Shown here: one piece after another, positions 1 through 64,000 of the stretch
How the letters are laid out: each line of letters opens with the position of its first letter
How positions within the stretch are numbered: the stretch's first letter is position 1
Sequence record: ON568341.1
Length of the DNA: 64,000 nucleotides
Reading direction: 5' to 3' (one strand)
Origin: Escherichia phage UE-S1
Position numbers and translations under genes: made by a program
The notes under the pieces: generated by a model
Told to the model about the DNA's origin: nothing
Database searches by the model: none
The model's input: the letters and a program-made list of their open reading frames with translations, nothing else

Positions 1-44
1 GAGAAACATATTTCACAATCCGTCACCCAGAAGGATTTGAATTT

Positions 45-980
45 ATGATTAGTGCAAAAAACATGAATGATTTAATTATCAATAATGATATCATTAAAGG
101 TGTTTTTGTAGACCCAATGTTTTTTAACAATAACTTAGAATTGATTAATGGTAAAACAAAAACATTTGCTAAGTTAGTTGAAAAACAAAATAAAAAAGAA
201 CAACAAAAAGAAACTGTGGCAAGTCTTAAAGTTGGTGATGGTTTCACTTATCTTAAAGAAGATTACTATTACTGCGGTAAAGTACATGCAATTTGTATCA
301 AGAAAACTAAAGAATTTGCATATCCAGATAAAAGTTCAATATATCATTTAGTTTTTAATAGTACTCGTGGAACTTATGCATTGAATCAACGTTTGGATAA
401 TTACAATCTGGAACCTCGTGCACTCTTGAATAAGAAGACTACGACAGATGAAGAAATTAAACTTGCTAATGAATTTTGGCAAAGCTATAGAATAAACAGA
501 CATAACCCATTAGGTGAATCTAACATTCCAGTACTGGTACACAATAAATCATTTAAAGCAAAAGACCTTAAAATTAAATACGAAGAAATAAATGTTGATG
601 ATCTTATGAACAATGGACGTTTCAACGAAAACGTACCATTCATGACTAAAGATAATGAACAATCTTATCGCGTATTTTTTGGTGTAAGTGATAATACGAC
701 ACGTAGTTATTATGGACGTAGCGGGGATTATACTATTCATTATATTGATAAATTTGAACGCTTTAGTGCATACCCAGTTCAAATTGATGATAATGGAATT
801 ATGTCAATGGATGTTGATATTAATGAGCACACATCATTTAGTACATGGAATGGTTATCGTTCTCCATTCTTTCCACCAAATGAACGCAAAACATCAAGTA
901 CTCGTTACTATCAGGATAAACCATGTCACGTCCAATTATCAATTAGCAATCCACTTTTTATTGGAAAGTATTATCTATAA
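45..980 (+). CDS. hypothetical protein (311 aa)
   Basis: Long ORF immediately upstream of ligase in a co-directional array; no motif recognised. Confidence 0.5.
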   Translation: MISAKNMNDLIINNDIIKGVFVDPMFFNNNLELINGKTKTFAKLVEKQNKKEQQKETVASLKVGDGFTYLKEDYYYCGKVHAICIKKTKEFAYPDKSSIYHLVFNSTRGTYALNQRLDNYNLEPRALLNKKTTTDEEIKLANEFWQSYRINRHNPLGESNIPVLVHNKSFKAKDLKIKYEEINVDDLMNNGRFNENVPFMTKDNEQSYRVFFGVSDNTTRSYYGRSGDYTIHYIDKFERFSAYPVQIDDNGIMSMDVDINEHTSFSTWNGYRSPFFPPNERKTSSTRYYQDKPCHVQLSISNPLFIGKYYL

Positions 981-991
981 AGGAATATACA

Positions 992-2413
992 ATGAGCATT
1001 TTAGCAATTCTTGAAAGCATTAAAAATACTAGCAGTACTCTGGGTAAAAAAGCTATCCTTGAACAAAACAAAGATAACCAAACATTACAAAAAGTACTGA
1101 AATATACACTAGACCCTTCAATTGTAAGTGGGTATAAAAAGCTACCACAAGCTGATGATGTCTACCAACATATGACATTAGATGAAGCAATTGATAAGCT
1201 AGAATGCATTTACAAACGTGGTGTAACCGGAAATGCTGGACGTGACTTTATTGCTTCAGTACTGGGTTCTGTATCTGAAGATGATCAGGAAGTTCTACGA
1301 AGAATGCTCACTAAGAACCTTGATTGTGGTATTCAAGAAAAGAACTGCAATGATGTGTTCGGGAAAGGTTTTATCAAAGACGAACCATACATGCGTTGTT
1401 CTTTGATTGACAAAAAGACTGCAAAGAACATTAACTTCAAAGATTATGGTTATGCTATATCAGAAGTGAAAATGGATGGTCAGTACTTGAACCACGTTGT
1501 CATTAATGGTTCATTAACTTCTACATCCCGTAATGGTAAACTATACGACTTCCTGGGTTGTCGTGATGGTGAGATGGCAGGTCTTGCTCACATCATCCAA
1601 AGTAAAGATGAACGTTTTAGTAGTGGTGTAGTCTTTATGGGTGAAGGTGTAGTACTGGACAATGATGGAGAAACCATTCTCCCACGCACTACTGGCAATG
1701 GTATAATTCAGAAAGCTGGAAAAGATAGTATCAGTCAGAATGAAGCAATGCGTACTGTATTTGTTCTATGGGATGTTGTTCCATATGATGCATTTTGTGA
1801 AGGTGTATGGGATGTAAAACGTAAAGAACGTCGCGAGATCTTAGTAGATGCAATTAACGAACTCAGTAGTGATTTTGTTCGTATGGTTGGATTCCGTAAA
1901 GTTCTAAACATCAAAGAAGCATTTGAGTACAATAGTGAACTAATGAACGAAGGTGAAGAGGGTTCAGTACTGAAATGTGAAGATGGTATCTGGAAATCTC
2001 ACACTTCTCCTAAGCAATTGAAAATGAAACTTAAAATGCAATTGGACTTGCGTATTGTTGGTTTCAATGAAGGTGAAGGTAAGCGTAAAGGTAGCCTTGG
2101 TTCTTTACAACTGGAAAGTGCTTGTGGTACATTGAAAGTTAATGTAGGTACTGGAATTAAAGAGAAAGACGCAGAATGGACGTTTAAAACCATTTGGGAA
2201 AGAATGCAAGAACTCATTGGTCAAGTAGTAACCGTGCAGTGCAATGATATAGTGTATGATCAGCGTACTGGCGAACCATCACTATTTTTACCTGTGTTTA
2301 TTGAATTTAGATTTGACAAAAACACTTGTGACGACTATACTCGTATCTTAGAAATTCGTGATAGTGCTGTTGAAGTTTTTAGTAATGCTATCATAAAATC
2401 GTTAACTAACTAA
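992..2413 (+). CDS. ATP-dependent DNA ligase (T4 gp30-like)
   Basis: N-terminus KKAILEQNKDN resembles T4 ligase QKQAILEKNKDN; adenylation motif K-x-D-G (EVKMDGQY); AAGGAA RBS before ATG. Confidence 0.85.
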   Translation: MSILAILESIKNTSSTLGKKAILEQNKDNQTLQKVLKYTLDPSIVSGYKKLPQADDVYQHMTLDEAIDKLECIYKRGVTGNAGRDFIASVLGSVSEDDQEVLRRMLTKNLDCGIQEKNCNDVFGKGFIKDEPYMRCSLIDKKTAKNINFKDYGYAISEVKMDGQYLNHVVINGSLTSTSRNGKLYDFLGCRDGEMAGLAHIIQSKDERFSSGVVFMGEGVVLDNDGETILPRTTGNGIIQKAGKDSISQNEAMRTVFVLWDVVPYDAFCEGVWDVKRKERREILVDAINELSSDFVRMVGFRKVLNIKEAFEYNSELMNEGEEGSVLKCEDGIWKSHTSPKQLKMKLKMQLDLRIVGFNEGEGKRKGSLGSLQLESACGTLKVNVGTGIKEKDAEWTFKTIWERMQELIGQVVTVQCNDIVYDQRTGEPSLFLPVFIEFRFDKNTCDDYTRILEIRDSAVEVFSNAIIKSLTN

Positions 2414-2424
2414 AAAAGAATAAT

Positions 2425-3495
2425 ATGTATACTATTGATGATGAAATAATTAATAATAAATTTATTTCTGATACATACAATGCATATGATATATCTAAAA
2501 TAATTCTCAAGGAAAAGTATCCTCAATTTGATTGGGATACTATTGACCTTGAGAATTTAAAAACTGATGATTATTGTAAAAATGACATTATTGGATATAT
2601 ACAAGATAAAAAAAATATAAAATTGTATGGCATTAAATGTGAAAAATGCTCCCAAAATTACAAACTAAATGGTCTAGGGATATATTTTTCATATAAAGGA
2701 AATTTAGTTAAGGGTAAGTGTCCATGTAATTGTAGTAAGCATAAATTCTACACAAAATATCAAAATATTTTTTTGATTAATGAAAAAGCAAAAACGTTAA
2801 ATTATATTTTTTGTGGTTTTGTTGATGAGTATAAAGGTAAAAATAAAACAAAAATAAAATTATATTGTCCAAATAACAAACATGGTATATGGGATACAAC
2901 ATTAATATATAGTTTTATAGAATCAAACAATGGATGTATTAAATGTGCACATGAATCAGTCGGGTTAAGTAATAGTATAACTTTCGCAGATCATATAAAA
3001 GATTTTTTATCAACTGGTAAGTATAATAAAAATACAAAATTTTGGAAATCTAATAAGATTGACAGTAGAGGATATAATAATTATTGGTTTTGCCAATGTC
3101 CAATATGTAAAACTACAGTTGAGGCATCTACTACAAATCTTAAAAGTGGGAAAGTATCATGTTTATGTAACGGGAACACCCAGCAACAGGGATATATAAA
3201 TTTAGTACTTGACAATGATATACCAATTGCATTAAAATATGGAATAACATCTAATACAGAAGTCAGAGAAAAAACACAAAATCGCAATTCAATCTATGAT
3301 ATTGTAAACTGTGGTGTCTGGGAGTTTGAATCTTCTTTGTTATGTAAATCAGCAGAAGCGGAATGTAAAAGAACTTTCTCACCAGTACTTGAAGCTCGTG
3401 AAATGAAAGATGGATATACTGAAACTACATCACCATTAGATATTGACAAAATCATTGAAATATATGAAAATTGGGGTGGTGTGCGAATAAAATAA
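2425..3495 (+). CDS. Cys-rich hypothetical protein with three repeated Cys-cluster modules
   Basis: Clusters CEKC..CPCNC, CPNNKHG..CIKC, CQCPIC..CLCNG; likely zinc-binding. Confidence 0.5.
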   Translation: MYTIDDEIINNKFISDTYNAYDISKIILKEKYPQFDWDTIDLENLKTDDYCKNDIIGYIQDKKNIKLYGIKCEKCSQNYKLNGLGIYFSYKGNLVKGKCPCNCSKHKFYTKYQNIFLINEKAKTLNYIFCGFVDEYKGKNKTKIKLYCPNNKHGIWDTTLIYSFIESNNGCIKCAHESVGLSNSITFADHIKDFLSTGKYNKNTKFWKSNKIDSRGYNNYWFCQCPICKTTVEASTTNLKSGKVSCLCNGNTQQQGYINLVLDNDIPIALKYGITSNTEVREKTQNRNSIYDIVNCGVWEFESSLLCKSAEAECKRTFSPVLEAREMKDGYTETTSPLDIDKIIEIYENWGGVRIK

Positions 3496-3507
3496 CCGGA
3501 GGTAATT

Positions 3508-4299
3508 ATGAAATTTGTTGTAACGTCAGACGTACACGGTGGCACTGATTACCTCCATAGTGGTGATTACAGTGATACAGTACTGTTCATTGCTGGAGAC
3601 TTCGATGAAGTTAAACGCAGTCGTTACCGTACTGGTATCGAATCACTATGTAAGCAGTTCAAAAATGTAGTGCTGGTTCCTGGCAATCACGAATACTATG
3701 GTTCTAATATCCACAAAACGCATAAAGTTCTATCTGACATGCAAGATGAGATTCCCAATTTCATCTTTTTGCAAAACAAATTTGTATGGCTGGATGGGGT
3801 ACTTCTTGTTGGTAGTACTCTGTGGACAGACTTCGATAAAGGTAACTCTTTGACTAAGTTTGATGCTCGTCAAAAGATGAATGATTATAAACATATCCGT
3901 CATGGAACAACATCCGAGCCTTGGCGTAAGAAGTTGACACCAGATGATACGGAGTTCATGCATTATAAAGATAAACAATTTATTAAAAATTCTATTGACA
4001 CGGCTCGCTTTATGCATGATAATGATTTCAAGGTAATTGTGATTACACATCACGCACCAAGTTATCAAAGTGTTTCACCAAAATATAAAAATGATTCCCT
4101 GAATGGCTGTTACTGTTCAGATATGGATCAGTACATTGAAGATTTGGGTGCTGATATTTGGATTCATGGTCATGTTCATAGTAGCTTTGACTACCACATT
4201 GGTAAGACACGTATCATTTGTAATCCACGAGGCTATGAATCGTACAGTGGTGCTTGTGAGAATTTTGATTACAATCCTAAATTAGTATTTGAAATTTAA
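3508..4299 (+). CDS. calcineurin-like metallophosphoesterase
   Basis: Motifs SDVHGG, IAGDFD, PGNHEY, ITHHAPS, HGHVHSS; GGAGG RBS. Confidence 0.75.
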   Translation: MKFVVTSDVHGGTDYLHSGDYSDTVLFIAGDFDEVKRSRYRTGIESLCKQFKNVVLVPGNHEYYGSNIHKTHKVLSDMQDEIPNFIFLQNKFVWLDGVLLVGSTLWTDFDKGNSLTKFDARQKMNDYKHIRHGTTSEPWRKKLTPDDTEFMHYKDKQFIKNSIDTARFMHDNDFKVIVITHHAPSYQSVSPKYKNDSLNGCYCSDMDQYIEDLGADIWIHGHVHSSFDYHIGKTRIICNPRGYESYSGACENFDYNPKLVFEI

Positions 4300-4311
4300 T
4301 AAGAGGATATT

Positions 4312-4695
4312 GTGTCATTAATTTATTTTGAACTACCCGAATATACCAATTATCCAAGCCGAGTTATTTGCTCAATATATAGTAATGCATACCATCACTT
4401 GTTAGTGAATAGTAATAAAGCTGTGCATTATTATCGAGATAAAGAACCAATTATATTAAAGAATCGTTATGGATTTAACTCAACTGATCCTGAAGTTAAA
4501 CTCTGTGATTTATCAGGGGAAGTGTTGGTTGTAATGAAATGTGATACTAATCTTTTCCATACATACAAACTTAATCAGTACTTTATGGAAACACTTTCTA
4601 TACGTTCCCATGCTCCGATGATTAAAGTTGATTTGAATTATGTTGATGATAAATTAAAATACGATCTCATAAATTCACTTGTTTATTTGGAGTAA
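4312..4695 (+). CDS. hypothetical protein
   Basis: ORF in array, GTG start after AAGAGGA. Confidence 0.45.
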   Translation: MSLIYFELPEYTNYPSRVICSIYSNAYHHLLVNSNKAVHYYRDKEPIILKNRYGFNSTDPEVKLCDLSGEVLVVMKCDTNLFHTYKLNQYFMETLSIRSHAPMIKVDLNYVDDKLKYDLINSLVYLE

Positions 4696-4696
4696 T

Positions 4697-5101
4697 ATGA
4701 ATATACGTTCAGTACGAATATTTTCATTTGTTGATAAGAATGAAAAACACTCTTATGTGTTTGAAAATGTCAATAAGTTAAATCCTCATACAGCAAAAAT
4801 GATTGAAACAATGAAAATCTTTAGCTGGAAGATAGAAGTGTTCCATCTTAATGACGATTCTGTTTTTATATATGATGATGGATGGTATGACGGTGTGTTT
4901 TATGAGGACATTAGCACAACCTCAGATTACTACTTTCTAGTGAGTAATCCACTTTTCAGTACTAACACGTTGTTTGACATTACCATTTCAAACGCGTATG
5001 AAACAAGTCATGTTGAGTTACTTAAGTTTGATCCCGTATTATTCAATAAAGAAACAGCTTACTGGATGACTGATTTCTTTTCAAATATTCCAGTAAAATA
5101 G
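4697..5101 (+). CDS. hypothetical protein
   Basis: ORF in array; start moved to ATG at 4697 (GGAG RBS), directly after upstream stop. Confidence 0.45.
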   Translation: MNIRSVRIFSFVDKNEKHSYVFENVNKLNPHTAKMIETMKIFSWKIEVFHLNDDSVFIYDDGWYDGVFYEDISTTSDYYFLVSNPLFSTNTLFDITISNAYETSHVELLKFDPVLFNKETAYWMTDFFSNIPVK

Positions 5102-5102
5102 T

Positions 5103-5131
5103 TTGGACATTTTAAATCTTAGTGATATAAT
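5103..5131 (+). promoter_or_regulatory. sigma70-like promoter with extended -10
   Basis: TTGGAC - 17 nt - TATAAT preceded by TG; upstream of clpP. Confidence 0.5.
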
Positions 5132-5165
5132 ACTCACAACAACGAAATAATAGAGGAAATTAATA

Positions 5166-5861
5166 ATGGTTGAACAATTCAATTTTGGTGGTTATGCTAA
5201 TGGTGAAGTAAGTAACATTTCTATTCCGTATGTAGTTGAAAAAGTTAATGGTTCAGAGCGTACATATGATCTAGCATCTCGTATGATGCAAGACCGTATC
5301 ATTTTCCTTGATACTGATTTCAATGACCAGATGGCACATATCATCAAACAACAATTGGTGTGGTTAGACTCACAAGGTGATTCCCCTATTACATTCTATA
5401 TTAGTTCACCAGGTGGTTCAGTACATGCAGGTTTGGGCATCGCTGATATTGCTAAATCTTGTGTATCACCAATCCGTACTGTAGTAATGGGTTATGCAGC
5501 ATCAATGGGGTGTTATACACAATCTGTTATTGGGACTAAAGGCTTCCGTTTGGGTGGTAAACGTTCCTACTTCATGTGTCACCAAGTAAGTTCTGGTACG
5601 AAAGGTCTAATTACTGACCAGAAAATTTCACTTAAACATTCTGATGAACTGAACACGTTGCTGACGAAAGAAATCGCTGAAGCTGTTGGTGTTTCTCATG
5701 AACAACTACTGAAAGATGCAGACCGTGATTTGTGGTTGAATGCTGAAGAAGCACTCGAATATGGTGAAAAAGGATTTATCGATGGTATTATCCTTGGACC
5801 ACGCAACGAGAAAGGTCAATACCTAGTCAAGCGTCGTGGTGGTGTTGAAGAGTGGGTGTGA
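5166..5861 (+). CDS. clpP: ClpP-family serine peptidase
   Basis: Motifs SSPGGSV, GYAASMG (catalytic Ser), MCHQ (His); extended -10 promoter upstream. Confidence 0.75.
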   Translation: MVEQFNFGGYANGEVSNISIPYVVEKVNGSERTYDLASRMMQDRIIFLDTDFNDQMAHIIKQQLVWLDSQGDSPITFYISSPGGSVHAGLGIADIAKSCVSPIRTVVMGYAASMGCYTQSVIGTKGFRLGGKRSYFMCHQVSSGTKGLITDQKISLKHSDELNTLLTKEIAEAVGVSHEQLLKDADRDLWLNAEEALEYGEKGFIDGIILGPRNEKGQYLVKRRGGVEEWV

Positions 5862-5916
5862 TTTAGTGATGATTACACTTTATACCCACATTGTGTGGTA
5901 TTTCTAAGGAGCAAAA

Positions 5917-6213
5917 ATGACAAAAACTTTAGTTCGTAATAATTCAGCACAAGAGGCTGATGTTCTTGAAGATTCAGAATTCATCACTGTTGCCCTGGAA
6001 CAAATTAGTACTCAAGCATTGGCACTAAAAGATACTACACAGTCAGAAGACCTATTGGTAGGGATGGCTAATATCCTTGAACTAATGCAGGAAGTTCTAG
6101 TAAAGAACAATATTACACCAATTGATGCAGTACAATATGCTGCAAATCTACGAGCAGAATTCGGTTCATTCTGTGATAAGAAATATATCAGTACTGAAGA
6201 GGAAAAAGAATAA
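5917..6213 (+). CDS. hypothetical protein
   Basis: ORF with GGAG RBS. Confidence 0.5.
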   Translation: MTKTLVRNNSAQEADVLEDSEFITVALEQISTQALALKDTTQSEDLLVGMANILELMQEVLVKNNITPIDAVQYAANLRAEFGSFCDKKYISTEEEKE

Positions 6214-6214
6214 T

Positions 6215-6661
6215 ATGTCTAATGCACAACACAAAGAAGGTTATGACGCGTTTAAAAACAAAGTAGTTTTTAACAATGAACAGCTAAAATCACAGCACCC
6301 ACTATTCCGTCAAGGTTATCGTGCTGCACAAGCTGAAGCTATGAAGAAAAACAACGTAACATTCCCAACAACTCTGTATGATATTCCTAAACGTCCATCA
6401 GTGTTTAAAGCAGAATGGACTGACATTATGGCAGCAACTAAACGTCCTCGTTTTGCTAAACTTCACACTGATGAAGGTCGCTGGATGTTGATGGGTATTA
6501 TGAAAGCAGTCGAAAATCAATCACATAAGATTACTCGATATAAAGATGTTATTGCTATGGTTGATAAAGCATTTGATCTTGTTCTACAATATGGTTATGA
6601 CGAAGGTGTTCTAACTATTGCTGATTGTGAGCAATATCAGTACACCCCATATCAAAAATAA
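6215..6661 (+). CDS. hypothetical protein
   Basis: Track ORF 6122-6661 trimmed to internal ATG at 6215 (MSNAQHKEGY) to remove overlap with upstream ORF; terminator follows. Confidence 0.5.
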   Translation: MSNAQHKEGYDAFKNKVVFNNEQLKSQHPLFRQGYRAAQAEAMKKNNVTFPTTLYDIPKRPSVFKAEWTDIMAATKRPRFAKLHTDEGRWMLMGIMKAVENQSHKITRYKDVIAMVDKAFDLVLQYGYDEGVLTIADCEQYQYTPYQK

Positions 6662-6671
6662 TATAACAAAT

Positions 6672-6703
6672 AGGAATCCTAGTATGGGATTCCTATTTTT
6701 ATT
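6672..6703 (+). terminator. intrinsic terminator
   Basis: AGGAATCC / GGATTCCT stem then T-run. Confidence 0.7.
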
Positions 6704-6765
6704 ACTGCACGTCATCTTTTGATATAAATTTGAATACATTGTTGTTTATAATCTAGAGGGACATA

Positions 6766-7290
6766 ATGAAATACACACACCTAAGTATAGATGATACTAA
6801 TATCTGGTTAGATAACATAATCAAGACATTAGAATTAATTAAACTTACATTACAGAAATCAATTGATATTGAAACTAATATTAAACACGAAATATTAAAT
6901 TATTATCACAGAAACAAATATTGTACGTTTTTCTCTAAATTAATTTATGGATTATATGATAGTGAAGATATTTGTATCGGTTACAGTACTGGTATTTGCT
7001 TTACAATTAATGGTTTTATGAATGATTTAAATTTCCGTCTTTCAGAAGAACAGCAAAAGTTTCGTATATTTTGTGAGAATATTATCGATAAAGATGAAAT
7101 ATCATTTGTTATTGAATTAAATAGAACATGGTCTACATATGCAGATAAACCATTTGAAATTAATGAAACAGATGTGTTAAACTATATTCGAGTCATGAAA
7201 ATTCATGATTTGTGTAAAAATGCATTGTTAAGTATTGGAGCTTATAATGAAACATACGACTTGGTTGAAGATAGCAGAAGTAGTTGCTGA
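6766..7290 (+). CDS. hypothetical protein
   Basis: ORF in array; 3' end overlaps cd start. Confidence 0.45.
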   Translation: MKYTHLSIDDTNIWLDNIIKTLELIKLTLQKSIDIETNIKHEILNYYHRNKYCTFFSKLIYGLYDSEDICIGYSTGICFTINGFMNDLNFRLSEEQQKFRIFCENIIDKDEISFVIELNRTWSTYADKPFEINETDVLNYIRVMKIHDLCKNALLSIGAYNETYDLVEDSRSSC

Positions 7291-7726
7291 GGAAAGTAAA
7301 TGTATTTCACAAAAAGTTGGTTGTGTTATTGTTAAAAATAATCGAGTATTGAGTACTGGATATAACGGTACACCATCAAAGCAACCTAACTGTTGTGATG
7401 TTAATAAACATCTCGTAAACAATGGTCAATTTCAAAATTGGATTGATGAAGATGCAAAACACTTACATCACGAGTGGAGCAACATTCATGAGATTCATGC
7501 GGAAATGAATGCATTACTATATAGTTCACCACTAGAACGTCAGGGTGCAACACTTTACACCACACTTCAACCGTGCTATACTTGTTCTAAGTTAATCGCT
7601 GGTAGTGGTATTTCTCGTGTAATTTACGAAAAATCTTATCCTCGCACTCCACCAGAAGCTATTAAAGTACTGGAAGATGCTGGGATTATTGTTAATTGCA
7701 TTTATGATAAGGGTCTTGATAAATGA
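7247..7726 (+). CDS. cd: dCMP deaminase
   Basis: Zinc motifs HAEMNAL and PCYTCSKL; N-terminus aligns with T4 Cd (ESKC..VG.VI.KN.R..STGYNG). Confidence 0.8.
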   Translation: MKHTTWLKIAEVVAEESKCISQKVGCVIVKNNRVLSTGYNGTPSKQPNCCDVNKHLVNNGQFQNWIDEDAKHLHHEWSNIHEIHAEMNALLYSSPLERQGATLYTTLQPCYTCSKLIAGSGISRVIYEKSYPRTPPEAIKVLEDAGIIVNCIYDKGLDK

Positions 7727-7980
7727 CAGTAATGGTGATTATTGGTTTTTTAGTAATATTGTTATTCATTTTTATTTTATCAATGGTTGTCATTGATGAA
7801 CCTAATAGTTCTGTTAGAAATTATGAAGTTCGTTTTTCGGCACAAAACAATAAGTACTATATTGTAAACTGTGTGCATCGTAGTGAGAAAAAGGTAACTG
7901 GTAGGTTTGGATTTACAATTTATTATAAAGATCGAGTAGAAGCTGATATGATTTGTCAGAAACTTAATACAGTAGAATAA
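7723..7980 (+). CDS. small membrane protein
   Basis: Hydrophobic N-terminus IIGFLVILLFIFILSMVVI; bidirectional terminator follows. Confidence 0.45.
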   Translation: MTVMVIIGFLVILLFIFILSMVVIDEPNSSVRNYEVRFSAQNNKYYIVNCVHRSEKKVTGRFGFTIYYKDRVEADMICQKLNTVE

Positions 7981-8007
7981 AAAAAGGAGCCACATGGCTC
8001 CTTTTTT
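7981..8007. terminator. bidirectional intrinsic terminator
   Basis: A5-GGAGCC-ACAT-GGCTCC-T6. Confidence 0.7.
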
Positions 8008-8281
8008 ATGTTTTTACGTAATATGTATAGACAATTATGTAGTTTGATTTTGCGAATCATATACATAGTACAAAAACCTTCAACACTTGCTTCTTCATCT
8101 TTCAATTTAATGAAGAACGTATCATCTCTTAGATTATTAAAATATATAGTTTACAGAAAATAACTTCTCACTATTAATTTTAGCACCTGTAATTTCGATA
8201 CCATCAATAGAAAAAGGTTAATGCAATTATACTTCACGAAGGAAAGTGCATGAAAATTATCATGCACTATATTATTAAAAT

Positions 8282-10183
8282 TTACGCACTGATTGTTACA
8301 GTTGCAGTATCTGTTTTATTACCATCAGCAGTAGCCACTGTAATGACTACAGAACCTTCTTCTAGAGCAGTTACTAATCCCTCATCACTAATAGATACTT
8401 TAGTAGGTTCATCTGCACTATAAGTTACTGATTTGTTAGTTGCGTTAGATGGAAGAACTTCTGGAACTAGTTGAACTGTTTTAGTACCTGATAGTGAAAG
8501 TTCAGTAGTTTTAGGTGTTAAACTAACACTGGATACAGGAACTGGAATATTAACAGTAATAACACCTTGACCTGTTTTACCACTTCCATCAGCAGCAGTT
8601 GCGATAATGTTTGCAGTACCATTAGTTAGTGCAGTTACAATACCAGTACTAGCATCAACTTTTGCTACAGCAGGTTCACTAGAAGACCATGTTACAGATT
8701 TATTAGTTGCGTTAGATGGAAGAACTTCAGCAGCCATTGCTTGAGTTGCTTTAACAGCAGTCAATGTTTTAGTTGCTGGAGTAACATTAATAGATGCTAC
8801 AGGAACTGGAATATTAACAGTTACCACGCAAACTTTAGTAAATCCACCATCAGATGTGGTTGCTGTAATATTTGCAGTACCGTTTGCAACAGCAGTGATT
8901 AACCCAGTTGGACTTACCGTTGCGACACCCTCAGCAGAAGTAGTGTATGAAATATCTTTACGACGAGCGTTATCTGGAATAACAGATGCAGTTAATTGTT
9001 GAGTAGCACCTACCGAAGTTAGGGTTGCGGTCAACGGAGTCATATTAATACCAGTTACTGGGATCGTTACATCAATCACTGATTCAGCAGTTTTAGCACC
9101 ATCATCAGTGGTAACAGTAATAGTTGTAGTACCGTTATCAACCGAAGTTACTAGACCAGTATTACTAACTTTTGCTACGTCTGGATATGAAGAAACATAT
9201 GAAACTGCTTTATTGGATGCAGTTGCAGGAGCAACGGTTGTTTCTAATTGTTTAGTATCACCTAATGTTGAGAATGTATAAGTACTAGGAGTCATAGTGA
9301 CACCAGATACCGGTGTTTTCACAGTGATAGTAGTAGTATCAGTTTTAGCACCATCTTCGGTTGTTGCTGTAATCACCACTGTACCGTTAGCAACACCAGT
9401 TACTAGACCAGAAGTAGGGTTAACGGTTGCTACATCAGGTGTTGCTGAAGACCATGTAACGTTTTTATTAGTTGCATCATCAGGAGATACTGTAGCCGTT
9501 AATTGTTGAGTACCGCCAACGTTAATTGTTGCAGTTTTAGGAGAAACAATAACACCACTAACTGGAGTTGTTACGGTAAATGCACAAACATCGGTGAAAC
9601 CACCATCATGAGTAGTAACTGTTACATTTGCATTACCATTAGCACGGGCAATTGCTAAACCAGTTTCAGCATCAACTTCAACTATTGTTGGAGCAGAGGA
9701 ACTATAACTTACTGTTTTATCATTTGCATAATCTGGATCAATTGTAGCTGATAGCTGTTGTGTACTACCAACTTTAAGTGCTACAACTTTAGGTGAAATA
9801 ATAACACCATCAACTGGAGTAGTATAATCACGTTTAACCACACGACCATTGTTCAATTTAATAATACGACCCATATAAAGAGTAGTATATCCCTTACTAA
9901 TCCCATCATCTACATAAATCATGAATGAATTGTCTTGAACCATATTAATTGCGTCTACTGGTTTAACGGAATTTGGAATGTCGATACCACGGGTATCATA
10001 CCAACACATGGAAACTTTGTAATAGATATCACCATTATCATTTATGAGATCATAAACGTTACTGGAACGTTGACGGTTAATATATAAAGTTTCGGTTAAC
10101 ACCTTACCATCGATTTTAGCGACAGAAACTTTAATACCACCAATACCAAATGGCAATTTACCTTCACTAGATATTGCTTTCAT
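8282..10183 (-). CDS. Ig-like (Big_2-type) repeat protein, possible virion decoration protein
   Basis: Only convincing - strand gene; ~150-aa N-terminal domain then about six ~80-aa repeats (VTVTTHDGGFTDVCAFTVT, ITATTEDGAKTDTTTITV, ITVTTDDGAKTAESVIDV); AAGGAAAG RBS. Confidence 0.75.
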   Translation of the reverse strand: MKAISSEGKLPFGIGGIKVSVAKIDGKVLTETLYINRQRSSNVYDLINDNGDIYYKVSMCWYDTRGIDIPNSVKPVDAINMVQDNSFMIYVDDGISKGYTTLYMGRIIKLNNGRVVKRDYTTPVDGVIISPKVVALKVGSTQQLSATIDPDYANDKTVSYSSSAPTIVEVDAETGLAIARANGNANVTVTTHDGGFTDVCAFTVTTPVSGVIVSPKTATINVGGTQQLTATVSPDDATNKNVTWSSATPDVATVNPTSGLVTGVANGTVVITATTEDGAKTDTTTITVKTPVSGVTMTPSTYTFSTLGDTKQLETTVAPATASNKAVSYVSSYPDVAKVSNTGLVTSVDNGTTTITVTTDDGAKTAESVIDVTIPVTGINMTPLTATLTSVGATQQLTASVIPDNARRKDISYTTSAEGVATVSPTGLITAVANGTANITATTSDGGFTKVCVVTVNIPVPVASINVTPATKTLTAVKATQAMAAEVLPSNATNKSVTWSSSEPAVAKVDASTGIVTALTNGTANIIATAADGSGKTGQGVITVNIPVPVSSVSLTPKTTELSLSGTKTVQLVPEVLPSNATNKSVTYSADEPTKVSISDEGLVTALEEGSVVITVATADGNKTDTATVTISA

Positions 10184-10219
10184 ATACTTTCCTTTATAAA
10201 TTGTATTGTATTGTTATAT

Positions 10220-10227
10220 TATTTATA
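10220..10227 (-). promoter_or_regulatory. T4-late-type TATAAATA box
   Basis: TATAAATA on - strand ~37 nt upstream of the Ig-like gene start. Confidence 0.4.
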
Positions 10228-10251
10228 TTATAACAAAATTATTTTAGTATT

Positions 10252-10276
10252 AAAAAAGGAGTTCTAATGCTCCTTT
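10252..10276 (-). terminator. hairpin with T-run on - strand
   Basis: AGGAG / CTCCT stem, 8-nt loop, A6 on + strand; lies upstream of the - strand gene. Confidence 0.3.
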
Positions 10277-10493
10277 AAAATATAAAGGAACATACTGTGT
10301 AAATCTGGTTTGGTCAGGTTAATCTTTCAGAGAGAAGGAAGTAGTGAATGACATTTTATCATTAAAATCATCTCCTTATCTTTAAAATGGAATTGTAAAC
10401 TGCCTCTTAATATGATACCATAGTTCAAATGGTAAATCAATGAACTTAACAAAAAAAACTTGATACTACAGTCATAATTGTTCAGTTTTGTGC

Positions 10494-10522
10494 TTGACAT
10501 AATTAATCAATTATTGTACTAT
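10494..10522 (+). promoter_or_regulatory. sigma70-like promoter
   Basis: TTGACA - 17 nt - TACTAT in the divergent intergenic region upstream of 10558. Confidence 0.45.
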
Positions 10523-10557
10523 TAATAATGTTCCTTAACTCAAATCCGAGGTAATTA

Positions 10558-11163
10558 ATGAAACGATTATTGAAAGAGATTATACAAACCGTTGTTATAA
10601 TTGCTGCATTAAACTTTCCTGCGGCGGCAGAAGTTTCAAAAAAAGCATCTGTTTTTCTATTAAATGATCATGTTGGGTCAATTGATGGTGAACTAAATGA
10701 TAAAACTGTACAAGATGTGGAGCAGTTGTGGAAAGAAAAAAAATTTAAAATTTTAACAATTACATCACCTGGTGGTGATTTTGATGCTGGTATTAAAATG
10801 GGAAATTTTGTTAGAGACAATGGTATAAATTTAATTGTTTCTAGATATTGCAATTCAGCATGTACTGTGGTATTCTTTAGTGTGCCCCCTGAAAAGCGAT
10901 ATATGACAAATCAATCAGTACTGGGATTACATAACATTTCGATCAAAAGTAACGTTAGAGATAGGGATAATACCTTTGTATCTGTTAGACAATTATCAAC
11001 ATTTACTGAAGAAATGGCAACAAAAGTAGGATTTTTATTTACACTATATTCAGCTAATGGAATTCCACCTAGCGTTCTATATAGAGTTAGTCGTGCACGT
11101 GGTGAAGATGTTGTTATCTTAACAAAAAAAGACCTAATTCATTACGGTTCGGTAAATCCATAA
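10558..11163 (+). CDS. secreted ClpP/S49-fold protein
   Basis: Signal-peptide-like N-terminus (VVIIAALNFPAAAEV); ITSPGGDFDAG and NSACTVV..GLHN pattern parallels the ClpP motifs at 5166. Confidence 0.45.
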   Translation: MKRLLKEIIQTVVIIAALNFPAAAEVSKKASVFLLNDHVGSIDGELNDKTVQDVEQLWKEKKFKILTITSPGGDFDAGIKMGNFVRDNGINLIVSRYCNSACTVVFFSVPPEKRYMTNQSVLGLHNISIKSNVRDRDNTFVSVRQLSTFTEEMATKVGFLFTLYSANGIPPSVLYRVSRARGEDVVILTKKDLIHYGSVNP

Positions 11164-11231
11164 AAATAATTATAATAACAGGATGATTATGTTGTTCTTC
11201 CTTTGTTATTAACTATATCGGAAATATAACT

Positions 11232-11492
11232 ATGACAAACATCCAGAATTTGACGTCTATTATTTTTTATGCTACAGTGGTGATGTATACTATTGTACTT
11301 ATTTTAACAGTTTTTATTTACAAAGATTACAAAAAAGGCTTTATTAATAGCTCAACAATGAAGTTCAATTCTAAATTTGAAGCAATTATATTTTATGTTT
11401 TGACAACATCATATTTGTTGTGTATAATGTTATTAGGGTCATTGATTTATATTTTATATACAACATTATTTGCAATTGGAGCTATTTTATGA
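11232..11492 (+). CDS. small membrane protein
   Basis: Strongly hydrophobic segments; stop overlaps next start (ATGA). Confidence 0.45.
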   Translation: MTNIQNLTSIIFYATVVMYTIVLILTVFIYKDYKKGFINSSTMKFNSKFEAIIFYVLTTSYLLCIMLLGSLIYILYTTLFAIGAIL

Positions 11493-12085
11493 CATGTATT
11501 ATTGCACACACTGATGGTGTAACTTCATTTATTGCAGGGGACAAGATGGGGAGTGATGGTTTTACGAAATCAATCCAAACAGAGCCTAAAGTGTTTGAGA
11601 AAGAATTTGTAAAGATTAGTGGTGATGACGGCTTGACTCGTACAAAAGATGTTATGACAATTGGATTCACTACATCATTTCGTATGGGTCAACTGCTAAC
11701 TTATAATTTAAATTTACCAGACCAAAATTCAAATGAGACGTTTCTACAGTATTTAGTACTGAAAGTTATTCCTATTATTCGTCAAATGTTTAAAGACGAA
11801 TGGGGTGCACGTGATACAACACAAGATGTTGGTGGTGGTCAATTTATTATTTTGCACAATCATAAGATTTATGAAATTCAGGAAGATTTTTCAGTTCTCC
11901 AGGCAAAATCAAGAGTTGCATCAGTTGGTAGTGGTACATATCATGCAATTGCAGCGATGCAAGCATACATTGATCTTGAGAAAGAAACTAACGTACAACT
12001 ACATGAACGTATCAAATCCATTTTCAAAATTGTCAGTGATAATGTGTCGAGTGTAAGCGAAGAGTTTGATGTATTAAAATATTAA
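11489..12085 (+). CDS. HslV-like N-terminal-nucleophile (Thr1) peptidase
   Basis: MTCIIAHTDGVTSFIAGDKMGSDG resembles HslV N-terminus ([23 protein letters not shown]) with Thr directly after Met; VASVGSGTYHAIAAMQA resembles HslV IAIGSGGPYAQAAARA; start set at ATG 11489. Confidence 0.6.
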   Translation: MTCIIAHTDGVTSFIAGDKMGSDGFTKSIQTEPKVFEKEFVKISGDDGLTRTKDVMTIGFTTSFRMGQLLTYNLNLPDQNSNETFLQYLVLKVIPIIRQMFKDEWGARDTTQDVGGGQFIILHNHKIYEIQEDFSVLQAKSRVASVGSGTYHAIAAMQAYIDLEKETNVQLHERIKSIFKIVSDNVSSVSEEFDVLKY

Positions 12086-12100
12086 AATTATAAGAGAGAA

Positions 12101-12295
12101 ATGATGGCATACACAATTTATGAATGGATTTTGAGTTTTATTATAGTATTTTTTATGGTTGTAATTTACAATAATGCTACATGCTTATATAGAGATTTAA
12201 AATCCAATGGTTATCATGCAAACAATAATTTAATGTATGCCTATCATATTGGAATCATTCTATTATTATCAATATATTTAATTGGTTTTATATAA
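12101..12295 (+). CDS. small membrane protein
   Basis: Two hydrophobic helices. Confidence 0.4.
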   Translation: MMAYTIYEWILSFIIVFFMVVIYNNATCLYRDLKSNGYHANNNLMYAYHIGIILLLSIYLIGFI

Positions 12296-12304
12296 GGATT
12301 GCGT

Positions 12305-13057
12305 ATGATATCAGAAAAATTTATAAGTAATGAAGGAAACAAGAGATTACTTATCATCTCAGGAGCAGGTCTTTCCGTTGAAAGTGGGATGGAGCCATTT
12401 CGATTTGATGATGGCTTATGGGATACATTTAAAATTAATGACGTATGTAATATTGCAAATTTAGATACAAAATATCATGTTGTTCATTCGTTTTATAACA
12501 CACTGCGTGTTAAACTGGGTCAATGTGAACCAAATGCAATGCATTATTTTATCAAATCCTTAGAGGATCAATATGGTGATTGTTTCCTTCATATGACCTC
12601 CAACATGGATGATCTTTATACACGTATTGGTGGTAAAGAACTCAAACTTCATGGTAATTTGTGTGAAGTGATAGAAAATTATAGTATTAATGGTGATGAT
12701 TATAACATTGTTAACTGTGGTTATGAGCCATATATACCAAAACATGATGTTTTTGCTAAACCAAATGTAGTGATGATTGGTGAATATCACCGTTACGTTG
12801 ATGGTGTTCGTTTGCCAATATACGAAGAAAGAAATAATGTTTTAAAAACACTTACCGAAAACGATACTGTGATTGTTATTGGAAGTAGCGATACAGTGCT
12901 TGTGTGGTCCAGATTAGCTGCGGCATTGCCCTGTTATAGCGTTAATGTTAACATTCGCAAAAATGATAATGATTTTCTGTTCAATGAAAAAATTATCAAA
13001 CCAGCTACCAAAGCAATACATCAATTAGAGACTATAATTAAGGAACGTATGAAATGA
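12305..13057 (+). CDS. Sir2-family (sirtuin-like) NAD-dependent protein
   Basis: GAGLSVESGMEPFR (NAD-binding GAGIS..GIPDFR motif), TSNMDDL (TQNID-like), LHGNL (catalytic His), VIVIGSSDT; no Zn-binding Cys pairs; start at first ATG (track ORF begins at TTG 12299). Confidence 0.7.
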   Translation: MISEKFISNEGNKRLLIISGAGLSVESGMEPFRFDDGLWDTFKINDVCNIANLDTKYHVVHSFYNTLRVKLGQCEPNAMHYFIKSLEDQYGDCFLHMTSNMDDLYTRIGGKELKLHGNLCEVIENYSINGDDYNIVNCGYEPYIPKHDVFAKPNVVMIGEYHRYVDGVRLPIYEERNNVLKTLTENDTVIVIGSSDTVLVWSRLAAALPCYSVNVNIRKNDNDFLFNEKIIKPATKAIHQLETIIKERMK

Positions 13058-13605
13058 GTGTTAAAGAAGTTCCTTTTGGTGAATATGGTTCACGTGCCAA
13101 TTTTGTATTTTGCTATTTCTTTGCAAGAAAATGTAACCCTTACGAAAATTACGAATTGAATGATATACCAGAAGTAAATTTAGTATTACTCCAATTACGA
13201 TGGGATGGCCTTCTAGGGGGATGTGGTGGGACAGTTGAAAGTACTGATATCTCACTAGAAGATGCGTTACGTCGTGAAATTCAAGAAGAGATGGATTACA
13301 ATATTTTTGTTTCCCATCTTCGACCACTTAAAACTTTTGAAATTTATCCAGGTGCAAACAGTCATAGTTTTAGCTATGAAGTAACCTATGATGAGTTGAA
13401 ACACATTAGAGATGGATACACTAATGCTAAACATGCGAGTGCTGAAGTGGCTGGTGTAAATTTATGTCATATTTCTCGTTATTCTAAGGGACAAAATCGA
13501 GAAGCGGGATATAATAATCTTATGACTCAGAACTTCATTGGTACAGCAAAACAAGAATTGGAGTATCTGGTTCAAAAAGAAAACTTACTAATTAGTTATC
13601 TATAG
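13054..13605 (+). CDS. Nudix-like hydrolase (non-canonical box)
   Basis: GGCGGTVESTDISLEDALRREIQEEMD approximates the Nudix box with a 3-residue insertion; start overlaps Sir2 stop (ATGA). Confidence 0.45.
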   Translation: MSVKEVPFGEYGSRANFVFCYFFARKCNPYENYELNDIPEVNLVLLQLRWDGLLGGCGGTVESTDISLEDALRREIQEEMDYNIFVSHLRPLKTFEIYPGANSHSFSYEVTYDELKHIRDGYTNAKHASAEVAGVNLCHISRYSKGQNREAGYNNLMTQNFIGTAKQELEYLVQKENLLISYL

Positions 13606-13614
13606 GAGTTTAAC

Positions 13615-13935
13615 ATGTCTTACTCAATGTTTTTGGATGATATCCGTGATGCAAATCTATATTATCCAAACCAAGATATGGTGGTATGTCGTGACTTTAA
13701 AAGTGCATGTGAATATGTTATTGAAAATGGAATTCCAGCATTTGTATCATTTGACCATGACTTGGGTGATGTGAGCGAAGACGAAAAGACTGGATATTCT
13801 TTTGCTAAGTTTCTTATTGATTATATGTTTGATAATAATATTAAAGAACCGTTTGAGTACTTTGTTCACAGTAGTAATCCTGTTGGTAAAATTAATATTG
13901 AAACATACTTAAACAATGGGTTTAACGCATTATGA
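13615..13935 (+). CDS. small REC/CheY-like-fold protein (hypothetical)
   Basis: Motifs FLDDIRD, SFDHDLGD, HSSNPVG. Confidence 0.4.
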   Translation: MSYSMFLDDIRDANLYYPNQDMVVCRDFKSACEYVIENGIPAFVSFDHDLGDVSEDEKTGYSFAKFLIDYMFDNNIKEPFEYFVHSSNPVGKINIETYLNNGFNAL

Positions 13936-14234
13936 TTCAAACACACATCAAAAGTCTTATTTGTACTATTCTGTTGGGCACGGGAGTGTTTTTGTTCGGA
14001 CAATATCACGAGAATACTAAGCGTACCAACATTCACTACAATACCGCAGAAGTTGTTAGTTTAGGGCAATGTAGTGAGTCAAAATGTTCGTTTATGTACA
14101 AAACCAGCAATGGTGAAGTACGTAATGGACTATCAAGAGAACCAGTTTCAATTGGTCAACTTGTTTACCAGGAGTGCTGGGAAGAAAAGGTTCGAGGTTC
14201 CCGTTGCTATGTTGAATACGAACCAAATATGTAA
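13932..14234 (+). CDS. hypothetical protein, N-terminal TM helix
   Basis: ORF in array, ATGA overlap with upstream stop. Confidence 0.45.
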   Translation: MIQTHIKSLICTILLGTGVFLFGQYHENTKRTNIHYNTAEVVSLGQCSESKCSFMYKTSNGEVRNGLSREPVSIGQLVYQECWEEKVRGSRCYVEYEPNM

Positions 14235-14294
14235 TAATCCGAGTCAATAACATTAGTCGAGTACAAGGATGTACTCATAACTCAAGGATGTTTT

Positions 14295-15734
14295 ATGAAA
14301 AAATATACAATTGACACAAACGTACTTCTATCTGACCCTAATGCATCTATTGCGTTTGATGGTGCTGCAATCATTCTACCATTTACTGTTCTAGAAGAAT
14401 TGGATTCAATTAAGAGTCGTAGTGTGGATGTTTCACGAGATGCTCGCGTTGCTATTCGTAACATTGAAGCAATTATTGCAAATGCATCTCATGATGAAAT
14501 TAGTAGTTCTGGTGTTAATATTGCTGATGTTCATACCAATATGAATCCTGACAGCAAATTGTTTGTTATTACAAACGAAGAAGCTGAAGCACTAATTCGT
14601 ACTAAAGGTTCAAACGACAAAGTTCAAACCCTTCTCAAAAGCACTGTACCTGATGATAAAATTATTCTGGTAGCTTTAGCAACCGAATCAGTACTGGTAA
14701 CTCGTGATATCAACATGCGTATCAAAGCACTAAGTTATGGTGTCGAGGTACAAGACTATCGTCATGATATTGTTATTGGTGATAGTGATTTGATTCACAT
14801 TGGTCAACATCATATGGAAATTAATTTTTGGGATGTATATAGCAATTTAACAAATACAAATATTAAAACTGAACAAATCGGTCGTCGATTGTATCATTAC
14901 ATCCCTAAAAGCTTGATTGAGCATTTGCTTCCACAAAATCTATGTATTGGTGATTATCTATATGATGATGCTGATGTATTATTTGTATACGAAGGTCAAT
15001 CAGCCATTGAGGAAGATGATGGTACACTAACACCAGAAGATATTTTGGTATTCCAAGATATTGGTCAATCAGTAGCGTTGCGTACTAAAGTATGGGATAT
15101 TAAAGCAAAGAATATTCAGCAAGCACTTGCCATCAACAGTATTCTCGATCCTGATGTACATCTAACAGTACTACTAGGTTCGGCTGGAACTGGCAAAACA
15201 TTAGTGACGATTGCTACTGCACTAGAGTTAGTACTGGAAAAACGCAAATATGACCGTGTTGTGTTCTCAAAACCACAAGATTCACAATGGGCTGAAATTG
15301 GTTTCTTACCAGGTTCCGAAATGGAAAAAATGCTACCACATTGTGGCCCTGCACTGGATGCATTAGAATTTTTACACAAAGATGATGCCTCACCACAAGG
15401 TAGTATCGAAGAGATTCTTAAACGTAACGTGATGCAATTTAAAGCACTAAACTTTGTGCGTGGACGCTCATTCACTAATACGATTCTTGTAGTTGATGAA
15501 TTCCAAAACATTACACCTGCACAAGCAAAAACTATCTTGACACGAGCAGGATTAAACTGTAAAGTAGTGATTATGGGAAACTTAGCACAGATTGATAGCA
15601 AATTTATCAGTCCAGTAAACAGTGGTTTGACATATGTAACTGAAAAATTCAAAGATTGGAGTGGTTGCCGTATCATTGAATTAGAAGGTGTTGTTCGTTC
15701 ACCACTTGCTGAATTTGCTGAAGAAAATATGTAA
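14295..15734 (+). CDS. phoH: PIN-domain PhoH-like ATPase
   Basis: N-terminal PIN motif (IDTNVLL..PFTVLEELD); Walker A GSAGTGKT in C-terminal PhoH domain. Confidence 0.8.
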   Translation: MKKYTIDTNVLLSDPNASIAFDGAAIILPFTVLEELDSIKSRSVDVSRDARVAIRNIEAIIANASHDEISSSGVNIADVHTNMNPDSKLFVITNEEAEALIRTKGSNDKVQTLLKSTVPDDKIILVALATESVLVTRDINMRIKALSYGVEVQDYRHDIVIGDSDLIHIGQHHMEINFWDVYSNLTNTNIKTEQIGRRLYHYIPKSLIEHLLPQNLCIGDYLYDDADVLFVYEGQSAIEEDDGTLTPEDILVFQDIGQSVALRTKVWDIKAKNIQQALAINSILDPDVHLTVLLGSAGTGKTLVTIATALELVLEKRKYDRVVFSKPQDSQWAEIGFLPGSEMEKMLPHCGPALDALEFLHKDDASPQGSIEEILKRNVMQFKALNFVRGRSFTNTILVVDEFQNITPAQAKTILTRAGLNCKVVIMGNLAQIDSKFISPVNSGLTYVTEKFKDWSGCRIIELEGVVRSPLAEFAEENM

Positions 15735-15802
15735 TATAGTATGGGACGTACTGTCCCATACATGATATAATGTTGATATCATAATACAAAAGGAGATATA
15801 AA

Positions 15803-15991
15803 ATGGCTAAACAACCTAAGAAAAAAGAACCAGTAGCTAAAGTTAAAAAAGAAAAAGTTATTCAATCCAAAGAACAACGTCTGTACGAACAACGTAAGAG
15901 TGAAACACTATCTGGACTACAAGCTCTACGTAAACAAGGTATTCTAACTCGTGCACAATATCGTGAACTAGTATCTATGAAAGGCTTTTGA
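15803..15991 (+). CDS. small basic protein
   Basis: Lys-rich N-terminus; AAGGAG RBS. Confidence 0.5.
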   Translation: MAKQPKKKEPVAKVKKEKVIQSKEQRLYEQRKSETLSGLQALRKQGILTRAQYRELVSMKGF

Positions 15992-16009
15992 TTCATTTGA
16001 AGCAATATT

Positions 16010-16076
16010 ATGGAGTTCTTAATAAATACTTTTATAAGAATAATAATACTTTTTATTAAATTAAAAAGAACTCCAT
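16010..16076. repeat. 11-bp inverted repeat flanking a 45-nt AT-rich spacer
   Basis: ATGGAGTTCTT ... AAGAACTCCAT; spacer has repeated TACTTTT(T)AT. Confidence 0.5.
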
Positions 16077-16094
16077 GTGTTATTTCAGTTTTTT

Positions 16095-16122
16095 ATCCCT
16101 GTCAATTGGCAGGGATTTTTTC
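16095..16122 (+). terminator. intrinsic terminator
   Basis: ATCCCTG / CAGGGAT stem then T5. Confidence 0.7.
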
Positions 16123-16217
16123 TATCTCTATCTTGACAAAAGGTTTAAAACATGAGAACATACATTAAAGGTAGAATGACATTCCATTAGGTTATTTTTA
16201 ACTTAAAGGAGATATAT

Positions 16218-16775
16218 ATGTTTTTTGACCAAACATTTACGTTGTATCACGATTCTGGTAAAGTTGAGATTATTGATAATCTGCTACTGTACATTTCTGA
16301 GCATGAAGGGATAGACCGTTTTCATAGTAAGATGAAATTCGATTTAGCTGAATTCAACAAAAAGAATCGTGAAACTTTTTGGAAGAACCGATTCTATTAT
16401 GAAATGTTCCCAGAAAGGTTTGTTGGTTATTATCTTTGTACTGAGAAAGGTTTATTAGTATCTCCAGATTTACTTATGGGTGAATACATGGTTCTCTATA
16501 ATGAGTACTGGAAAAATAAACGCAACGCTCGTGACATTGAATGGAGACACAAGCGTTCTTATATGTACAAACACAACCACTCCCGATACAAACGTCCTAA
16601 AACTCAACAAGAGCGTCGTATGGCGTGTGCGGTACTGAAGGATGAGGGAGAACCTGATATACGTGGAAGACGTAAGATGCGTTCACTACCATCGTATTGG
16701 GACGATACCAGAACAAGACACAGTACTGGCTGGAAATACAGTACTAAGCGTAAAAAACAATACAAAGGGAGCTAA
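16218..16775 (+). CDS. hypothetical protein with basic C-terminus
   Basis: AAGGAG RBS; terminator hairpin overlaps the stop codon. Confidence 0.5.
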   Translation: MFFDQTFTLYHDSGKVEIIDNLLLYISEHEGIDRFHSKMKFDLAEFNKKNRETFWKNRFYYEMFPERFVGYYLCTEKGLLVSPDLLMGEYMVLYNEYWKNKRNARDIEWRHKRSYMYKHNHSRYKRPKTQQERRMACAVLKDEGEPDIRGRRKMRSLPSYWDDTRTRHSTGWKYSTKRKKQYKGS

Positions 16776-16790
16776 TGCTCCCTATTTTAT
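16766..16790 (+). terminator. intrinsic terminator
   Basis: AGGGAGC / GCTCCCT stem overlapping the stop codon. Confidence 0.6.
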
Positions 16791-16802
16791 AGGTTAAACT
16801 TT

Positions 16803-17972
16803 ATGAGCAAAATTAATGTTGATGTAGTTATTGGTTATATTGAAATTGAACCGTGTAGTATTGATACAATGATTGACACTCTTAATAAGTATCGTTTAGA
16901 GTACAGGGGACATATTAGTATTTCGCCCGACGGTGGTTACGGTGGATTCCATGGATACAATGTAATTTGGACCAGAGAAGAAACTGACGAAGAATATAAT
17001 ACACGAATTGAAGCTGAATCTAAAAGACGTGAAGAAATTGATCGTCAAGAAATGAAACACTTAATGAACAAGAAAATCATTAAGTTCCGAAGAGAAAGAA
17101 AAACTTCTAACATACATCAAGGATTACATGTAATGAAAAATGTAACTCAAGAAAAGATTCTGTACCTTGCAAAGTACAATGGTGGTTTCAATATCATTAG
17201 CCGTGAGTATCGTGGTAATTTGGCTAAGTTGATTGACAGCTTGTTAGAATTCGATTTCATTAAATGGGAAACTAATGAACTTTGGTATGAATATGCTGGT
17301 CAGAAATGGGAAAGTGATTATGATAATGCAACACATACCTATACTATCACCAAAGCAGGTGAAGTTCGTCTATTGATTTATCGTCTAGCATATGCTTATA
17401 AGAATCATAAAGATACTGATAAGCACCAACGTAGGATTGATGAATTACAGCAAGCACTTCAACAATATGATTTAGATATTAATAATTTCAAAGATTGTTG
17501 TTCTAAGAATGAACTTAAAGCAATTAATGATTTCAATAGTAAGACCACAAATGTTGAATTAACTGATTCTGTTGACTTAGAACTTTCACCATACAATACC
17601 AATCCTACTTGGGGAAGAACTCTTACTAATATCAATGATATTGATTTCAGCCAACCAGCACTGAATAATATGTTCCAAATGAGTTCAATGCTGGGTGCTA
17701 AAGGTTTTGATGCGTCAAGAACTGATGATTATGTTCTTCGTAAAATAAATGAAGAACTTGGTGAAATGACACTTGAAATGAACATCCGTGATGGGTTATC
17801 ATATAAAGAAGCAGGTAAAGATGGTGTCAAAGGTGAAGCTGTAGATCTTTGCATTTGTGCACTTGACATGTTCGCTTTGCAATGCGATAATATGAGTCCA
17901 GAAGAGATGGAACGTGAGTTCCTTACTTACATGAATGTTAAACTAGCCAAATGGCGTAAATCAATTCAATAG
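16803..17972 (+). CDS. hypothetical protein with C-terminal MazG-like domain
   Basis: C-terminal INEELGEMTLEM ... GEAVDLCICALDMFAL resembles MazG EExGE / ExxD motifs. Confidence 0.45.
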   Translation: MSKINVDVVIGYIEIEPCSIDTMIDTLNKYRLEYRGHISISPDGGYGGFHGYNVIWTREETDEEYNTRIEAESKRREEIDRQEMKHLMNKKIIKFRRERKTSNIHQGLHVMKNVTQEKILYLAKYNGGFNIISREYRGNLAKLIDSLLEFDFIKWETNELWYEYAGQKWESDYDNATHTYTITKAGEVRLLIYRLAYAYKNHKDTDKHQRRIDELQQALQQYDLDINNFKDCCSKNELKAINDFNSKTTNVELTDSVDLELSPYNTNPTWGRTLTNINDIDFSQPALNNMFQMSSMLGAKGFDASRTDDYVLRKINEELGEMTLEMNIRDGLSYKEAGKDGVKGEAVDLCICALDMFALQCDNMSPEEMEREFLTYMNVKLAKWRKSIQ

Positions 17973-17980
17973 GTTTTTTA

Positions 17981-18952
17981 ATGAAAACTAAAATTATTTC
18001 TGAACAAAAAATCGGCAATACTACAGTACTGAATATTGAAGTTCAAGATCTTAGTAATGTTCGTTCTCTTACTGTTTGTACTCAGAGAGATGATTTGACT
18101 GATTTTTATAACTCCGAATACATGTCAGAAGAACATTGGGATATGGGATGGTTAGACGGTAGTAGTTATATCAGTTCTCGTTATAGTTTTGGTTCTCATG
18201 AAAATATTGAACAAGTAAAAAATGAGTATATTAAACTCAGTGATACTATTGAAATGAAAGAAGAAGATTGTGTAGAACTTTTCATTTTTGAATTCGATGC
18301 AGGAAATGGTAATTCATTACTAGTAAGTAATATTGAAGAACATTTAATGTATCATGATATTGAAGATGTAGATTTTAAAAGTATTAAAAATGTTGTTCAT
18401 ATGGTTGGTGGTAGTATTACTGATGATTCAGATATCGGTCATAATATTTCACTGTGCTTAATTTCTCATCCAAAAACTCGTGGTTTTAAAGTTCCACAAG
18501 ATGAAACTTACGTGTTTGAAACTGCTGATGAAGGAATTTATCCTTGGAATGATTATGTAGAATACTATGGTCATTTCTGTTCTGATATAAAAGAACTGAA
18601 AAAAGGCGAACGATATTTTGATATGTTCCGTGCAGCACAGCGTTTAGTACTGAATAATACTGAACTATTTCCTGATCGCGGTGAAGAAAATATGATTGAT
18701 ATTATCTTCAAGAACTATGATTATGTGCAGAACATTCCTGATAATGTACATTTGGAATATGTTCACGGTTCTTCAAACAAATTCTATAATATTGAATTGA
18801 ATGTTTCAGTGTGTGAAGTAATCATTGAGTACGGTGCTATTGGTAAAACCAGTACTACCGATGGTGAAGAATTCGAAACTATTGAAGAAGCACGTAAGTT
18901 CTTCGAGAAGAAAGTAATTTCCAAAATTAAAAGTGGTTATATCCCAAAATGA
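17981..18952 (+). CDS. hypothetical protein with C-terminal WGR-like domain
   Basis: C-terminus KFYNIEL..EYGAIGKTSTTDGEEFETIEEARKFFEKKVISKIKSGY resembles WGR domain. Confidence 0.45.
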   Translation: MKTKIISEQKIGNTTVLNIEVQDLSNVRSLTVCTQRDDLTDFYNSEYMSEEHWDMGWLDGSSYISSRYSFGSHENIEQVKNEYIKLSDTIEMKEEDCVELFIFEFDAGNGNSLLVSNIEEHLMYHDIEDVDFKSIKNVVHMVGGSITDDSDIGHNISLCLISHPKTRGFKVPQDETYVFETADEGIYPWNDYVEYYGHFCSDIKELKKGERYFDMFRAAQRLVLNNTELFPDRGEENMIDIIFKNYDYVQNIPDNVHLEYVHGSSNKFYNIELNVSVCEVIIEYGAIGKTSTTDGEEFETIEEARKFFEKKVISKIKSGYIPK

Positions 18953-18962
18953 GAAAAATATC

Positions 18963-19196
18963 ATGAAAAATATATTCATTACATTAACAATATTTGTATC
19001 CATTATTCTCTGTGGTTGTGCTCCTAAAGTTGATGAGATGGATGCTGAAATCATCCGTCAAGGTTTAACAAAACTAAATCACCAAGGAACACTATACGCA
19101 TGTCATACTATGCGTCATGGGCAAGATCTTAATCTCATGTGCAGGAAGATTGTGAACCGCAAACGTCTTAATACTATTCCGAAGGATGCACAATGA
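18963..19196 (+). CDS. small secreted/lipoprotein-like protein
   Basis: MKNIFITLTIFVSIILCGC signal-like N-terminus; start taken at internal ATG. Confidence 0.4.
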   Translation: MKNIFITLTIFVSIILCGCAPKVDEMDAEIIRQGLTKLNHQGTLYACHTMRHGQDLNLMCRKIVNRKRLNTIPKDAQ

Positions 19197-19363
19197 AAGA
19201 AGTAATTGGCTACAAATGCAAAAATTGTGGCAAAGATATGGGTAAGCATTCAGTACAAGGTATGGCTTGTCCAAATCCAGGACGTGGTAATTTCAGAGGG
19301 TTCAGTACTGAAAAGTTTTATGAACCTGATTATTCAAAACCAGTAATGGGTTATAAATTATGA
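19193..19363 (+). CDS. small Cys-containing (zinc-ribbon-like) protein, 56 aa
   Basis: Not on track (<60 aa); MKEVIGYKCKNCGKDMGKHSVQGMACPN; ATGA overlaps at both ends. Confidence 0.35.
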   Translation: MKEVIGYKCKNCGKDMGKHSVQGMACPNPGRGNFRGFSTEKFYEPDYSKPVMGYKL

Positions 19364-19719
19364 GTGATTATGTGGCATTTCTTCATCGCTTTGGTGAAGC
19401 TAAAGAAAAACATATTATTCGTATGCCCGTATATGGTGAAAAAGACTGGTACAAAAGCACTATCAGTGTTGGTGCATTTCGTGACCGTGAAGCTGAATTC
19501 TTTCTGGGTAAGCAGCATGAACGAGAAGTACTTTGCTCACTTTGGCGTTTAGATGAGTGGGATAGTGAAAATTCCAGAACGGCTGAATCAATGATGGCTA
19601 TTGTTGGTATTGCGAACTATCAGCACCCATATAATCTATTACCTACATTTGAACATGCTTCTTTGTTTGACTTTTACAAAGCTGTAGGGTATGATTATAA
19701 AAAGAAACGTTACGTTTAA
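19360..19719 (+). CDS. hypothetical protein
   Basis: ORF in array. Confidence 0.5.
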   Translation: MSDYVAFLHRFGEAKEKHIIRMPVYGEKDWYKSTISVGAFRDREAEFFLGKQHEREVLCSLWRLDEWDSENSRTAESMMAIVGIANYQHPYNLLPTFEHASLFDFYKAVGYDYKKKRYV

Positions 19720-19752
19720 CATCAGTAATGTTCTTTTAAATTGGAGATTATT

Positions 19753-20367
19753 ATGACTACATCGGAAAAGTACTGGTGGATTTTGGGTCATCCTAAATTC
19801 ATAAACAAAGATATGGTTCCAGCTAGGATTGAGATAGAACCCCATGATGTGTGTCCAATGACAAATCGAATTGAAGATTTCAAAGCATTAAATACAAAGA
19901 CTCAATTTTGGGTAGAATTTCTTTCACCAATGTATATTGAGCAAGACGATGAATGGGTACAAGCACATGATTACCAATTAGATTGTGGTGGTGATACGTA
20001 TGAAGAGGCCATTGATGAATTATACAAAAATGTGCTAAAAACATATGGTGATTATACCCAACAAGAAGCTGACGATAAATTTAATAAGACCCATGCATTC
20101 AAATCTACTCAATCAATTTTTAATCCCACTAAAACTGTTTGGGAGGAACGACATAGTTGGAGTTCATGTGTAATCGATGAAGAAACCAAAGAAACAATTA
20201 TCGATGACATAAAAAATGTAAAAAATACAATAGAAGCCTTGCGTGAATTCATAAAGTCTTGTACAATAGAACAACAGAAAGAGGCAAAGATACATTTGGA
20301 GAGTGAAGAATGTAAACTTTGGGTTCTAGAGAAATCGATTGAAAAGGGTATAGACTTAGACATATGA
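19753..20367 (+). CDS. hypothetical protein
   Basis: Track ORF; start set at MTTSEK Met after GGAG. Confidence 0.45.
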   Translation: MTTSEKYWWILGHPKFINKDMVPARIEIEPHDVCPMTNRIEDFKALNTKTQFWVEFLSPMYIEQDDEWVQAHDYQLDCGGDTYEEAIDELYKNVLKTYGDYTQQEADDKFNKTHAFKSTQSIFNPTKTVWEERHSWSSCVIDEETKETIIDDIKNVKNTIEALREFIKSCTIEQQKEAKIHLESEECKLWVLEKSIEKGIDLDI

Positions 20368-20732
20368 ATAGTAAATTGGCGAAACTAATCGAAGATTTAC
20401 GCCAGATGCCGCCTATTGAACAAGTAGGAAATTACAAACGGTATCGTGTTATTGCTCGTGCACTTGATAAAAAAGGTCGAGTACTGGCAACTCGTACCAA
20501 TTCTTATACACAGACTCACCCAGTACAGAAGGGTTTCGCCATTCGTGCTGGGCGACCGCAAGGTGAGTTTCTTCATGCTGAAATTTCATGCTTACTGGCT
20601 GCTCGTGCTGATGTTCATACTTTACTGATTGCACGGATAAGTAAAGATGGAATTCCTGTTCCAGCCAAGCCTTGTGAGATTTGTACGTTGGCAATTATGG
20701 AATATGGGGTCAAAGAAATTATTCACACATGA
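20364..20732 (+). CDS. small cytidine-deaminase-fold zinc protein
   Basis: FLHAEISCLLAA and KPCEICTLA = H-A-E / P-C-x-x-C zinc-deaminase signature; second CDA-fold gene in window. Confidence 0.5.
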   Translation: MNSKLAKLIEDLRQMPPIEQVGNYKRYRVIARALDKKGRVLATRTNSYTQTHPVQKGFAIRAGRPQGEFLHAEISCLLAARADVHTLLIARISKDGIPVPAKPCEICTLAIMEYGVKEIIHT

Positions 20733-20956
20733 AAAAAATTGAACGCTACAAAAACCATACAGTTGTGGCTGAAGATGATATATTTTATTATTATATTTTC
20801 AGACCCACACACTGTTTACAAATAACGACATTTGATAATGATAATAATTTCAAAGATGTCAACTTCCATATAACAGATTTAGCTAAATATTCCAGTACTG
20901 AACACTTTAGTAATCTAGTATTTGTGTACTGTATACCAAACCCAAATAATAAGTAG
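20729..20956 (+). CDS. hypothetical protein
   Basis: ATGA overlap with upstream stop. Confidence 0.4.
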   Translation: MKKIERYKNHTVVAEDDIFYYYIFRPTHCLQITTFDNDNNFKDVNFHITDLAKYSSTEHFSNLVFVYCIPNPNNK

Positions 20957-20965
20957 GAGATTCAA

Positions 20966-21325
20966 ATGGCTAAAACAATTTCTTTAAAAAATGAAAAGGT
21001 AGGACAACGAAAAGATGGTTTCTATGGTTTTTCTTGGACTACATTATTTTTTGGACCTTTCCCTGCATTGTTCCGTGGTGACTTTATTACGTTCATCGGT
21101 GCATTTGTAATTTACTTTATCCTAAACGCAGTGTCTTTTTGGATTGTAGGTTCTATTGCCATGATCGTATGGGCATTTCTTTATAATAAGTACTACACAG
21201 TGAATCTCATCAAGAATGGGTATAAATTCAATGGTACACATGAAGAAAATGCTGAAGCTGCAATGGCTTTGCAAATTGATTTGAATAAAAACAACACAGT
21301 TGATAAAAATAAAGATCCTGAATAA
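20966..21325 (+). CDS. membrane protein
   Basis: Two long hydrophobic helices; AGGAG RBS. Confidence 0.5.
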   Translation: MAKTISLKNEKVGQRKDGFYGFSWTTLFFGPFPALFRGDFITFIGAFVIYFILNAVSFWIVGSIAMIVWAFLYNKYYTVNLIKNGYKFNGTHEENAEAAMALQIDLNKNNTVDKNKDPE

Positions 21326-21544
21326 ATGGAAAAATACGATATAATTTACGATTATTATGGTAAGGCTTATATGAAGTGTGGGCGTTATGTTGAACTATCT
21401 AATAGAGATTCAATAGATCCTCACACTATTATAACAATTCACAACTCTTACTATAAAAAAGTTACAATAGCTAATTTTGCAACATACGTAAATAATCCTT
21501 TATTTCCTTACATTATTCAGTACTACTGTCGAGTTATAAAATAA
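21326..21544 (+). CDS. hypothetical protein
   Basis: Starts directly after upstream stop. Confidence 0.4.
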   Translation: MEKYDIIYDYYGKAYMKCGRYVELSNRDSIDPHTIITIHNSYYKKVTIANFATYVNNPLFPYIIQYYCRVIK

Positions 21545-21555
21545 GGTAAAAAGAC

Positions 21556-21966
21556 ATGTTAGCCGATGATTTTATGTCTCTAAGTACCAAAATATTTGAT
21601 ATATTAGGAGATGAAATCGATTTTCATCTAAATGATGCAACTATACCGTTAGAAGATGGTGGTTATTTTTTCGCAATTGGTTATAAGTACAATGTTGATT
21701 TTTCAATTCCGATTCCTGATGGAAGTGATTACACATCATCAACATATTTTGAATTTCAGTTCAGAGGACACAAAGAGCGTTTACTAACGTACAGACGTAA
21801 AGGTAATTTCAGTAGACCAGAGATTATATTAATGGATATTGAAAAACGCATAGAAATTGCAAAGAATAATCCATTCTTCAGTTCTTATGCATTAAACCAA
21901 CTTATTGAACTATTTGATGGCTATCCAGACAGAATACGAGGGTCGTTACGTATAAATGCAGAATGA
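21556..21966 (+). CDS. hypothetical protein
   Basis: ORF in array. Confidence 0.45.
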   Translation: MLADDFMSLSTKIFDILGDEIDFHLNDATIPLEDGGYFFAIGYKYNVDFSIPIPDGSDYTSSTYFEFQFRGHKERLLTYRRKGNFSRPEIILMDIEKRIEIAKNNPFFSSYALNQLIELFDGYPDRIRGSLRINAE

Positions 21967-22141
21967 AATCTTCAAAAAAGAATACGATGGTGAAAGTCTC
22001 TATGATATTCAAAGAGACGTACATGAAGCCTTCGATTCAAGATTTAACCCATTAGCTGAACAAATCCCACAAGATGAATTTGGTTTTCAGGAAGGCACTT
22101 TCACAGTGACTATTACATGGAGTCCAGATGAGACTAGCTAA
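21956..22141 (+). CDS. small hypothetical protein
   Basis: Short ORF overlapping upstream stop. Confidence 0.35.
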   Translation: MQNEIFKKEYDGESLYDIQRDVHEAFDSRFNPLAEQIPQDEFGFQEGTFTVTITWSPDETS

Positions 22142-22243
22142 ACTTGTCATAGGGTGTAGTGCAATTGCTGCATATATGATTTTTTCACCTCCAACCAATG
22201 TATTACTGCTAATTTGGGCGGTTGTTATATTAGCAGTACTTTA

Positions 22244-22267
22244 AAAGCACCTTAGTGGTGCTTTTTA
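22244..22267 (+). terminator. intrinsic terminator
   Basis: AAGCACC / GGTGCTT stem then T5. Confidence 0.7.
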
Positions 22268-22404
22268 TATTTGTGCAAATAAAAACCAATGTGACTTTTC
22301 CTTGATATATATCAAGAGAAATAGCCTGTTCTGACGCTATAATATTGTCTGGTGATATTAAATATCTTCACCCCCAGATGATTTCAAAATACAAGGAATG
22401 TACA

Positions 22405-24210
22405 ATGCAGCTAGATAAATTATATAATGACGTAACGAATTTCCTAAATCAGAGTAATACAGATCTCACAAATGAAAATGCGAACAAAGATGCGAAGTGC
22501 GTCAATACACACAGGGATTTACTTGCAGGTATCCTATCTAAACATTATTCACAAGATGTTATCCCAAATGAACTAATGCAGTGGCATAATGATGGTTATG
22601 GACATATTCATGATTTAGACTACTATATCAGTCCATTAACCAACTGTTGCTTAGTCAACTACCCAGATATGCTAAAAAATGGATTTACTATTGGCTGTGC
22701 TAAAATTGAAGAACCAAAAAGTTTTAGTGTTGCATGTACAGTACTAACACAGATTGTACAAGCTGTAGCTAGTTCACAATACGGAGGTCAATCGTTGGCT
22801 CACATTGATGTCGGGTTGGAACCTTACGTTAAAAAGTCATGGGATAAACTATTAGAAAAACAAAAGAAATATAATCTAAGTGATGAATACATTGAAGAAG
22901 AATTACGAAAAGAAGTATACGATGGATGTCAAACATTACTTTATCAAACTAATTCAATGATTAGTACTAATGGTCAAGCTGCATTTATTTCTCTTAGTTT
23001 AGGTTTGAATACTTCCAAATTTGGTAAATTAATCACCGAACAGTACTTAAAAGTTCATGAGAATGGTTTAGGTAAAGATAAGATTACTCCAGTGTTTCCT
23101 AAAGTGATTTTCTTTTTACAAGATGGTATAAACATGAATACCAATGATTGTAATTATGACCTTAAACAGTTAGCTATGCGTTGTGCATCAAAACGAATCT
23201 ACCCAGACTTTGTTTCAGTTCCATTAAATCACAAAGTGACGGGAAGTAGTGGCACTGCTGTAACACCGATGGGCTGTCGTTCATTCTTAGGAAAATGGGA
23301 AGATTCAAATGGAAATGAACAATATAACGGTCGCTTCAATTTAGGTGTAGTTTCTATCAATTTACCACTAATTGCTCTTGAAAGTGCTACAGATGGAGAG
23401 TTTTTTGATAAGATAGATGAGCATATGAATATTGCATATCGTGCTCAGATGAACCGCGTAGAGCGTTTAAAAGGTACAAAAGCGAAACAGAATCCAATTT
23501 TGTTTATGGAAGGTGCATTAGCACGTTTAGATGCAGAAGAGACTATTGACAAGCTATTTTACAATGGTTATGCTAGTATTAGTATTGGTTATGTTGGACT
23601 TGTTGAATGTTCGGAAATCCTCACTGGTTCTATCAGTAAGGAGTTTTGTATGTCAGTACTGAATTATATGAAAGTAAAATGCGATGAGTTTAAAAAAGAA
23701 AGTAATATTGCTTTTAGTTTATATGGAACTCCAGCAGAGTCACTTTGTTATAAATTTGCACGTTGCATTGAAGCAAAGTATCCGTCTGTTCTAAAACGTA
23801 ATTATATTACAAATTCATTCCATCAACCAGTATGGGTTGAAAGTTCTGCTTTTGAAAAGTGGGATTATGAGGAAAACTTTGCTTATCTAAGCAATGGTGG
23901 TAATATTAGCTATGTCGAAACACCAAACTTAACAAACAACATTCAAGCACTTGAAACATTAATCAATTATGCCTATAAAAAAATTCCATATTTTGGAATA
24001 AACCAGCCTATAGATCATTGTCATAAATGTAATTTTGAAGGTGAATTCAGCGTCGATAAAAACGGTTTCCACTGTCCAGTTTGTAATAATAGAGATGAAA
24101 AATCTATGTCAGTTATTCGAAGAGTTAGCGGATATCTTAGTGCACCAAATAGTCGCCCATTCAATAAAGGAAAGCAAGATGAAGTGATTCAGAGAATTCG
24201 CCATTTATAA
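22405..24210 (+). CDS. nrdD: anaerobic ribonucleoside-triphosphate reductase
   Basis: Close resemblance to T4 NrdD (TDLTNENANKD, PLTNCCLV, GCRSFLG); C-terminal Zn ribbon CHKCNFEGEF..CPVCNN and glycyl-radical motif RRVSGYL; start at ATG 22405 aligning with T4 N-terminus. Confidence 0.9.
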   Translation: MQLDKLYNDVTNFLNQSNTDLTNENANKDAKCVNTHRDLLAGILSKHYSQDVIPNELMQWHNDGYGHIHDLDYYISPLTNCCLVNYPDMLKNGFTIGCAKIEEPKSFSVACTVLTQIVQAVASSQYGGQSLAHIDVGLEPYVKKSWDKLLEKQKKYNLSDEYIEEELRKEVYDGCQTLLYQTNSMISTNGQAAFISLSLGLNTSKFGKLITEQYLKVHENGLGKDKITPVFPKVIFFLQDGINMNTNDCNYDLKQLAMRCASKRIYPDFVSVPLNHKVTGSSGTAVTPMGCRSFLGKWEDSNGNEQYNGRFNLGVVSINLPLIALESATDGEFFDKIDEHMNIAYRAQMNRVERLKGTKAKQNPILFMEGALARLDAEETIDKLFYNGYASISIGYVGLVECSEILTGSISKEFCMSVLNYMKVKCDEFKKESNIAFSLYGTPAESLCYKFARCIEAKYPSVLKRNYITNSFHQPVWVESSAFEKWDYEENFAYLSNGGNISYVETPNLTNNIQALETLINYAYKKIPYFGINQPIDHCHKCNFEGEFSVDKNGFHCPVCNNRDEKSMSVIRRVSGYLSAPNSRPFNKGKQDEVIQRIRHL

Positions 24211-24286
24211 TATAGTATAACATGATTACCTCGATTTAACATAAATATTTAAAATTAAATCGAGTAAACTAATTATGAAATGAAAA

Positions 24287-24320
24287 ATGAACAAAGAATC
24301 TAATTTTTTGTTCATTTGTT
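24287..24320 (+). terminator. hairpin downstream of nrdD
   Basis: ATGAACAAA / TTTGTTCAT stem, interrupted T-run. Confidence 0.4.
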
Positions 24321-24384
24321 TATGAAATATCGTTTGATGATAGAATATTAAAAAAAACACTGAAATAAAATTAAGGAGAAATAT

Positions 24385-24744
24385 ATGTTAGAAGCTAAAC
24401 AGGTAATGTCAGGTGAACATCGTGGAACTATTTTTCTAAAAGAAGATGATGTTGTAAAAATTGTAGTATCTAAAACTTTTTCCGAAGATGATGAAGTACT
24501 ATTGAGTACTTTTGATGGTGAGGTTCTACGTGATGTACAGATCAAACATGAACCAGTAATTGAAGGTGGTCAGCATTTAAATGTAAATGTCTTATCTAAA
24601 GAACAACTCATTGATGCACAAAATAATCCAGAAAAATATCCGCAACTTACCATTCGTGTCAGTGGTTATGCTGTTCGTTTCAATTCACTAACAAAAGAAC
24701 AACAAGATGATGTAATTTCTCGTACCTTTACAAAGGAAATTTGA
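24385..24744 (+). CDS. grcA: autonomous glycyl-radical cofactor protein (GrcA/YfiD-like)
   Basis: [11 protein letters not shown] and [26 protein letters not shown] are near-identical to the E. coli GrcA / PFL C-terminal glycyl-radical domain. Confidence 0.75.
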
Positions 24745-25070
24745 TGGATTTAAAGCCAATTGTGGTTAACAAATACAAAGAACCGTATGATGTGTACATT
24801 GGTCGTGGGTCTAAATGGGGTAACCCATTTACCCATATCAATGATAAACAGACGAAAGCCGAGTTCATTGTTGCTACAAGGGAAGAATCAATCGAAAAGT
24901 TCAGAGAATACATAATTGAACGTATTTCTAATGGCGAAGTTAAAATTGATGATTTACTTGAATTAGCAGGGAAACGTCTTGGTTGTTTCTGTAAACCAAA
25001 ATCATGTCATGGTGATGTTCTCGTTGAAATAGTGAGTGCAATACTAGATGAATTACCAGACGATAATTAA
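24741..25070 (+). CDS. DUF4326-like small protein
   Basis: [11 protein letters not shown] and [14 protein letters not shown] motifs. Confidence 0.5.
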
Positions 25071-25518
25071 AGATGACCTTATTAATGGTGAGGGGGTGAG
25101 ATGTTCCCTCTTTGTTAGTGGGTGCAGTCATGGGTGTCCTGGATGCTTTAACGAAGTTGCATGGGATTACCGAAGTGGACAAGAGTTCAGTACTGAAACA
25201 ATTGATATAATTTTAGCTGAACTCAGTAAACCGTACATTAGTGGGTTATCACTACTTGGTGGAGATCCACTAATGAAAAAGAACATCGAAACAATTTTAG
25301 AACTATGTAAAATTGTAAAAGATACTTATCCAAATAAAACTATTTGGTGCTGGAGTGGGTATACTTTACAAGAGATTATGGTCAATCATGCCTCTCCAAT
25401 ACTGGAGTACATAGATGTATTGGTTGATGGTAAATTCATAGAAGCAGAAAAGAATTTAAAATTACCTTTTCGTGGTTCTAACAACCAACGAATTTTATAT
25501 AAAAATAAAGATTTTTAG
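25048..25518 (+). CDS. nrdG: anaerobic RNR activating enzyme (radical SAM)
   Basis: MNYQ..NGEGVRCSLFVSGCSHGCPGCFN aligns with T4 NrdG; Cys cluster; LLGGDPL. Confidence 0.85.
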   Translation: MNYQTIIKDDLINGEGVRCSLFVSGCSHGCPGCFNEVAWDYRSGQEFSTETIDIILAELSKPYISGLSLLGGDPLMKKNIETILELCKIVKDTYPNKTIWCWSGYTLQEIMVNHASPILEYIDVLVDGKFIEAEKNLKLPFRGSNNQRILYKNKDF

Positions 25519-25522
25519 TACA

Positions 25523-25547
25523 AAAGCACCCGTCGGGTGCTTTTTTG
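25523..25547 (+). terminator. intrinsic terminator
   Basis: GCACCC / GGGTGC stem then T6. Confidence 0.7.
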
Positions 25548-25554
25548 TTATGTA

Positions 25555-25562
25555 TATAAATA
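25555..25562 (+). promoter_or_regulatory. T4-late-type TATAAATA box
   Basis: Exact TATAAATA ~30 nt upstream of tail fibre ATG, just after the nrdG terminator. Confidence 0.45.
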
Positions 25563-25593
25563 CATTAACTAATATCTAATTTATAAGGGATAT

Positions 25594-28293
25594 ATGATGT
25601 CAAAGAAAATATATGGTGGATTAGATGTCACACATAATGTGACAGTTAATGGAAAAAGAACAATACAAGGTATTAACAAACAAGTGTTTGACGAAAATGG
25701 TAATATGGTGTTGGATACATATTCAAAAAATGAAATGAATGATATCATTGGTATGTTACCAATTTCACATTATGGTTCCATGAACTATCTACCTGCTGGG
25801 GTCGGTGGGGATTTCAATGGTGCATCAGAAAATCAGGCATATCGCAGGAATAAGGTATTATTGGAAAATGATGGAACACTCGTTCTTTTGCGTAGTGGTA
25901 CAAACGGTAGTGTTGAAGGTTTATATTATTCTTATTTGTCTAATGCATTAGCAGTTACTGATATGAGTCGTACAATTAACACAAGTCGTCAATACAAACC
26001 AGGATTCTTCGGTCCAAATCGTGTTGCACTTGGTTTATTTAACACTGATCAAAATATTATAATGGGGAGATATAAAGATATTTCAAACAACACAATTGGT
26101 ACATTCATTTCTATTACTAATGGTACACTTAATGATACATTACACACAGGTTTTTTTGTAAATCAAACTGATATATCACCTGAAGGTGGTGTTGAATATG
26201 CTATGATGGCAGAAGACGGTTCAATATATGTTTTTAATGTAATTAATGAAAATAATAAATTTGAAATAGCCATTGTTAAAGTTGTATTTAATGTGGATAA
26301 TGGTTCTTACACAGCAACCCGCATCACAGGGTGGACTACAAAAACATTTTATAATACTACTTATTCTGGGCAAAATAATATTGTGATAACTAATGCAATG
26401 ACGTCAACTAATATTGCGGATAAGCCTTATGTATTTGTTCCTCCGAATTTGTATGGTATGGGGATTTATATGACATCTATTGATTTATATGTTGCACAAC
26501 AACCAGGAACACAAAATTTTCGTTTCAGGATGAATGGTGACGCTTATTTCGCCATGCCAACATATAGTTCGCGTCCACAACACAATTATAGTTTCACGTT
26601 CGATATGAACTCAAAGCAATGTACATTAGATGCAGGTAACGATATTGGCTCCTTCCAAGCACCGTTGGTTATAACAAATACAGGTTCTGACTTAGTTGCA
26701 TCTGGTAATGTGTTGAATTTAGACCCACTATATGACCACAATGGATATAGAAACATTTATAGTTCATATTTTTATTTAAATTCTGGTGACGTGTTTTGTA
26801 CTGCATGTCCAAACTTAGCAGAGCCACTCGCTATGCAAAAAGCAAAGTTTCCTGTGCAAATAGTATATAACATGTTAAATGTTCGTGCTGTTATATCATC
26901 AAACTTCATAGGTGGTATCGTCCGACCATCATTTGGTTCAGCGGTTGGTTCATATATTAATGGCGTTGAACTACTTCCAGATAACAGTACTAAACAATAT
27001 TCACGAGCATCTGGTTCAGGTGGTTTTAGTCCGTCATATGCAGTTCATAAAAGTACTCCGAATTTTACATTTCAATCGTTATCATTGGGAACAATTCAAG
27101 GTTATGAACCCACCACTGAGCGTAAAAATGTAAGTGAAAATAACAACAATAGAATTTTCATTAGTACTGTGTCTGGGTCAACAGTTACAACTAATGGTGG
27201 TATTTTTATGGTCGGACAACGTTATTCACAATCACTGTCTTTTGATAAAAACTTAAATGGTACAGGTAGTATTAGTGTTTCGCAATCAGTTCTTGATGGG
27301 TTCAGAGACTCTGAATATGCTAAAGTTTTAAGTGATTGGAATTTATCTCCGCAAGCGGGTAAAGATATGACATTGTTTGTACCGCAACAAGCGGATATTC
27401 CAGCATTTGTCATGCTCAGTACAATAACTAATGATTTTAAAAACTACATTAGAATTGCTGAAGTTAATGTAAACACCAGAGTAGGTGAAATCAAATCGAT
27501 AACATTCAAGCGTTTAGTTCTTGAAAATAGATATGGTGATAGTTTCACACCGAATGTTGGCGGTTATATTGCACCATCATCTGTTGGTTTAACAATTTAT
27601 GATGGTGGTTCTTTTTATTTCATTGGCGGTTCAGATCCATTAACACATCCAACAATTGGTAATACAGCAACACACATATTTCGTGCATACGTAAACAAAT
27701 CATCTGCACAATTTGAGAGTTTTATTATTGATGGTATCCATGCGTACTATAATCAAGGCCGTCAATTCACTGCATTACCTGATATTGGATTTGGATATTT
27801 TGATACAATAGACTATGATAACAAAATGATTTTCCGCAAATGTGGAACTACTATTGAAGAATATAATAACTGGAAAGAACAAGGTAATCCAATCAACGTT
27901 GTTTCACAAGATGTTGCACAAGGATTTGTTGTTTATTTTACAGAAGAAACTCCAGTTATTCTTTCTGGTAAATCATTTACCTTACCAGTGTCAAATATTG
28001 ATTTAAGAACAATAAAGCCAAACCCAGCCAATACAACATTTCATGTATATGTTAAGTTAAAACAAGGATTAGTAACTTATCATATAACTACCGATGTTAT
28101 TTCAGAAACTGGGACAATTGCATATAATATATTGTGGATAGGAACAATTAGAACTAACGATATTCAAATTGTATCAATTGATATACAAAAACGTTCACGA
28201 TTGGATATTTTTGGTGCTTCACTTGAAGCGGCAGGGGTTTCGTTCCCAGTCAGCTACGGTCTACCATCACAAACAGGAACCATAAACTGGTAA
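25594..28293 (+). CDS. tail fibre protein (paralogue A, 899 aa)
   Basis: Large Ser/Thr/Asn/Gly-rich protein; paralogous to 28911-31643; conserved C-terminal module ending TGTINW; TATAAATA late-promoter-like box upstream. Confidence 0.65.
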   Translation: MMSKKIYGGLDVTHNVTVNGKRTIQGINKQVFDENGNMVLDTYSKNEMNDIIGMLPISHYGSMNYLPAGVGGDFNGASENQAYRRNKVLLENDGTLVLLRSGTNGSVEGLYYSYLSNALAVTDMSRTINTSRQYKPGFFGPNRVALGLFNTDQNIIMGRYKDISNNTIGTFISITNGTLNDTLHTGFFVNQTDISPEGGVEYAMMAEDGSIYVFNVINENNKFEIAIVKVVFNVDNGSYTATRITGWTTKTFYNTTYSGQNNIVITNAMTSTNIADKPYVFVPPNLYGMGIYMTSIDLYVAQQPGTQNFRFRMNGDAYFAMPTYSSRPQHNYSFTFDMNSKQCTLDAGNDIGSFQAPLVITNTGSDLVASGNVLNLDPLYDHNGYRNIYSSYFYLNSGDVFCTACPNLAEPLAMQKAKFPVQIVYNMLNVRAVISSNFIGGIVRPSFGSAVGSYINGVELLPDNSTKQYSRASGSGGFSPSYAVHKSTPNFTFQSLSLGTIQGYEPTTERKNVSENNNNRIFISTVSGSTVTTNGGIFMVGQRYSQSLSFDKNLNGTGSISVSQSVLDGFRDSEYAKVLSDWNLSPQAGKDMTLFVPQQADIPAFVMLSTITNDFKNYIRIAEVNVNTRVGEIKSITFKRLVLENRYGDSFTPNVGGYIAPSSVGLTIYDGGSFYFIGGSDPLTHPTIGNTATHIFRAYVNKSSAQFESFIIDGIHAYYNQGRQFTALPDIGFGYFDTIDYDNKMIFRKCGTTIEEYNNWKEQGNPINVVSQDVAQGFVVYFTEETPVILSGKSFTLPVSNIDLRTIKPNPANTTFHVYVKLKQGLVTYHITTDVISETGTIAYNILWIGTIRTNDIQIVSIDIQKRSRLDIFGASLEAAGVSFPVSYGLPSQTGTINW

Positions 28294-28304
28294 AGGATTA
28301 TACA

Positions 28305-28892
28305 ATGGCATATAAAATAAGAGCAGATCTTAAAGCAATGGAACAGGTTACAGTACAAGGTAAAAGAACTGGACTTGGTGTGTTAGGTAATAATATGACG
28401 TATTATCCAACAAATTCAGATGGGGAATGTACTTTCCCATCTATTACAAAAGATGATATTGATTTTATTGTAAATGGTTTTCCCATTACACAATATGGTG
28501 AATTATATGATAATGAAAATCTAAATATTACATCATCTGGTAACAAACTTACATTTAATAGAGAGATACCATCATTTATTGGTGGTTATCTATACAAGTT
28601 TCCGGCAGTTTCTGTTTTTGCATCACCAGTTACATCGGGAACACAGACTCAATATGTATATGCAACATTGGTTCTAGGTGAACCAATTTATAAAGTATCT
28701 CCGATACAAATGCAAGAATCTGAAATTATAATGTTTATTGGTACTATTATTGTTGGAACAAGTGGTATTACAAATATAAACATCGATAAGGTGTCAAGAT
28801 TTAGTACGTTTAGACCTAACGTTACACAAAAAGGTTCGTCATTCCCAGTTAGTTCTGGAAAACCATCCGAAACCGGTTCGATTAGTTGGTAA
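28305..28892 (+). CDS. small tail-fibre-associated protein sharing the fibre C-terminal module
   Basis: 195 aa; C-terminus (ITNINIDKVSRFSTFRP..SGKPSETGSISW) homologous to the C-termini of both flanking fibres. Confidence 0.55.
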   Translation: MAYKIRADLKAMEQVTVQGKRTGLGVLGNNMTYYPTNSDGECTFPSITKDDIDFIVNGFPITQYGELYDNENLNITSSGNKLTFNREIPSFIGGYLYKFPAVSVFASPVTSGTQTQYVYATLVLGEPIYKVSPIQMQESEIIMFIGTIIVGTSGITNINIDKVSRFSTFRPNVTQKGSSFPVSSGKPSETGSISW

Positions 28893-28910
28893 ATTAAGGA
28901 AAAGAAAAAA

Positions 28911-31643
28911 ATGTCATCAAAACGAATTATAGGAAGTGCTGAGATCCTTGGAAACTTAGCGATTGGTGGAAAATATGCAATGCGTACATTTAACGGAACT
29001 TCCCCCGATGCAAACACTGGAATAGTTAATTATCCAATATATAATAGGTCGGAAGTACAACGTATTTTAGACATGCTACCAATATCACGTATAGGAGAAA
29101 TGGATTATCTTCCATTAAACGTGAATGGCTCATATGAAGGGGCAACATCAAATTCAGATATATATCGCGTTCAACCGACTATCATTGAAGATGATGGAAC
29201 TGGTGTGGTATTACGTGCAGGTACTAATGGTAGTGAAAAAGGTTTCTATTATTCTTTCATACGAGATTTAAGAAATGTTTCTTCTTTAACTCAAGATATG
29301 GTCATTTCAACCACAAGTAAATATAAACCATCCATTCTCAGTGCTGGGGAAAGTGTTACTAGATTTATTGGTTCTAATGGGTATGAGCTTTTAGTTTCAT
29401 ATACATCGAACTTAAATTATATTTTTACGTTAACAAATGGTACATTCAATGAAACATCCCATATCCATGCTAAATTGGTTGGTACACAATTTAATACGGA
29501 TAAACCATTATATGCACATATAGTTGGGGCAAATATATTCATTTGGTGTAAAGATACAACAGTAACTAATGGTGGCATGGCATATACATTATACACCGTA
29601 TCAAAAAGTGATGTGATTAATGGCACGATGACATCTTTTGCTAAAGTTACAGGATTTTCTGGACAAACAGTTAGAAATACAAGCTATAGTTCATCAAACA
29701 ACATTCGTGTATTTGATAGTTATTTTTCCACAAATTCTGACTCGGACTCTCTATTTGTTATTAACAGTCCCGTGAATAGTGTAGAGTATATTGATTATAA
29801 TGACTATAATATCCAAGCGAATGCCAGTTCTGATAACTCTAGAATACGAGTTACTTTATATATAACACCACGTTTCAGTACACCATTGATTGTATCTCCT
29901 GTATTCGCAACAGGTATAAGTTTTGTTTATACTATTAGCTCAAAATCTATGTCATTGGACGGTAGTGCCAGAGCACCAGTTACAGTATCGTATACTAATA
30001 ATAAGTTTGTGGTTTCTAACCAGTTTGAAATTTCAATGAGTAATTTTACTGGTTCAAAGAACAGTTTATCTTCATTAGGTGATTGTGGCTCAATATGTCA
30101 AACAACAGATGGTCTAGTTTTCACTTCAAAATCCAGATGGGTTTCTGATGAGACATATGGCTTACAACTATATAAAGTTCAAGGTACACCATACGATAGT
30201 TGGGTTGCTAGTTCCCGTAAAGCAAGTGATTTAATAAACGTAAATGTTAAACCAACATACGGTTCGGCTGTAGGTGAAAACTTACTTGGTGTTAGATTCA
30301 TTGATACCAGAAAGATACTTCTTGCATGTTCAAGTACTAGCAATGGTGTAACTTATGGTTATGATAGTACTGTGTATTCTCAAATTGGGGAAAATCCAAC
30401 ACATACATATAATAGTGTTACTACTGGAAAATCTATAGAAGGGTTTGCACCTGAATCAGAACGTAAATATCTAGGTAATAGTTATGATTACAGTGCTATG
30501 ATTTCGTTAATCGCAGAAGACGGTACAGTAAGGTCTTATGGTTCATCATTTATTGAAGGAATTACCAAAGATGCAACTGGGTTACTAGATCCAGTTACAA
30601 TGACATTCTCTGGAAAATATACAATATCTGATGCTACTTTAATGGAGTTAAAACAATCTATCATTACTAGCTCTAAAATTTCTGGTACTAGTACTTCTAG
30701 AATATGCTTTTATTATGTACCTGACACTACATTCTCAAGATCTATGGCAGTCGTTTGTACATACAGCCCAACTAATAACCAAGGGTATGCTATTTTTGCT
30801 GAAGTTGATGTTGTACTTAGTGGTTCTGAAATCACAAGTGCATCAGTATATTCAACTAGATACGAAGTTGAAGATAATGTTTCTGGTATACAAAGCAATG
30901 CAATATTAAAGCGTTGCACGGGAATGACAGTTGCGAAATACACAGGGTTCAATTATCTTGGAATTGATACAATTCACCAGTTCACTGTACCTGGCGATGT
31001 TCATCAAAAAATGATGATAGCTAAAGTTAAAAATGGAGATATTAGTAGTAATCGTTATTTCACAACTTATCATGTTAATGCTAATAATAGCTTTGCTTTC
31101 CAACATGGTGCAATTCCCAATGTTGGGTTTGGGTATTATAACTTCAACATTTCAGATTTACAGACAAAAGCAGTTTTTTCTGTATTTGGTACAACTGAAG
31201 CACAAATGGATGGTTTGATTGCGGGGACTGGAGCAGTGCTGAATAATTATGTCATTGTGTCACAGGACGTTGCACAGGGTTTTAACGTATACTTCACTCG
31301 TGATGTACCAGTGTTTTTGGGTGGAATGTTTGACAGACTACCAGTTCAAAGTATAGATTTGAAAACTATTAAAACTAATCCTGCTAACAGTACTTTTTAT
31401 ATTTACATTCAAATGGATCGCAACACTGGAAAAGCGGCATACGTTATTAGTACTACCCTTCTCGATGAGACATTGACAAATGTTTATATTGGTAATATCA
31501 TCACTGGAAGTACAAGTATCACGTCGATTGATACTGAAAAGGTAACTCGCTTCTTGACCTACCGACCTAGTACCACAAAACGTGGGTCCGCAATACCTGC
31601 CAGTACTGGTGTACCATCTGGGCCTGGCTCCCGTTGGAAATAA
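28911..31643 (+). CDS. tail fibre protein (paralogue B, 910 aa)
   Basis: Shares N-terminal (MLPIS.IGEM.YLP) and C-terminal (SQDVAQGF..TIK.NPAN) blocks with 25594-28293. Confidence 0.65.
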   Translation: MSSKRIIGSAEILGNLAIGGKYAMRTFNGTSPDANTGIVNYPIYNRSEVQRILDMLPISRIGEMDYLPLNVNGSYEGATSNSDIYRVQPTIIEDDGTGVVLRAGTNGSEKGFYYSFIRDLRNVSSLTQDMVISTTSKYKPSILSAGESVTRFIGSNGYELLVSYTSNLNYIFTLTNGTFNETSHIHAKLVGTQFNTDKPLYAHIVGANIFIWCKDTTVTNGGMAYTLYTVSKSDVINGTMTSFAKVTGFSGQTVRNTSYSSSNNIRVFDSYFSTNSDSDSLFVINSPVNSVEYIDYNDYNIQANASSDNSRIRVTLYITPRFSTPLIVSPVFATGISFVYTISSKSMSLDGSARAPVTVSYTNNKFVVSNQFEISMSNFTGSKNSLSSLGDCGSICQTTDGLVFTSKSRWVSDETYGLQLYKVQGTPYDSWVASSRKASDLINVNVKPTYGSAVGENLLGVRFIDTRKILLACSSTSNGVTYGYDSTVYSQIGENPTHTYNSVTTGKSIEGFAPESERKYLGNSYDYSAMISLIAEDGTVRSYGSSFIEGITKDATGLLDPVTMTFSGKYTISDATLMELKQSIITSSKISGTSTSRICFYYVPDTTFSRSMAVVCTYSPTNNQGYAIFAEVDVVLSGSEITSASVYSTRYEVEDNVSGIQSNAILKRCTGMTVAKYTGFNYLGIDTIHQFTVPGDVHQKMMIAKVKNGDISSNRYFTTYHVNANNSFAFQHGAIPNVGFGYYNFNISDLQTKAVFSVFGTTEAQMDGLIAGTGAVLNNYVIVSQDVAQGFNVYFTRDVPVFLGGMFDRLPVQSIDLKTIKTNPANSTFYIYIQMDRNTGKAAYVISTTLLDETLTNVYIGNIITGSTSITSIDTEKVTRFLTYRPSTTKRGSAIPASTGVPSGPGSRWK

Positions 31644-31649
31644 TTTTAA

Positions 31650-31678
31650 AGCTCGTCTATTGACGGGCTTTTCTTTTG
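31650..31678 (+). terminator. intrinsic terminator
   Basis: AGCTCGTC / GACGGGCT stem (one G-U) then T-rich run. Confidence 0.6.
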
Positions 31679-31711
31679 TGTGTATAATACAAAGAAATAT
31701 AGGAGGAAATT

Positions 31712-32278
31712 ATGGTCAAATCATTACTACCACCACCAAAACGACATAAAATCAAAGAAATGAAAGAACAACGCACATTAAAGATGTACAACAACTTAGT
31801 TAAGTTACTTTGCAAAAGCCCATCACTCAAAGAAGTATTCACAACAGATGATGATCGTAATGCACTTATTGAGATGAAATATATGCTCAGTAAAATGTCC
31901 TTTTACAAATTTGTCAAAGAATACTCAACTGAACCATTCAGTCCTCGTTGGCGAGTCAAACCAAGAGAGTATTTTTTCGGTGGTTCATATACTGATATCA
32001 TTCAAGATACGGTGATAGGCGTAGAGTTCGAGATTGATTATGAGCCTAATGGTGTGGAAAACTGGCAGATTGACAAACATTTACCAAGTGAAGATGAAAT
32101 TTATGTTTATGCAAGAAAACAGACAACCTTCAGTTCAAGAATTGCTCTTAATAATTTAGATTCATTTATTATTTTCTATACACGTGTAGGTGTAGATAAA
32201 ATGGTAACTAAACTCAATGAATTATCATTACAACAAAAACAGATTAATGCATACAAAGACATTACAGATTTATACTAA
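31712..32278 (+). CDS. hypothetical protein, tandem paralogue 1 of 3
   Basis: Shares S.LK....T.DDR..L.E.KY.LSK N-terminal pattern with the next two ORFs. Confidence 0.5.
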   Translation: MVKSLLPPPKRHKIKEMKEQRTLKMYNNLVKLLCKSPSLKEVFTTDDDRNALIEMKYMLSKMSFYKFVKEYSTEPFSPRWRVKPREYFFGGSYTDIIQDTVIGVEFEIDYEPNGVENWQIDKHLPSEDEIYVYARKQTTFSSRIALNNLDSFIIFYTRVGVDKMVTKLNELSLQQKQINAYKDITDLY

Positions 32279-32284
32279 TGAGGA

Positions 32285-32806
32285 TTGGATATGTTTTTTG
32301 GACAGTTAAAAAAACCTAACAGTACTTTAATTTGGCATGAAATCATCTTTAAAATTATATCTAAAAGCTACTCACTAAAAGATATTATCAAAACAGATCA
32401 TGATCGACATGTTCTGTTAGAAGCAAAATATAAATTGAGCAAACACCCGTTACTTTCGTTAATCATTGATTACGTTAATGATTATGAATCCAGTCGTTGG
32501 CAGTGGGAAGACGGAGGTTTATTTCGTGGAAAAACATTCTACGGTGCCGAACGATATGTATTCAGTGATACAGCAAATGATGTTAAGTTTGCTATTAGAA
32601 ACTTTAACTCCAAAGAAAATGATTATCTTGAAAGTGGAGTTAAGGTGTATATAGATAATAATAGCAATGTACTTACATATGACGAATCACTAATTATGTT
32701 ACAAATAATGCGTGGAGTTGAAAGTGTAAGACACAATCTTACTAAGTTGAAAATCCAGCAAAATGATATACATAATAGACAGAAAATTAAGGGTTTATAT
32801 AAATGA
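32285..32806 (+). CDS. hypothetical protein, tandem paralogue 2 of 3
   Basis: YSLKDIIKTDHDRHVLLEAKYKLSK. Confidence 0.5.
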   Translation: MDMFFGQLKKPNSTLIWHEIIFKIISKSYSLKDIIKTDHDRHVLLEAKYKLSKHPLLSLIIDYVNDYESSRWQWEDGGLFRGKTFYGAERYVFSDTANDVKFAIRNFNSKENDYLESGVKVYIDNNSNVLTYDESLIMLQIMRGVESVRHNLTKLKIQQNDIHNRQKIKGLYK

Positions 32807-33312
32807 TTTCATTTTTCAAAAAGAAAGAAAAAGTTGATGAAACTGGATTAGAATCGTTTCTATGGACTCTTATCATTAAAAAAAGTCCATTGATGAAAGA
32901 ATATGCTATCAATGATGCTAATAGAAAAACTATCATTGAATACAAATATGAATTATCAAAATGTGATCCAATTGTTTATCACTTTGCGAAGTACTGTTCT
33001 AACAATTTATCGGATATCACTATTGAACACGAGTCAGTACCAATGAGTTTTCCTTATGGTGATTGGGTAGATACTTTTGATATTTTTGATGGTTCAAATG
33101 GTTTCAGTTTCTTTTACTCGTCAAATAAAGCAAATGTTCGTATTAAAACAGAGATAGGTTGGACACAGCATAGCTCAAATAAAGAAGATTATAATTTACT
33201 AGCTGACGTATACCGAAGTGTGAAGAATTCAAAGGATATTGATGAAAGAATTAAAAAGCAAAATCGTATTTCTTTATCACTTGAAACATACAAGTCAAAG
33301 TATGGTGGTTAA
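32803..33312 (+). CDS. hypothetical protein, tandem paralogue 3 of 3
   Basis: SPLMKEYAINDANRKTIIEYKYELSK. Confidence 0.5.
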   Translation: MISFFKKKEKVDETGLESFLWTLIIKKSPLMKEYAINDANRKTIIEYKYELSKCDPIVYHFAKYCSNNLSDITIEHESVPMSFPYGDWVDTFDIFDGSNGFSFFYSSNKANVRIKTEIGWTQHSSNKEDYNLLADVYRSVKNSKDIDERIKKQNRISLSLETYKSKYGG

Positions 33313-33314
33313 CT

Positions 33315-33716
33315 ATGACTACAGTTGATGATATCTATAGTACTATACGAAATATGAGTACAGATAGAAAAGTATTTGGTGATAAAGAAAAATCTAAGTG
33401 TTATGGTATTGATTCTTTTGATATAATTTCGTATGAGTACAACACGAATGGAAATAGTTCACTGAATATCGTCTGCCCTCGTGACCCAGAAAATAATTTT
33501 ATGTATGTTGAAATTAATAATGATGGGATGTTTTTTACAAAAGTTTTCAAAGGTGGTATTAATTACGAACCTATTGAATGTATGAATGAAGAAACTTTCT
33601 TTCAAGAAGATACAATTATCAATTTAGGTTTTAGTTTTGCGGATTATAAAACATTAGAACATGACTTTAATCGTTATTATAACGGTTTCTTAAAGGAGTT
33701 AACAATTTATCTATGA
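33315..33716 (+). CDS. hypothetical protein
   Basis: ORF in array. Confidence 0.45.
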   Translation: MTTVDDIYSTIRNMSTDRKVFGDKEKSKCYGIDSFDIISYEYNTNGNSSLNIVCPRDPENNFMYVEINNDGMFFTKVFKGGINYEPIECMNEETFFQEDTIINLGFSFADYKTLEHDFNRYYNGFLKELTIYL

Positions 33717-34945
33717 ATAACCAATATGTTGAACAAACAATAGTGAAACACTTGGCTGGGTCACAAGCCTACGGAACCAGTACGCCTGAAAGTGATACTG
33801 ATTATCGTGGTATTTTTCTTGCTAATAAAGAATTTATTCTTACGCCATTCTATAAGGTTAAAGAAGTAGCTGATAAAAATGAAGAAGATACCAAATTCTA
33901 TGAGTTAAATCAGTATTTAAAATTATACACTGAAGCCAACCCTAATATTCTGGAATCACTATGGGTTGAACCAGAACACATTGTAGAAAGTACTGAGATT
34001 TATGACTATCTTCGTTCATTTAACCAAAAACTTCTTAGTTCTAAGATTGCATTTTCATATACTGGATATGCATATAATCAGATTAAGCGTATGACAAATC
34101 ATCACGGTTGGATGGATAAAGAGCGAATTGCTGAAAAACGTTTAAATGAGATTTTAGAAGAACACCCTGTCGATGAGGTTCTTGCGTGGATGTATGATTC
34201 ATTCCCACAATATCTTGTTGAACGTTTAGATACATCTAACTTACATCCATTTAATACTAAAAAGATTGATTTTGAAAAATATATGCGTGATACGTCATTG
34301 CAGTTAGTTTCGAAAAATCCATTAAAGCAATATCATTTTGTAAGATTAGTGCATAACTACACTACTGACAAAATTCTAGATCGTGATTTCAATTTATTGA
34401 ATTTTAATAATGGCTATGAACTAATTCATTACGGAGAAAACATTTTTGCGATTATTAAAAATCCAAATGAAAGCACTATCAACGGTGATGGATCATTGCG
34501 TTATTTTTCTAAAGAGCGTAGTACTGAAGAATTGAAAACTAAACCAGAACTAATTGTCAAATTTAACGAAAAAGAATATCAGGAAAATAGTGAGAATAGA
34601 AAAAGTTATCATAAATGGAAAGAAAATCGTAATGCCAAACGTGCTATTTTAGAATCACAACACGGATACGATTGTAAACATGCTATGCACACAATCCGAC
34701 TTTTGAATAGTGCAGAAGAAGCATTACAAAGTGGAATTATTCAAGTTAAACGACCAGATGCACAAATGTTGATGGATATTCGTAATGGTAAATGGAAGTA
34801 TGAAGAAGTCTTAGAATATTTCGATGATAAAGTACAATACATTCGTGATGTTCTATATAAGAAATCAGTACTTCCCAAAAAACCTAACATCAAGTTAGCA
34901 TCGAAAATTATAATTGATATTCGAGAAATGCAATGGTATAAGTAA
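33713..34945 (+). CDS. pol-beta-superfamily nucleotidyltransferase
   Basis: N-terminal GSQAYGTSTPESDTDYRG matches the NTase-fold signature G[SG]..(9-13)..D.D; 410 aa with uncharacterised C-terminal region. Confidence 0.55.
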   Translation: MNNQYVEQTIVKHLAGSQAYGTSTPESDTDYRGIFLANKEFILTPFYKVKEVADKNEEDTKFYELNQYLKLYTEANPNILESLWVEPEHIVESTEIYDYLRSFNQKLLSSKIAFSYTGYAYNQIKRMTNHHGWMDKERIAEKRLNEILEEHPVDEVLAWMYDSFPQYLVERLDTSNLHPFNTKKIDFEKYMRDTSLQLVSKNPLKQYHFVRLVHNYTTDKILDRDFNLLNFNNGYELIHYGENIFAIIKNPNESTINGDGSLRYFSKERSTEELKTKPELIVKFNEKEYQENSENRKSYHKWKENRNAKRAILESQHGYDCKHAMHTIRLLNSAEEALQSGIIQVKRPDAQMLMDIRNGKWKYEEVLEYFDDKVQYIRDVLYKKSVLPKKPNIKLASKIIIDIREMQWYK

Positions 34946-35007
34946 TATATGGGTGTAATAGTTATAAAAATTCCATTACACACCAAATCACTTCAGTGAT
35001 TTATAAC

Positions 35008-35035
35008 TTGACATTGAAAAATAATTATGTATAAT
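35008..35035 (+). promoter_or_regulatory. sigma70-like promoter
   Basis: TTGACA - 16 nt - TATAAT; -10 abuts the terminator hairpin. Confidence 0.5.
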
Positions 35036-35037
35036 TA

Positions 35038-35065
35038 GAGAACTTCATATGGAGTTCTCTTTTTT
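35038..35065 (+). terminator. intrinsic terminator
   Basis: GAGAACT / AGTTCTC stem then T6. Confidence 0.6.
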
Positions 35066-35079
35066 ATAAGGGTGATAAA

Positions 35080-35481
35080 ATGTTAAATGAACGTATTAAA
35101 AATGCACTATATGTATTGAACCAAGAAGTTAATTCTATTCATAAAAGTACTGAGCGATATAAAGTATTACATGAAATTAGACAAGAATTGGAATCCATTA
35201 ATAAGGGAAAATGGGTTCTTGAACGCGAACGAACTATTGTTGAAAAAGCAATTGCAAAATTCATCTCGGAACGTTATGGTAAAATTTCAGAGGAAGATGT
35301 ACTAATGAACTTACATCTTTCACAAACGGAAGTGATGGAGAAATTTCATTTTGATTCATTAGACTGGTTAGAAATGATCATGGAATTGGAAGAAGAATTC
35401 AATGTAGAAGTAGATTTATATTATGAAAAACAAGAAACCAAACTATATGAACTAGCAGAACACATTAAACTAATGATGTAA
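35080..35481 (+). CDS. acyl-carrier-protein-like protein
   Basis: C-terminal FDSLDWLEMIMELEEEFNVEVD matches the ACP phosphopantetheine-attachment region (DSLD..E..M.LEEEF); ~55-aa N-terminal extension. Confidence 0.55.
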   Translation: MLNERIKNALYVLNQEVNSIHKSTERYKVLHEIRQELESINKGKWVLERERTIVEKAIAKFISERYGKISEEDVLMNLHLSQTEVMEKFHFDSLDWLEMIMELEEEFNVEVDLYYEKQETKLYELAEHIKLMM

Positions 35482-35534
35482 ACATATACCATTATATACT
35501 CTAAATAATATCATCAACCACAGGAGATATTATT

Positions 35535-35909
35535 ATGAGTATACTAGAAATAATAGTTTCAAACATTCTTATTCCATATTGGAAACCAATTTCTTTTGCA
35601 TTATTAATTAGTGGTTCAGCAATTGCGGGTTGGAAAGCTAATACTTATTATACTGGTTATCAAGAAAGTATAGAGCAACAAATAGCCAAAAAAGTTGATA
35701 TAGCACTTGATAAAATGCAACAAGAAAATACAAAAAGCTATCTTGAAACAAAAAAAATTATGGAAGATAATACAAAAGTCATTGAAACAAAGGTTCCTTA
35801 TATAGTAGAACGTGAAGTTTATAAAAATGTTTGTTTAGATGAAGATGGTGTGAAAGTACTGAATGAACTTAAACAAAATTCTAAAGCGGCAAGGAATAAA
35901 TTCAAATGA
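35535..35909 (+). CDS. i-spanin-like protein
   Basis: N-terminal TM helix (ISFALLISGSAIAGW) then charged coiled-coil-like region; overlaps next gene by ATGA. Confidence 0.5.
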   Translation: MSILEIIVSNILIPYWKPISFALLISGSAIAGWKANTYYTGYQESIEQQIAKKVDIALDKMQQENTKSYLETKKIMEDNTKVIETKVPYIVEREVYKNVCLDEDGVKVLNELKQNSKAARNKFK

Positions 35910-36214
35910 AAAAAATGTTAGTACCGTTTATTTCTTTTTTAATTATAAGTGGATGTGCAGAACAAGTAAAAGTACAATCCCCTGCACCAATTAAACAAGA
36001 AATTCTGTTAGAAAGATGTGATGATGACACACCACTACCACAAAAAATTATGATTGACCAAAACGGATTTAAAGGGTATAGTGGGAGTGAAATTCTCAAA
36101 GTTCTTACCCGTTGGGATGCAATCTATAACGAATGTGCATTGAAACATGATGCATTGATCAAAACCATTCGTGATTTACAAGGTAAAGATATTAAAATAA
36201 ATATCAAGGATTAA
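35906..36214 (+). CDS. o-spanin-like lipoprotein
   Basis: Lipobox-like FLIISGC at N-terminus; position immediately after TM/coiled-coil gene. Confidence 0.5.
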   Translation: MKKMLVPFISFLIISGCAEQVKVQSPAPIKQEILLERCDDDTPLPQKIMIDQNGFKGYSGSEILKVLTRWDAIYNECALKHDALIKTIRDLQGKDIKINIKD

Positions 36215-36215
36215 A

Positions 36216-36827
36216 ATGAACAAATATCATGTTTATTATACAACAAAGTTATCCCTTCTTGATGAATTAAATCACCGAAGTACTAAGATGAAACGTTATA
36301 CTTTAAATGGTATTACTTTTCGATATTTCCCACAAAAAGTCCTTACTTTTGTCAAGAATCCAAAATGCGTGGCATGTGGGATTGAAGCCACTGAAGTACG
36401 CATTGAACGTACATTTAGTTCTGATCCAGTTTATGGTAAACCACATTTAAATGTATATGCGGTATGTGGTCTTTATGAAGTGTTGATGACAGTTGATCAC
36501 AACCATCTGGCATCGAAGGGTGGTTGTGATTTAGAGTCAAACTTTAATACTATGTGCTCCAAATGCAATCAACTACGTTCTAATAAAACCGAAACAGTTG
36601 ATGAGTTTCTTGAGAAAGTTAAAGATCGTAATCTTCTCCAAGAACATATGAATAAATTCTTTAACGTACAAAAAAAGAAAAATAACATTGACAAGTCGAA
36701 ACTACTAGAAGAACGTAGGTTACGTCAAGAATTATGGGAAACAGACCATCTATGGCATGTTCGAGAATTTGGTCGTCATATGAAAGCTTTGAAAAAAGAA
36801 CAGAAGAAATTGAATAAACATGATTGA
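36216..36827 (+). CDS. HNH endonuclease
   Basis: VDHNHLASKGGCDLESNFNTMCSKCNQLRSN (HNH core with CxxC); CxxC also upstream (CVAC); strong terminator follows. Confidence 0.7.
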   Translation: MNKYHVYYTTKLSLLDELNHRSTKMKRYTLNGITFRYFPQKVLTFVKNPKCVACGIEATEVRIERTFSSDPVYGKPHLNVYAVCGLYEVLMTVDHNHLASKGGCDLESNFNTMCSKCNQLRSNKTETVDEFLEKVKDRNLLQEHMNKFFNVQKKKNNIDKSKLLEERRLRQELWETDHLWHVREFGRHMKALKKEQKKLNKHD

Positions 36828-36840
36828 TATGATATTATAG

Positions 36841-36868
36841 GGACTTGAGTATTCAAGTCCTTTTTTTT
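36841..36868 (+). terminator. intrinsic terminator
   Basis: GGACTTGA / TCAAGTCC stem then T8. Confidence 0.8.
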
Positions 36869-36879
36869 GGAGAAGATAA

Positions 36880-37236
36880 ATGAAATCTAAAATATTTTTA
36901 CCACAATTAATGTGGCATCTGGCAGAGTTAGATGAAGATGATGAATATACTGACTATGGTGCATGGGATGACAGTACTGAAACTTTTAAATCAGATGTAA
37001 AATATAAAATCATCTGCAATGAAAGCAAAGGGCACAGAAGGTGGACTGAAGAATTTGATCTCGTATTTCTTGACATGAGTACAAATAAGTTTTATCATTG
37101 TACTTATGAACGAGGTTTAACAGAAGATAGACCAGTACAACCATTCAGTAATGAAACGGATGGTGTTAAGTGCAATGAAGTTTCTGTAACCAGAGAAGAA
37201 ATTATTACTTATCGAACTTTGTGGAAATATTTGTAA
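36880..37236 (+). CDS. hypothetical protein
   Basis: ORF with GGAG RBS. Confidence 0.5.
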   Translation: MKSKIFLPQLMWHLAELDEDDEYTDYGAWDDSTETFKSDVKYKIICNESKGHRRWTEEFDLVFLDMSTNKFYHCTYERGLTEDRPVQPFSNETDGVKCNEVSVTREEIITYRTLWKYL

Positions 37237-37237
37237 A

Positions 37238-37636
37238 ATGCTTAAAGAATTAGATTTTTCAAACTTAGAAATTATCAGTGCTGTAAAAAACATTTCCGAT
37301 ATGGGTGATGAGAAAGCAGTTCTTGTTACTATTACTTTTGTAAAAGAAAAAGATAGCTATAGCCATTTAACGGGTATTGAAGAACTAATTCATAAAACCA
37401 ATCTTGAGAATGATGGTAAACTCATCAAGCTTCAGGCTTCCTATACGCAAAAAACGTCAAATTTTATAGACCTAAATAATGTAGTCAAGGTGGTATACAA
37501 TCATCCTGAACACACATATAGGAATACGTCAAGAAATGAAAATGTTGCTAACGATTCGAATATTATCGAAGATGTTGAATTCATAAACACAATTTTTGAT
37601 CGTTGTTCTAAGGATTTAAAAAAAGTATACATGTAA
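37238..37636 (+). CDS. hypothetical protein
   Basis: ORF in array. Confidence 0.5.
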   Translation: MLKELDFSNLEIISAVKNISDMGDEKAVLVTITFVKEKDSYSHLTGIEELIHKTNLENDGKLIKLQASYTQKTSNFIDLNNVVKVVYNHPEHTYRNTSRNENVANDSNIIEDVEFINTIFDRCSKDLKKVYM

Positions 37637-37656
37637 TGGGACATTATATGTTCCAA

Positions 37657-37665
37657 TGATATAAT
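37657..37665 (+). promoter_or_regulatory. extended -10 promoter element
   Basis: TGATATAAT at the start of the ORF-poor island. Confidence 0.4.
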
Positions 37666-37739
37666 GTATATAGAAAATGACAACGGACATTGAAAAATGG
37701 ACACTGAGAACCTACTTCTCTTGAAAATGTAAAGGATAG

Positions 37740-37856
37740 ATGAGCTTTACCGTTGTAGCGAACAGCAGAAGAAACCTGTTAGAGTACTGGCATTCAAACA
37801 AACACGATATAAGACCACGAATCACGGCGACACGGCTGTATAAAGAACTCCGATAA
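37740..37856 (+). CDS. candidate small ORF (38 aa) in island
   Basis: AAAGGA RBS 4 nt upstream of ATG; MSFTVVANSRRNLLEYWHSNKHDIRPRITATRLYKELR. Confidence 0.25.
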   Translation: MSFTVVANSRRNLLEYWHSNKHDIRPRITATRLYKELR

Positions 37857-37879
37857 GCATACAGAGAGTTCCTAGATAG

Positions 37880-38044
37880 ATGTATAAGGTTCGCACCTTA
37901 CCAGATTTGCTAAGGGAGTTCAAGAATTGCGGACGCATTTTTACAAGAAAGTTGCGTCCAAAATTTGAGAACAAGTACTACTTTGATCGAATAGAGTTAG
38001 TACTGAGTGCTGTTGATGAAAAGACCAGCGACCGTTGCATATGA
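37880..38044 (+). CDS. candidate small ORF (54 aa) in island, contains repeat copy A
   Basis: Encodes ..FTRKLRPKFENKYYF..; weak RBS; stop overlaps next ATG (ATGA). Confidence 0.25.
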   Translation: MYKVRTLPDLLREFKNCGRIFTRKLRPKFENKYYFDRIELVLSAVDEKTSDRCI

Positions 38045-38139
38045 CTGCGATAGAGAGAAACCGAGCAACCCGCTTTCGCTCTCTAATTTTTGGTACAAGA
38101 AAGATCCGTCCAAAATTTGAGAAATTCGCAATTCGATAA
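38041..38139 (+). CDS. candidate small ORF (32 aa) in island, contains repeat copy B
   Basis: Encodes ..FGTRKIRPKFEKFAIR; the repeat is in the same frame as in the 54-aa ORF. Confidence 0.25.
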   Translation: MTAIERNRATRFRSLIFGTRKIRPKFEKFAIR

Positions 38140-38161
38140 TATCCGATGCCATCATCGTCAA

Positions 38162-38186
38162 GAGAGACTTAATTGTCTCTTTTTTA
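38162..38186 (+). terminator. intrinsic terminator at end of ORF-poor island
   Basis: GAGAGAC / GTCTCT stem then T6. Confidence 0.6.
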
Positions 38187-38325
38187 TTACCTTCATTCCC
38201 CTGCGGGGGGATGTAATAGTCCTCAACAAATCCCGTCAAGTTTTTAAAGTACATTATCATTTTTAGAAGGAACTAGTTTACGAAGTAAACGCAGTGACTT
38301 CTTGAGTTACGAGAGAACGAAGTGA

Positions 38326-38754
38326 ATGAGTAACACAACGAAAATATCCGATAAATCTGAATTAACACAAATGTTATTCAAAGAATATTTTGAGTTTCAG
38401 ATAAAAGACGAACATCAATTACCACAGCAATATTTGAAAAGAATTAAAGATCCGTCAATAATTACTAAAGAAACAAATTTTTATAATAGTATTTTTGATT
38501 TCGTTAAATCAGTTCATACAACAAGACCTATTGTAGTTTTGTTTTTTGATAAATCTATTCCTTTAGTAGTTCCTGAAAATGTATTTTTTATTTCAGAAAC
38601 TGATTTAAATAACCAAAGTACTGTAAGTAGATTAAGAAATTGCTTACTTGTAGTATGTGATTCTTCATTATATAATAACAGAATACTATGGGATAGAAGT
38701 AAACGCAATGCAATTGCAGAAATGAATCCTGAAGTTACATTTATTATTAACTAA
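38326..38754 (+). CDS. hypothetical protein
   Basis: ORF in array. Confidence 0.5.
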   Translation: MSNTTKISDKSELTQMLFKEYFEFQIKDEHQLPQQYLKRIKDPSIITKETNFYNSIFDFVKSVHTTRPIVVLFFDKSIPLVVPENVFFISETDLNNQSTVSRLRNCLLVVCDSSLYNNRILWDRSKRNAIAEMNPEVTFIIN

Positions 38755-38785
38755 ATACCATATAATAACTCTAAGGAGAGATTTT

Positions 38786-39226
38786 ATGGAAAATATTGAA
38801 AATTTAAGACATGTTATGGATTTTATCATTGATACTGAAGAAGATAATGCTTATGATGAAATCTTACTAACTTTTATTGAAAATAGTTTGTTTTTAAGTT
38901 CTGCTGCACATAGCTGGCATTTACAAAGCCGTTTCTACACAAAGCATCTTCAATTGGATGAACTATACAAAGAGTTACCAGAGTACGTTGATGCATTTGT
39001 TGAGGGTATAATGAATACTCGTGGGGCATTACAGGTAGGTACTGGTAACAGTTATCGATTTACCCACATTGAGGATTGTGTTCCAATTCTTGAAGAGTAT
39101 TCTAGCCAATGTAAAGCAATTCATGCTATGCTCGAAGAGGCAGAAGACTATGGCAGTACTAACACACTAGAAGATATTATGAGTTTTGTTGATGGTGTGC
39201 TTTACAAACTTAAAGTTTTACAATAA
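38786..39226 (+). CDS. hypothetical protein
   Basis: AAGGAGAG RBS; terminator follows. Confidence 0.5.
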   Translation: MENIENLRHVMDFIIDTEEDNAYDEILLTFIENSLFLSSAAHSWHLQSRFYTKHLQLDELYKELPEYVDAFVEGIMNTRGALQVGTGNSYRFTHIEDCVPILEEYSSQCKAIHAMLEEAEDYGSTNTLEDIMSFVDGVLYKLKVLQ

Positions 39227-39233
39227 ACTATAT

Positions 39234-39262
39234 GGAGAGTCATAGTGACTCTCCTTTTCTTT
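39234..39262 (+). terminator. intrinsic terminator
   Basis: GGAGAGTCA / TGACTCTCC stem then T-rich run. Confidence 0.8.
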
Positions 39263-39272
39263 TGGAGAATAT

Positions 39273-39626
39273 ATGAGTGACTACCGAGTAACATCTGGAC
39301 TAATGGCACGTCTTACTGAAGCAGTTCCTGAAGATGATTATGAAGCTATTTCAGATCGTCTTTTTGACGCAGATTCTAAACTCCATATTACATATGATGG
39401 TGCATTGATTTACAGTACTGATATTGATATCCCTAGCTATGAATTTGAGATTTCTTTTGGTAGTAAATTAACCACTGAAGAATTCGCTCGAAAATGTGAG
39501 CGTGAAGGGTTGTGTATTGATATTAGTTCAGTTCAGCCATATACATCACTGTGGTATGATGGTGCTGATAGTCCAATGTCTACTACATCTTTAAAGGATT
39601 TTCTAAATGCAAATCAAAAAGATTAA
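39273..39626 (+). CDS. hypothetical protein
   Basis: GGAG RBS. Confidence 0.5.
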   Translation: MSDYRVTSGLMARLTEAVPEDDYEAISDRLFDADSKLHITYDGALIYSTDIDIPSYEFEISFGSKLTTEEFARKCEREGLCIDISSVQPYTSLWYDGADSPMSTTSLKDFLNANQKD

Positions 39627-39999
39627 ATTCCACCAGCATTGTTCTATACATGAATGTGATGATTGTGGTATGAACATGAGTAACATTTATACAGTTTCCT
39701 GTAAAGGATTTAAATTCACTCACGGTGAACCTGCTTATTGTTATGGCACAGAAGAAGGTGATATCGAGGTAGTTCTGAAAGAATTATTCCAATACTTGCA
39801 AAGTACTGGACATGATGTTACAATGCCCACATATTACGAAGATGATTATGACTCACATATAGAAGAAAATACATATTATAATCAATTCGTTCATGGTAAT
39901 GGTTTTATCACATACCTTCATGAGAATGGCATTGAGGTAAAAACTAAGTACACTAGTGATGATTATGAAGGTGATGACTCTATGGAGATTGAAGATTGA
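39607..39999 (+). CDS. hypothetical Cys/His-containing protein
   Basis: HQHCSIHECDDCG near N-terminus. Confidence 0.45.
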   Translation: MQIKKIKFHQHCSIHECDDCGMNMSNIYTVSCKGFKFTHGEPAYCYGTEEGDIEVVLKELFQYLQSTGHDVTMPTYYEDDYDSHIEENTYYNQFVHGNGFITYLHENGIEVKTKYTSDDYEGDDSMEIED

Positions 40000-40577
40000 A
40001 AGCAAAAGACTTAGCAGCACTGTTGATGCAGAATCCTGAAATGGAAGTGTATCATGAGCACATGCATATTAATGATATGTGTGAATCGTACTATTCACCA
40101 GAAAATGTGTCTGGAATTGAAATCACACCAAGTGGTGTATTCATCAGTACTGAATATATTGATTTCGATGACCGTCAAGAAATCAAAACTCCACACAATA
40201 AGCCCAGAATCGGAACTATCGATCTGGTATTCCATCAGGAACGTTTAGTTGAGTACGATGAAGACGATGGTTCTATGGTAACTGATGTTGAAAATGTCGT
40301 TTTTCCTTTTTATAACGCATATGAAGACCCAACTACTGGAGAAGATTTCTTCCGTGAGCTATTCGAGGATGGTCAAGTTTATGGTCAGGATGGTACTGTT
40401 TTTGTACTGGACCCTAACTATGTGCCAGATCACAATACATGGCAATTCTATACACCACAAGATGTAATGGAAGTTAAAGTACTTACGGACATTGACGAAA
40501 AATGGAATCCGGTATATACTACAATGACATATGAAGAGGCTAAAAAATACTTCATTTCTAAATTAAACATTACATAA
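39996..40577 (+). CDS. hypothetical protein
   Basis: ATGA overlap with upstream stop. Confidence 0.5.
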   Translation: MKAKDLAALLMQNPEMEVYHEHMHINDMCESYYSPENVSGIEITPSGVFISTEYIDFDDRQEIKTPHNKPRIGTIDLVFHQERLVEYDEDDGSMVTDVENVVFPFYNAYEDPTTGEDFFRELFEDGQVYGQDGTVFVLDPNYVPDHNTWQFYTPQDVMEVKVLTDIDEKWNPVYTTMTYEEAKKYFISKLNIT

Positions 40578-40597
40578 TAGTAAGGATTCATAAATTT

Positions 40598-40879
40598 ATG
40601 AAAATTGTTGCAAGTGCATGGATGAAACTGACAGATGGTACAACTGCTTTTGAAGATTATGGTTTTGTTGAAAGTGTTGATGATTTAAAGCGTTTTAAAC
40701 GTGATAACAGTGATAATGTATTTGAAATTGTATTTACATATCATCACATTTCAAACGATACTGATTATGAACATTATTACTATCATCCTGAGTTATTGGA
40801 AATCCTTGTATGTGATAATCATCATGAAATTGATGAAAATACAGCTTTGATTATGTTGAGTACCGTATCTCCGGTATAA
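40598..40879 (+). CDS. hypothetical protein
   Basis: AAGGA RBS. Confidence 0.45.
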   Translation: MKIVASAWMKLTDGTTAFEDYGFVESVDDLKRFKRDNSDNVFEIVFTYHHISNDTDYEHYYYHPELLEILVCDNHHEIDENTALIMLSTVSPV

Positions 40880-40887
40880 GGAGTAAT

Positions 40888-41367
40888 ATGTATAATCTTA
40901 TAATTATCCGAGAGCCACATTATAGTGGTGATGAATCAGTAGAGGGTGAGGTTTTAGTATATCAAAGTTATGAATACAGTGGGATTGAAACTGAATTAAT
41001 GGTTTATTTACGTGAGCATTTGTATCTGTATCGCACAGAACCCCATAAACAGTATGGGGATATAATGTTTATCGTAACGCATAATGGTACAGTTATTGAA
41101 CATGTTAATATGACAAATAACATGGATTTTCATAATTACACACAACCTACTAAACCCATAAGTAATAAATTCATTGATGTTTATAATGAATTACGTAAGA
41201 ATGTTTCCAAAAATGATGCATTCTGTACTAATATTAGGATAGAAGAAAGTAAAACAAAAAGGAATCTTATTAAAAAGTATGAGGAAGAACGTAAAAAAGA
41301 TCAGGAGATTAAACGTTTACATGAGTTAATGAAGAAATATCCAGATGAGGTTAAAAGTGGCACTTAG
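40888..41367 (+). CDS. hypothetical protein
   Basis: AGGAG RBS. Confidence 0.5.
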   Translation: MYNLIIIREPHYSGDESVEGEVLVYQSYEYSGIETELMVYLREHLYLYRTEPHKQYGDIMFIVTHNGTVIEHVNMTNNMDFHNYTQPTKPISNKFIDVYNELRKNVSKNDAFCTNIRIEESKTKRNLIKKYEEERKKDQEIKRLHELMKKYPDEVKSGT

Positions 41368-41695
41368 AGGTTCAACTCAATATAAATGCATTACTGAGAT
41401 CAGGAAGAAAGACGGAACACTAATTGACAGGCAATTAAAACAGGAGTATAAAGACCTAATAGATGTTCTACGAAATGAAAGTTTTGGTGGTAAGCGTAGA
41501 CAGAAGATTTATGAATTCATGAAGAATGGTTTGGAAATTCAAGTTAATGGTATTCATTGTACACAAACCAAAAATGATCCAGATATTTTACGTCTTTTAA
41601 AAGAGGGTAAAATAGAAATGTTTAATGTCCCTATTTCATCCTACGGCAATAGACTAAAATGTAAGCACACATACTTAAGGATGAAAAATGGGTAA
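41345..41695 (+). CDS. hypothetical protein
   Basis: Track ORF; exact start uncertain. Confidence 0.4.
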   Translation: MRLKVALRGSTQYKCITEIRKKDGTLIDRQLKQEYKDLIDVLRNESFGGKRRQKIYEFMKNGLEIQVNGIHCTQTKNDPDILRLLKEGKIEMFNVPISSYGNRLKCKHTYLRMKNG

Positions 41696-42272
41696 ATTAG
41701 TATATTACTATGGTAGTATGTCCAGTGGTAAAAGCACTCATCTTTTACAAAACGCATATAACCATAAGAAAAATGGAATGAAGGTAATTTACTTAACCAG
41801 TGCACTTGATGATCGTTATGGAACCGGAAAGATCACTTCAAGAATTGGTATTGAAGCTGATGCTGAAGTAATTCCAAAAAATGACATTAGTGTTCTTCTT
41901 AAAGTTAAAGAAACACTCAATAATGATGTTGACATTAACAGCATTTATGTTGATGAATGTCAATTTTTAAACAGAGAGCAGATTGACCATTTGGCTGATA
42001 TTGCCGATAATTATGGTGTTGATGTTTCCTGTTATGGTATTCGAACAGATTTTGAATCTAATCTATTTGAAGGTTCCCACCGACTTTTTGAAATAGCTGA
42101 TGATATACATGAACTTAAGAATGTGTGTGAGAATCAGAAGTGTGGGAAAGAAGCTACCATGAATGCACGTATTGTAGACAGTACTGAAAAAGTTTTCATT
42201 GGTGGTAACGAATCCTATAAAAGTTTGTGTAGAAAATGTTATAAAGAATATATGAGGAATAAAAATGGTTGA
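41688..42272 (+). CDS. tk: thymidine kinase
   Basis: P-loop YYGSMSSGKST; C-terminal Cys pairs (CENQKCG .. CRKCY). Confidence 0.85.
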   Translation: MGKLVYYYGSMSSGKSTHLLQNAYNHKKNGMKVIYLTSALDDRYGTGKITSRIGIEADAEVIPKNDISVLLKVKETLNNDVDINSIYVDECQFLNREQIDHLADIADNYGVDVSCYGIRTDFESNLFEGSHRLFEIADDIHELKNVCENQKCGKEATMNARIVDSTEKVFIGGNESYKSLCRKCYKEYMRNKNG

Positions 42273-42486
42273 TTCATTCATGAAACGAGTTTTAACAGAT
42301 GTTCTATCTGGATTTAAAAAAGCAACTAATATTATTTTCAGTTCAATTGTGATGGTTATTACTGTATTGACATTTTCTCTAGTGTTACATTTTGTGCCAT
42401 TCTGGTTAATCTTTATTGTATTAATTGGTCTTCTATGTGCACATGTTTATCATGTTTACAGTGAAATGTTGGATAATGACGATTAA
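42265..42486 (+). CDS. small membrane protein
   Basis: Two hydrophobic helices; terminator follows. Confidence 0.45.
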   Translation: MVDSFMKRVLTDVLSGFKKATNIIFSSIVMVITVLTFSLVLHFVPFWLIFIVLIGLLCAHVYHVYSEMLDNDD

Positions 42487-42494
42487 ATATATTT

Positions 42495-42518
42495 GACCCC
42501 ACTATGTGGGGTCTTTTT
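42495..42518 (+). terminator. intrinsic terminator
   Basis: GACCCCA / TGGGGTC stem then T5. Confidence 0.7.
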
Positions 42519-42531
42519 GAAGGTAAATTTT

Positions 42532-42975
42532 ATGTACATTGAAGTTGAAACATTCAAACGATTTATTGACATTTGTCGTCATACTAATCTTATATATTTG
42601 GGTCCAGGAGCAAACTTCAGAACTTTATCTTCAATTTTAGGATATACTGAACCATCATGCTTATATTGCGATGGGAACATGATTCATCTCACTGATGGTG
42701 ATTACAATGTTCAGTACATTTCTCAATGTGATTTGTATGTATTAAATACTCCAGAATATAATATTATTATTGAAGAACGTACTAAAGATAATTACCCAAC
42801 CCAATATGTAAGTTGGGATAGAACAGATTGCGTATATGCCACTGGTCCAGTACAGAAACCTATGAACTATCCTACTATTCATTTGAATGTTATCCATGAT
42901 GAATTGAAAGATTACTGTAACAGTATTTCAGATTCGGAAACAAAATACTTTCCTATTATATTTTATAAGGTTTAA
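42532..42975 (+). CDS. hypothetical protein
   Basis: Track ORF 42493-42975 trimmed to ATG 42532 because the terminator hairpin occupies 42495-42518. Confidence 0.45.
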   Translation: MYIEVETFKRFIDICRHTNLIYLGPGANFRTLSSILGYTEPSCLYCDGNMIHLTDGDYNVQYISQCDLYVLNTPEYNIIIEERTKDNYPTQYVSWDRTDCVYATGPVQKPMNYPTIHLNVIHDELKDYCNSISDSETKYFPIIFYKV

Positions 42976-42977
42976 TT

Positions 42978-43367
42978 ATGAGATGGCGTAAACGACATAC
43001 TAAAAGATTTAATACTATAATTAAGAAATATTATTCCCATAAGTTGGATTCAATGATTCTTCAATTAAGAAGTAGTATTTTTGACAGGCGTTATCCACAG
43101 TGTTTAGAATCGTACAGTAGGAGGCGTTCAAAGAATGAGTATCAAATATATCGTTATGATCTATCTGAATTATTTTTGAATACCCGTGTTTCTGTACCAA
43201 TTAGACTGTATTCAAGGTCTAAACGAAGTAGAATTCAAGATATTACATATGGATATCTCATGCTTGATATTGACGAATTGAATGAAAAAATGGATAGAAA
43301 CTTCAGTGCTTTATGTCTGGAAAACAATAATACCATTAAACATATCATAAAAAATTTGGATAAGTAG
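42978..43367 (+). CDS. hypothetical basic protein
   Basis: ORF in array. Confidence 0.45.
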   Translation: MRWRKRHTKRFNTIIKKYYSHKLDSMILQLRSSIFDRRYPQCLESYSRRRSKNEYQIYRYDLSELFLNTRVSVPIRLYSRSKRSRIQDITYGYLMLDIDELNEKMDRNFSALCLENNNTIKHIIKNLDK

Positions 43368-43384
43368 AAGTTTTAGTGATATAA

Positions 43385-43741
43385 TTGGAGATGAGTATGA
43401 AATATATAGATAAAGGTACAGTGGAGACACAGTACTGGAATATTCATATTGCGGGTGATATTAACACCGCAAGAGAGTACACAAGAAAGTTTGCGTTTAA
43501 AAATGGGTTTTGTGTACAATTGATTCCATGTGAATATATCTATACTGGTGGTCTTGAAAGTGGAATCTGTGCTCGTATTATTCAGTACCCACGCTTTCCT
43601 AAAGAAGAAGTGTACCTAAATCGAGATGTACTAAATTACGCTAAGGGATTAGCTGAAGAGTTGTGTCAGAAGAGTTTCACTATTGAGAGAAATAATGATA
43701 CAATTTATTATGAAAGTGATGACCCTTTACACAAGAAATAA
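43385..43741 (+). CDS. hypothetical protein
   Basis: GGAG RBS. Confidence 0.5.
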   Translation: MEMSMKYIDKGTVETQYWNIHIAGDINTAREYTRKFAFKNGFCVQLIPCEYIYTGGLESGICARIIQYPRFPKEEVYLNRDVLNYAKGLAEELCQKSFTIERNNDTIYYESDDPLHKK

Positions 43742-43752
43742 AAGGAAACTAT

Positions 43753-43884
43753 ATGAATGGACTAAAAAAGTTTGGTAAAGATTTTCTACAGTGCATCAAA
43801 TATACATATGATGCAAATCCAGAAATGACTGCGATTGTAGGTGTATTTATTGCATTAGTTGTATTAAGTTTCATTATGGGGTAA
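43753..43884 (+). CDS. small membrane protein (43 aa)
   Basis: Not on track; AAAGGAAA RBS; C-terminal TM segment TAIVGVFIALVVLSFIMG. Confidence 0.35.
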   Translation: MNGLKKFGKDFLQCIKYTYDANPEMTAIVGVFIALVVLSFIMG

Positions 43885-43887
43885 CAT

Positions 43888-44091
43888 ATGATTGAAATTA
43901 ATGCTGATATCTACTGTAGTGCTTTTCCAAATTACTTCATTTATGCATTAAGTACATTTGGTGAAACAGAAGGTGAGACGTTTGTTTTAGTAGATAATAC
44001 TACTTGGTATAAAACAAGTAATAAAATTTCTGAAGATGTTTTTGAAACATATGTTCGTATTGAAAATAAAAACATATATGTAAATTTATAG
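43888..44091 (+). CDS. small hypothetical protein
   Basis: ORF in array. Confidence 0.4.
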   Translation: MIEINADIYCSAFPNYFIYALSTFGETEGETFVLVDNTTWYKTSNKISEDVFETYVRIENKNIYVNL

Positions 44092-44098
44092 GTAAAAT

Positions 44099-44509
44099 AT
44101 GATTGAAATGGAAGGCATTCTGGTGTATGATCCAGATCGTGGAGCTATGAAAAAGAAGAAGGATTTCTGGTTAGTCCTACAACTTCCATTACAGTTGGTT
44201 AGATACTACCAGTACTTCATTCGAACTGACTTACATATTGACATTAAAGACCCACAATGGGGTGCACACGTCAGTATTGTTCGTGGGGAAGTGCCACCAA
44301 ATCCAGAGTACTGGAAGAAGTACCATGGTAAAAAAATCAAAATAAAATTTAATCCTGATATCATACAAGTGAAAGACAAAAAGAATCCAGGTTCGTTCTT
44401 TATTATAGAGTTTGATGATGAATTTATTGGTCATATTCGAAATGAATTAGGATTACAATCGAAGTTCTTACGTTATCACATTACAGTTGGTAGAACGTAC
44501 TACGATTAG
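44099..44509 (+). CDS. 2H-phosphoesterase-like protein
   Basis: Two H-x-[ST]-x motifs ~70 residues apart (HVSIV and HITVG), the arrangement typical of 2H phosphoesterases. Confidence 0.45.
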   Translation: MIEMEGILVYDPDRGAMKKKKDFWLVLQLPLQLVRYYQYFIRTDLHIDIKDPQWGAHVSIVRGEVPPNPEYWKKYHGKKIKIKFNPDIIQVKDKKNPGSFFIIEFDDEFIGHIRNELGLQSKFLRYHITVGRTYYD

Positions 44510-44527
44510 TTTAGTGGTAAATATATC

Positions 44528-44555
44528 TTGACTGAAAATAAAAATATGCTATAAT
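44528..44555 (+). promoter_or_regulatory. sigma70-like promoter with extended -10
   Basis: TTGACT - 16 nt - TATAAT preceded by TGC; upstream of lysozyme gene. Confidence 0.5.
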
Positions 44556-44673
44556 ACTTAAACACTTGAAAATAACGTTTTAGTACTGTAGAAAGTCCGA
44601 TGAGGCTTTTGCAAAATGGCCTCTTTGCCATCTTTGTGATTGCCCCGTCTTAACAATCAACAAAGGAGGCGTT

Positions 44674-45600
44674 TTGAAACAAGCGAAAAAAGCACTGAAA
44701 ACTAAAATTGCCGTAGGCGTATTAGTTTCATCAGCCCTATTCGCTGCTATTGGATTTTATGGTTTTTCACGACATGATCATGTACCATCATTAGACGAAA
44801 GTCAGGTGCATAATTTAAAACCACAGTTTACTCAAATTCAAAAGCAGGAACTTCCAGTGGTGTCAATACCGAAAGAAGTTTCAAGCAGCGAGAAACATTA
44901 TACGGTTCAACCAGGTGATAGTTATTATTCTATTGCTAAAAAGTTTAAGCCTAAAAATGTACAACTTGAAGAGTATGTTATTTTGTTGAAAAATATCAAT
45001 TTAAATGCTACACTTCATACTTCTCAGGGTATCTTTATCCCAACAAAAGAGGATTTGAAAAACATATTATTACCAGATGTGACTGTACTGTTTGATTATA
45101 CTGATCCTGAAATTGTCAATCACATCAAAGAAGCTGAAGGTTCAATTGAATTTCAGTCTAAAAATAAACGCCGTTTACTTGGTGGGCAAGTTGGTGTATC
45201 ATATCGTAATTCTAAATTTTATCCATATCGTGATGTAAAAGGTAACTACACAATTGGGTACGGACATTACCTTGGAAGGAATGCTTCAGATGCAAGTAAA
45301 TATCGCAATGGAATTACTAAATCGCAAGCACATGAACTTTTATTGTCTGATATGGAACGAATTAATAATGATTTAATTTTATTATTGAAGAAAAGAAATG
45401 CAACAAACCTTACGGTTGAACAACAAAGAATTTTATTTGAGATGGCATTTACTTTAGGTGTTGATAAATTAAACACTTTCAACAAACTATGGAAAAGTGT
45501 TGAAAATCAAAATTACAACAAGTTCAAAAAAGAAATTAAGAATTCTCTATGGTATCGACAAGTTGGAAACCGTGCAGAATTGTTGTTAAGTTCACTCTAA
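44674..45600 (+). CDS. membrane-anchored LysM-lysozyme (T4-lysozyme-fold; endolysin candidate)
   Basis: N-terminal TM/signal-anchor (IAVGVLVSSALFAAIGFYGF); LysM motif YTVQPGDSYYSIAKKF; C-terminal YTIGYGHYL .. GITK .. SLWYRQVGNRAELL resembles T4 lysozyme; TTG start after AAAGGAGG. Confidence 0.75.
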   Translation: MKQAKKALKTKIAVGVLVSSALFAAIGFYGFSRHDHVPSLDESQVHNLKPQFTQIQKQELPVVSIPKEVSSSEKHYTVQPGDSYYSIAKKFKPKNVQLEEYVILLKNINLNATLHTSQGIFIPTKEDLKNILLPDVTVLFDYTDPEIVNHIKEAEGSIEFQSKNKRRLLGGQVGVSYRNSKFYPYRDVKGNYTIGYGHYLGRNASDASKYRNGITKSQAHELLLSDMERINNDLILLLKKRNATNLTVEQQRILFEMAFTLGVDKLNTFNKLWKSVENQNYNKFKKEIKNSLWYRQVGNRAELLLSSL

Positions 45601-45617
45601 AAAAAGGAAGGTGAAAT

Positions 45618-45950
45618 ATGCTAAATCTAAATATTCAAGGCAACGTTGATATCACTCCAGCAATCCAAGATGCTATTTATAATGAAGCAAAAAGTCTGGA
45701 TAAGTACCGTACTTCTTCAGTACTAGACATTGGTGTTCATGTTAAGAAAGAGCATAAAACTCAATATGCTGTAACTTTAACTGCTGGTAGTAAATCAGTA
45801 ACTGCTGATGATGCTGATTTGTATAAAGCAATTGTTGAATCTTTTGATAAGATGGAAACTGTATTCAGTAAAGACAAAAGCATTAAATTACACCGCCGAA
45901 ACCATCCAGAACACCCCGTTCTTGATGATTTGACAGAAAACGAAGAGTAA
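45618..45950 (+). CDS. hypothetical protein
   Basis: AAGGAAGG RBS; terminator follows. Confidence 0.5.
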   Translation: MLNLNIQGNVDITPAIQDAIYNEAKSLDKYRTSSVLDIGVHVKKEHKTQYAVTLTAGSKSVTADDADLYKAIVESFDKMETVFSKDKSIKLHRRNHPEHPVLDDLTENEE

Positions 45951-45961
45951 GATAGACTAAA

Positions 45962-45990
45962 GGGACAGATTAATTCTGTCCCTTTTCTTA
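45962..45990 (+). terminator. intrinsic terminator
   Basis: GGGACAGA / TCTGTCCC stem then T-rich run. Confidence 0.8.
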
Positions 45991-46003
45991 TGGAGTTTTA
46001 ATT

Positions 46004-46399
46004 ATGAATTATTCCTGGATGGAAATTGTAAAATCTCTAATATCAACACATGATATGGACTTACCTGAACACTTAGTTATTAATAGATGGTACTATCCAT
46101 ATCCAGATAACCGTTGTGTTGGGATTGGATTTTTTATTAATGAAAAATCTCAATATATTGGATTAATTGAAGATTATACAAAAACCAACATTGCGTTCTC
46201 AATTGAGTTGAATGTAGATCACATAAAATACTACACTAATAAAATGGACGAAGACGATGGTGATGTTATAATTCCAGCAGAAATAGATGAAGCTTCATTT
46301 TTTCAGTTATCATTAATTCATGATGTATCTGATATTACTTATGATAATGTGAAAGACCTTTTTATATTGTACAATAAACTGTATAATTACTTTTTATAA
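46004..46399 (+). CDS. hypothetical protein
   Basis: ORF in array. Confidence 0.5.
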   Translation: MNYSWMEIVKSLISTHDMDLPEHLVINRWYYPYPDNRCVGIGFFINEKSQYIGLIEDYTKTNIAFSIELNVDHIKYYTNKMDEDDGDVIIPAEIDEASFFQLSLIHDVSDITYDNVKDLFILYNKLYNYFL

Positions 46400-46412
46400 C
46401 AGAGGAATTGTA

Positions 46413-46598
46413 ATGGAATATACCATATGTGTAATTGTATGTATCGTAGCCTTACTTGCAGGAGTTGGTGTGATGATTTACTGTGATGCGGAACCCAGTA
46501 CAGAAACAGGAACAACTATTGAACTTAAGCCTGGTGTTAAGGTAAATGATTCATATTGTTACGATCCACATAGTAATAAGTATGTGATTTGTCTATGA
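46413..46598 (+). CDS. small membrane protein
   Basis: N-terminal TM helix ICVIVCIVALLAGVGVMIY. Confidence 0.4.
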   Translation: MEYTICVIVCIVALLAGVGVMIYCDAEPSTETGTTIELKPGVKVNDSYCYDPHSNKYVICL

Positions 46599-47005
46599 AA
46601 AAGTTTGATATTAAACCTATGATCGATGCTATCGAAATTAAATTAAAAAATACTAAAAAGACAGATAGTACATGTTTGTTCTTTAGCTTAGATAAAATGT
46701 ATTATGAAACACACGTGTCAAGTTATGATAGAACAGGAAATCTCTTCATCCGTACTTATAACATATTTTATAGTGACGATGTTTTTATGATAGATATAAA
46801 TCTGGATGAAAGTATAGTGTTGATGTATATTGAGGATGTTCAATCAACAGAACAACGAAACGGGACTCTTCCTATTGCTGCTACAGAGGAAGAGTTTATG
46901 CAATATCAGTTCATTGATGATACCTTTGGCATTGACTTTGACACATATCAGAGTATAATGAGGGTATACGAACTTTATGAGGATTATGTGATTGGACGTT
47001 ACTAA
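46589..47005 (+). CDS. hypothetical protein, paralogue 1 of 2
   Basis: C-terminal QYQFIDDTFGIDFDTYQSIMRVYELY paralogous to next ORF. Confidence 0.5.
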   Translation: MSMKKFDIKPMIDAIEIKLKNTKKTDSTCLFFSLDKMYYETHVSSYDRTGNLFIRTYNIFYSDDVFMIDINLDESIVLMYIEDVQSTEQRNGTLPIAATEEEFMQYQFIDDTFGIDFDTYQSIMRVYELYEDYVIGRY

Positions 47006-47414
47006 AATTTCAAAATTTAATGAAACTTTAAAGTACTTTGCTGAACACGAAATCAGTACTGAAAGACGCGGTTTAATTTCATACAATCCACATCGTGTTC
47101 TGTACACTAATAATTTTCAGGGTACAGTTCGTATTAAATTTCGTAATGCACTCGAAGACAATGATGAATTGTTAATTTTACTACGAAAAAGTAAGATTGA
47201 ATTAACATACGTAACTCACGATATTGAAAGTGAGTTGATGTGGCACACGCTGTCAAAAAAAGAAGGTTCATTGCCAGTTGTTGATAATGGCCCTGAAACA
47301 CTTGATCAGTACATGTTCATTGATGATACATTTGGCATTGACTATTCTGCGTATCAATGTATACTAGCTATATACGAAAAATATTACGACCGTCTACGTG
47401 ACAGATTAATTTAA
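46992..47414 (+). CDS. hypothetical protein, paralogue 2 of 2
   Basis: C-terminal DQYMFIDDTFGIDYSAYQCILAIYEKY. Confidence 0.5.
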   Translation: MDVTKISKFNETLKYFAEHEISTERRGLISYNPHRVLYTNNFQGTVRIKFRNALEDNDELLILLRKSKIELTYVTHDIESELMWHTLSKKEGSLPVVDNGPETLDQYMFIDDTFGIDYSAYQCILAIYEKYYDRLRDRLI

Positions 47415-47425
47415 TTGGAGGCATT

Positions 47426-47548
47426 GTGATTACAGTATTAGAAGAGGATTGGGGTGTTTCAGAGCAAGGAACTGACGAATATGAATACCCAGAATATAAG
47501 ACTAAAGGCTTTTGGGAACGTTTTCGTGATTGGTTGATGGGGGAATAA
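47426..47548 (+). CDS. candidate small ORF (40 aa)
   Basis: Not on track; GTG start 5 nt after GGAGG; stop directly precedes CCA-enzyme ATG. Confidence 0.3.
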   Translation: MITVLEEDWGVSEQGTDEYEYPEYKTKGFWERFRDWLMGE

Positions 47549-47549
47549 T

Positions 47550-48662
47550 ATGAAAAAGTATTTGGTTGGCGGTTACGTCCGTGACCGTTTAATGGGTCTT
47601 CGTGCAAAAGACAAAGATTATGTCATTGTTGGTGCATCCGAATCTGATCTTAAGTACTTGCAAAGTATTGGCTATAAGCAAGTAGGTAAGGATTTCCCAG
47701 TATATCTAAGTCCAGAAGGTAATGAACACGCATTAGCCCGTACTGAGCGTAAAACTGGTACTGGATATGGTGGATTTGAAGTGGATACAAAAGGCGTAAC
47801 ACTAGAACAAGATTTGTATCGCCGTGACCTTACAATAAACAGTATCGCGTATGATCCAGTACTGCAAATTCACATCGACCCATACGGTGGAAAAGCTGAT
47901 ATCAAGAATAAAGTTCTACGCCATGTATCCGAACACTTCAAAGAAGATCCATTGCGTGTATTACGCCTGTGTCGCTTTGCAACGCGTTATTCTGATTTCT
48001 CTATACACGAGACTACTGAAGCACTTGTCATCGATATGGTAGCGTCTGGTGAGCTAAATCATCTTGTTCCAGACCGTGTTTTTGTGGAATTTGAAAAAGC
48101 ACTGTCGGAAGAAAAGCCAGCTAAGTTCCTTAAGACTCTAAGTCATTTTGGTTATTACGAAAATGTGTTTAAAACACCATTGACCAAAAAGAATTTGGAT
48201 CTCATTGATTATATTTCAGATAACTGTACTGATGTATATAAACCATATTTTCTGTGGTCTATTCTTCTAGAAAATGAAGAAGTAAATAATGACTCAGAAA
48301 TTAACGGTGCTATTAAAGTTCCTGTTAAATATGTCAAATTTAGTAATTACATCAAACTTTTCCGTGATGATATCAAAACATTCCGTAAAAAGACCCCAAA
48401 TGAAATGGGACAGTTATTACTGGATATGAATATTAAAAATAATGGAGGTGAAGAATTCCTTTATAAAGTGTTGGAATACTTCATTTTGCGAAAAGAAATT
48501 GATTTAGAACTTGAAGATCTAATTATTAAAGTTTATGATCGTTATACTGATGTTGAATTACCTGATATTCAGCAAATGGTTAAAGATGGTGAACTTGAAA
48601 CGTCAGAAATTCGTGATTTTGTTTGTGAACTCCGATGTGAAGCAATCAAGAAACTATTCTAA
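47550..48662 (+). CDS. tRNA nucleotidyltransferase (CCA-adding enzyme)
   Basis: N-terminal GGYVRDRLMG and KDKDYV match the Pol-beta head domain of CCA-adding enzymes / poly(A) polymerases. Confidence 0.7.
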   Translation: MKKYLVGGYVRDRLMGLRAKDKDYVIVGASESDLKYLQSIGYKQVGKDFPVYLSPEGNEHALARTERKTGTGYGGFEVDTKGVTLEQDLYRRDLTINSIAYDPVLQIHIDPYGGKADIKNKVLRHVSEHFKEDPLRVLRLCRFATRYSDFSIHETTEALVIDMVASGELNHLVPDRVFVEFEKALSEEKPAKFLKTLSHFGYYENVFKTPLTKKNLDLIDYISDNCTDVYKPYFLWSILLENEEVNNDSEINGAIKVPVKYVKFSNYIKLFRDDIKTFRKKTPNEMGQLLLDMNIKNNGGEEFLYKVLEYFILRKEIDLELEDLIIKVYDRYTDVELPDIQQMVKDGELETSEIRDFVCELRCEAIKKLF

Positions 48663-48770
48663 AAAACAGTGGGACAGAATACCAATAACTGATATAATTA
48701 TTAGTATCTGAACATCGATTGATGAAAAAGAGATAAGATATGCGTTATAGTTGTGGTATAATATTTTATC

Positions 48771-49172
48771 GTGATGGTCAGATACTTATCGGACATACAA
48801 CACGGACAGAAACATTGGGATTTACCTAAAGGGAAAGCAGAGGGTGAAGAAACATTCAAAGAAGCTGCTGTGCGTGAATGTTTTGAAGAGACAGGATACG
48901 AAATCGATGAAGATGATCTTCTGTTTCTTGGTGATGTATCCTATAGAAAGGGAAAAAGGTTGGTTCTTTTCTTTTATACTGCTAAAGACAAGCCTGTACC
49001 AGATGAATTAGTATGTAAAAGTACATATACTAATAGATATGGTAAGAGTCATCCAGAATTGGATAAGTTCATGTACATTGATGTGCGAGAATGTCAAAAG
49101 TATTTGACTGAACGAATGTGTAACAGTATAATAAAAGCGGTTAAAGCTTTTCAAAGAAATAAAAGGAAATAA
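48771..49172 (+). CDS. Nudix hydrolase (N-terminal strand encoded in a different frame; possible frameshift)
   Basis: Canonical Nudix box GKAEGEETFKEAAVRECFEETGYEI; a 29-codon ORF at 48740-48829 in another frame encodes MRYSCGIIFYRDGQILIGHTTRT, the expected Nudix N-terminal strand. Confidence 0.55.
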   Translation: MMVRYLSDIQHGQKHWDLPKGKAEGEETFKEAAVRECFEETGYEIDEDDLLFLGDVSYRKGKRLVLFFYTAKDKPVPDELVCKSTYTNRYGKSHPELDKFMYIDVRECQKYLTERMCNSIIKAVKAFQRNKRK

Positions 49173-49173
49173 T

Positions 49174-49422
49174 ATGAAAGTTAAAATTTATGGTCGCACG
49201 ACTGGTTGTAAATTTTGCGATACTGCAAAAGCTGTATGTGAGCAAAATAAATTTGACATGGAATTTGTAGATATTGTTACTGAAGGTATTGATGGTGCAA
49301 AGCTATCAGAAATTTGTGGTGAGCCAGTACGTCAGGTTCCTCAAATTTTTGTAAATGACATTTATGTACCTGGGGGTTGTACTGGATTTATTGAAGGACT
49401 TAAAGAAGGTCGTTGGAAATAA
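49174..49422 (+). CDS. nrdC: glutaredoxin/thioredoxin (NrdC-like)
   Basis: KIYGRTTGCKFCDTAK CxxC active site; overall resemblance to T4 NrdC (KVYG..C.YCDNAK .. PQ.F). Confidence 0.65.
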   Translation: MKVKIYGRTTGCKFCDTAKAVCEQNKFDMEFVDIVTEGIDGAKLSEICGEPVRQVPQIFVNDIYVPGGCTGFIEGLKEGRWK

Positions 49423-49664
49423 TGGATATTGAAAAAGTATCATCTCGTGCAAAACAACTAGCTGACACGTTGGGAGTAGAGTTCAAAATTCCTGATATCA
49501 CCATCGCTAAAGAAAAAGCACAGAATAAAATTAATAAGATGAAAGAATATCTATCTAAACAGGAGCAATATGATTCTGCTGTAGAATTTATTATGAAATC
49601 ATTTAGTAAAGATGATATTTTGGCATTCATCAAATATGTGAAGGTTTCTGGTAACCCTAAATAA
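49422..49664 (+). CDS. hypothetical protein
   Basis: Start overlaps upstream stop (TAATG). Confidence 0.45.
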   Translation: MDIEKVSSRAKQLADTLGVEFKIPDITIAKEKAQNKINKMKEYLSKQEQYDSAVEFIMKSFSKDDILAFIKYVKVSGNPK

Positions 49665-49694
49665 CAATGAAGAACAAAAGTTCTTCTTAACAAT

Positions 49695-49949
49695 TTGGGA
49701 GATACTATTATGCTCAGTTTTCGTGAACAATTAGCAAAAGGTCAAATTAAGACTCAAGCTCAAACTAATATTCCTAAAAAATCTGCATTTTTGGGAACAA
49801 TTACGGAAGATGGATATTGTGACTATGATGCACCAGAAGATTCATGGTATATTACAAAAGACACAAAACGTAGTAATAGACTTCACAAAAGTACAATAGC
49901 TAGAAAGCATCGAAAAGAATTGAAAAAAATTCGTTTCGGTGAAGAATAA
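49695..49949 (+). CDS. small basic protein
   Basis: GGGAGA RBS; terminator follows. Confidence 0.45.
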   Translation: MGDTIMLSFREQLAKGQIKTQAQTNIPKKSAFLGTITEDGYCDYDAPEDSWYITKDTKRSNRLHKSTIARKHRKELKKIRFGEE

Positions 49950-49963
49950 TAAAATATAAATTA

Positions 49964-49993
49964 AGGACTCTGTGTTTGGAGTCCTTTCTTTTC
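49964..49993 (+). terminator. intrinsic terminator
   Basis: AGGACTC / GAGTCCT stem then T-rich run. Confidence 0.7.
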
Positions 49994-50003
49994 GGAGAAC
50001 ATA

Positions 50004-50480
50004 ATGATACATGAGCACCGAGGTAATCTGTTTGAATTGTTCAGTACTGTAACCGATGATGAAACTGCATTGCATATTATTGCACATGGTTGCAACGCCC
50101 AAGGTAAAATGGGTTCTGGTTTTGCAAAAGAACTAAGAAATCGTTACCCAATGGCATATGATGATTATAAAGCATATGAAAAGGAAATGGGATTTCTAAG
50201 AACTGGAAAAATTGCATATTCTTCGGTAAGTGATGATTTACTTATTGCAAACTGTATTACCCAACAATTCTACGGGAATGATGGTAAAAAATATGTAAGT
50301 TATGATGCAATTGATGATATTTTCAAAGAGATAAATTACTTATGTAATATTGAACGTAGTGTTTATGTACACTTTCCGAAAATTGGAGCCGATTTGGGTG
50401 GTGGTAACTGGAACGTTATCAAAGAAATTATTGATCACAGACTGGTCAATGCAGAAAAACACTTATATATTCTAAAATAA
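50004..50480 (+). CDS. macro-domain protein (ADP-ribose binding/processing)
   Basis: HGCNAQGKMGSGFAKEL and HFPKIGADLGGGNW resemble macro-domain Gly-rich loops. Confidence 0.6.
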   Translation: MIHEHRGNLFELFSTVTDDETALHIIAHGCNAQGKMGSGFAKELRNRYPMAYDDYKAYEKEMGFLRTGKIAYSSVSDDLLIANCITQQFYGNDGKKYVSYDAIDDIFKEINYLCNIERSVYVHFPKIGADLGGGNWNVIKEIIDHRLVNAEKHLYILK

Positions 50481-50491
50481 TCAAAAAGGAC

Positions 50492-50809
50492 TTGACAAAA
50501 ATGACTATGACCGTTAAACTACTAAACATCAATAACATTGGCCCAGTACTAGCTGTTCTTCAAACTGATTCTGCTGAAGCAGTGGTAGTTAACTACCCAG
50601 CACAATTAGGTACTGATGAAAATGGTGAAATCATTCTTCGTGATTATCTAGAGTTTGTTAGTATGGAGAAAAATGTTATTTTTTATAAATCCAACATTAT
50701 TAGTGTTAGTGATGCAAACCCTGCATTAGTTGATGCTTATGTTGATGCTATTAAAGCAATCGAAGACACTCCAAAAGTTTTTGTTCCTGAGAATAAAATT
50801 ATTCTATAA
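50492..50809 (+). CDS. hypothetical protein
   Basis: ORF in array. Confidence 0.5.
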   Translation: MTKMTMTVKLLNINNIGPVLAVLQTDSAEAVVVNYPAQLGTDENGEIILRDYLEFVSMEKNVIFYKSNIISVSDANPALVDAYVDAIKAIEDTPKVFVPENKIIL

Positions 50810-50823
50810 TAGAGGTATATAAA

Positions 50824-51201
50824 ATGGCTGTTAATGACGTTAAAGTAAAAACTATTCAAGCTATCGTAGTACTGAAAGATTCAACTCCATCTCCAAAAGA
50901 ATTGGTAATGGCTGGGATGACAATGCTTCATCAATACAATCCTGAATCACCAAATTATGTTCAAGAATACGAAGCAAAGCAGTTTAAAGAACATTGGCAG
51001 TCATGGATTAAAGATAATGAAATGGAGCAAGTTGTTTATGCTGCTGATGACATTTTCGAATTAGAACAAATTGAATATCTAGCAGGTCAACAATCTGTGC
51101 CGTTGAGTATCTTCGGTAATGGTGAAGAAGTCTTAGTTCTAGGACCATTCACTGCCGATGTAATTACACACTTACTAAGTAATTGTGAAAAAATTGGCTA
51201 A
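50824..51201 (+). CDS. hypothetical protein
   Basis: ORF in array. Confidence 0.5.
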   Translation: MAVNDVKVKTIQAIVVLKDSTPSPKELVMAGMTMLHQYNPESPNYVQEYEAKQFKEHWQSWIKDNEMEQVVYAADDIFELEQIEYLAGQQSVPLSIFGNGEEVLVLGPFTADVITHLLSNCEKIG

Positions 51202-51412
51202 ATGCTTAAAATTATCAGGATACCGAAACAATACATTGATGTTAAATAATATAAAGTATTGGGTTGATCCATACTTTAATAATTCATTGTTAATGTACAG
51301 AGATAAAAGTCGAGATTTATACGGAATATATGTTACACAGTTAATATATGCTATAGATTCAGAACATTTTACTCCGTTGGTATACCTGTACTGTTTGTAT
51401 AATTCAGAATAA
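51185..51412 (+). CDS. small hypothetical protein
   Basis: ORF overlapping upstream stop. Confidence 0.35.
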   Translation: MKKLAKCLKLSGYRNNTLMLNNIKYWVDPYFNNSLLMYRDKSRDLYGIYVTQLIYAIDSEHFTPLVYLYCLYNSE

Positions 51413-51417
51413 GTATT

Positions 51418-51465
51418 AGCACCTCTAAATAATGTATATATAAACATTAATGAGGTGCTTTTTTA
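51418..51465 (+). terminator. long-loop hairpin with T-run
   Basis: AGCACCTC / GAGGTGCT stem, 26-nt AT-rich loop, T6 running into the next ATG. Confidence 0.4.
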
Positions 51466-52256
51466 TGTCTTACAATTATATGGGTGGAAATCCAGATGCT
51501 CCTAACTTTGATCATCGTGAAAAACTGAAAGATGTTATCACTCAAATGTTGGGAGCAGGTGCAGTTGAGGTAGAAATTACTGATGGTCAATTAGAAATTG
51601 CAATTGATAATGCTGTATCAAATTACAGAGCGTGGAGTTCTGCTTCTAAAGAAGAAGCTTTTTTAAATATGAAATTTTATGATTCACAATCTGTATATAT
51701 GCTCCCAACTGAAGTTGAAATAGTTAAAAAGATTTACCGCTATGGTAATGGTTATTTAAGTTCTGGGTCAGGTAACAGCGTAGACCCATTCTCATTGGCA
51801 TTCACGAATACATATCTATTGACGTCGGCTAGGAATGCAGGTGGATATGATCTAACAACTTATGATTTCAGCTTTCAATTTCAAGAATTGGTTGGTCGTA
51901 TGTTTGGACGTGAAATTATATTCCAATTTAACCCAATGACTAAGAAACTTATTATTGATCGTGATATTCGCGGTACAGAAGAAGTATTACTACATGTGTA
52001 TCATAATATTCCAGAACCATTATTGTTCCAACGTCAGCAAAGCTACCCGTGGCTTCGTGATTGGGCATTGTCTGAAGCAATGATTATGCTTGGTCGTAAC
52101 CGTGCTAAGTTTGCTAGTTTGCCTGGACCACAAGGGACATTTTCAATGGATGGTGATACATTAAGAAATGAAGGTATCCAATTACAAGAACAACTAAAAG
52201 AACAGTTGAAGCGATATAAAGATGGTGGAGAACCACTTGGAATGATTATCGGGTAA
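51465..52256 (+). CDS. hypothetical protein (possible virion/tail-associated)
   Basis: Track ORF 51450-52256 trimmed to MSYNYMGG Met; sits upstream of the tail module. Confidence 0.45.
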   Translation: MSYNYMGGNPDAPNFDHREKLKDVITQMLGAGAVEVEITDGQLEIAIDNAVSNYRAWSSASKEEAFLNMKFYDSQSVYMLPTEVEIVKKIYRYGNGYLSSGSGNSVDPFSLAFTNTYLLTSARNAGGYDLTTYDFSFQFQELVGRMFGREIIFQFNPMTKKLIIDRDIRGTEEVLLHVYHNIPEPLLFQRQQSYPWLRDWALSEAMIMLGRNRAKFASLPGPQGTFSMDGDTLRNEGIQLQEQLKEQLKRYKDGGEPLGMIIG

Positions 52257-52284
52257 ATTTTAAACATTAAAAAAAGAGTACTAT

Positions 52285-54279
52285 ATGAATAATGAAGAAT
52301 TGAAAAAACTTTTGTTGTCAAAACATATTAATTCATGGGTACATTTATACAAAGGGGACTCTCATGTGAGAGATCTCCTTTCTGTTTTTGGAATAGAACC
52401 AAAAACTGATTTCGAAATATATAAAATTCTATATATGTTCATGAATGATATAACAACAGTTCCAACTGCATATTGTGGAAAAAAAGCAAGATACAAAAAT
52501 TTTCAAAAAGGATTTTATAAATTTTGTGATGATTATGTAATTAATAAGAAAAATACGTGTAATGTATGCCATGAGATGTATTATAAAAATCGAACTAATA
52601 AAACAAAATCAACATTAATGAATATGTATGGTGTATCTAATGTATCCCAGATCCAAGAAGTAAAACAAAAGAAAGAAAAAACTAACATTGAACGTTATGG
52701 TGTCTCTACTAATTTACAGACAACAGAATCTAAAGAGAAAATCAAACAAACTAATATAGAGCGATATGGATGTGAATATCCAAATCAAAACCCTGAAATA
52801 TTCAATAAAGTAAAAGAAACAAATTTAAAAAAGTATGGTGTTGAATTCCAAAGTAAAAGAAATGAAGTAAAAGAGAAAGCCAAAAATACAAATATATTAA
52901 GATACGGAACTGAGTATTCTTTATCATCACCGACTATTCGCGAAAAAATCAATAAAACAAATCTTGAACGATATGGTGGAAACCCACTATCAAATAAAAT
53001 TATCCAAGATAAAATAAAAAACACCAACACATTGAAGTATAATTCATTTTATCCAATGAGCAATATGAGTATTCAGGAAAAAGTTCATAATACCAATGTG
53101 GAACGATATGGTGTAAAATACCCAGCCCAAAATAATTCTATCATTGAAAAAATGAAAGAAACCACAAAAAATAGATATGGTTCAGAACACTACTCACAAA
53201 CAGATGAGTATAAAGATAAAATATCACTTGCCCGTCTAGACGAAAGATATAATATAATTGTTGCAAATATTGATAAAAACTATATTCCATTATTTGAAAA
53301 TACCGATCTGATTATGAAAGTTAATACAGACGAATACCCATTTTGGTGTGAGTATTGTGATGATTTGTTTTATAGTAAGTATAAAAATCATAAAGTGAAA
53401 TGTAAGTGTCAGAAAAATAATGGTCATTCCTTGAAAGAGAAAGATTTAGTTGATTATATAAAATCATTAATACCAAATACCGAAATCATAGAAAATGACC
53501 GTTCAGTACTGAAACCTAAAGAGTTGGATGTGTATATCCCTGACCGAAATCTAGCTATTGAATTTAATGGTGTGTATTGGCATAATGATGAAAATGTCAA
53601 TTCTACTAAACACCAAGATAAGGTATTGGATTGTTTAAAACATGGGGTGAATCTTATTCACATTTATGAAGATGAATGGGATAACCCATTAACAAATAAA
53701 ATAATCAAGGAACGTTTAAAGAATAAACTTCTAGTGTCAAATAGAATTTATGCTAGAAAATGTACTGTTAGAAATATAGACAAACAAGTAAGTAATATGT
53801 TTACTAAATCACACCATATTCAAGGTGTTGCACAAGCAAGTATTCACATTGGACTTTACTATGGAAGTGAGTTGGTTGCAGTTATGACCTTTGGTAAATC
53901 AAGGTTTGATAAAAACTATGAATATGAATTAATCAGATACTGTTCATCCGGTACAGTTGTTGGTGGTGCATCAAAATTACTAAAATATTTTGAAACAGTA
54001 TATAATCCACAATCATTATTGACATATGCGGATATGGATTGGAGTAGTGGTGATCTTTATACAGTTCTAGGCTTTGAGTTTGATAGTTATACAGAACCAG
54101 GATATTTTTATTATGACCCACAAACACATGAGAGGATTTCACGTCAGAAATGTCAAAAACATAAATTGGTCAAGAAAGGTTATGATATTAACTTAACCGA
54201 GAGACAAATTTGCTGTGATGTGTTGGGATATTATAAGATTTACAACTCTGGTAATATAAAATACACAAAAAAATATTAA
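52285..54279 (+). CDS. free-standing homing-endonuclease-like protein with tandem peptide repeats and a Vsr/PD-(D/E)xK-like nuclease core
   Basis: Eight or nine tandem ~23-29-aa repeats with core TN(I/L/V)ERYG; nuclease-like block ELDVYIPDRNLAIEFNGVYWH; extra C-terminal domain (GGASKLL). Confidence 0.6.
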   Translation: MNNEELKKLLLSKHINSWVHLYKGDSHVRDLLSVFGIEPKTDFEIYKILYMFMNDITTVPTAYCGKKARYKNFQKGFYKFCDDYVINKKNTCNVCHEMYYKNRTNKTKSTLMNMYGVSNVSQIQEVKQKKEKTNIERYGVSTNLQTTESKEKIKQTNIERYGCEYPNQNPEIFNKVKETNLKKYGVEFQSKRNEVKEKAKNTNILRYGTEYSLSSPTIREKINKTNLERYGGNPLSNKIIQDKIKNTNTLKYNSFYPMSNMSIQEKVHNTNVERYGVKYPAQNNSIIEKMKETTKNRYGSEHYSQTDEYKDKISLARLDERYNIIVANIDKNYIPLFENTDLIMKVNTDEYPFWCEYCDDLFYSKYKNHKVKCKCQKNNGHSLKEKDLVDYIKSLIPNTEIIENDRSVLKPKELDVYIPDRNLAIEFNGVYWHNDENVNSTKHQDKVLDCLKHGVNLIHIYEDEWDNPLTNKIIKERLKNKLLVSNRIYARKCTVRNIDKQVSNMFTKSHHIQGVAQASIHIGLYYGSELVAVMTFGKSRFDKNYEYELIRYCSSGTVVGGASKLLKYFETVYNPQSLLTYADMDWSSGDLYTVLGFEFDSYTEPGYFYYDPQTHERISRQKCQKHKLVKKGYDINLTERQICCDVLGYYKIYNSGNIKYTKKY

Positions 54280-54286
54280 TAAAAAA

Positions 54287-54310
54287 GACTCCTATGTGGG
54301 GTCTTTTTTC
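54287..54310 (+). terminator. intrinsic terminator
   Basis: GACTCC / GGGGTC stem (one G-U) then T6; loop and 3' arm nearly identical to terminator at 42495. Confidence 0.6.
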
Positions 54311-54354
54311 TTTATCTGTGATATAATGATAATATTAATAGAAGAGAATATAAC

Positions 54355-54624
54355 ATGAATGATAATATAAATGTAATGTATAACAGATATCGTTGCGGGA
54401 AACCAACGCTTGATTATGAATCTACGGAAAAGTATTGGAAATTTATAAAAGATTCAATTGTTGATGTATTCGGTCGAGATCGTATAAATGCGTGGGCCAG
54501 TATATATCGTGATGAGCATGGAGAAACATTTTTCATTACTTATGTTTCTGTTTATAATAGTAACGAATCAATAGTTAAATTGCTTCAATGTTTGGTGGGG
54601 AAGGATTTTGTTGTATTGGAATAA
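54355..54624 (+). CDS. hypothetical protein
   Basis: ORF in array. Confidence 0.45.
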   Translation: MNDNINVMYNRYRCGKPTLDYESTEKYWKFIKDSIVDVFGRDRINAWASIYRDEHGETFFITYVSVYNSNESIVKLLQCLVGKDFVVLE

Positions 54625-54641
54625 TTTCATGGAGAAATATT

Positions 54642-55268
54642 ATGGAAAGACAAATAATCGCAATTAATGGAACAATAGGAAGTGGAAAAGATACTTTTGC
54701 AAAAACATTTATTGAAAATGGATATACAAAAATGTCATTTGCTACCAATTTAAAAGACTCAGTATCTTCTATTTTTGGGTGGGATCGTGAAATGCTTGAA
54801 GGAACGACTAAGGAAAGCCGCATGATTCGTGAAAAACCGGATAAGTACTGGTGTGAAAAATTGGGGCGTGATGATGTATCCCCTCGATGGGTATTACAAA
54901 ATTATGGTACTAATATACTACGTAAGTATTTTCATAATGATATTTGGGTATTCAGTTTAGAAAAATCTATGCAAGAAGTAAATGGAAATATCATCATCAC
55001 TGATTGTCGTTTTCCTAATGAATTAAAAATGATTAGATCTCAACATGGTACGATTATTGAAGTGCAACGTGTACTTCCACATTGGTATGGATTGGCTGCA
55101 TCTTATAATAAAGGAAATATTAAAATTAAACCAGTAGAACTTGAATCAGTACATGAATCAGAGTGGGCTTGGATTGGAATAAACAAACCTGATATAATTA
55201 TTCATAATAGCAGCACATTAGATGACTTACATCAAAAAGCAATGGCGATTATTTATTCTAATATGTAA
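54642..55268 (+). CDS. P-loop kinase, dNMP-kinase-like (T4 gp1-like)
   Basis: INGTIGSGKDTFAKTF P-loop resembles T4 dNMP kinase (LSGVKRSGKDTTADFI); start at ATG after GGAG. Confidence 0.55.
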   Translation: MERQIIAINGTIGSGKDTFAKTFIENGYTKMSFATNLKDSVSSIFGWDREMLEGTTKESRMIREKPDKYWCEKLGRDDVSPRWVLQNYGTNILRKYFHNDIWVFSLEKSMQEVNGNIIITDCRFPNELKMIRSQHGTIIEVQRVLPHWYGLAASYNKGNIKIKPVELESVHESEWAWIGINKPDIIIHNSSTLDDLHQKAMAIIYSNM

Positions 55269-55365
55269 AATATAAACAATAAAGACTTGTCATTTAGATC
55301 CTTCAATAAATAAGATTATACGAATATATAATTCGAACAACCAATTATTTTTGGAGGATTTTAAT

Positions 55366-58029
55366 ATGGCAGGAGATCTACTCTCACCTGGCGTGTCTAT
55401 CTCAGTAACTGATAACAGTATGAGTACTGCTGCTGCTCCAGGCACAGTACCACTATTTGTAATTGCTACTGCTGAAGACAAACTTGTTCCTGGTAGCAAT
55501 GCAATTGCTGTAGGAACTACTAAAGCAAATGCTGGAAAACTACAGCTTTTGACATCACAAAAAAGCTCACTTGATACCTATGGTACACCAATTTTCCAAA
55601 CGAATAACGGTTCTGTTGTTCAGGGGGATGAACTAAACGAATATGGTCTACATGCAGTATATTCTTATCTAGGGATTACTAATCGTGCATATGTAATTCG
55701 TGCTGACATTGATCTAGCACAATTAGCACCAAGTGCACAAGCCCCAACTGGTCCAGTTTCAAATGGCACTTTGTGGTTTGATACTGCACAATCACAAGTT
55801 GAGGCATATGTAGCTAAGAAAGACAGCCCTAGTAGTTTTTATGATTGGCAGCTTAAACCAGTCACTATTGTAAGTGCAGAAGAAGTTGAGGATGTAAGTT
55901 TAGTTGGTTTGAATGTTGATGATTTGGTTCTACGTTATAAACCAAGTAATGGTCAGATGCTAATGTATAAACGTTCCGCTTCTGGTTTGGTGCAAATGGA
56001 AACTTACCTATCCCCTATCAACAAAGTTCCAGTAGGCTCCACTGTGGAGAAAGGAAACATTTGGATTCGTGATGGTTATACCCAAAATGGGTCAAACTAT
56101 TTTGGCACTCGTTTTGTTATTAAACGTTATGCATCTTTAACTCAAGTTTGGAATATTGTGCCAGCATTTACTGGTAATTCATTCCAAGAAATTGAAGCGA
56201 AAAGTGGTGTTCTAAATAATAGTTATATCGCATCTCGCTTTGATGATGATAGCAAAAGTTTCTCTTTTTATATTCAAAGTGCAAAACTATCAACAATTAG
56301 TGCTCCTGCTTTGCCATTAGGTGAAACCATTATTGAACAAGCAGGTGATGATAGTTATATGATTTTCACTTATTTGAACAAATCTGTTAAAGTTCTAGCA
56401 GTACCTAATGGTGGTGTTATCAATACACAAACTATCATCAATAATCTAAATTCTAATGCTGAAGTAATTAACGATGGTTTCAAATTCAAACGTGAAACTA
56501 ATGGAGGTTTGGTTATCACCAATACTAAAGGGTATAGTTTCAAAATTACCCAAAGTGGTGATGATATTTTTGCAGCAGATGAACTACAAAAACTAACTGT
56601 AAACAGTAACAACTACTCCCAAATCAATCTTAAAAACTTCCGTGTTAGTTATGAAGTACCACGTAATATCGCAAAAGATGGTACATTATGGTATAATTTT
56701 GGAAACTCTGATAATTTAAATGTTACTTTGTATGTAGCTGATGTAGCAAACGACAAATGGGAGCTTGTTCAAGACGAAAACAAATATGTACAAGTCGATG
56801 AGCCAGCAGCAGATCGTACAATTTGGGTATGCCCTCTTTCACAAGGTATCGATGGATACGAATTCTATCGTAATGTCGATGGTGAATGGGTTAAACTTGA
56901 CAATACAGATCAAAGCACATTAAATGGTATGGTTTTCCATGACTTTAATACTCCATCAAAAGTTCCCGCTGCTGCATTGTATCAAAATGGTATGTTGGCA
57001 GTAGACTTAGGCAATACTGAAGGTGTTGTTAAGAAAATGGTTAATGGAAAATGGGAAGTTGTTAGTGGTGTAAGTATTGATGGTGCTGGTTTGTTTGGTC
57101 GTGCTGCACAACGTCAACTTGTCGTCGAAGCACTGGCAGCAGTTATTGTTGGTAATGATGAAATTCGTTCCGAATTTATTGATTTCAATCTAATTTGTGT
57201 ACCTGGTTATGTTGAAACTCTAGCTGAATGTGTAACTTTAAATACAGATCGTAAAGAAACTGCATTTATCGTAACTGACGTTCCTGCACGATTGGACCCA
57301 ACTGGTAATGGTAGTGCTGTTCAGAAATGGGCTACTAATGCTAATAATGCACCAAGTAATGGCCCAGTTGGTAGAACAACTGCATATGATTATGCAGCCC
57401 AGTATATGGGGTGGTGTCTAAGTACAAACGTAGATGGTATGGAAGTTGCTGTACCAGGAAGCACTATTGCAATGCGTACTTATGCATATAGTGATAGCGT
57501 TAGTTATGTGTGGTATCCACCTGCTGGTACAACTCGTGGCGTTGTGACTAATGCTGCAAGTACTGGTTTCATTAATAGTGAAGGTGAATATCAACCAGTT
57601 GTATACAATCAAGGCCAACGTGATGTTATGTATACAAACAACATTAACCCAATTGCAATGCGTCCGAATCGTGGCTTACTTGTGTATGGAGATAAAACGC
57701 TATCTGCTAATCAAACATCAGCACTAAGCCGCGTTAACGTCGCACGTTTAGTTGTTTATATTCGTCGTCAACTTGAAATTATTTCTGAACCATTCCTATT
57801 CCGTTTGAATACCCCAAGTACTCGTCAGGAATTCAGTGGTGTAGTTAATAGTTTTTTGGCAGAAATTGTTCAACAACAAGGTCTATATAATTTCGCAGTA
57901 GTTTGTGACGAAAGTAACAACACTTCTGAACGTATTGACCGTAATGAACTTTGGATGGATATTGCAATCCAACCAACCAAGTCTATTAACTTCATATACG
58001 TACCAATTCGTATTGAAAAGACTCAATAA
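55366..58029 (+). CDS. tail sheath protein (gp18-like)
   Basis: N-terminal LLSPGV and C-terminal RVNVARL .. VVCDESNNTSERIDRNELW .. IQPTKSINFIYV match conserved myovirus sheath termini; GGAGG RBS; terminator follows. Confidence 0.85.
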   Translation: MAGDLLSPGVSISVTDNSMSTAAAPGTVPLFVIATAEDKLVPGSNAIAVGTTKANAGKLQLLTSQKSSLDTYGTPIFQTNNGSVVQGDELNEYGLHAVYSYLGITNRAYVIRADIDLAQLAPSAQAPTGPVSNGTLWFDTAQSQVEAYVAKKDSPSSFYDWQLKPVTIVSAEEVEDVSLVGLNVDDLVLRYKPSNGQMLMYKRSASGLVQMETYLSPINKVPVGSTVEKGNIWIRDGYTQNGSNYFGTRFVIKRYASLTQVWNIVPAFTGNSFQEIEAKSGVLNNSYIASRFDDDSKSFSFYIQSAKLSTISAPALPLGETIIEQAGDDSYMIFTYLNKSVKVLAVPNGGVINTQTIINNLNSNAEVINDGFKFKRETNGGLVITNTKGYSFKITQSGDDIFAADELQKLTVNSNNYSQINLKNFRVSYEVPRNIAKDGTLWYNFGNSDNLNVTLYVADVANDKWELVQDENKYVQVDEPAADRTIWVCPLSQGIDGYEFYRNVDGEWVKLDNTDQSTLNGMVFHDFNTPSKVPAAALYQNGMLAVDLGNTEGVVKKMVNGKWEVVSGVSIDGAGLFGRAAQRQLVVEALAAVIVGNDEIRSEFIDFNLICVPGYVETLAECVTLNTDRKETAFIVTDVPARLDPTGNGSAVQKWATNANNAPSNGPVGRTTAYDYAAQYMGWCLSTNVDGMEVAVPGSTIAMRTYAYSDSVSYVWYPPAGTTRGVVTNAASTGFINSEGEYQPVVYNQGQRDVMYTNNINPIAMRPNRGLLVYGDKTLSANQTSALSRVNVARLVVYIRRQLEIISEPFLFRLNTPSTRQEFSGVVNSFLAEIVQQQGLYNFAVVCDESNNTSERIDRNELWMDIAIQPTKSINFIYVPIRIEKTQ

Positions 58030-58037
58030 AACACAAA

Positions 58038-58062
58038 GGGAACCTCGTGGTTCCCTTTTTTA
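58038..58062 (+). terminator. intrinsic terminator after sheath gene
   Basis: GGGAACC / GGTTCCC stem then T6. Confidence 0.8.
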
Positions 58063-58113
58063 TTATTTAAAATTAAATATATTATCTATTAATCACACTT
58101 TTTTGGATATATT

Positions 58114-58260
58114 ATGGAAGAAATACTCAAAAAAACATTACAAGAAGTTAGTAACACCGTATCAACACAGGCTGAATCATTATTGATATTAAAAGCATTT
58201 ATGGAGAATTTAGAACATTGTCGGTATTATTCGTGGTTATACTGTATACACAAATGGTAA
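58114..58260 (+). CDS. candidate small ORF (48 aa)
   Basis: Not on track; between sheath terminator and tube gene; weak RBS. Confidence 0.2.
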   Translation: MEEILKKTLQEVSNTVSTQAESLLILKAFMENLEHCRYYSWLYCIHKW

Positions 58261-58418
58261 ATGGTCTATTGGAATAAATTATATAGATTATAAACAAACT
58301 AAAAAATACTTGTATTGTGTTAATATAGATTGGTTCCCATGTTAATGACATACTTGAATAAAAGTATAAGTAATCGATAAATAAAATAAAGATGTCATTC
58401 CATGATAGGAGAATATAA

Positions 58419-59105
58419 ATGGCTACAATGCTTGATCGATATGGCGTGCCGCTGGCAGGTGGTGGTCGTATCTCTATGAAACAACCGAAGGCAAAATATA
58501 AATTTCGTGTCATTTTCTTTGGTTTCGGTACTAATGATGATGGTAATATGATTACACTAGACACTAATACCGTAGGTGCAGTATCGGTATCACATGAAAA
58601 CGTTACTGTTCATAGTTATAACAGTTCTGCACACTATAAAGGTAAGTACACATGGGATACTATTGAAATTGCTTTCCGTGATTCAGTTGGTAATGCTTCT
58701 GCTAAAGCACTATATAACCAAATGCGTAAAGAATTTAACTATTATAGTCAAGAATCACGTATGACCGATTCTCAATTCAAGTTCGAAATGTGGATTCAAG
58801 AACTTGATGGCTCTAATAGTGAAAATACGTCAAACCTGTTTGAAGGTACATTAAGTACTTGGGTATGTCAAGGTTGCTTTATTGAATCTAGTAACTTTGG
58901 TGATTGGGACTATTCTTCAAGTGATGCACAAGTCATTTCTATGACAGTACAACCTGATGGGTGTGCCAAGTTGGGTCCAAACGGTGAAGCATTTGGTGAT
59001 GAAGTTAGTGGTTTCGGTAATCCATCAACAGCTACTTCTATTTCTGGTGCACAAACTAATATTAGTAGCACTACACTACCAGATAGTAATTTCTATGAAA
59101 AATAA
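58419..59105 (+). CDS. tail tube-like protein (paralogue 1)
   Basis: Follows sheath; N-terminal KYGVPL..GGR.SM.QPKAKYKFRVI shared with next gene; GGAGAA RBS; terminator follows. Confidence 0.6.
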   Translation: MATMLDRYGVPLAGGGRISMKQPKAKYKFRVIFFGFGTNDDGNMITLDTNTVGAVSVSHENVTVHSYNSSAHYKGKYTWDTIEIAFRDSVGNASAKALYNQMRKEFNYYSQESRMTDSQFKFEMWIQELDGSNSENTSNLFEGTLSTWVCQGCFIESSNFGDWDYSSSDAQVISMTVQPDGCAKLGPNGEAFGDEVSGFGNPSTATSISGAQTNISSTTLPDSNFYEK

Positions 59106-59124
59106 TTTCATTTAAACTTAATAT

Positions 59125-59153
59125 AGCCTCGAATCATTTCGAGGCTTTTTTTA
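59125..59153 (+). terminator. intrinsic terminator after first tube gene
   Basis: AGCCTCGAA / TTCGAGGCT stem then T7. Confidence 0.8.
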
Positions 59154-59197
59154 TGCTAAATAAAGTATAATACCTTATAAAATAAAAAGAGGTTGCT

Positions 59198-59974
59198 ATG
59201 GCAAATAACATGATTAATAAATATGGGGTTCCTTTACCATCAGGGCGTAATAGATCTATGCTACAACCAAAAGCAAAATACAAGTTTCGTGTTATTGTAT
59301 ATAATTTCGGTACTGAAATAAATGAACGAGATCACATTGCACTTGATGTGGATAAAATAGATAGACCTACTGTCACATTTAGTACACATAAACTGTATCA
59401 ATTTACTACAAATACATCATATATTGGTAGTTATGATTGGGAACCAATCACATTATCGATCCGTGATTCGGTTGGTAACGCTTCTGCAAAAGCATTATCT
59501 AGACAGTTACAAAAACAACTTGACTTTCAGCGTAGAATAACATCAAGAAGAGTTCATGACTATGGTTCATATAAATTTGGATTAGTTATACAAATGCTTA
59601 GTGGACGTAACTCTGATGATACATTAGATAATTTGGGTAGAGATACATTAGTTGATGCATCCACCGCAGCAACAAATAATACTGGATTGGTTAATGCTGT
59701 CGATCAATTTATAGGTGGTTCGTCTTATAATAGTGCTGGTGTCATGGAATACTTTGTTTTAACGGGATGTGTTATACAAAACATAACATATGACTCTCTT
59801 GATTATAGTTCAAGTTCACCAGTTGAAATGGTAGTAACAATAAAACCAGATAACTGTATACAATTTGATAACATTGAAGAAATGTATAGTACCAGAATAA
59901 ATTCTCTTTTACCTGAAAATGTCAATCAAGGATTAGATATCATTGATCGTGTTTTTGGTAATGTTGGATTTTAA
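59198..59974 (+). CDS. tail tube-like protein (paralogue 2)
   Basis: N-terminus KYGVPLPSGRNRSMLQPKAKYKFRVI and RDSVGNASAKAL shared with 58419-59105. Confidence 0.6.
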   Translation: MANNMINKYGVPLPSGRNRSMLQPKAKYKFRVIVYNFGTEINERDHIALDVDKIDRPTVTFSTHKLYQFTTNTSYIGSYDWEPITLSIRDSVGNASAKALSRQLQKQLDFQRRITSRRVHDYGSYKFGLVIQMLSGRNSDDTLDNLGRDTLVDASTAATNNTGLVNAVDQFIGGSSYNSAGVMEYFVLTGCVIQNITYDSLDYSSSSPVEMVVTIKPDNCIQFDNIEEMYSTRINSLLPENVNQGLDIIDRVFGNVGF

Positions 59975-59985
59975 GGAGATGATGG

Positions 59986-61080
59986 ATGAGTGATTTTTTT
60001 GATTCATTTGTCAGTACTGGCACAAGTATTGTAAATGGGGTTGTTGATAATATAGAAATAGTAAAAGACCCTGCATTCAAAAACTATAATGCTGCTCAAC
60101 GTGTTTTTGGAACAGCAGGTGAAATGGGTTTTTCATTTTATAATTTACCTAAATTTAAAAATAGTTTTATAATTGAATTTGTGTTAACTCCTTTTGCAAA
60201 AAACTTTATTAAAACTCAATTACCAGACACACATACTGGTTTTGACGTTAATAATGTATCATGTTTTGTTAAAGATGTTACATTACCAAGCTTTTCATTT
60301 AATATTGAAACAGTCAATCAATATAATAAAAAACGATTAGTTACTGGAGACATAGTTTATAAACCAAGTAATGTGGTTTTTTATGATACTGTTGATGGTG
60401 CTGGGTACTTATTATTGGATGCATATAGAAAGTTTTATTATGGTGATTTCTTTGATAAAAATCCCCAATCGTACCGTAATGATGTTCTAAGTACACCTGA
60501 TAACTTTAATGGTTTGGGGGGTAACTGGGGTCGTTCCGTTATGAACAACGGTAATTATGATAACCAATACTTTTTTAAATCAATTAATATATATGAAATT
60601 GATAATGAAACATACACAGTACATAATATGATAAACGTATTCATCGAAGATGTACAGTTAGAAACTAAATCTATGGAAAGTGAAGCAGAACCGTCTGTTA
60701 TTTCTTTAACTATGAGATACGAAGCATGTAACAACTTTGGACCTGATGGATATTTGAGTATTAGTGTACCTTCAATGGAGATTGCACATTTGATTACAAA
60801 CACAGAAGGACTTGGTGTTAGTGGTTTCTTCAAATATTTTGGTGAATTGGATGATAAAACAACAGGAATAGAGACAGTTGGCAAAATTATCCGAGCAGGT
60901 ACGTCAGTTAGTGATATAATCAGTAGTGTTGATGATATATTGCGTGGGGACACTACACCTGACACTATTAGAAACATCGGGGCGGCTGTAACCAGAGGTT
61001 CTAATGCTATTGGATTTGGTAGTGTTGTGTCTGAAGCAAGTTCTAAATTTGGACTTGGTAATATACTAGGAGATTTCTAA
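59986..61080 (+). CDS. tail tube-related structural protein (paralogue 3, 364 aa)
   Basis: Shares blocks (SFIIEFVL; ISLTMRYEACNNFGPDG vs ISMTVQPDGCAKLGPNG) with the two upstream tube-like genes. Confidence 0.5.
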   Translation: MSDFFDSFVSTGTSIVNGVVDNIEIVKDPAFKNYNAAQRVFGTAGEMGFSFYNLPKFKNSFIIEFVLTPFAKNFIKTQLPDTHTGFDVNNVSCFVKDVTLPSFSFNIETVNQYNKKRLVTGDIVYKPSNVVFYDTVDGAGYLLLDAYRKFYYGDFFDKNPQSYRNDVLSTPDNFNGLGGNWGRSVMNNGNYDNQYFFKSINIYEIDNETYTVHNMINVFIEDVQLETKSMESEAEPSVISLTMRYEACNNFGPDGYLSISVPSMEIAHLITNTEGLGVSGFFKYFGELDDKTTGIETVGKIIRAGTSVSDIISSVDDILRGDTTPDTIRNIGAAVTRGSNAIGFGSVVSEASSKFGLGNILGDF

Positions 61081-61152
61081 CACACATTTCGTGGAATATT
61101 GAAATGTTTAGAATTAAATATTGTTAAATTAATAAAATCAAAAGGTATATAA

Positions 61153-62163
<1,011 letters not shown>

Positions 62164-62192
62164 CTAAAACATCTATTTAATGGAGTTATTAA

Positions 62193-62729
62193 ATGAACAA
62201 GCTACAACAAATTCTAACACAAAATAAGCCTGTATATGAATATCGTGTCAAATTTGCATTTGAGCCTAGTGCTGAACAATTGAGTAAAGTAACGCAACGT
62301 CTTGTTGATCGTTATGATGCTTTTGAAGTTGGTGCGTTAAAGAAAACAATTTTTATGGAAAAACCACTAGATTTTTATGAACTTGATTGTGGTGAAATTT
62401 GGATGTTTGATTTTAAATGCAATCGTGGTGTACAGTCTAATGTACTAATGTATGAAATTGGAAACCTTCTATCTGTCACCGAAGCACTTATTCGTGTTCG
62501 TAATAAAGATGAACCTCGTCAAATTGAAATGACTGATTTGGAAGATGATATTGATTTTGATGATATCGATGAACCAATTATCGGGGTGGATTTTGGGAAA
62601 CCAGAAGACAGTTATGATTTAGCAGGACAAGAACGTGCTGATACAGCAGTTTCTGATGCAATTGATGCATTTAAAAAAGACAATAAATACTCTCAATATA
62701 TGAGTGCTGGTTTTGGTAAAAAGGATTAA
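62193..62729 (+). CDS. hypothetical protein
   Basis: GGAG RBS. Confidence 0.5.
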   Translation: MNKLQQILTQNKPVYEYRVKFAFEPSAEQLSKVTQRLVDRYDAFEVGALKKTIFMEKPLDFYELDCGEIWMFDFKCNRGVQSNVLMYEIGNLLSVTEALIRVRNKDEPRQIEMTDLEDDIDFDDIDEPIIGVDFGKPEDSYDLAGQERADTAVSDAIDAFKKDNKYSQYMSAGFGKKD

Positions 62730-62732
62730 CAC

Positions 62733-63284
62733 ATGAGTATACTTAATGAAATGTTAGACTATGATGACAAAGAGTTAAACGAGGCTCGCCCATATAGTCG
62801 TTCACAAAGTGCTATTGATAGTGCTAAAGGTAAAGTGAAAGGTTTTTTTGGTAGTGGGCAAATTGAACAAGGTGCACAAGAAGTTGGTGCTGAAGCGAAC
62901 AAGTTGTGGGCTGAGTTTAAACGATATGTAGGCCGCAAATATGGAAAAGCACAGCCAACCGTACCTTATGCTGATGTTGCACAGTTTTTTAAAGGGAACA
63001 ATCTTGATATTAAATACTTGGGTAATAATACACGTCGTTCTTTTACACCAAAAGATGTAGGTACTGCTTTATTAAACGCTGCTCGTGATCTAATGAATGA
63101 CTATCGTGACCAACAAGGCGAGGAAGAACGTTCTGAACCACAACAGTCACAGCGTACTGCACCAGAACAGCAAGAACAGCCAGCACAACAAGAACAACCA
63201 AAAGCACAAGGTTCCAGTATCCCTGATGCTCTACAAAAATTAAGTCCAGAGCAACGCGACCAACTGTTACGTATGCTTTCTTAA
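62733..63284 (+). CDS. hypothetical protein with Gln/Glu-rich low-complexity C-terminus
   Basis: QQSQRTAPEQQEQPAQQEQPKAQ. Confidence 0.5.
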   Translation: MSILNEMLDYDDKELNEARPYSRSQSAIDSAKGKVKGFFGSGQIEQGAQEVGAEANKLWAEFKRYVGRKYGKAQPTVPYADVAQFFKGNNLDIKYLGNNTRRSFTPKDVGTALLNAARDLMNDYRDQQGEEERSEPQQSQRTAPEQQEQPAQQEQPKAQGSSIPDALQKLSPEQRDQLLRMLS

Positions 63285-63298
63285 GGAGAATCAACGCA

Positions 63299-64000
63299 TG
63301 GATAATTTTTTCAGTACTGAAACTGTCACCGTTCCTAATGGTTATGTATATACGTCACATACTGGTGCAAAATATGTATTTCTTGAAGGATTCTGGTTTA
63401 ATGACAGCAACATGTTAATGGTAGACCCTAGAAAATACCCATCCATGTACGCAAGTGCTCGTCAACAAATTGTCGAGCATAATCTAGCCTCAAATGAATA
63501 TAAGATTGGTAAAAAATATATTGTTGAAGGTAAAGAGTGTACATTTATTGGTGAAAACCGTTTCAAAACAAAAGATGGAATTCTGCTGTCTGAAAGTGAA
63601 ATCATCACAGAATTAATGGCAGATGATCATCGTGTATATAACGTTTCAAAAGAAACACTCCAAAAAGAATGGAATGCATTAAAATTTTACATTCTTCCTC
63701 CCTATGCTGATGATATATCAATTCCAGCAGGTATGGAAATTAGTGGTTTTAAGTTTGTTCCAAAGAATCACCGTTTTGTCGATATGAAATCAGGCAGACC
63801 AGTTGATCCAGCAATGACCCGCAAGCTATCCGATGAAGGCATACGTATTGCTCGTCAGTTAGCTTCAAAAAACAAACTAATTCCAATCAAATCAACTTTA
63901 GTTCAAGGTAATACACGTTGTGAGTGGAATGGTAAAGACTTTTGCGATAACGATGGTAATGTGGTAATTCCAGAACAAAATGCACATGCAATTATTAAGG
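63299..64000 (+). CDS. hypothetical protein (5' part; ORF runs off window end)
   Basis: ATG after AAGGAGAA; open to end of window. Confidence 0.4.

What the first reader, a model, noticed from the sequence alone, without database searches (positions are those of the whole stretch)
20364..20732. Second, minimal cytidine-deaminase-fold protein distinct from dCMP deaminase
Besides the canonical Cd (7247-7726), a 122-aa ORF carries the H-A-E .. P-C-x-x-C zinc-deaminase signature (FLHAEISCLLAA; KPCEICTLA). Small CDA-fold proteins can deaminate free nucleotides, tRNA or DNA; a second deaminase in a T4-like phage suggests extra nucleotide-pool or nucleic-acid editing activity.
Basis: partly seen in the sequence, partly recalled or inferred. 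Interest (0 to 1): 0.45.

Follow-up and report, generated by a model that had tools for sequence, protein, structure and literature searches.

The report
Truncated basic second deaminase, jumbo phage
The 122-residue ORF is a real, strongly conserved zinc deaminase of a large, untested, phage-only family of very small basic enzymes; databases label it "dCMP deaminase" or "TadA" although it lacks the defining features of both, and it most likely converts cytosine nucleotides to uracil nucleotides for thymidylate synthesis.

Summary

The window is not T4-like. It is an Asteriusvirus-type (121Q/G17) jumbo coliphage. A canonical dCMP deaminase is also present at 7247-7726.

The ORF belongs to a distinct family of 96-166 aa proteins seen mainly on phage or phage-sized contigs, with more than 1,100 clusters. 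Median pI is 9.6. The family signature is N-S-Y-x-K-T-H-P-x-Q ... HAE ... R ... AKPCxxC. Most members, including this one, end right after strand 4. Longer members add an antiparallel strand 5, not the helix 4 of dCMP deaminase and TadA. All five dCMP-deaminase clade markers are absent.

In phiKZ-type and cyanophage S-T4 genomes it is the only such deaminase and sits alongside ThyA or ThyX. In three other lineages it lies next to a canonical Cd.

The best reading (about 0.45) is an unregulated cytosine-nucleotide deaminase feeding dTMP synthesis. A polynucleotide deaminase (about 0.25) is not excluded. Two deaminases in this phage group were already noted in print, so novelty is modest.

The parts
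20364..20732 (+). Gene for the 122-aa minimal zinc deaminase (short form of the family; ends directly after strand 4). Its ATGA start and stop overlap the ORFs on both sides.
20499..20528 (+). N46 followed by the family-specific loop and helix motif N-S-Y-x-(K/Q)-T-H52-P53-x-Q55. [quoted passage not shown] I infer a role as substrate-binding cap and phosphate-binding residues.
   Evidence: Column counts in 150 relatives: N46 148, K50 129 (Q in the window), H52 140, P53 137, Q55 132. Helix 53-61 in the model.
20574..20582 (+). H71-A72-E73: zinc ligand His and catalytic Glu, at the start of helix 2.
   Evidence: H 149/150, A 146/150, E 150/150
20634..20636 (+). R91 at the end of strand 3, a nearly invariant basic residue specific to this family.
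   Evidence: 147/150
20667..20684 (+). K102-P103-C104-E-I-C107: the two Cys zinc ligands at the start of helix 3, preceded by a conserved Lys.
   Evidence: P 149/150, C104 and C107 150/150, K/R 108/150
7247..7726 (+). Context: the canonical dCMP deaminase (Cd) of the same phage. It carries all clade markers that the small ORF lacks.
   Evidence: PF00383 76.8 bits. The sequence shows C before strand 1, GYNGTP, a Cys/His-rich insert, HAEMNAL, TLYTT and Y after strand 4.
22345..24210 (+). Context: anaerobic ribonucleotide reductase NrdD, 1.6 kb downstream on the same strand and possibly in the same transcription unit. NrdG follows in relatives.
   Evidence: terminator-like site at 22243-22265

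Best explanation
The ORF encodes an active, stand-alone, zinc-dependent hydrolytic cytosine deaminase that acts on free cytosine (deoxy)nucleotides (dCMP and/or dCDP/dCTP). It makes uracil nucleotides for the phage thymidylate synthase and so raises the T:C ratio of the precursor pool for a 33% G+C genome.

Mechanism. Shown: H71, C104 and C107 are placed to hold a zinc ion and E73 to shuttle protons, on a four-stranded deaminase core. Inferred: N46, A72 and P103 hold the pyrimidine and sugar as in T4 Cd. The family-specific basic cluster (K50/Q50, H52, R91, K102) on the strand-2/helix-2 insert and the strand-3/helix-3 hairpin binds the phosphate or phosphates.

The protein lacks the second zinc site, helix 4, strand 5 and the C-terminal allosteric and interface region of classical Cd. 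I therefore infer that it is not regulated by dCTP/dTTP and may need to oligomerise to close its active site. In phages that also have a classical Cd, the two enzymes would differ in regulation or in the phosphorylation state of their substrate.
For: - Catalytic residues are invariant in 150 distant relatives, and dN/dS is 0.02-0.09.
- The fold is confirmed.
- By sequence profile, the nearest solved proteins are dCMP deaminases: cyanophage S-TIM5 4p9c at E 1.2e-10, then S. mutans, human and T4. The PHROG hit is dCMP deaminase.
- In the phiKZ-type genome PaZh_1 it is the only ORF with an HxE...PCxxC signature, and ThyA lies 14 kb away.
- In cyanophage S-T4 it is again the only one, and ThyX, NrdAB and MazG are present.
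- A canonical Cd lies directly downstream and overlapping in two unrelated lineages (L018-21, L038/39). In Limnohabitans phage DC31 it lies two genes away, with ThyX 4.5 kb further on.
- NrdAB lies within 10 kb in 4 of 27 lineage groups. NrdD is 1.6 kb downstream in the window.
- All carrier genomes and loci are A+T-rich, 32-46% G+C.
- Asteriusviruses encode thymidylate synthase (PMC11895373, PMC7247149).
- Residues that T4 Cd uses for the dC moiety (Asn40, Ala105, Glu106, Pro131; PMC12697855) have conserved counterparts here (N46, A72, E73, P103).
- Phosphate specificity is known to be plastic in phage enzymes of this superfamily (dCMP versus dCTP; PMC12697855).
Against: - No biochemical data exist for any member.
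- None of the five dCMP-deaminase clade markers of Iyer et al. 2011 is present, and no NCBIfam model reaches its cutoff.
- The family is uniformly very basic: median pI 9.6, net charge about +9 on about 120 residues, 97% above pI 8. Classical Cds in the same genomes have pI 5-8.7. That is more charge than one nucleotide requires and is typical of nucleic-acid binders.
- C-terminal truncation after strand 4 is otherwise described in toxin deaminases that act on polynucleotides (PMC3239186).
- Where a classical Cd is present, a second dCMP deaminase looks redundant.
- Thymidylate synthase and RNR are common in large phages anyway, so the co-occurrence is weak evidence.
Confidence: 0.45

Rival explanations
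1. It is a polynucleotide cytosine deaminase acting on ssDNA, RNA or tRNA (host or phage). The open, truncated active site and the basic surface would bind a nucleic-acid backbone and flip a base into the zinc site.
For: - pI of about 9.6 and net charge of about +9 are conserved across 302 members.
- Strand 5, helix 4 and all C-terminal elements that close the pocket in nucleotide deaminases are missing.
- Features resemble YwqJ- and MafB19-type toxin deaminases: a conserved His in the strand-2/helix-2 insert, an insert before CxxC, truncation after strand 4, and G at the start of strand 4 (PMC3239186).
- Phage enzymes annotated as dCMP deaminases do deaminate ssDNA in vitro (bioRxiv 10.1101/2024.12.05.627091). 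PF14437-type proteins showed ssDNA activity in a base-editor reporter assay (10.1101/2023.05.21.541555).
Against: - A DNA C-to-U mutator would damage the unmodified genomes of the phages that carry it.
- There is no conserved partner, inhibitor or immunity gene in 27 lineage groups.
- There is no toxin, secretion or defence context, and PADLOC finds nothing.
- Where neighbours are informative they are nucleotide-metabolism genes.
- The Pfam MafB19 model also hits the classical Cd strongly and differs from the Iyer MafB19 clade (10.1101/2023.06.29.547047), so those hits carry little weight.
Confidence: 0.25
2. It deaminates another small molecule: cytidine or deoxycytidine (CDA-like salvage), a modified cytosine nucleotide, or a cytosine- or adenine-containing signalling nucleotide of a host defence system.
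For: - Longer family members have the antiparallel strand-4/strand-5 hairpin of the CDA/blasticidin-S division.
- 60 of 150 members weakly match the tetrameric CDA model.
- The gene often sits among early and auxiliary genes, for example next to Acb1 and an ADP-ribosyltransferase in L009.
Against: - The CDA markers PCxxCR and the N-x-E ribose motif are absent.
- There is no PADLOC hit or anti-defence context in the window.
- The conserved basic cluster argues for a phosphorylated ligand.
Confidence: 0.12
3. It is a TadA-like tRNA A34 adenosine deaminase serving phage-encoded tRNAs, as JGI labels many members.
Against: - The TadA markers are absent: E-P-C-x-M-C, and the C-terminal helices with conserved E and F that bind the anticodon loop (PMC3239186).
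- No member reaches the TadA cutoff.
- None of the 5 distinct tRNAs of PaZh_1 or the 7 of S-T4 has A34.
- The window contains no tRNA.
Confidence: 0.05
4. It is a non-autonomous subunit or regulator that forms hetero-oligomers with the classical Cd, in the manner of ADAT3 with ADAT2.
Against: - The phiKZ-type and S-T4 genomes have the small protein but no Cd.
- The catalytic Glu is invariant, unlike in ADAT3.
- In the window the two genes are 13 kb apart.
Confidence: 0.05

Closest known systems
Phage and cellular dCMP deaminases (T4 Cd 1VQ2, cyanophage S-TIM5 Cd 4P9C, S. mutans ComEB-type 2HVV)
   Different: It lacks the Cys/His zinc-binding bihelical insert, NxxP, the N-A after HxE, TxxxT in strand 3, the Tyr after strand 4, helix 4, strand 5 and the C-terminal allosteric and interface part. 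It has its own motif, S-Y-x-K-T-H-P-x-Q, plus R91. pI is 9.7, against 6.2 for the closely related JP4 Cd orthologue.
Phage dCTP and bifunctional deaminases of the dCMP-deaminase family (PBS1, DSS3_VP1, PhiR1-37 Dcd; PBCV-1 bi-DCD 7FH4)
   Different: Those enzymes keep the helix-4 architecture and are 140-190 aa. There is no evidence here for dU-DNA.
TadA / ADAT2-ADAT3 tRNA adenosine deaminases
   Different: There is no E-P-C-x-M-C and there are no C-terminal tRNA-binding helices. No A34 tRNA is present in the phage genomes examined.
Tetrameric cytidine deaminase / blasticidin-S deaminase (C-terminal hairpin division)
   Different: HAE rather than CAE, no PCxxCR, and no N-x-E ribose motif. The window protein has no strand 5 at all.
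MafB19 / YwqJ / Bd3614-type truncated deaminases of bacterial toxin systems (Iyer et al. 2011)
   Same: HxE within a hairpin-type or truncated fold. N at the end of strand 2, V/I at the end of strand 3, G at the start of strand 4, a conserved His in the strand-2/helix-2 insert, an insert before CxxC, and loss of strand 5.
   Different: There is no toxin, immunity or secretion context and no Pfam hit to YwqJ. PF14437 scores only 14.5 bits (cutoff 27) for the window protein, and that model also hits classical Cd. The family looks phage-borne: named members are phage proteins and contigs are phage-sized.
5mC-selective phage deaminases (mSCD-B5 and relatives)
   Same: They are phage PF00383/PF14437 proteins annotated as dCMP deaminases that turned out to act on modified dC nucleotides and on ssDNA.
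   Different: Those enzymes are linked in cis to dCMP-methylating or -hydroxymethylating thymidylate-synthase homologues. No such linkage is seen here, and membership of this small family in that set was not established.

Membership tests
CDA-fold zinc deaminase superfamily (Pfam PF00383) | [HC]xE in helix 2 and PCxxC in helix 3 as zinc ligands plus catalytic Glu | tested here: met
   H71-A72-E73 and P103-C104-x-x-C107; invariant in relatives
CDA-fold zinc deaminase superfamily (Pfam PF00383) | Score above the curated Pfam cutoff | tested here: met
   29.1 bits against a cutoff of 25; 150/150 relatives hit PF00383
CDA-fold zinc deaminase superfamily (Pfam PF00383) | Three-layer alpha/beta deaminase fold | tested here: met
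CDA-fold zinc deaminase superfamily (Pfam PF00383) | Bound zinc and deaminase activity | not testable with these tools
   needs metal analysis and enzyme assays
dCMP deaminase / ComEB clade (Iyer et al. 2011, Table 1) | [quoted passage not shown] | tested here: not met
   The insert 47-70 has one helix and no Cys, and there is no Cys before residue 76. The window's Cd has them.
dCMP deaminase / ComEB clade (Iyer et al. 2011, Table 1) | NxxP at the end of strand 2 | tested here: not met
   N46-S-Y-T; the family consensus is N-S-Y-x-K-T-H-P
dCMP deaminase / ComEB clade (Iyer et al. 2011, Table 1) | N-A two residues after HxE | tested here: not met
   HAE-I-S-C in the window. In the family, position 75 is A/S/D and only the Ala at position 76 is common.
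dCMP deaminase / ComEB clade (Iyer et al. 2011, Table 1) | TxxxT in strand 3 | tested here: not met
   H-T-L-L-I-A-R
dCMP deaminase / ComEB clade (Iyer et al. 2011, Table 1) | [quoted passage not shown] | tested here: not met
   The protein ends at T122 after strand 4. Long-form relatives have a strand-4/5 hairpin and no helix 4.
dCMP deaminase / ComEB clade (Iyer et al. 2011, Table 1) | NCBIfam ComEB (TIGR02571) cutoff | tested here: not met
   There is no hit for the window protein. 43/150 relatives hit only weakly (best E 1.9e-7).
TadA / Tad2 tRNA adenosine deaminase | E-P-C-x-M-C motif; two extra C-terminal helices with conserved E and F | tested here: not met
   The motif is K-P-C-E-I-C and there is no sequence after strand 4
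TadA / Tad2 tRNA adenosine deaminase | NCBIfam TadA cutoff | tested here: not met
   15/150 relatives give weak hits only
TadA / Tad2 tRNA adenosine deaminase | An A34 tRNA substrate encoded by the phage | tested here: not met
   No A34 tRNA in PaZh_1 or S-T4 and no tRNA in the window. The full Asteriusvirus tRNA set was not examined.
CDD/CDA tetrameric cytidine deaminase | C[H]AE, PCxxCR, and Glu at the end of strand 5 | tested here: not met
   HAE is present, but position 108 is T (family Q/E/M, not R), and the window protein has no strand 5. TIGR01354 scores 13.7 bits against a cutoff of 113.65.
MafB19 clade (Iyer et al. 2011) | N at the end of strand 2, HxE, V at the end of strand 3, +xxCxxC, G at the start of strand 4 | tested here: inconclusive
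   N46, HxE, V/I89 and G115 fit. The basic residue is at -2 (K-P-C), not at -3. The Iyer profile was not available.
MafB19 clade (Iyer et al. 2011) | Pfam PF14437 cutoff, and a polymorphic-toxin context | tested here: not met
   14.5 bits against a cutoff of 27. Neighbours are phage genes with no toxin or immunity modules.

The most novel reading that the evidence does not exclude
The family, including this 122-aa protein, may be a natural 100-125-residue polynucleotide deaminase acting on ssDNA or RNA. It would work with a four-stranded, C-terminally open CDA core and a highly basic surface. Phages would use it on host or phage nucleic acid, for example tRNA or mRNA recoding or marking host DNA for destruction. 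That would make it, to my knowledge, among the smallest nucleic-acid deaminases known and a candidate ultra-compact base-editor module.
Probability: 0.2. Interest if true: 0.75.

Novelty: new variant of a known kind. Interest (0 to 1): 0.38.

Why it matters
More than a thousand sequence clusters of this minimal deaminase are spread through jumbo phages, phiKZ-like phages, marine T4-like cyanophages and many uncultured phages. All are labelled by homology transfer as "dCMP deaminase", "TadA" or "hypothetical", and I found no report of any member being tested.

If it is an unregulated dC-nucleotide deaminase, it explains how A+T-rich phages without a classical Cd (phiKZ, many cyanophages) feed their thymidylate synthases. 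It would also explain why some phages keep two deaminases.

If instead it acts on nucleic acids, it would reveal a new layer of phage-host interaction and offer a very small editing domain. Either way the current annotations over-state what is known.

Tried and rejected
- **Conserved partner gene.** ORFs within +/-10 kb of 60 loci were clustered into 27 lineage groups. No neighbour family recurs in more than 4 groups apart from classical Cd and RNR. A split enzyme completed by the translationally coupled flanking ORFs (19741-20367 and 20729-20956) is therefore unlikely. Those ORFs have no Pfam hits.
- **Defence or anti-defence role.** PADLOC finds nothing for the deaminase.
- **TadA for phage tRNAs.** No A34 tRNA was found in two complete carrier genomes.
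- **Cd-dependent subunit.** Rejected as a general model because phiKZ-type and S-T4 genomes lack Cd.
- **Pfam MafB19 hits as evidence of toxin-clade membership.** Rejected because the same model scores the classical Cd at 56.6 bits. In addition, 10.1101/2023.06.29.547047 reports that the Pfam profile differs from the Iyer clade.
- **Tool limits.** The search for related loci with the 150-sequence alignment failed because there was no conserved stretch. The afdb50 fold library was unavailable.
- **Literature.** Searches for a characterised member found none. One of these was uninformative.
- **Genome-level co-occurrence by tblastn summaries.** This was only indicative.

Full report
**Observation**

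Its start overlaps the stop of the upstream ORF (ATGA), and its stop overlaps the start of the downstream ORF. It sits in a long same-strand run of genes that ends at a terminator-like hairpin at 22243-22265. The two motifs read as reported: FLHAEISCLLAA and KPCEICTLA.

They are not a chance match.
- Pfam PF00383 is passed (29.1 bits, cutoff 25), and PHROG 174 gives 6.7e-13.
- An AlphaFold2 model built on 23 homologues has mean pLDDT 90.8.
- Against orthologues in 121Q, JP4 and RaK2, dN/dS is 0.02, 0.085 and 0.073, so this is a gene under strong purifying selection.

**Whose genome**

The region is 92-93% identical in DNA to Escherichia phages G17, Sharanji, 121Q and PBECO4. These are Asteriusvirus, with genomes of about 350 kb. 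The window is therefore a RaK2/121Q-type jumbo phage, not a T4-type phage.

In relatives both genes are already annotated "dCMP deaminase" (121Q gp490; JP4 CDS0552 and CDS0575). The genome paper of the related phage CBB states that it "has two CMP/dCMP deaminases" (PMC5259590). The existence of a second deaminase gene in this group is thus on record, but only as an annotation.

**The family**

- A single-sequence tblastn finds relatives in 195 of 50,697 phage records. They include RaK2-like jumbo phages, phiKZ-like Pseudomonas phages, T4-like cyanophages, Aeromonas phages and a Limnohabitans phage.
- A profile search of 1.84 billion representative proteins gives 4,548 hits at E<=1e-3 and 1,109 at E<=1e-10. 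All of the best 150 are 96-166 residues long.
- A second word-indexed search shows that almost all are metagenomic, on contigs of phage size, and unnamed or auto-named "deoxycytidylate deaminase" or "tRNA(Arg) A34 adenosine deaminase TadA".
- Over 150 relatives of 27-50% identity, E73, C104 and C107 are invariant. H71 (149), P103 (149), N46 (148), R91 (147), A72 (146), H52 (140) and P53 (137) are nearly so.
- The family signature is D-[KR]-[KR]-G ... N-S-Y-x-K-T-H-P-x-Q ... L-H-A-E ... R ... G ... A-K-P-C-x-I-C ... G ... [YH]-[TS].
- The family is uniformly basic: median pI 9.6, 97% above pI 8, median net charge +9. Classical Cds from the same genomes have pI 5.0-8.7.

**Architecture**

The model has helix 1, strands 1-2, an inserted helix (53-61) carrying the T-H-P-x-Q motif, helix 2 (HAE), strand 3, a short hairpin insert (93-102), helix 3 (PCxxC) and strand 4. 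Then the protein ends.

Of 150 members, 109 stop 20-26 residues after the Pro of PCxxC, as the window protein does. The other 41 carry about 10-20 more residues. A model of one long form (P0243, 90-sequence alignment, pLDDT 94.6) puts those residues into a strand 5 joined to strand 4 by a two-residue turn. In the classification of Iyer et al. [quoted passage not shown] It is not that of the "helix-4" division, to which dCMP deaminase and TadA belong.

**Membership tests**

The five synapomorphies that Iyer et al. list for the dCMP deaminase/ComE clade are:
- a zinc-binding bihelical insert, with a Cys before strand 1;
- NxxP;
- N-A after HxE;
- TxxxT in strand 3;
- Tyr after strand 4.

All five are visible in the window's Cd (sequence). 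All five are absent from the small ORF.

The TadA markers (E-P-C-x-M-C and C-terminal helices) and the CDA markers (PCxxCR, Glu at the end of strand 5) are also absent. No member reaches the curated cutoff of any NCBIfam model. Weak hits are spread over anti-phage dCTP deaminase, tetrameric CDA, ComEB, TadA and RibD.

Several traits recall the truncated toxin deaminases MafB19 and YwqJ. However, the Pfam MafB19 model hits the classical Cd even better and is reported to differ from the Iyer clade (10.1101/2023.06.29.547047). There is also no toxin context. I therefore file the protein in the superfamily only, as a distinct clade.

**Context and co-occurrence**

The neighbours in the window have no Pfam hits and there are no PADLOC hits. 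NrdD starts 1.6 kb downstream.

I compared 60 loci (the window, INPHARED records, IMG/VR and metagenome contigs). They fall into 27 lineage groups, about seven of which are marginal members. No neighbour family recurs in more than four groups. There is one informative exception.
- A classical Cd lies immediately downstream, with overlapping stop and start, in a marine T4-like lineage (L018-21, with NrdA/NrdB upstream) and in L038/39.
- A classical Cd lies two genes away in Limnohabitans phage DC31, with ThyX 4.5 kb further on.
- NrdAB lies within 10 kb in four groups.

I then scanned two complete genomes from other lineages.
- In the phiKZ-type phage PaZh_1 the small protein is the only ORF with an HxE...PCxxC signature. 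ThyA is present. The five distinct tRNAs (Leu-taa, Pro-tgg, Met, Asp, Thr-tgt) include none with A34.
- In cyanophage S-T4 the gene is an unannotated ORF and is again the only such deaminase. ThyX, NrdAB and MazG are present, and the seven tRNAs include none with A34.

Asteriusviruses also encode thymidylate synthase (PMC11895373, PMC7247149). All carriers are A+T-rich: window 33.3%, PaZh_1 36.9%, S-T4 39.0%, other loci 32-46% G+C.

**Interpretation**

Shown: this is a conserved, catalytically intact, very small and very basic zinc deaminase of a family seen mainly in phages, distinct from Cd, TadA and CDA.

Inferred (confidence about 0.45): it deaminates free cytosine deoxynucleotides to supply dUMP or dUTP for thymidylate synthesis, without the allosteric control of classical Cd. 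It would serve as the only such enzyme in phiKZ-like phages and some cyanophages, and as a second enzyme with a different substrate or different regulation where Cd is present. Published work shows that phosphate specificity in phage members of this superfamily is plastic (dCTP deaminases of PBS1, DSS3_VP1 and PhiR1-37; PMC12697855). It also shows that phage "dCMP deaminases" can prefer modified cytosines and even act on ssDNA (10.1101/2024.12.05.627091).

The main rival (about 0.25) is a polynucleotide deaminase. It is favoured by the conserved high positive charge and the open, truncated fold. It is disfavoured by the self-mutagenic cost and by the nucleotide-metabolism neighbourhood. TadA-like and Cd-subunit models are largely excluded by the genome scans.

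**Novelty and score**

The gene and its generic label are already in the databases and in one paper. What I could not find described is the following:
- that it represents a large, separate, truncated and basic clade;
- that this clade fails the defining features of the families it is named after;
- that it stands alone in some thymidylate-synthase-encoding phages.

No mechanism has been demonstrated. I rate it a new variant of a known kind, with interest 0.38. The interest would be much higher if nucleic-acid activity were found.

Noticed in passing
window 17981-18952 (+): A 323-aa ORF whose C-terminal 67 residues match the WGR domain (PF05406, E 1e-10). This domain is otherwise known from PARPs and some bacterial and phage nucleic-acid-associated proteins. 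The rest of the protein has no Pfam hit.
   Followed up: no
window 8282-10183 (-): A 633-aa ORF built of about seven tandem repeats of roughly 85 residues (recurrent '...ATVxPxxATNKxVxxSS...VAxVxxxGLVTAxxxGTAxITxTTxDG...'). It looks like a run of Ig-like (Big_2-type) domains, probably a virion decoration or fibre protein. It lies on the opposite strand to its neighbours.
   Followed up: no
L066 11234-11659 (-) = Synechococcus phage S-T4 MH412654.1: The S-T4 member of this deaminase family (HMM E 7e-41) lies in a gap between annotated CDSs (10663-11277 and 11637-12200). It is not annotated as a gene in the GenBank record.
   Followed up: partly
L010 5655-6357 and L011 110-812 (JGI metagenome contigs): In one uncultured-phage lineage the small deaminase gene overlaps an upstream gene that encodes a YAcAr (PF10686) domain protein. 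It sits between a DnaB-type helicase and a type I topoisomerase plus NUDIX hydrolase.
   Followed up: no
L009 2414-5713 (Logan contig SRR8164857_1762): In a T4-like contig the small deaminase lies just downstream of an Acb1-family (anti-CBASS) gene and a 665-aa ADP-ribosyltransferase (PF03496). This is a region of host-takeover and anti-defence genes.
   Followed up: no
L002 4884-5345 / L061 20580-21092 (phiKZ-type phages KTN4, PaZh_1): The phiKZ-type members have H-S-E instead of H-A-E and 'Y-P-C-P-T-C' instead of 'K-P-C-x-I-C'. They also carry a longer N-terminal extension in the stop-to-stop ORF, so the true start is uncertain.
   Followed up: no
L061 34110-35624 (-) (PaZh_1): The ThyA-like ORF of the phiKZ-type phage is about 500 codons stop-to-stop and matches E. 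coli ThyA in four separate stretches. This suggests large insertions or an N-terminal extension relative to the 264-aa bacterial enzyme.
   Followed up: no
window 7235 vs 7247 (+): The canonical Cd ORF can start at TTG 7235 or ATG 7247. It overlaps the end of the upstream 174-aa ORF (6766-7290) by about 45-55 nt, which is an unusually long overlap.
   Followed up: no
Sharanji paper PMC11895373 vs window: [quoted passage not shown] By gene order this is probably the classical Cd orthologue, not a TadA, which is another example of unstable naming of these deaminases.
   Followed up: partly

Follow-up and report, generated by a model that had tools for sequence, protein, structure and literature searches.

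Known relatives of the protein reported here include E. coli GrcA (YfiD) and Y06I, the product of vs.6 in phage T4. Phage GrcA is already known, as a textbook spare-part protein, with biochemistry since 2001, when Wagner et al. (BBRC 285:456, a study cited in PMC8683613) reportedly demonstrated that T4 Y06I is a phage GrcA. Y06I is a validated spare part for pyruvate formate-lyase (PFL): it serves as a substrate of host PFL-AE and restores PFL that has been cleaved (PMC8683613). The combination of a radical installed by PFL-AE and the rescue of oxygen-cleaved PFL is known only for YfiD and Y06I (PMC8683613). In T4-like phages vs.6 is located in the tk-vs-regB region, far from nrdD and nrdG, whereas in Rak2-like phages, including Escherichia phage UE-S1, nrdD and nrdG flank it on either side. 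Annotated orthologues at this site exist already for RaK2, Munch, Muenster, K64-1 and ph0011. Those of RaK2 (gp014, "vs.6") and Munch (gp167, "glycyl radical cofactor") share 75-76% DNA identity with the UE-S1 gene.

Here we describe the UE-S1 locus (ON568341.1) within a stretch of 64,000 nt, referred to as the window. The genes nrdD, grcA-like, DUF4326 and nrdG follow one another on the plus strand (Table 1). Alternative in-frame starts of nrdD are found upstream at TTG 22345 and ATG ~22378. Minus-strand ORFs of 61-65 aa also occur within the genes and are without support.

Table 1. Features of the nrdD-nrdG region of phage UE-S1 (window coordinates)
Feature	Position	Strand	Remarks
Terminator-like hairpin 5' of nrdD	22243..22265	+	AAAAGCACC...GGTGCTTTT, then a T run; left edge of putative transcription unit
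nrdD, class III (anaerobic) ribonucleotide reductase (RNR), T4/E. coli type	22405..24210	+	PF13597 553.7 bits; NF006732 775 bits (cutoff 657)
AT-rich spacer, 174 bp	24211..24384	+	GC ~24%; hairpins 24230-24264 and 24285-24317
grcA-like gene of the phage Y06I/vs.6 family; product an autonomous glycyl-radical protein of 119 aa	24385..24744	+	Radical glycine G94
DUF4326 gene, homologue of T4 nrdA.1, 108 aa	24744..25070	+	PF14216 86.3 bits (cutoff 25); phrog_464
nrdG, radical-SAM activase of class III RNR	25048..25518	+	TIGR02491 193.9 bits (cutoff 126.1); CSHGCPGC cluster motif
Terminator-like hairpin 3' of nrdG	25522..25544	+	10-bp stem, 5 GC pairs, T run; right edge of putative unit

The 119-aa protein is a small stand-alone glycyl-radical domain of the PFL type, as the initial annotation had proposed. 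It matches PF01228 over residues 58-100 (65 bits; cutoff 22.2) and the GrcA model TIGR04365 over residues 25-118 (125.3 bits, E 1.7e-36). The match to phrog_1209 spans the whole protein (residues 2-119 against 1-121 of the family, E 2.2e-51). Compared directly, it scores 108.7 bits (E 1.6e-30) with the C-terminus of E. coli PflB (669-758) and 105.7 bits with E. coli GrcA (6OWR), where residues 24-118 align with GrcA residues 29-126. Identity to the T4-type vs.6/GrcA genes is 57-62% over 99% of the length. T4 Y06I (~58% identity, T4-type orthologue) is likewise a stand-alone phage protein of ~120 aa in phrog_1209, with the same core and the same N-terminal motifs.

The likeness to the host proteins is greatest at the C-terminus. 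Over the last 61 residues, identity is 80% with E. coli PflB, including RVSGYAV, and 77% with E. coli GrcA, which bears out the near-identity of the C-terminal half described from the sequence at the outset; the motifs quoted then were found. In contrast, the N-terminal half is only ~30% identical to host GrcA, and the UE-S1 gene is phage-borne. G94 is the equivalent of Gly734 in the PflB domain (1H16, 2PFL). However, the catalytic barrel and Cys418/419 of PflB are absent, and the protein is therefore unable to be a PFL on its own.

The equivalog cutoff of TIGR04365 (170 bits, NCBIfam) is not reached by the UE-S1 protein. The T4-type (153), RaK2 (136), BF (136) and T5-type (118) proteins also score below it. 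With each of these phage proteins under 170 bits, the cutoff appears to set the phage branch as a whole, including that of the validated Y06I, apart from the GrcA of bacteria. Among 28 phage homologues the RVSGYAV radical motif is unchanged and the C-terminal 61 residues are nearly invariant; the N-terminal motifs QxxSGEHxGTI and IVSKTF are also kept. The dN/dS values of grcA (0.03-0.23) are similar to those of the neighbouring genes, with the strongest constraint in the C-terminal half. The gene is under purifying selection.

NrdD matches T4 NrdD (1H78) with 559 bits, and in this alignment the T4-equivalent C79/C80, C290, N311, the four zinc cysteines and G580 are kept. It has its own C-terminal glycyl-radical motif (RRVSGYL), as annotated, and the gene is intact. 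The marks of the T4/E. coli subtype are a thiyl-loop Cys, a second Cys, an Asn replacing the Glu of thioredoxin-type enzymes, a zinc ribbon and the C-terminal glycine. All of these are present, which places the phage enzyme in this subtype, and by homology it is predicted to use formate. NrdG has the radical-SAM CxxxCxxC motif and scores at equivalog level; its placement after NrdD stands as first given.

The four genes are bounded by terminator-like hairpins. The upstream hairpin has a 9-bp stem with 4 GC pairs, and its stem sequence is repeated in the downstream hairpin, which begins 4 nt past the nrdG stop and is 90% identical over 31 nt to an annotated terminator of phage Munch. Five terminator-like sites were observed compared to 1.2 expected from shuffled sequences, and around the four-gene unit they occur only at the two flanks. 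In Munch the annotators' terminators also flank nrdD-grcA-nrdG, with one upstream of nrdD as in UE-S1. Within the unit, grcA and DUF4326 overlap by 1 nt and DUF4326 and nrdG by 23 nt. We infer that the four genes are co-transcribed.

The spacer between nrdD and grcA is found in the window and in TH47 only; in ph0011 and A4 the corresponding distance is ~10 bp. It carries a strong ribosome-binding site (AAGGAGA), located 7 nt before the start codon (ATG) of grcA, and its predicted fold has a minimum free energy of -30.2 kcal/mol (z = -3.27). The hairpin at 24285-24317, together with the GTTTAT that follows it, might stop some of the transcripts from nrdD before they reach grcA. No further copy of the spacer was found in the window, and neither the spacer nor any other part of the window matched an Rfam family.

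The DUF4326 ORF reported between nrdD and nrdG was recovered, and its likely start is ATG 24744, which overlaps the grcA stop (TGATG) and is preferred to TTG 24741. The conserved motifs GNPF and CxCxPxxCHGD are present, residues C81, C83, C88, H89 and D91 are invariant, and the AF2 model has a pLDDT of 92. The T4 homologue nrdA.1 belongs to the same Pfam family (PF14216), is ~42% identical and likewise abuts an RNR gene (upstream of nrdA in T6), but there the neighbour is a class I RNR and here a class III enzyme. RaK2 gp012 is annotated as "nrdA.1", Munch is without DUF4326, and in Vi01 and CBB the gene is placed apart from the RNR genes. DUF4326 sits in a variable slot between grcA and nrdG. 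The ORFs in this slot of Serratia BF and L015 were considered as remote DUF4326 homologues and rejected (hhalign probability ≤1%).

Related phages had been proposed as a check on the position of grcA, and orthologues do lie between nrdD and nrdG in RaK2, Munch and others. The order nrdD-grcA-(variable slot)-nrdG is common to RaK2, Munch, Serratia BF, A4, ph0011, TH47 and uncultured relatives, covering at least three named genera, unclassified Rak2-like phages and metagenomes. A distant 330-kb contig has a looser linkage. About 28 close relatives of the PBECO4/121Q type are without grcA; most phages of this type have lost it, and this polymorphism inside Asteriusvirus is a clean loss. Since these isolates are viable, the gene is not essential, at least under laboratory conditions. 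A loss of grcA through recombination of its RVSGY codons with those of nrdD was considered and rejected; the tail of PBECO4 NrdD is NrdD-like and not GrcA-like.

These data do not agree with the initial description of grcA and DUF4326 as cargo inserted at an nrdD hotspot. The order is inherited across genera, the divergence of grcA follows that of the neighbouring genes, and the absence in the PBECO4/121Q type is a loss. No nuclease domain was found in either ORF, and no intron RNA fold was detected in the window by Rfam. Homing-endonuclease genes at the nrdD locus are present in relatives only (TH47 and L016) and are genes other than grcA and DUF4326. For the insert in TH47 nrdD, considered as a group I intron, Rfam gave no signal even at E ≤ 1, and the GIY-YIG ORF is all that is claimed for it.

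Outside the Rak2-like phages, grcA is carried by T4-like and T5-like phages, where it is away from nrdD. All three groups of carriers encode nrdD; genome size confounds this co-occurrence. One T5-like phage encodes both nrdD and grcA and lacks nrdG. The record PV468777, a small P2-like "phage", was rejected as a further case of grcA without nrdG: it is a mis-delimited prophage with host focA-pflB-pflA, and the match is host pflB.

We consider it probable that the 119-aa protein is the phage orthologue of T4 Y06I and E. coli GrcA, that it rescues host PFL as a spare part, and that formate explains its linkage to nrdDG. Included in the same judgment is the reading of nrdD-grcA-DUF4326-nrdG as a four-gene anaerobic-growth unit passed down by vertical descent among the Rak2-like jumbo phages. 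The argument is built on sequence and on analogy with characterised proteins. As for Y06I, the host PFL activase (PflA) would install the radical on Gly94 of the phage GrcA. The activated protein would dock into host PflB that oxygen has cleaved or that is inactive for another reason, and this docking would bring back pyruvate formate-lyase activity. A role in PFL repair, as first suggested for this gene, is consistent with the T4 Y06I precedent (PMC8683613).

PFL is the main cellular formate source and could supply formate to the formate-dependent phage NrdD. Formate as the reductant of such enzymes was reportedly described by Mulliez in 1995. The reductant of T4-type NrdD is formate, which is also the product of PFL (PMC4390871). 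The presence of grcA within the nrdDG unit is likely metabolic because NrdD is predicted to depend on formate and PFL makes it. In addition, the upkeep of PFL under micro-oxic conditions would guard fermentative energy and reductant for phage dNTP synthesis. No discussion of PFL-derived formate feeding a phage RNR was found for phages in the open-access literature searched. The linkage of nrdD and grcA may instead come from shared regulation or history. Indeed, it is not needed for GrcA function, as grcA is unlinked in T4-like and T5-like phages.

The position of the gene had also led to the suggestion that NrdG may activate the protein. That phage NrdG rather than host PflA installs the radical, which would explain the position and free the phage from the host activase, seems unlikely to us. 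The gene order is kept across genera, grcA, DUF4326 and nrdG are tightly packed, and the RRVSGYL of NrdD in this clade shares RVSGY with GrcA and PFL, where the T4 crystal form (G580A mutant) has RRTCAYL. However, glycyl-radical signatures often have Ser at this place in the motif, and glycyl-radical enzyme activases are normally partner-specific. Beyond five residues around the glycine, GrcA resembles PFL and not NrdD (25 bits and 16/36 identities to the UE-S1 NrdD by BLASTP). In T4-like phages vs.6 is not linked to nrdG, and T4 Y06I is activated by PFL-AE (PMC8683613). The T5-like phage with grcA and nrdD has no nrdG, and activation by NrdG is thus disfavoured as a general rule. Slightly less probable again is an extension in which the Rak2-like GrcA joined the class III RNR operon as a substrate of NrdG and NrdD shifted to the PFL-like RVSGY, giving a module, independent of the host activase, by which PFL would go on producing formate for the phage reductase. 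Were NrdG to serve GrcA, a single activase would for the first time be seen to act on two different glycyl-radical protein families.

The phage protein might instead be a takeover factor or decoy that titrates host PflA or occupies PflB, redirecting fermentation with no repair. In vivo, E. coli GrcA reportedly acts on PflB that is inactive though of full length (Kammel and Sawers, 2022), and the N-terminal half is conserved among phages while unlike that of host GrcA, but the strict retention of the radical glycine and of the entire PFL-fitting C-terminal half argues for a catalytically competent spare part and makes the decoy improbable. We find it highly improbable that the protein serves as a spare part for NrdD of the phage itself, after cleavage by oxygen, and not for host PFL. 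Oxygen reportedly cleaves NrdD, too, at the radical glycine (King and Reichard, 1995), and grcA is immediately downstream of nrdD. Spare parts for other glycyl-radical enzymes have been a subject of speculation (PMC8683613). However, the similarity to NrdD is at the level of a motif compared to 80% identity to PflB, the zinc ribbon of NrdD is absent from the protein, and its C-terminal sequence is constant in phages whose NrdDs differ. A leftover of an nrdD 3' end that was interrupted or duplicated, named in the initial annotation as the finding that would undo its reading, or a decaying functionless pseudogene, is refuted. The ORF shares RVSGY with NrdD, adjoins nrdD and is missing from most close relatives, but NrdD is complete, the protein scores 108.7 bits to PflB and 25 bits to NrdD, and no NrdD model is among the NCBIfam matches of the protein. 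The full-length agreement with phrog_1209, the strong ribosome-binding site and the low dN/dS are contrary to decay.

With phage GrcA and its position between nrdD and nrdG already on record, the addition made by this locus is modest. The order nrdD-grcA-nrdG is conserved throughout the jumbo-phage clade and its uncultured relatives. Phages without grcA (PBECO4/121Q type) and phages with it (UE-S1, TH47, ph0011 and A4), which are ~90% identical, offer a natural comparison for micro-oxic infection. The passage of PFL formate to a formate-dependent phage RNR would provide a concrete and testable reason for the linkage of grcA.

The window comes from a Rak2-like jumbo coliphage of roughly 350 kb, and the nearest record to 22000-26000 is Escherichia virus TH47 (Asteriusvirus; 91% identity). 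At the sequence level, family scores put the assignment of NrdD, the 119-aa ORF, DUF4326 and NrdG beyond doubt. The 119-aa ORF is preceded by an AAGGAGA ribosome-binding site and its stop shares bases with the DUF4326 ATG (TGATG), while DUF4326 and nrdG overlap by 23 nt. The downstream hairpin has 90% identity with an annotated terminator of Munch, a phage in which nrdD-grcA-nrdG is flanked on each side by annotated terminators. The 174-bp spacer between nrdD and the 119-aa ORF holds two hairpins (24230-24264 and 24285-24317, the second followed by GTTTAT) and could be an internal attenuator or processing site. At this length it is found in the window and TH47 only; in ph0011 and A4 the gap is about 10 bp.

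Features of the nrdD-nrdG locus (window coordinates)
Feature	Position	Strand	Evidence or remark
dCMP-deaminase-like flanking ORF	20364-20732		upstream; so annotated in ph0011 and A4
Terminator-like hairpin	22243-22265		upstream side of four genes; stem AAAAGCACC...GGTGCTTTT
nrdD	22405-24210	+	PF13597 553.7 bits (cutoff 26.2); NF006732 775 bits (cutoff 657)
AT-rich spacer, 174 bp	24211-24384		between nrdD and 119-aa ORF
grcA-like 119-aa ORF	24385-24744	+	PF01228 65 bits (cutoff 22.2)
DUF4326 ORF	24744-25070	+	PF14216 86.3 bits (cutoff 25)
nrdG	25048-25518	+	TIGR02491 193.9 bits (cutoff 126.1)
Terminator-like hairpin	25522-25544		downstream side of four genes; stem as at 22243-22265
Conserved flanking ORF, 899 aa	25594-28293		directly past nrdG terminator; ph0011 note 'T5orf172 domain-containing protein'

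The 119-aa ORF encodes a GrcA/PFL-type protein. Over residues 24/27-118 it aligns to the C-terminus of E. coli PflB with 108.7 bits and to E. coli GrcA (6OWR) with 105.7 bits. Across the final 61 residues identity is 80% with PflB and 77% with GrcA, falling to about 30% in the N-terminal part. The match to its own NrdD reaches 25 bits (16/36 identities, the generic radical motif only). Window NrdD is complete and of the T4 type (559 bits to 1H78), keeping equivalents of C79/C80, C290, N311, the four zinc cysteines and G580. The ORF is therefore not an nrdD fragment, the one alternative that the initial annotation had named. It also matches phrog_1209 over its full length (E 2e-51; this model has no cutoff) and TIGR04365, the NCBIfam GrcA model, at E 1.7e-36 and 125.3 bits, under the cutoff of 170. 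Because a T4-type orthologue (153) also falls under it, this cutoff appears to shut out the whole phage branch rather than the window protein specially.

A tblastn search found grcA homologues in 1,587 phage records. T4-like (vs.6), T5-like and Rak2-like phages are represented, and many of the homologues are already labelled "autonomous glycyl radical cofactor" or "pyruvate formate-lyase". The window grcA belongs to a kind of phage gene that is already known, and its position is both inherited and already annotated. A PFL match in PV468777.1 ('Entero_P88') was rejected as a host gene; that record takes in roughly 18 kb of the host chromosome (dmsABC, pflA, pflB, focA, ycaO, serC, aroA).

The initial annotation had recognized the GrcA-like gene correctly, but its reading of the gene as inserted cargo did not hold. 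The order nrdD-grcA-DUF4326-nrdG is common to ph0011, A4 (Asteriusvirus) and RaK2 (Alcyoneusvirus; annotated vs.6 and nrdA.1). Munch has nrdD-grcA-nrdG, Serratia BF (Eneladusvirus) has nrdD-3 ORFs-grcA-ORF-nrdG, and uncultured relatives (65-71% identity) keep the nrdD-grcA-nrdG core but vary in what is inserted, a SegE-type GIY-YIG gene being one of the inserts. Between grcA and nrdG, Asteriusvirus and Alcyoneusvirus carry DUF4326, Munch has nothing, and BF and one further relative (L015) have unrelated ORFs. Identity of grcA is 84-86% to ph0011/A4 and 75% to RaK2, roughly paralleling nrdD divergence. Purifying selection acts on the gene: dN/dS is 0.03-0.23 over its whole length, with 0.02-0.14 for the C-terminal half and 0.14-0.38 for the N-terminal half, compared with 0.03-0.19 for neighbouring genes. 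In PBECO4, 121Q and about 28 other Asteriusvirus records among the matches listed, query coverage is only 84-85%; in records of this type DUF4326 follows the nrdD stop codon directly, without grcA. The last 93 nt of nrdD (window 24119-24210 versus PBECO4 L001 3619-3710) show 55% identity, against 79% across the 300 nt before. The tail encoded by the grcA-less allele, GNPSSRGFNKGKQQE, resembles that of Munch, and the deletion allele is thus mosaic. The pattern is read most simply as an ancestral core, nrdD-grcA-nrdG, whose grcA-nrdG slot varies, with grcA cleanly lost from most Asteriusviruses.

Farther away, a 330-kb metagenomic contig (59% identity; nrdD-x-x-nrdG-x-x-x-grcA) is a second, looser nrdDG-grcA neighbourhood in a distant jumbo phage. 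Its positions 1-4366 hold, in order, an ATP-cone NrdD, NrdG, an ART-PolyVal-like ORF, an RlaP nucleotidyltransferase ORF and grcA. On a 195-kb contig grcA is unlinked.

Genuine homing-endonuclease cargo does occur at the nrdD-nrdG locus, but in relatives. TH47 nrdD is interrupted past ...RFNLG by a 1,173-bp insert (L003 2847-4019 = window 23346|23347) encoding a GIY-YIG + HTH endonuclease ORF (PF01541); no group I intron signal was found in this insert with Rfam, and the insert may be an intron or nrdD may be a split gene. At precisely this point, identity between window and TH47 rises from 90.4% to 96.0%. It falls from 96.0% to 81.6% at a TH47 328-aa ORF between DUF4326 and nrdG (L003 5733-6719 = window ~25071), which has weak DUF4379 treble-clef zinc-finger and CapR matches. 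This site looks like a second mobile-gene junction.

DUF4326 belongs to the T4 'nrdA.1' family (T6 copy at L011 3504-3791). Two unrelated groups of phages have it next to RNR genes, T6 beside class I nrdA and the window beside class III nrdD/G, whereas in Vi01 and CBB it lies away from them. No solved structural relative was found for its confident AF2 model.

Mulliez (1995) reportedly described formate as the reductant for NrdD of the E. coli/T4 class. Two spare-part proteins have been validated, YfiD of E. coli and Y06I of T4; they receive the radical from PFL-AE and restore oxygen-cleaved PFL (PMC8683613, citing Wagner et al. 2001). The window GrcA would likewise need a fit to host PflB and recognition by PFL-AE. 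Both are indicated by the PFL-type C-terminal half, near-invariant across phages of differing lineages, by the RVSGYAV core shared with PFL, and by the Y06I precedent. Proximity to nrdG had suggested possible activation by phage NrdG instead, an explanation now weakened. Salmonella phage rokbiter (T5-like, NC_048868.1) carries nrdD (42% identity) and grcA without nrdG, for which no tblastn match at E ≤ 1 was found across its 112 kb; its NrdD and GrcA must therefore both use host activases. T4-like phages, in which vs.6 is unlinked from nrdDG, weaken the NrdG explanation as well.

A metabolic reason for the linkage is better grounded than NrdG activation. The reductant of the E. coli/T4 NrdD class is formate, the product of PFL (PMC4390871). 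Each of the three grcA-carrying phage groups examined has nrdD as well, and we infer that PFL formate would feed the formate-dependent phage NrdD. No paper discussing such coupling in phages was found in the open-access literature searched. The locus offers natural pairs of grcA-plus and grcA-minus phages, and a testable hypothesis of formate supply.

Follow-up and report, generated by a model that had tools for sequence, protein, structure and literature searches.

To our knowledge, the receptor-binding proteins (RBPs) known to contain a shoulder domain, such as those of p2 and 1358 and gp34 of A-1(L), as well as TssK, are all homotrimers. The long tail fibre gp34 of cyanophage A-1(L) is attached to the baseplate wedge through its shoulder domain (PMC10966104). 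In the jumbo phage phiKZ, paralogous proteins co-assemble into a hetero-hexameric fibre base, and the N-domain of gp131 type is the fibre attachment at the outer baseplate (PMC13250141). Coliphages of the 121Q/PBECO4 type are candidates for phage therapy, and their host-recognition proteins are essentially unannotated. Here we analysed a window of 64,000 nucleotides (sequence record ON568341.1) from Escherichia phage UE-S1, a 121Q/PBECO4-like jumbo myophage of E. coli, and concentrated on three tandem genes, hereafter called A, S and B. The features of the locus are listed below, with the propeller regions as predicted.

25522 to 25544, + strand: intrinsic terminator 3' of nrdG, upstream edge of the unit (10-bp stem with 5 GC pairs, T-run)
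25555 to 25562, + strand: TATAAATA, which matches the T4 late-promoter consensus exactly, 31 nt 5' of the ATG of A
25594 to 28293, + strand: gene A (UES1_449), paralogue type 1, 899 aa, split scaffold and putative propeller payload
25594 to 25803, + strand: residues 1-70 of A, N-terminal scaffold half, helix 45-53 then LPxSxYG, common to S and B
25846 to 27873, + strand: residues ~85-760 of A, predicted all-beta propeller region (payload)
27880 to 28203, + strand: residues 763-870 of A, C-terminal beta-sandwich module, shoulder-like, shared with S and B (fold taken from the S model)
28204 to 28290, + strand: residues 871-899 of A, conserved C-terminal tail ...G.PS.TG.I.W, disordered in the monomer model
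28305 to 28892, + strand: gene S (UES1_450), paralogue type 2, 195 aa, subunit made of the scaffold alone (residues 1-70 N half, 71-163 sandwich, 164-195 tail)
28911 to 31643, + strand: gene B, paralogue type 3, 910 aa (N half 1-70, predicted propeller ~86-775, C-module ~776-881 at nt 31236-31553, tail 882-910)
31648 to 31671, + strand: intrinsic terminator right behind B, downstream edge of the unit (10-bp stem with 5 GC pairs, T-run)

The three open reading frames of 899, 195 and 910 aa are present as described in the original prediction, all on the + strand, with gaps of 11 nt between A and S and 18 nt between S and B. They adjoin nucleotide-metabolism (nrd) genes, away from the main structural block. 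The motif TATAAATA was observed 3 times in the 64-kb window, against 13 copies expected. Besides the copy in front of A, another one lies 37 nt upstream of an Ig-domain structural gene (8282 to 10183, - strand), and the third (45674-45681, - strand) is probably there by chance, since it falls within a + strand gene and has no ORF downstream. The copy upstream of A is a candidate late promoter, and A, S and B would form a single late transcription unit bracketed by the two terminators.

The sequence blocks on which the relationship of the three proteins had been proposed, namely the N-terminal blocks, the C-terminal block (here ~135 aa) and the P-S-x-x-G-x-I-x-W tail, were all found. The similarity of the shared module is genuine and not an effect of low complexity, with a residue entropy of 3.85-3.96 bits and pairwise alignments at E 7e-20 between the C-termini of S and B (34% identity, 123 aa) and at E 7e-13 between those of S and A (31% identity). 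Moreover, a C-module profile run against the ORFs of the 64-kb window matched just A, S and B (E 1e-70, 2e-49 and 3e-22), the next match being at E ~1. A and B are collinear over their full length (28% identity, E 1e-72), with 46-50% identity at the termini and 10-28% in the middle, which is the most variable part. The centres, earlier described as unrelated and swapped, are in fact diverged homologues: residues 140-740 of A align with 140-750 of B at 23% identity over 602 aa (E 2e-15, 65.9 bits), whereas the top score in 100 shuffles was 23.9 bits. Similarly, S was said to carry only the shared module; the C-module is present, but so are the N-terminal ~65 aa, residues 1-67 of S matching the N-terminus of A (30% identity, E 3e-6) and the N-module profile (E 5.5e-5). 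Module identity among the three types is 30-46%, and a neighbour-joining tree of the modules contains three orthologous types within the Rak2-like clade. The three paralogues go back to ancient duplications.

The origin of S can be read from CBB gp148, a full-length third paralogue of 916 aa that is its positional orthologue. Residues 1-70 of S match residues 1-70 of gp148 (37% identity, E 4e-12), and residues 84-195 match residues 803-916 (E 2e-25). As judged from these alignments, an internal deletion produced S from a third paralogue, with a loss of ~720 residues relative to the full-length form. Its length is constant, at 190-197 aa, in orthologues down to 39% identity, and its dN/dS of 0.13 (at dS 0.54) is comparable to that of A (0.115); by this measure S is under purifying selection and functional. 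An independent deletion of the propeller, with the same two halves kept, is found in the type-1 paralogue of another locus (L014). S is not the C-module-only or chaperone-like add-on that had been suggested, but a deletion-derived paralogue that retains both scaffold halves. We thus regard as unlikely a role of S as a non-structural fibre chaperone or adaptor, which would serve as a template on which A and B fold or oligomerise and would be missing from the mature virion. The small gene does occupy the classic Tfa/gp38-type position between two large fibre-like genes, and S is undetected in any virion proteome, its absence from that of phAPEC6 being uninformative because S is missing from the phAPEC6 search database. 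However, S is paralogous to the structural proteins, unlike the fibre chaperones known, the full-length orthologue family is found in the virion by mass spectrometry (GAP32 homologue of CBB_148), and no chaperone family was matched by S in Pfam or PHROG. Furthermore, the short form in another lineage is paralogue type 1, which argues for interchangeable structural subunits.

The gene order is conserved in CBB, where gp147-gp148-gp149 follow nrdD/nrdG as A-S-B do; A is orthologous to gp147 (44% identity), and also to phAPEC6 gp323c, and B to gp149 (37% identity). The family was traced in no fewer than 126 records of jumbo phages and 601 clusters of proteins at 50% identity. The module-bearing genes are always adjacent and on one strand, and at least two of them are retained in every lineage examined. 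Three tandem module genes are present in the Rak2-like, RAY-like and L023 lineages, and EL has two together with a divergent third, ORF116, that is undetected by any profile. At least two copies are present in lineages L018-L022 and in Goslar, with only two detectable, which weakens three tandem copies as a universal rule. Within the Asteriusviruses, B was exchanged separately from A and S, A and S being 121Q-like and most of B JNE01-like. A search of 185,579 genomes of bacteria and archaea with two exact peptide patterns revealed no long-form relatives of the module.

This family has so far largely escaped annotation. A, S, B and 16 relatives match no Pfam family, the only PHROGs for A, S and B are of 'unknown function' (phrog_3573, phrog_26864 and phrog_7449), and sequence and profile searches of the PDB gave nothing meaningful. 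The locus is labelled 'hypothetical' in nearly all records, a few giving 'minor tail protein', and the phAPEC6 annotation omits the S and B orthologues of that phage. The papers on UE-S1, fEgEco12 and phAPEC6 contain nothing specific on A, S or B besides the mass-spectrometry row for gp323c, and gp26-28 of Goslar appear nowhere in the preprint on its virion or in the supplements. The layout with two predicted propeller paralogues and a scaffold-only one is a recurrent one in many giant phages, previously uncharacterised, and the family has neither a Pfam model nor an assigned function.

At the structural level, the AlphaFold2 (AF2) model of A (pLDDT 85, pTM 0.78) is globular and all-beta, and its structure matches are propellers, with no fibre-shaft fold among them; the proteins are accordingly not the fibres that they were first taken for. 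The model suggests that the centre of A is an all-beta propeller region of lectin/glycosidase type, in which residues ~85-760 probably make up two propellers, a number taken from size and secondary structure alone, since no internal repeat was detected in this region (hhalign of its two halves, self-comparison). The propeller matches resemble glycosidases and lyases. With sialidases of GH33 type A has the propeller fold in common; the sialidase Asp-box (S-x-D-x-G-x-T-W) and FRIP motifs are absent from A and B, in which no catalytic or sugar-binding motif was found.

The fold of the C-module was assigned from the AF2 model of S, the core of which has a pLDDT of 84-95. It is a beta-sandwich, and its best solved matches are all shoulder domains of phage RBPs and of the T6SS protein TssK. 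The N-terminal half of A (residues 1-70) has a pLDDT of 37-69 in the monomer model, and the tail is below 50, with G881, S887, G889, P891 and W899 invariant. In the relatives RAY_18, Goslar_00028, P0074 and P0103, the LPxSxYG motif runs straight into the sandwich, and both scaffold halves therefore constitute one unit. In A, S and B, and likewise in the majority of the 601 related clusters, the C-module stands at the C-terminus; a further domain follows it in only a few proteins (P0191, P0193). Among the roles initially considered for this module, attachment agrees with its resemblance to a docking or trimerising shoulder, but it resembles neither a fibre tip nor an intramolecular chaperone, as no match to Peptidase_S74/CIMCD (PF13884) and no chaperone-domain fold was found in it. 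A block that is C-terminal, highly conserved in otherwise diverged proteins and provided with a conserved Ser/Gly-rich tail does recall the intramolecular chaperones of endosialidase and K1F/T5 fibres, which are cleaved after trimerisation; that the module works in this way is nevertheless hardly credible.

Several lines of evidence connect the family with the virion. The A orthologue phAPEC6 gp323c was detected by virion mass spectrometry (PMC7247149), and so were the GAP32 homologues of CBB_148 and CBB_149 (PMC5259590, supplement 5). The corresponding position behind nrdD-nrdG is occupied in RaK2, a related jumbo phage, by the tail-fibre/tailspike cluster, and in RAY_18/19 and EL ORF113-115 the family is fused to an N-domain of phiKZ gp131 type (E 1e-19 to 2e-12). 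What remains of the proposed duplicated receptor-binding fibres is a set of virion-associated paralogues that are probable RBPs, on the strength of the orthologue mass spectrometry, the RaK2 synteny and the gp131-type relatives, whereas the fibre shape and the swapped centres are abandoned. A, S and B are presumably located in the UE-S1 virion itself. It is very improbable that A and B are instead non-virion enzymes, i.e. intracellular or secreted polysaccharide-modifying propellers that merely lie beside the nrd genes. Nucleotide-metabolism neighbours, a main structural block situated elsewhere and propeller folds like those of glycosidases and lyases would all suit such enzymes, but orthologues are found in virions, the genes have their own terminator-bracketed unit with a late-promoter motif, the RaK2 tailspike cluster occupies the syntenic position, and relatives contain a fused fibre-attachment domain.

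On balance, we consider it probable, by a modest degree, that the virions of Rak2-like jumbo phages bear a host-recognition appendage with A, S and B as subunits, the three being built on a shared split scaffold. This scaffold would comprise an N-terminal segment of ~65-70 aa (helix and LPxSxYG), a C-terminal shoulder-type beta-sandwich of ~95 aa, a fold by which other phage RBPs and TssK form trimers and dock at a baseplate, and a conserved tail of ~30 aa with a Trp at its end. In A and B, a propeller region of ~680 aa (lectin/glycosidase/lyase-like) would be inserted between the scaffold halves, and is predicted to be the payload that binds or cleaves glycans; S would be a payload-free subunit, consisting of the scaffold alone. 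The scaffold would dock and oligomerise the chains, and A, S and B could assemble together, a 1:1:1 heterotrimer with two propeller arms being one option. Tandem co-occurrence and the phiKZ precedent hint at such hetero-oligomeric co-assembly. The C-module may also be a distal trimerisation node instead of a docking site, in view of its C-terminal position and of the gp131-like N-domain of the RAY and EL proteins, which is likely the anchor.

The assembly could be different, however. A, S and B may each form separate homo-oligomers, probably homotrimers, at separate or competing docking sites, S being a plug, a spacer or an adaptor; we see this as a possible but less probable arrangement. It has in its favour that known shoulder-domain RBPs and TssK are homotrimers, that divergence of the modules to 30-46% identity fits independent specialisation, that B was swapped independently of A and S among Asteriusviruses, and that only two copies are detectable in certain lineages. 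The strict adjacency of the module genes, of which every lineage examined keeps two or more, the scaffold that is always kept when the payload is lost, and the precedent of hetero-oligomeric paralogue fibres in phiKZ all speak against it, none of them decisively. Returning to co-assembly on the split scaffold, we propose, as a tentative extension that could well prove wrong, a heterotrimeric RBP complex whose number of arms (3, 2 or 1) is tuned by payload deletion, the family supplying part of the peripheral-baseplate/fibre density still unassigned in jumbo phages of Rak2-like and chimallivirus type.

Our work defines a large family without a Pfam model and a modular logic in which a constant split scaffold would be combined with an optional propeller payload, and provides a testable assembly hypothesis for A, S and B. 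Members of the family are candidates for the unmodelled peripheral-baseplate/fibre density in recent cryo-EM maps of Goslar and phiKZ. For host-range engineering, the layout would advise exchange of the propeller region with retention of the scaffold.

Compared with known systems, the C-module of A, S and B shares a predicted shoulder-type beta-sandwich with the RBP and TssK shoulder proteins (lactococcal phage p2 ORF18, 2WZP; 1358 RBP, 4L92; A-1(L) gp34, 8KEC; SPP1 gp22, 2XC8; TssK, 5Y0E/6N38), with no relationship at the sequence level (no Pfam family, no PDB sequence match). The baseplate components on which the known homotrimers dock are Dit, the wedge or TssFG. In the known shoulder proteins an uninterrupted N-terminal proximal domain is followed by neck and head, whereas the shoulder-like domain of A and B is C-terminal and apparently split by an insertion of ~680 aa. 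Classical tail fibres share virion association with the family, as indicated by the orthologue mass spectrometry data, but their elongated shaft fold (beta-helix, coiled coil or beta-spiral) is not seen in the model of A, and their conserved N-terminus and variable C-terminal tip contrast with A and B, which conserve both termini. Chaperones of Tfa/gp38 type are not fibre paralogues, unlike S, a paralogue and deletion derivative of large proteins. The RBP of Staphylococcus phage phi11 (5EFV), with its propeller 'platform', matches the A model by Foldseek at E 7e-4; with TM 0.14-0.18 this is a weak, generic similarity, and A is built differently overall.

The branched tailspike (depolymerase) clusters of RaK2, K64-1 and phiKp24 are likewise multi-gene virion sets for host recognition, that of RaK2 being located right after nrdD-nrdG. 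The proteins are unrelated, RaK2-type tailspikes being beta-helices and A and B predicted propellers, and the CBB authors give no RaK2 homologue for CBB_148 or CBB_149 (PMC5259590). With respect to phiKZ, BLASTP at E <= 0.01 gave no match to gp129-146 for any of the three proteins, nor did their profiles at E < 0.04; no homology to gp131-135, gp145 or gp146 was found. A, S and B are without a gp131-like N-domain, and their common element is the split N and C scaffold, unlike the N-terminal domain of the phiKZ proteins. Both they and phiKZ gp131, gp133, gp134 and gp135 are nonetheless tandem jumbo-phage paralogues with a common assembly domain, and gp131 carries a 7-bladed beta-propeller as payload, as is predicted, in propeller type, for A and B.

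In Escherichia phage UE-S1, the adjacent genes A, S and B lie between two strong intrinsic terminators:

25522-25544, strong intrinsic terminator, upstream bracket of A-S-B
25594..28293 (+), ORF A, 899 aa
28305..28892 (+), ORF S, 195 aa
28911..31643 (+), ORF B, 910 aa
31648-31671, strong intrinsic terminator, downstream bracket of A-S-B

The intergenic gaps are 11 nt (A-S) and 18 nt (S-B), and 31 nt upstream of A is found TATAAATA, the T4 late-promoter consensus. This motif is rarer than expected in the window (3 copies, 13 expected), and a second copy, at 10220-10227(-), is placed 37 nt upstream of the start of an Ig-domain structural gene, 8282..10183(-). Its scarcity fits a late promoter of the T4 kind in the phage group of UE-S1. 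The Ig-domain gene is a lone minus-strand gene of 633 aa, of structural or 'major tail' type (phrog_215/341). Directly downstream of B, at 31712-33312(+), are three tandem small paralogues of 188, 173 and 169 aa (phrog_18641/phrog_7868, function unassigned) with common motifs such as S.SLK....D.DR..L.E.KY.LSK; this array is followed by a 410-aa nucleotidyltransferase-family gene (phrog_388, 33713-34945(+)). A 664-aa HNH/homing-endonuclease-like gene (52285-54279(+)) precedes the tail sheath gene (phrog_10581, 55351-58029(+)) by about 1 kb.

A and S match UES1_449 and UES1_450 of Escherichia phage UE-S1 with 100% identity, and the window shows 75-79% DNA identity to Asteriusvirus jumbo myophages such as 121Q, PBECO4, phAPEC6 and JNE01; in Asteriusvirus records the three-gene set is labelled as hypothetical proteins. 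Only the A orthologue is annotated in phAPEC6 (locus L002, MK817115), intact S and B orthologues being left unannotated at 5658-6293 and 6184-9039. These two were therefore undetectable in the published virion proteome of this phage, where mass spectrometry revealed the A orthologue with 4 peptides (PMC7247149). Moreover, GAP32 homologues of CBB_148 and CBB_149 were found by virion mass spectrometry (PMC5259590, supplement 5), and lysates contained RAY gp18 and Deimos-Minion gp19 (PMC6690015); that A and B are non-virion proteins is the less likely reading.

The three ORFs and their quoted motifs are present as first described, and the C-terminal module is indeed common to all (S-B, E 7e-20; S-A, E 7e-13), with an ordinary composition (about 3.9 bits per residue) rather than low complexity; a module profile searched across the window matches only these ORFs. 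The central regions, first taken to be unrelated, are not: homology between A and B extends over the full length (28% identity, E 1e-72), and an alignment of the centres alone reaches 65.9 bits (E 2e-15), where shuffled sequences score no more than 23.9 bits. Identity is 46-50% for residues 51-100 and 751-850, falling to 10-28% between them. Nor is S limited to the C-terminal module, as had been proposed, since its N-terminal ~65 residues are also in common. This N-terminal block ends in an LPxSxYG motif, directly followed in several proteins by the sandwich of the module. Against the S profile, RAY_18 (420 aa) gives an uninterrupted alignment over positions 46-195 (E 5e-31) and Goslar_00028 (169 aa) matches positions 59-163 (E 7e-13); the same order is seen in P0074 and P0103, two short proteins from metagenomes. 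These alignments indicate that the N-terminal block and the C-terminal sandwich are one split scaffold.

Pectobacterium phage CBB has, at the corresponding position directly after nrdD/nrdG, three full-length tandem paralogues, gp147, gp148 and gp149 (902, 916 and 916 aa), gp147 being the orthologue of A (44% identity) and gp149 that of B (37%). S residues 1-70 match gp148 1-70 (37% identity, E 4e-12) and 84-195 match gp148 803-916 (41%, E 2e-25); thus S corresponds to the middle paralogue minus about 720 internal residues. Locus L014, from an uncultured phage, has a short gene of the A type instead (N-terminus against gp147 1-79, E 2e-18; C-terminus against A 775-899, E 2e-46), and the S type is full length. 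Taken together, the two cases show that the middle was lost, with both ends kept, at least twice. The short form stays at 190-197 aa even at 39% identity, and dN/dS values (0.13 at dS 0.54 for S; 0.115 for A) indicate that S is under purifying selection. S would be a subunit made of the scaffold alone; a role as a chaperone is less likely.

The AlphaFold2 (AF2) model of A, built on a 36-sequence alignment, is confident and all-beta (pLDDT 85.3, pTM 0.78), with residues 1-26 and 873-899 disordered and a separate C-terminal domain at 763-870 (pLDDT 72-85). The ~680 residues of four-stranded meanders between the scaffold halves exceed one such propeller, so that A likely carries two; no internal sequence repeat was detectable in this region, and sialidase motifs searched for in A and B were absent. 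The module fold matches HFTV1 gp42, SPP1 gp22, Bordetella-phage Mtd, TssK (three structures), a phi812 baseplate protein and IglD, below which the structure search falls to unrelated proteins. A 'shoulder' domain is common to all of these. Such a domain anchors the trimeric A-1(L) gp34 fibre to the baseplate wedge (PMC10966104). It is less likely that the C-terminal block is a cleaved chaperone domain.

The module profile matched 601 clusters (50% identity; E <= 1e-3) whose lengths are bimodal, at about 870-1200 and about 170-250 aa. In both classes the module is C-terminal, with a few proteins extending past it; no sampled member carries a Pfam domain. By tblastn the family is found in at least 126 phage records, all >200 kb among the matches listed, including Asteriusvirus, CBB/GAP32, Erwinia RAY/Ea35-70, Goslar, PCH45 and EL; the patterns used to search bacterial genomes gave no relatives. 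All loci examined have their module genes side by side on one strand: three in Rak2-like phages (long-short-long, long-long-long or short-long-long), three each in RAY-like phages and L023, two detectable in L018-L022 and Goslar, and two in EL with a divergent third candidate, ORF116. By eye, the C-terminus of ORF116 (L025, 8521-11391) resembles a very diverged module copy (...RRGTAIPT...); it gave no match to module profiles. An NPH(G/x)xT(x)xQ(x)G motif occurs in the N-terminal helical region of short members and some long ones (Goslar, L005, 3899-4898; short forms of L018/L020/L023; N-termini of the relatives P0047-P0049). Goslar gp25 and gp29 contain repeats of this motif, phiKZ gp131 has it near residues 300-345, and it may mark a common fibre-shaft repeat.

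In RaK2, the site after nrdD-nrdG is occupied by a tail-fibre/tailspike cluster (ORF525w-534), and the A-S-B site is thus the host-recognition locus of the group. The Asteriusvirus locus is mosaic, as is typical of host-range determinants: A and S of UE-S1 have their best match in 121Q (82-85% aa identity), and B, apart from its first ~50 residues, in JNE01 (82% against 66%; 28911-31643 compared with L001 and L006), implying recombination near the S/B junction. In the best-supported model, the three paralogues A, S and B are expressed late and serve in the virion as subunits for host recognition. They would share the split shoulder-like scaffold for oligomerisation or docking, and the propeller payloads of A and B are predicted to bind or cleave surface glycans. 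That they co-assemble into one hetero-oligomer is an attractive hypothesis, backed by the constant tandem co-occurrence, by the keeping of the scaffold where the payload is lost and by the phiKZ precedent; its main rival is that the three form separate homotrimers.

The A-S-B family has no Pfam model, solved relative or functional annotation, and no description of its architecture was found in the searchable literature: a scaffold interrupted by a payload, a shoulder module at the C-terminus, and the repeated occurrence of paralogues that consist of the scaffold alone. Paralogous receptor-binding or fibre proteins of jumbo phages, shoulder-domain receptor-binding proteins and propeller receptor-binding proteins are known already. 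At the N-terminus, the RAY and EL family members have a domain of ~250 aa with homology to phiKZ gp131/133/134/135 (E down to 1e-19). In the phiKZ atlas, the gp131-type domain attaches hetero-hexameric fibres whose subunits are tandem paralogues, and the C-terminal end of gp131 is a propeller (PMC13250141).

Follow-up and report, generated by a model that had tools for sequence, protein, structure and literature searches.

The fibre assembly chaperones Tfa and gp38 are transcribed late together with the fibre gene and co-vary with the fibre C-terminus, injected proteins must be made late, and typical anti-defence genes come and go among close relatives. For RlaP, a role in the repair of RNA ends has been predicted (PMC7824862), and the predicted task of both RlaP and Thg1 is to restore RNA ends after cleavage by host RNases (PMC7824862). 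In RaK2, about 10% of the gene products are paralogs (PMC3622015). [quoted passage not shown]

Here we analyse a 64-kb stretch of DNA (the window), whose source phage is an Asteriusvirus-type jumbo coliphage, and in it three tandem genes, A, B and C, that lie directly downstream of fibre-like genes. A sequence-only reading had presented them as a local triplication next to host-range determinants and had suggested a diversifying family of fibre chaperones, injected proteins or anti-defence factors. Our best reading is that A-C are ordinary fast-evolving phage accessory genes and not fibre helpers, since they appear to be switched on apart from the fibre-like genes and are grouped with RNA-repair enzymes.

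Organisation of the locus

The fibre-like genes, the paralogs and the predicted signals around them are laid out as follows:

25555-25562, + strand: T4-type late promoter motif TATAAATA, 32 nt 5' of the fibre-like operon F1-F3
25594-28293, + strand: F1, fibre-like operon
28305-28892, + strand: F2, fibre-like operon
28911-31643, + strand: F3, fibre-like operon
31648-31671, + strand: predicted intrinsic terminator, hairpin and T-tract, ending the late fibre-like operon (terminator scan and sequence)
31660-31688, + strand: sigma-70-type promoter TTGACG-17-TATAAT, 11/12 match, fully intergenic; predicted early promoter
31712-32278, + strand: paralog A, 188 aa; AB type (phrog_18641); AGGAGG ribosome-binding site at 31702-31707
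32291-32806, + strand: paralog B, 171 aa from ATG 32291; AB type (phrog_18641)
32803-33312, + strand: paralog C, 169 aa; C type (phrog_7868)
33315-33716, + strand: ORF D, 133 aa; phrog_22376, annotated as of unknown function; unrelated to A-C
33713-34945, + strand: ORF E, 410 aa; RlaP-family (PF10127) Pol-beta-type nucleotidyltransferase; last gene of the operon
35008-35035, + strand: next sigma-70 promoter, 12/12 match, directly 5' of the following hairpin
35037-35060, + strand: terminator-like hairpin closing the A-E operon (terminator scan)

As the sequence-only reading had it, three consecutive ORFs occupy the + strand and the last two overlap by ATGA (B/C, 32803-32806). Its lengths of 188 and 169 aa hold for A and C, but the 173 aa given for B count from TTG 32285; ATG 32291 is most likely the start, since a GAGGA ribosome-binding site abuts TTG 32285, and B is probably 171 aa long. 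An ATGA overlap also joins D and E, and only 2 nt separate C from D, all signs of translational coupling. ORF E matches Pfam PF10127 at E=2.9e-16 and also phrog_388. The -35 element of the promoter at the head of the paralogs sits within the terminator hairpin, and the G17 annotation has a terminator at the same place. On these predicted signals, A, B, C, D and the RlaP gene make up a five-gene operon, bounded by putative terminators and headed by a sigma-70-type promoter; judging by promoter type, the paralogs would be expressed early. Neither Rfam nor tRNA features were found within the 64-kb window, and a literature search found no transcriptome or functional study of A-C.

Separation from the fibre-like genes

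The description of the upstream genes as tail fibres is only partly borne out. F1-F3 are fibre-like and follow a predicted late promoter, and mass spectrometry found the F1 orthologue in the phAPEC6 virion (PMC7247149), but no similarity could be detected between F1-F3 and the protein that is annotated as tail fibre in these phages. The motif TATAAATA occurs once on the + strand of the 64 kb, and most of the fibre-type operons checked in relatives are preceded by late motifs of the ATAAATA(C) type. In the Muenster fibre-type operon the motif is off-consensus (CTAAATAC), and none was seen in short windows before GAP32_145 and fHe-Yen9-04 g139. The latter two genes come after an upstream fibre-like gene.

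At the promoter sites 5' of the first paralog, no ATAAATA late motif is present in the window or in the relatives examined. The sequence TTGAC(A/G/C)-17-TAnnnT is found just 5' of the first paralog in G17, EcMJ, JNE01, Muenster, RCIP0023, L007, L008, PHA46, GAP32 and fHe-Yen9-04, and a hairpin is kept at its position before the first paralog in all related lineages while its sequence changes. This arrangement bears directly on the reading of A-C as fibre assembly chaperones (Tfa/gp38/gp57A-like) that help the upstream fibre-like proteins to trimerise. The paralogs do lie directly 3' of fibre-type genes in every lineage, they have not been detected in the virion, as expected of chaperones, and RaK2 gp534, just 5' of ORF001/002 in circular order, resembles chaperone-dependent fibres (PMC10253068). 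However, the conserved terminator and the different promoter class would set A-C apart from the late-promoter operon, here and in ten other lineages, which argues against the functional link to the fibres that had been drawn from position. Moreover, phAPEC6 has a predicted fibre-assembly protein, Gp220, encoded elsewhere (PMC7247149), and A-C match no chaperone family in Pfam or PHROG, their PHROG matches being to families of unknown function.

The same signals weigh on the idea that A-C are packaged in the virion and delivered with the DNA, for which the virion-protein genes nearby, the small size of the products and their basic N-termini could be cited. The phAPEC6 orthologues gp319c-321c are missing from the 62 virion proteins identified by ESI-MS/MS, a negative that is not absolute, whereas gp323c, gp315c and gp314c were found (PMC7247149). 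As the predicted promoter is also of sigma-70 type and not late, we consider injected proteins extremely improbable.

Homology among the paralogs

BLASTP relates A to B at E=5e-15 (29% identity over 175 aligned aa), A to C at 2e-5 and B to C at 2e-4, the last match being confined to the N-terminal part; with all 354 window ORFs as targets, each paralog matches just the two others. At the profile level, phrog_18641 is matched end to end by both A (7e-75) and B (6.5e-80), and C matches phrog_7868 at 1.7e-57, with cross-matches of B to phrog_7868 (1.9e-11, full length) and of C to phrog_18641 (7e-6). A family HMM of 30 members scores A, B and C at 1e-41 to 1e-50 and picks out no further window ORF. 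The similarity thus lies well beyond chance, and homology extends along the whole length of A, B and C, which are real but distant copies; their union in one family rests on the A-B BLASTP match, with C joined through the profile matches and the same predicted fold. The N-terminal pattern that had been noticed earlier reflects true similarity, but the motif quoted for it is just approximate, and the sequences are not unrelated elsewhere. Invariant among the three (A numbering) are K35, S36, K40, D46, R49, E54, K56, Y57, L59, S60 and K61, and a Tyr close to the C-terminus is almost invariant in the family.

Given the cross-matches, the full-length alignment and the shared predicted fold, the two separate unannotated PHROG families phrog_18641 and phrog_7868 are here merged into one superfamily. 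The evidence supports true paralogy through local duplication. The triplication, however, was not a single event: an ancient pair of AB-type and C-type genes came first, the AB gene was later duplicated once in the lineage of Asteriusvirus, and A is the faster-evolving product of that lineage-specific duplication. Other candidates for membership (ORF D, the extra 150-aa ORF of JNE01 and the Klebsiella phages, and the ORFs past RlaP) were rejected as not homologous to A-C.

Predicted fold and sequence properties

In the AlphaFold2 model of C (pLDDT 84.7, pTM 0.77), four helices at the N-terminus are followed by a beta meander of five strands and, at the C-terminus, by a helix of 41 residues. 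That of B (pLDDT 69.9) has the identical order of elements, so that structure prediction, which the sequence-only reading had named as a check, bears out the relationship. Conserved polar residues recur on one helix with helical periodicity, and the N-terminal helical domain of C carries a conserved basic face (R41, K48, Y49, S52 and K53). The beta region is rich in indels, and the length of the C-terminal helix is fixed. The paralogs have a neutral to basic pI and Lys/Arg-rich N-terminal tails; an acidic DNA-mimic was rejected on pI.

Database searches returned little besides the family itself. A-C have no Pfam match at E<=0.1, scans of A-E with Pfam, NCBIfam and PADLOC gave nothing beyond noise level for A-D, and no catalytic family was matched in family and fold searches. 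A profile search of all PDB sequences produced 0 matches at E<=10, and Foldseek against viral models recovered uncharacterised family members alone. These results also touch on the proposal that A-C are early transcription regulators or nucleoid-associated proteins, in which the four-helix domain would bind DNA and the C-terminal helix dimerise. The basic pI and tails, the periodic polar residues and the first place in the predicted early operon would all suit such proteins. Yet neither Pfam nor NCBIfam yields an HTH or other DNA-binding family, the structural search gives no significant match to any DNA-binding protein, and DNA is not specifically indicated as a ligand over RNA or protein, which makes this proposal very improbable.

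Distribution, divergence and selection

An exhaustive profile search for the family gave 45 representatives, and tblastn places it in about 44 phage records; a related-locus search with a single GAP32 protein recovered 3 loci, GAP32 itself among them, and one with a single L008 protein recovered none. At least five genera, represented by 22 related loci, share the layout; each locus has 2-4 copies, and the changes in copy number are lineage-specific. AB and C types are both retained in every related genome examined, always at the operon head; the C-type orthogroup occurs in every genus examined, and each of the 34 Asteriusvirus-type records has both types at the fixed locus. ORF D is conserved in Asteriusvirus, Alcyoneusvirus, PHA46-type phages and most metagenomic loci, and was not detected in the Thg1-carrying loci of GAP32/fHe-Yen9-04 type.

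The gene neighbourhood from nrdD to HNH is collinear across the clade, Klebsiella phages excepted, so that synteny in the remaining relatives cannot decide between fibre and RlaP linkage. In the Klebsiella phages, the F1/F3-type genes have been replaced by unrelated depolymerase fibres, and paralogs unchanged in type persist beside them, which speaks against dependence on fibre type. Copy number (2-4) does not follow how many fibre genes there are or whether an extra fibre cassette is present. Co-variation with the fibres is likewise absent, as two comparisons give opposite identity patterns: between the window and ph0011, A/B/C are 96-97% identical and the fibre-like genes 42-54%, whereas between the window and JNE01 the values are 32-37% and 57-82%. 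With these observations added to the signals discussed above, a chaperone function becomes decidedly unlikely, and promoter class and absent co-variation together point to a separate early operon.

Across Asteriusvirus subclades, the paralogs are 32-37% identical and the neighbouring genes 61-75%; the paralogs evolve faster than their operon neighbours, and independently of the fibre-like genes. Gene-wide dN/dS (NG86) is 0.20 for A, 0.18 for B and 0.10 for C, and these values imply purifying selection. The regional maximum is 0.48, in the 10-residue N-tail of B, followed by 0.39 in the beta region of A, and no structural region exceeds 0.5. The family is hence diversifying in the sense of fast deep divergence, but not in that of positive selection.

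Association with RNA-repair enzymes and proposed role

In 22 of 22 family-positive loci, RlaP belongs to the same gene string as the paralogs; an apparent loss in L007 proved to be a 5'-disrupted orthologue. Thg1 is interleaved with the paralogs in 6 loci (GAP32, fHe-Yen9-04 and related contigs), a DNA methyltransferase shares the gene string in two genera with such interleaved copies, and in L020 an S1-domain gene follows RlaP. Since gene order throughout the region is shared by the clade, the 22 co-occurrences are of low independence, and the RlaP linkage, like that to the fibres, could be inherited gene order. RlaP itself does not need the family, being present in 199 phage records of which about 150 lack it, as in PVP-SE1, where RlaP is present and a family member absent. 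The paralogs and RlaP also evolve at greatly different rates, which is unusual for obligate subunits.

We put at roughly one half the probability that A-C are early, non-virion, soluble binding proteins of ~20 kDa belonging to a counter-defence/RNA-repair operon. They would be made early from the sigma-70-type promoter, would remain outside the virion and would act as non-enzymatic binding proteins of an early counter-defence/RNA-damage module. The conserved basic helical face and the C-terminal helix of fixed length may form a common interaction surface that, going by sequence and secondary structure, could serve oligomerisation, probably of AB-type with C-type proteins, and/or the binding of RNA or a conserved partner, while the indel-rich beta sheet may provide lineage-specific target recognition. 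As adaptors, A-C could target damaged RNA/tRNA and pass it on to RlaP or Thg1; as inhibitors, they could target a host effector, for example an anticodon nuclease. We rate these two options about equal. The basic pI, the Arg/Lys/Tyr/Ser helix face and the translational coupling hint indirectly at RNA binding or at interaction with RlaP/Thg1. A bolder version, in which an AB/C hetero-oligomer of novel structure hands cleaved tRNAs to RlaP/Thg1 or blocks an anticodon nuclease, and its hypervariable beta sheet tracks host effectors, seems rather unlikely.

The anti-defence function put forward earlier stays a live option. In its stand-alone form, A-C would be host-takeover or anti-defence inhibitors that bind and neutralise a protein of the host, be it a defence effector, RNA polymerase or a nuclease, and their position in the RlaP operon would be historical. 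An early-type promoter, small size, negative virion detection, lineage-specific copy-number changes and a conserved scaffold whose beta surface varies fit such inhibitors, as does the fact that no other genes of the region diverge as fast at deep scale. On the other hand, at least five genera and 34/34 Asteriusvirus-type records have both types as core genes whose locus does not change, dN/dS of 0.1-0.2 in close relatives shows no sign of an arms race, the proteins are not acidic mimics, and no PADLOC-related or anti-defence family is matched. Independent inhibitors are therefore a possible explanation, if an unlikely one.

Significance and comparison with known systems

The value of our analysis is mostly corrective, in that a position beside genes for host range is a misleading guide in this case. 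Work that retargets the host range of therapeutic phages of the Asteriusvirus or RaK2-like kind should not treat A-C as fibre chaperones, either in annotation or in engineering. The merged superfamily has a confidently predicted fold without a solved relative and is core to a jumbo phage clade. If early binding proteins of a counter-defence/RNA-repair operon are what A-C encode, they offer a small, defined target of two to four genes for the study of phage responses to host RNA-targeting defences; if there is no link to RNA repair, they are fast-evolving early accessory genes of a typical kind, and jumbo phages have many such genes.

Tfa of lambda/Mu/P2 (Pfam Caudo_TAP), T4 gp38 and gp57A resemble A-C in being small, non-virion and encoded directly 3' of fibre genes. 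Unlike Tfa and gp38, A-C have their own predicted sigma-70 promoter past a terminator, show no co-variation with the fibres and share no sequence or family similarity with these chaperones. With T4 early ORFans and inhibitors of the Acr/Ocr/UGI type, A-C have in common an early-type promoter, a size of ~20 kDa, no detection in virions, lineage restriction, fast deep divergence and the lack of an enzymatic motif, but they have no sequence or structural similarity to characterised inhibitors (Acr, Ocr/ArdA mimics, UGI and similar). The head-and-stalk proteins XRCC4/XLF/PAXX are an analogy of shape only, with marginal scores and no Foldseek match, and differ in element order, since the family has a four-helix domain before the sheet.

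With the RNA-end repair modules that jumbo phages build from RlaP/Thg1 (Burroughs and Aravind RNA-repair systems; Iyer et al. 2021, PMC7824862), A-C share an operon with RlaP and, in some phages, an interleaving with Thg1. A-C carry no catalytic-family signature and are not among the described components of RlaP/Thg1 systems; RlaP is usually linked to RNA ligases, and many phages have it without the A-C family. Finally, phrog_18641 and phrog_7868 are the same proteins as A-C, already catalogued as 'hypothetical'. Where PHROGs lists two unrelated unannotated families, the present analysis finds one superfamily whose operon context is fixed and whose members number 2-4 in each genome, across at least five genera.

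Three genes related along their entire length

The three consecutive open reading frames downstream of the fibre-like genes F1-F3 lie exactly where the sequence-only reading had placed them:

A: 31712-32278, + strand, 188 aa
B: 32285/32291-32806, + strand, start at TTG 32285 or ATG 32291
C: 32803-33312, + strand, 169 aa

A ribosome-binding site (GAGGA, 32280-84) abuts the TTG and stands 6 nt ahead of ATG 32291; hence, B would most likely begin at the latter and encode 171 aa. The ATGA overlap proposed for the last two frames is found at the B/C junction. A 2-nt gap separates C from the next gene, D (133 aa), which overlaps by ATGA the RlaP nucleotidyltransferase gene, E.

By BLASTP, A and B align over 175 residues with 29% identity (E=5e-15), and the alignments of C with A (E=2e-5) and B (E=2e-4) are confined to the N-terminal 40-67 residues. 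In a search of all 354 stop-to-stop ORFs of the window, each of the three matches just the other two. Among PHROG profiles, A and B fall in phrog_18641 (AB type) and C in phrog_7868 (C type), with cross-matches between B residues 4-173 and phrog_7868 (1.9e-11) and between C and phrog_18641 (7e-6). Addition of intermediate sequences from relatives yields an end-to-end family alignment, with a conserved N-terminal block (K-S..L, D..R..I(I/L)..K-Y.L-S-K) and a near-invariant Tyr 2-4 residues from the C-terminus. In the confident AlphaFold2 model of C (pLDDT 84.7, pTM 0.77), residues 17-67 form four helices and residues 73-124 an antiparallel meander of five strands, and the C-terminal helix is 41 residues long; B is predicted, at lower confidence, to adopt the same topology. 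Profile cross-matches, family alignment and common predicted topology thus establish that the paralogy is real and extends over the full length; the similarity first noticed as an N-terminal pattern is well supported, but its restriction to the N-terminus does not hold.

None of the three proteins belongs to a Pfam, NCBIfam or PADLOC family or has a PDB sequence relative. Family members are neutral to basic (pI 6-9.6), with disordered, Lys/Arg-rich N-termini, no transmembrane or signal features, and conserved polar residues disposed with helical periodicity on one helix. Two kinds of N-terminal tail recur (10-30 residues; window 31712-31790 in A), one MFFKKK-like (B, C and many others), the other proline-basic and PP.R(R/K)P-like (LLPPPKRHK in A; also P0027, P0029, P0030 and P0035); they may represent short linear interaction motifs.

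Distribution and history of the family

Window 31600-33800 is matched at 88-97% nucleotide identity by 34 phage records, all from jumbo coliphages of the Asteriusvirus type or from near-identical Salmonella isolates (121Q, PBECO4, G17, phAPEC6), the nearest being ph0011 (97%). Such phages are counted among the T4-related Group 2 jumbo phages; they lack an RNA polymerase of their own but carry genes for sigma factors and for a gp33 orthologue (PMC7824862; PMC11895373). A word-indexed protein search recovered close relatives only; tblastn added JNE01-type coliphages and the Klebsiella Alcyoneusviruses, and an exhaustive profile search of 1.8 billion representatives returned 45 family representatives, mostly on metagenomic contigs. 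Foldseek against viral models matched only uncharacterised proteins of RaK2 and the Yersinia phages fHe-Yen9-03 and fHe-Yen9-04. The family HMM, run over every fetched locus, gave two to four copies per family-positive locus.

Paralog copies per locus (L numbers, fetched related loci)
4 copies: GAP32, fHe-Yen9-04, L018, L019, L022
3 copies: all nine Asteriusvirus-type loci, PHA46, L023
2 copies: RaK2, Muenster, RCIP0023, L007, L008, L020, L021
0 copies: PVP-SE1 (RlaP present)

By reciprocal best hits, the family divides into a C-type orthogroup that nearly all lineages possess (C, JNE_3, Mue_2, L007_2, PHA46_3, GAP32_148, Yen_g143) and an AB-type lineage (A/B, JNE_1/2, Mue_1, L007_1, PHA46_1, GAP32_150/Yen_g145). 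A and B are products of a duplication within the Asteriusvirus lineage, A diverging more quickly than B. The supposed local triplication thus resolves into an ancient AB/C pair plus one younger duplication: duplication there was, but not a single triplication event.

A predicted transcription unit separate from the fibre-like genes

The signals that delimit the two gene groups are as follows:

25555-25562: TATAAATA, T4 late -10 motif, sole + strand copy in 64 kb
25594-28293: F1, fibre-like
28305-28892: F2, fibre-like
28911-31643: F3, fibre-like
31648-31671: hairpin terminator 3' of F3
31660-31688: sigma-70-type promoter TTGACG-17-TATAAT, overlapping that hairpin
35037-35060: next terminator-like hairpin, 3' of E

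F1, F2 and F3 are packed without gaps and are preceded by a terminator and then TATATAAATAC, the TATAAATA motif lying 32 nt ahead of the F1 start. By this motif, their operon is a lone late-type island among sigma-70-type units. Nearly all window genes are on the + strand, as are 15 of the sigma-70-like sites with at least 11/12 matches (one on the - strand). The promoter ahead of A is followed by AGGAGG and the ATG of A. Its -35 box lies within the terminator hairpin, making 31648-31688 a compact terminator/promoter unit that is kept across genera despite changing hairpin sequence. At 35008-35060, a perfect 12/12 sigma-70 promoter is followed 1 nt further on by the hairpin, so that a transcript from there would start inside it and escape termination.

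The same layout precedes the first paralog in G17, EcMJ, JNE01, the Klebsiella phages Muenster and RCIP0023, PHA46 (Salmonella), GAP32 (Cronobacter), fHe-Yen9-04 (Yersinia) and two metagenomic contigs: a hairpin whose sequence varies, a -35 TTGAC(A/G/C) within or just past it, and a -10 seventeen bases on, the promoter occurring as a tandem pair in GAP32 and fHe-Yen9-04. An ATAAATA(C)-type element, without a -35, lies about 40 nt upstream of most of the fibre-type operons checked, among them the extra fibre cassette in G17 and JNE01; Muenster has the variant late element CTAAATAC. No such element was found in short windows before GAP32_145 and fHe-Yen9-04 g139, each directly 3' of another fibre-like gene. 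In the related phage PA5oct, TTGAC/TATAATA promoters occur at mapped transcription starts (PMC7318152). Taken with the sigma factors of Group 2 phages, these signals and layouts suggest that A-B-C-D-E form an operon apart from the late fibre-like one, dependent on host sigma-70 and expressed early, or at any rate before the late genes. The arrangement, with a sigma-70 promoter at its head and RlaP at its end, is kept in at least five genera, and its paralogs represent two ancient lineages.

Independence from the fibre-like genes

In favour of A-C as chaperones of the upstream proteins, there are only their position adjoining the fibre-like genes and a remark that RaK2 gp534 resembles chaperone-dependent fibres. 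The two groups show no co-variation, however, and follow opposite identity patterns: against ph0011, A/B/C are 97/96/97% identical and F1/F2/F3 54/42/51%, whereas against JNE01 F1/F2/F3 are 70/57/82% identical and A/B/C 32/37/36%, the lowest of twelve genes compared (next the ACP-like gene, 38%; D 61, E 75, HNH 67). Klebsiella phages have no F1/F3-type genes, bearing unrelated depolymerase fibres instead, and yet retain an AB-type copy, a C-type copy, D and RlaP. Moreover, another gene product, Gp220, is already the predicted fibre-assembly protein of phAPEC6, according to its virion proteome paper. A-C thus evolve independently of the fibre-like genes, in an operon of their own, and the chaperone reading is disfavoured. 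So is the suggestion that they are injected proteins: mass spectrometry of the phAPEC6 virion (62 proteins) did not detect the orthologues gp319c-321c, though it did detect gp323c (F1), gp315c and gp314c.

The tail-fibre label of F1-F3 is plausible in view of the F1 orthologue in the virion, the late promoter and the mosaicism of these genes, but plausible at most, since no similarity could be detected between F3 and gp314c/G17_00414, the annotated tail fibre, and F3 lacks a sequence relative in the PDB. This mosaicism is strong (42-54% identity to ph0011, otherwise the nearest genome). The three share a C-terminal module of ~110 aa (phrog_26864), F2 being approximately the module alone; the ...SFPVS.G.PS.TG.I.W tail is alike in F1 and F2, and a looser variant ends F3. 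In phAPEC6 (L005 2997-6410, MK817115), one 114-nt CDS is annotated between gp323c and gp321c, where phmmer detects F2- and F3-homologous ORFs; apparently the annotation has a gap there, or the genes are disrupted in that record.

An extra fibre cassette 3' of RlaP is variably present among Asteriusviruses, the paralogs being unaffected. This presence/absence polymorphism of a host-range gene (~3.4 kb: a small ORF, a 178-aa ORF and the 929-aa, virion-detected tail fibre gp314c of phAPEC6) lies directly 3' of RlaP in G17 (L001 12423-15841), PBECO4 (L011 10420-13838), phAPEC6 and JNE01, corresponding to window 34945-35080, and is missing from the window, ph0011, vB_Ec-M-J and Ecwhy_1.

Selection and divergence

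Nei-Gojobori dN/dS over six Asteriusviruses is 0.20 for A, 0.18 for B and 0.10 for C (D and E, 0.05; fibre-like genes, 0.19-0.26). Regional maxima are 0.48 (10-residue N-tail of B) and 0.39 (beta region of A); in C, the helical domain stands at 0.09 and the C-terminal helix at 0.03. The paralogs are therefore under purifying selection, somewhat relaxed but not positive, and their earlier description as diversifying is not supported in the sense of positive selection. Deep divergence has nonetheless been fast; on that time scale the variable part is the indel-rich beta region (95 alignment columns for 52 residues), and the C-terminal helix keeps a fixed length.

Operon content and RNA repair

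E encodes an RlaP-family Pol-beta nucleotidyltransferase (PF10127, 2.9e-16); its predicted role is to add back nucleotides to damaged RNA ends ahead of ligation (PMC7824862). Neither D nor the additional 150-aa ORF seen in some relatives is annotated. Genes for a Thg1-type tRNA-His guanylyltransferase and a DUF4326 protein are interspersed among the four paralogs of GAP32, fHe-Yen9-04, L018, L019 and L022, in overlapping or abutting frames; in GAP32 and fHe-Yen9-04 an N4-cytosine DNA methyltransferase gene of the same string lies just 5' of RlaP, and in L020 an S1 RNA-binding-domain gene lies directly 3' of it. What can be recognised of the operon's cargo is thus RNA-end repair together with an anti-restriction-type methylase. 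Family and RlaP co-occur in 22/22 loci, but all relatives found share one gene order over the whole stretch from nrdD/nrdG through the spanins and HNH endonuclease, so this co-occurrence carries limited independent weight; RlaP occurs without the family in ~150 other phage records.

The RlaP gene of the metagenomic contig L007 (9365-9743) lacks the N-terminal catalytic third, only residues equivalent to 127-410 being in frame at 75% identity, and is either a pseudogene or an assembly frameshift. The DUF4326 gene relocates: it lies between nrdD and nrdG in Asteriusviruses (L009 105-434, ph0011) and, in most other relatives, within the paralog-RlaP operon right behind the paralogs (L008 9445-9756; L020 9558-9860; L021 10491-10802; L022 6716-7030; L023 9513-9821). 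ORF 35080-35481 (133 aa), with its own perfect sigma-70 promoter, bears a phosphopantetheine-attachment (acyl carrier protein) signature that scores right on the Pfam cut-off, and its 38% identity to JNE01 denotes fast subclade divergence. Beyond it lie a spanin pair and an HNH gene (35535-36827), distant from any obvious endolysin or holin:

35535-35909: i-spanin, N-terminal transmembrane segment
35906-36214: o-spanin, lipobox-like LIISGC
36216-36827: HNH endonuclease, 3' of the spanin pair

Proposed role

We infer that A-C act early and in the cytoplasm, as binding proteins without enzymatic activity, within a counter-defence/RNA-repair module. They would probably form oligomers through the C-terminal helix; the conserved N-terminal face would bind a shared partner, and the variable sheet a partner that differs between lineages. 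They might serve RlaP/Thg1 as substrate adaptors, or else inhibit a host effector. The chief use of the case is to correct an inference based on position and to define a compact, clade-wide family. In kind it is an ordinary one: tandem paralogs without assigned function are common in jumbo phages, and paralogs account for about 10% of the gene products of RaK2 (PMC3622015).
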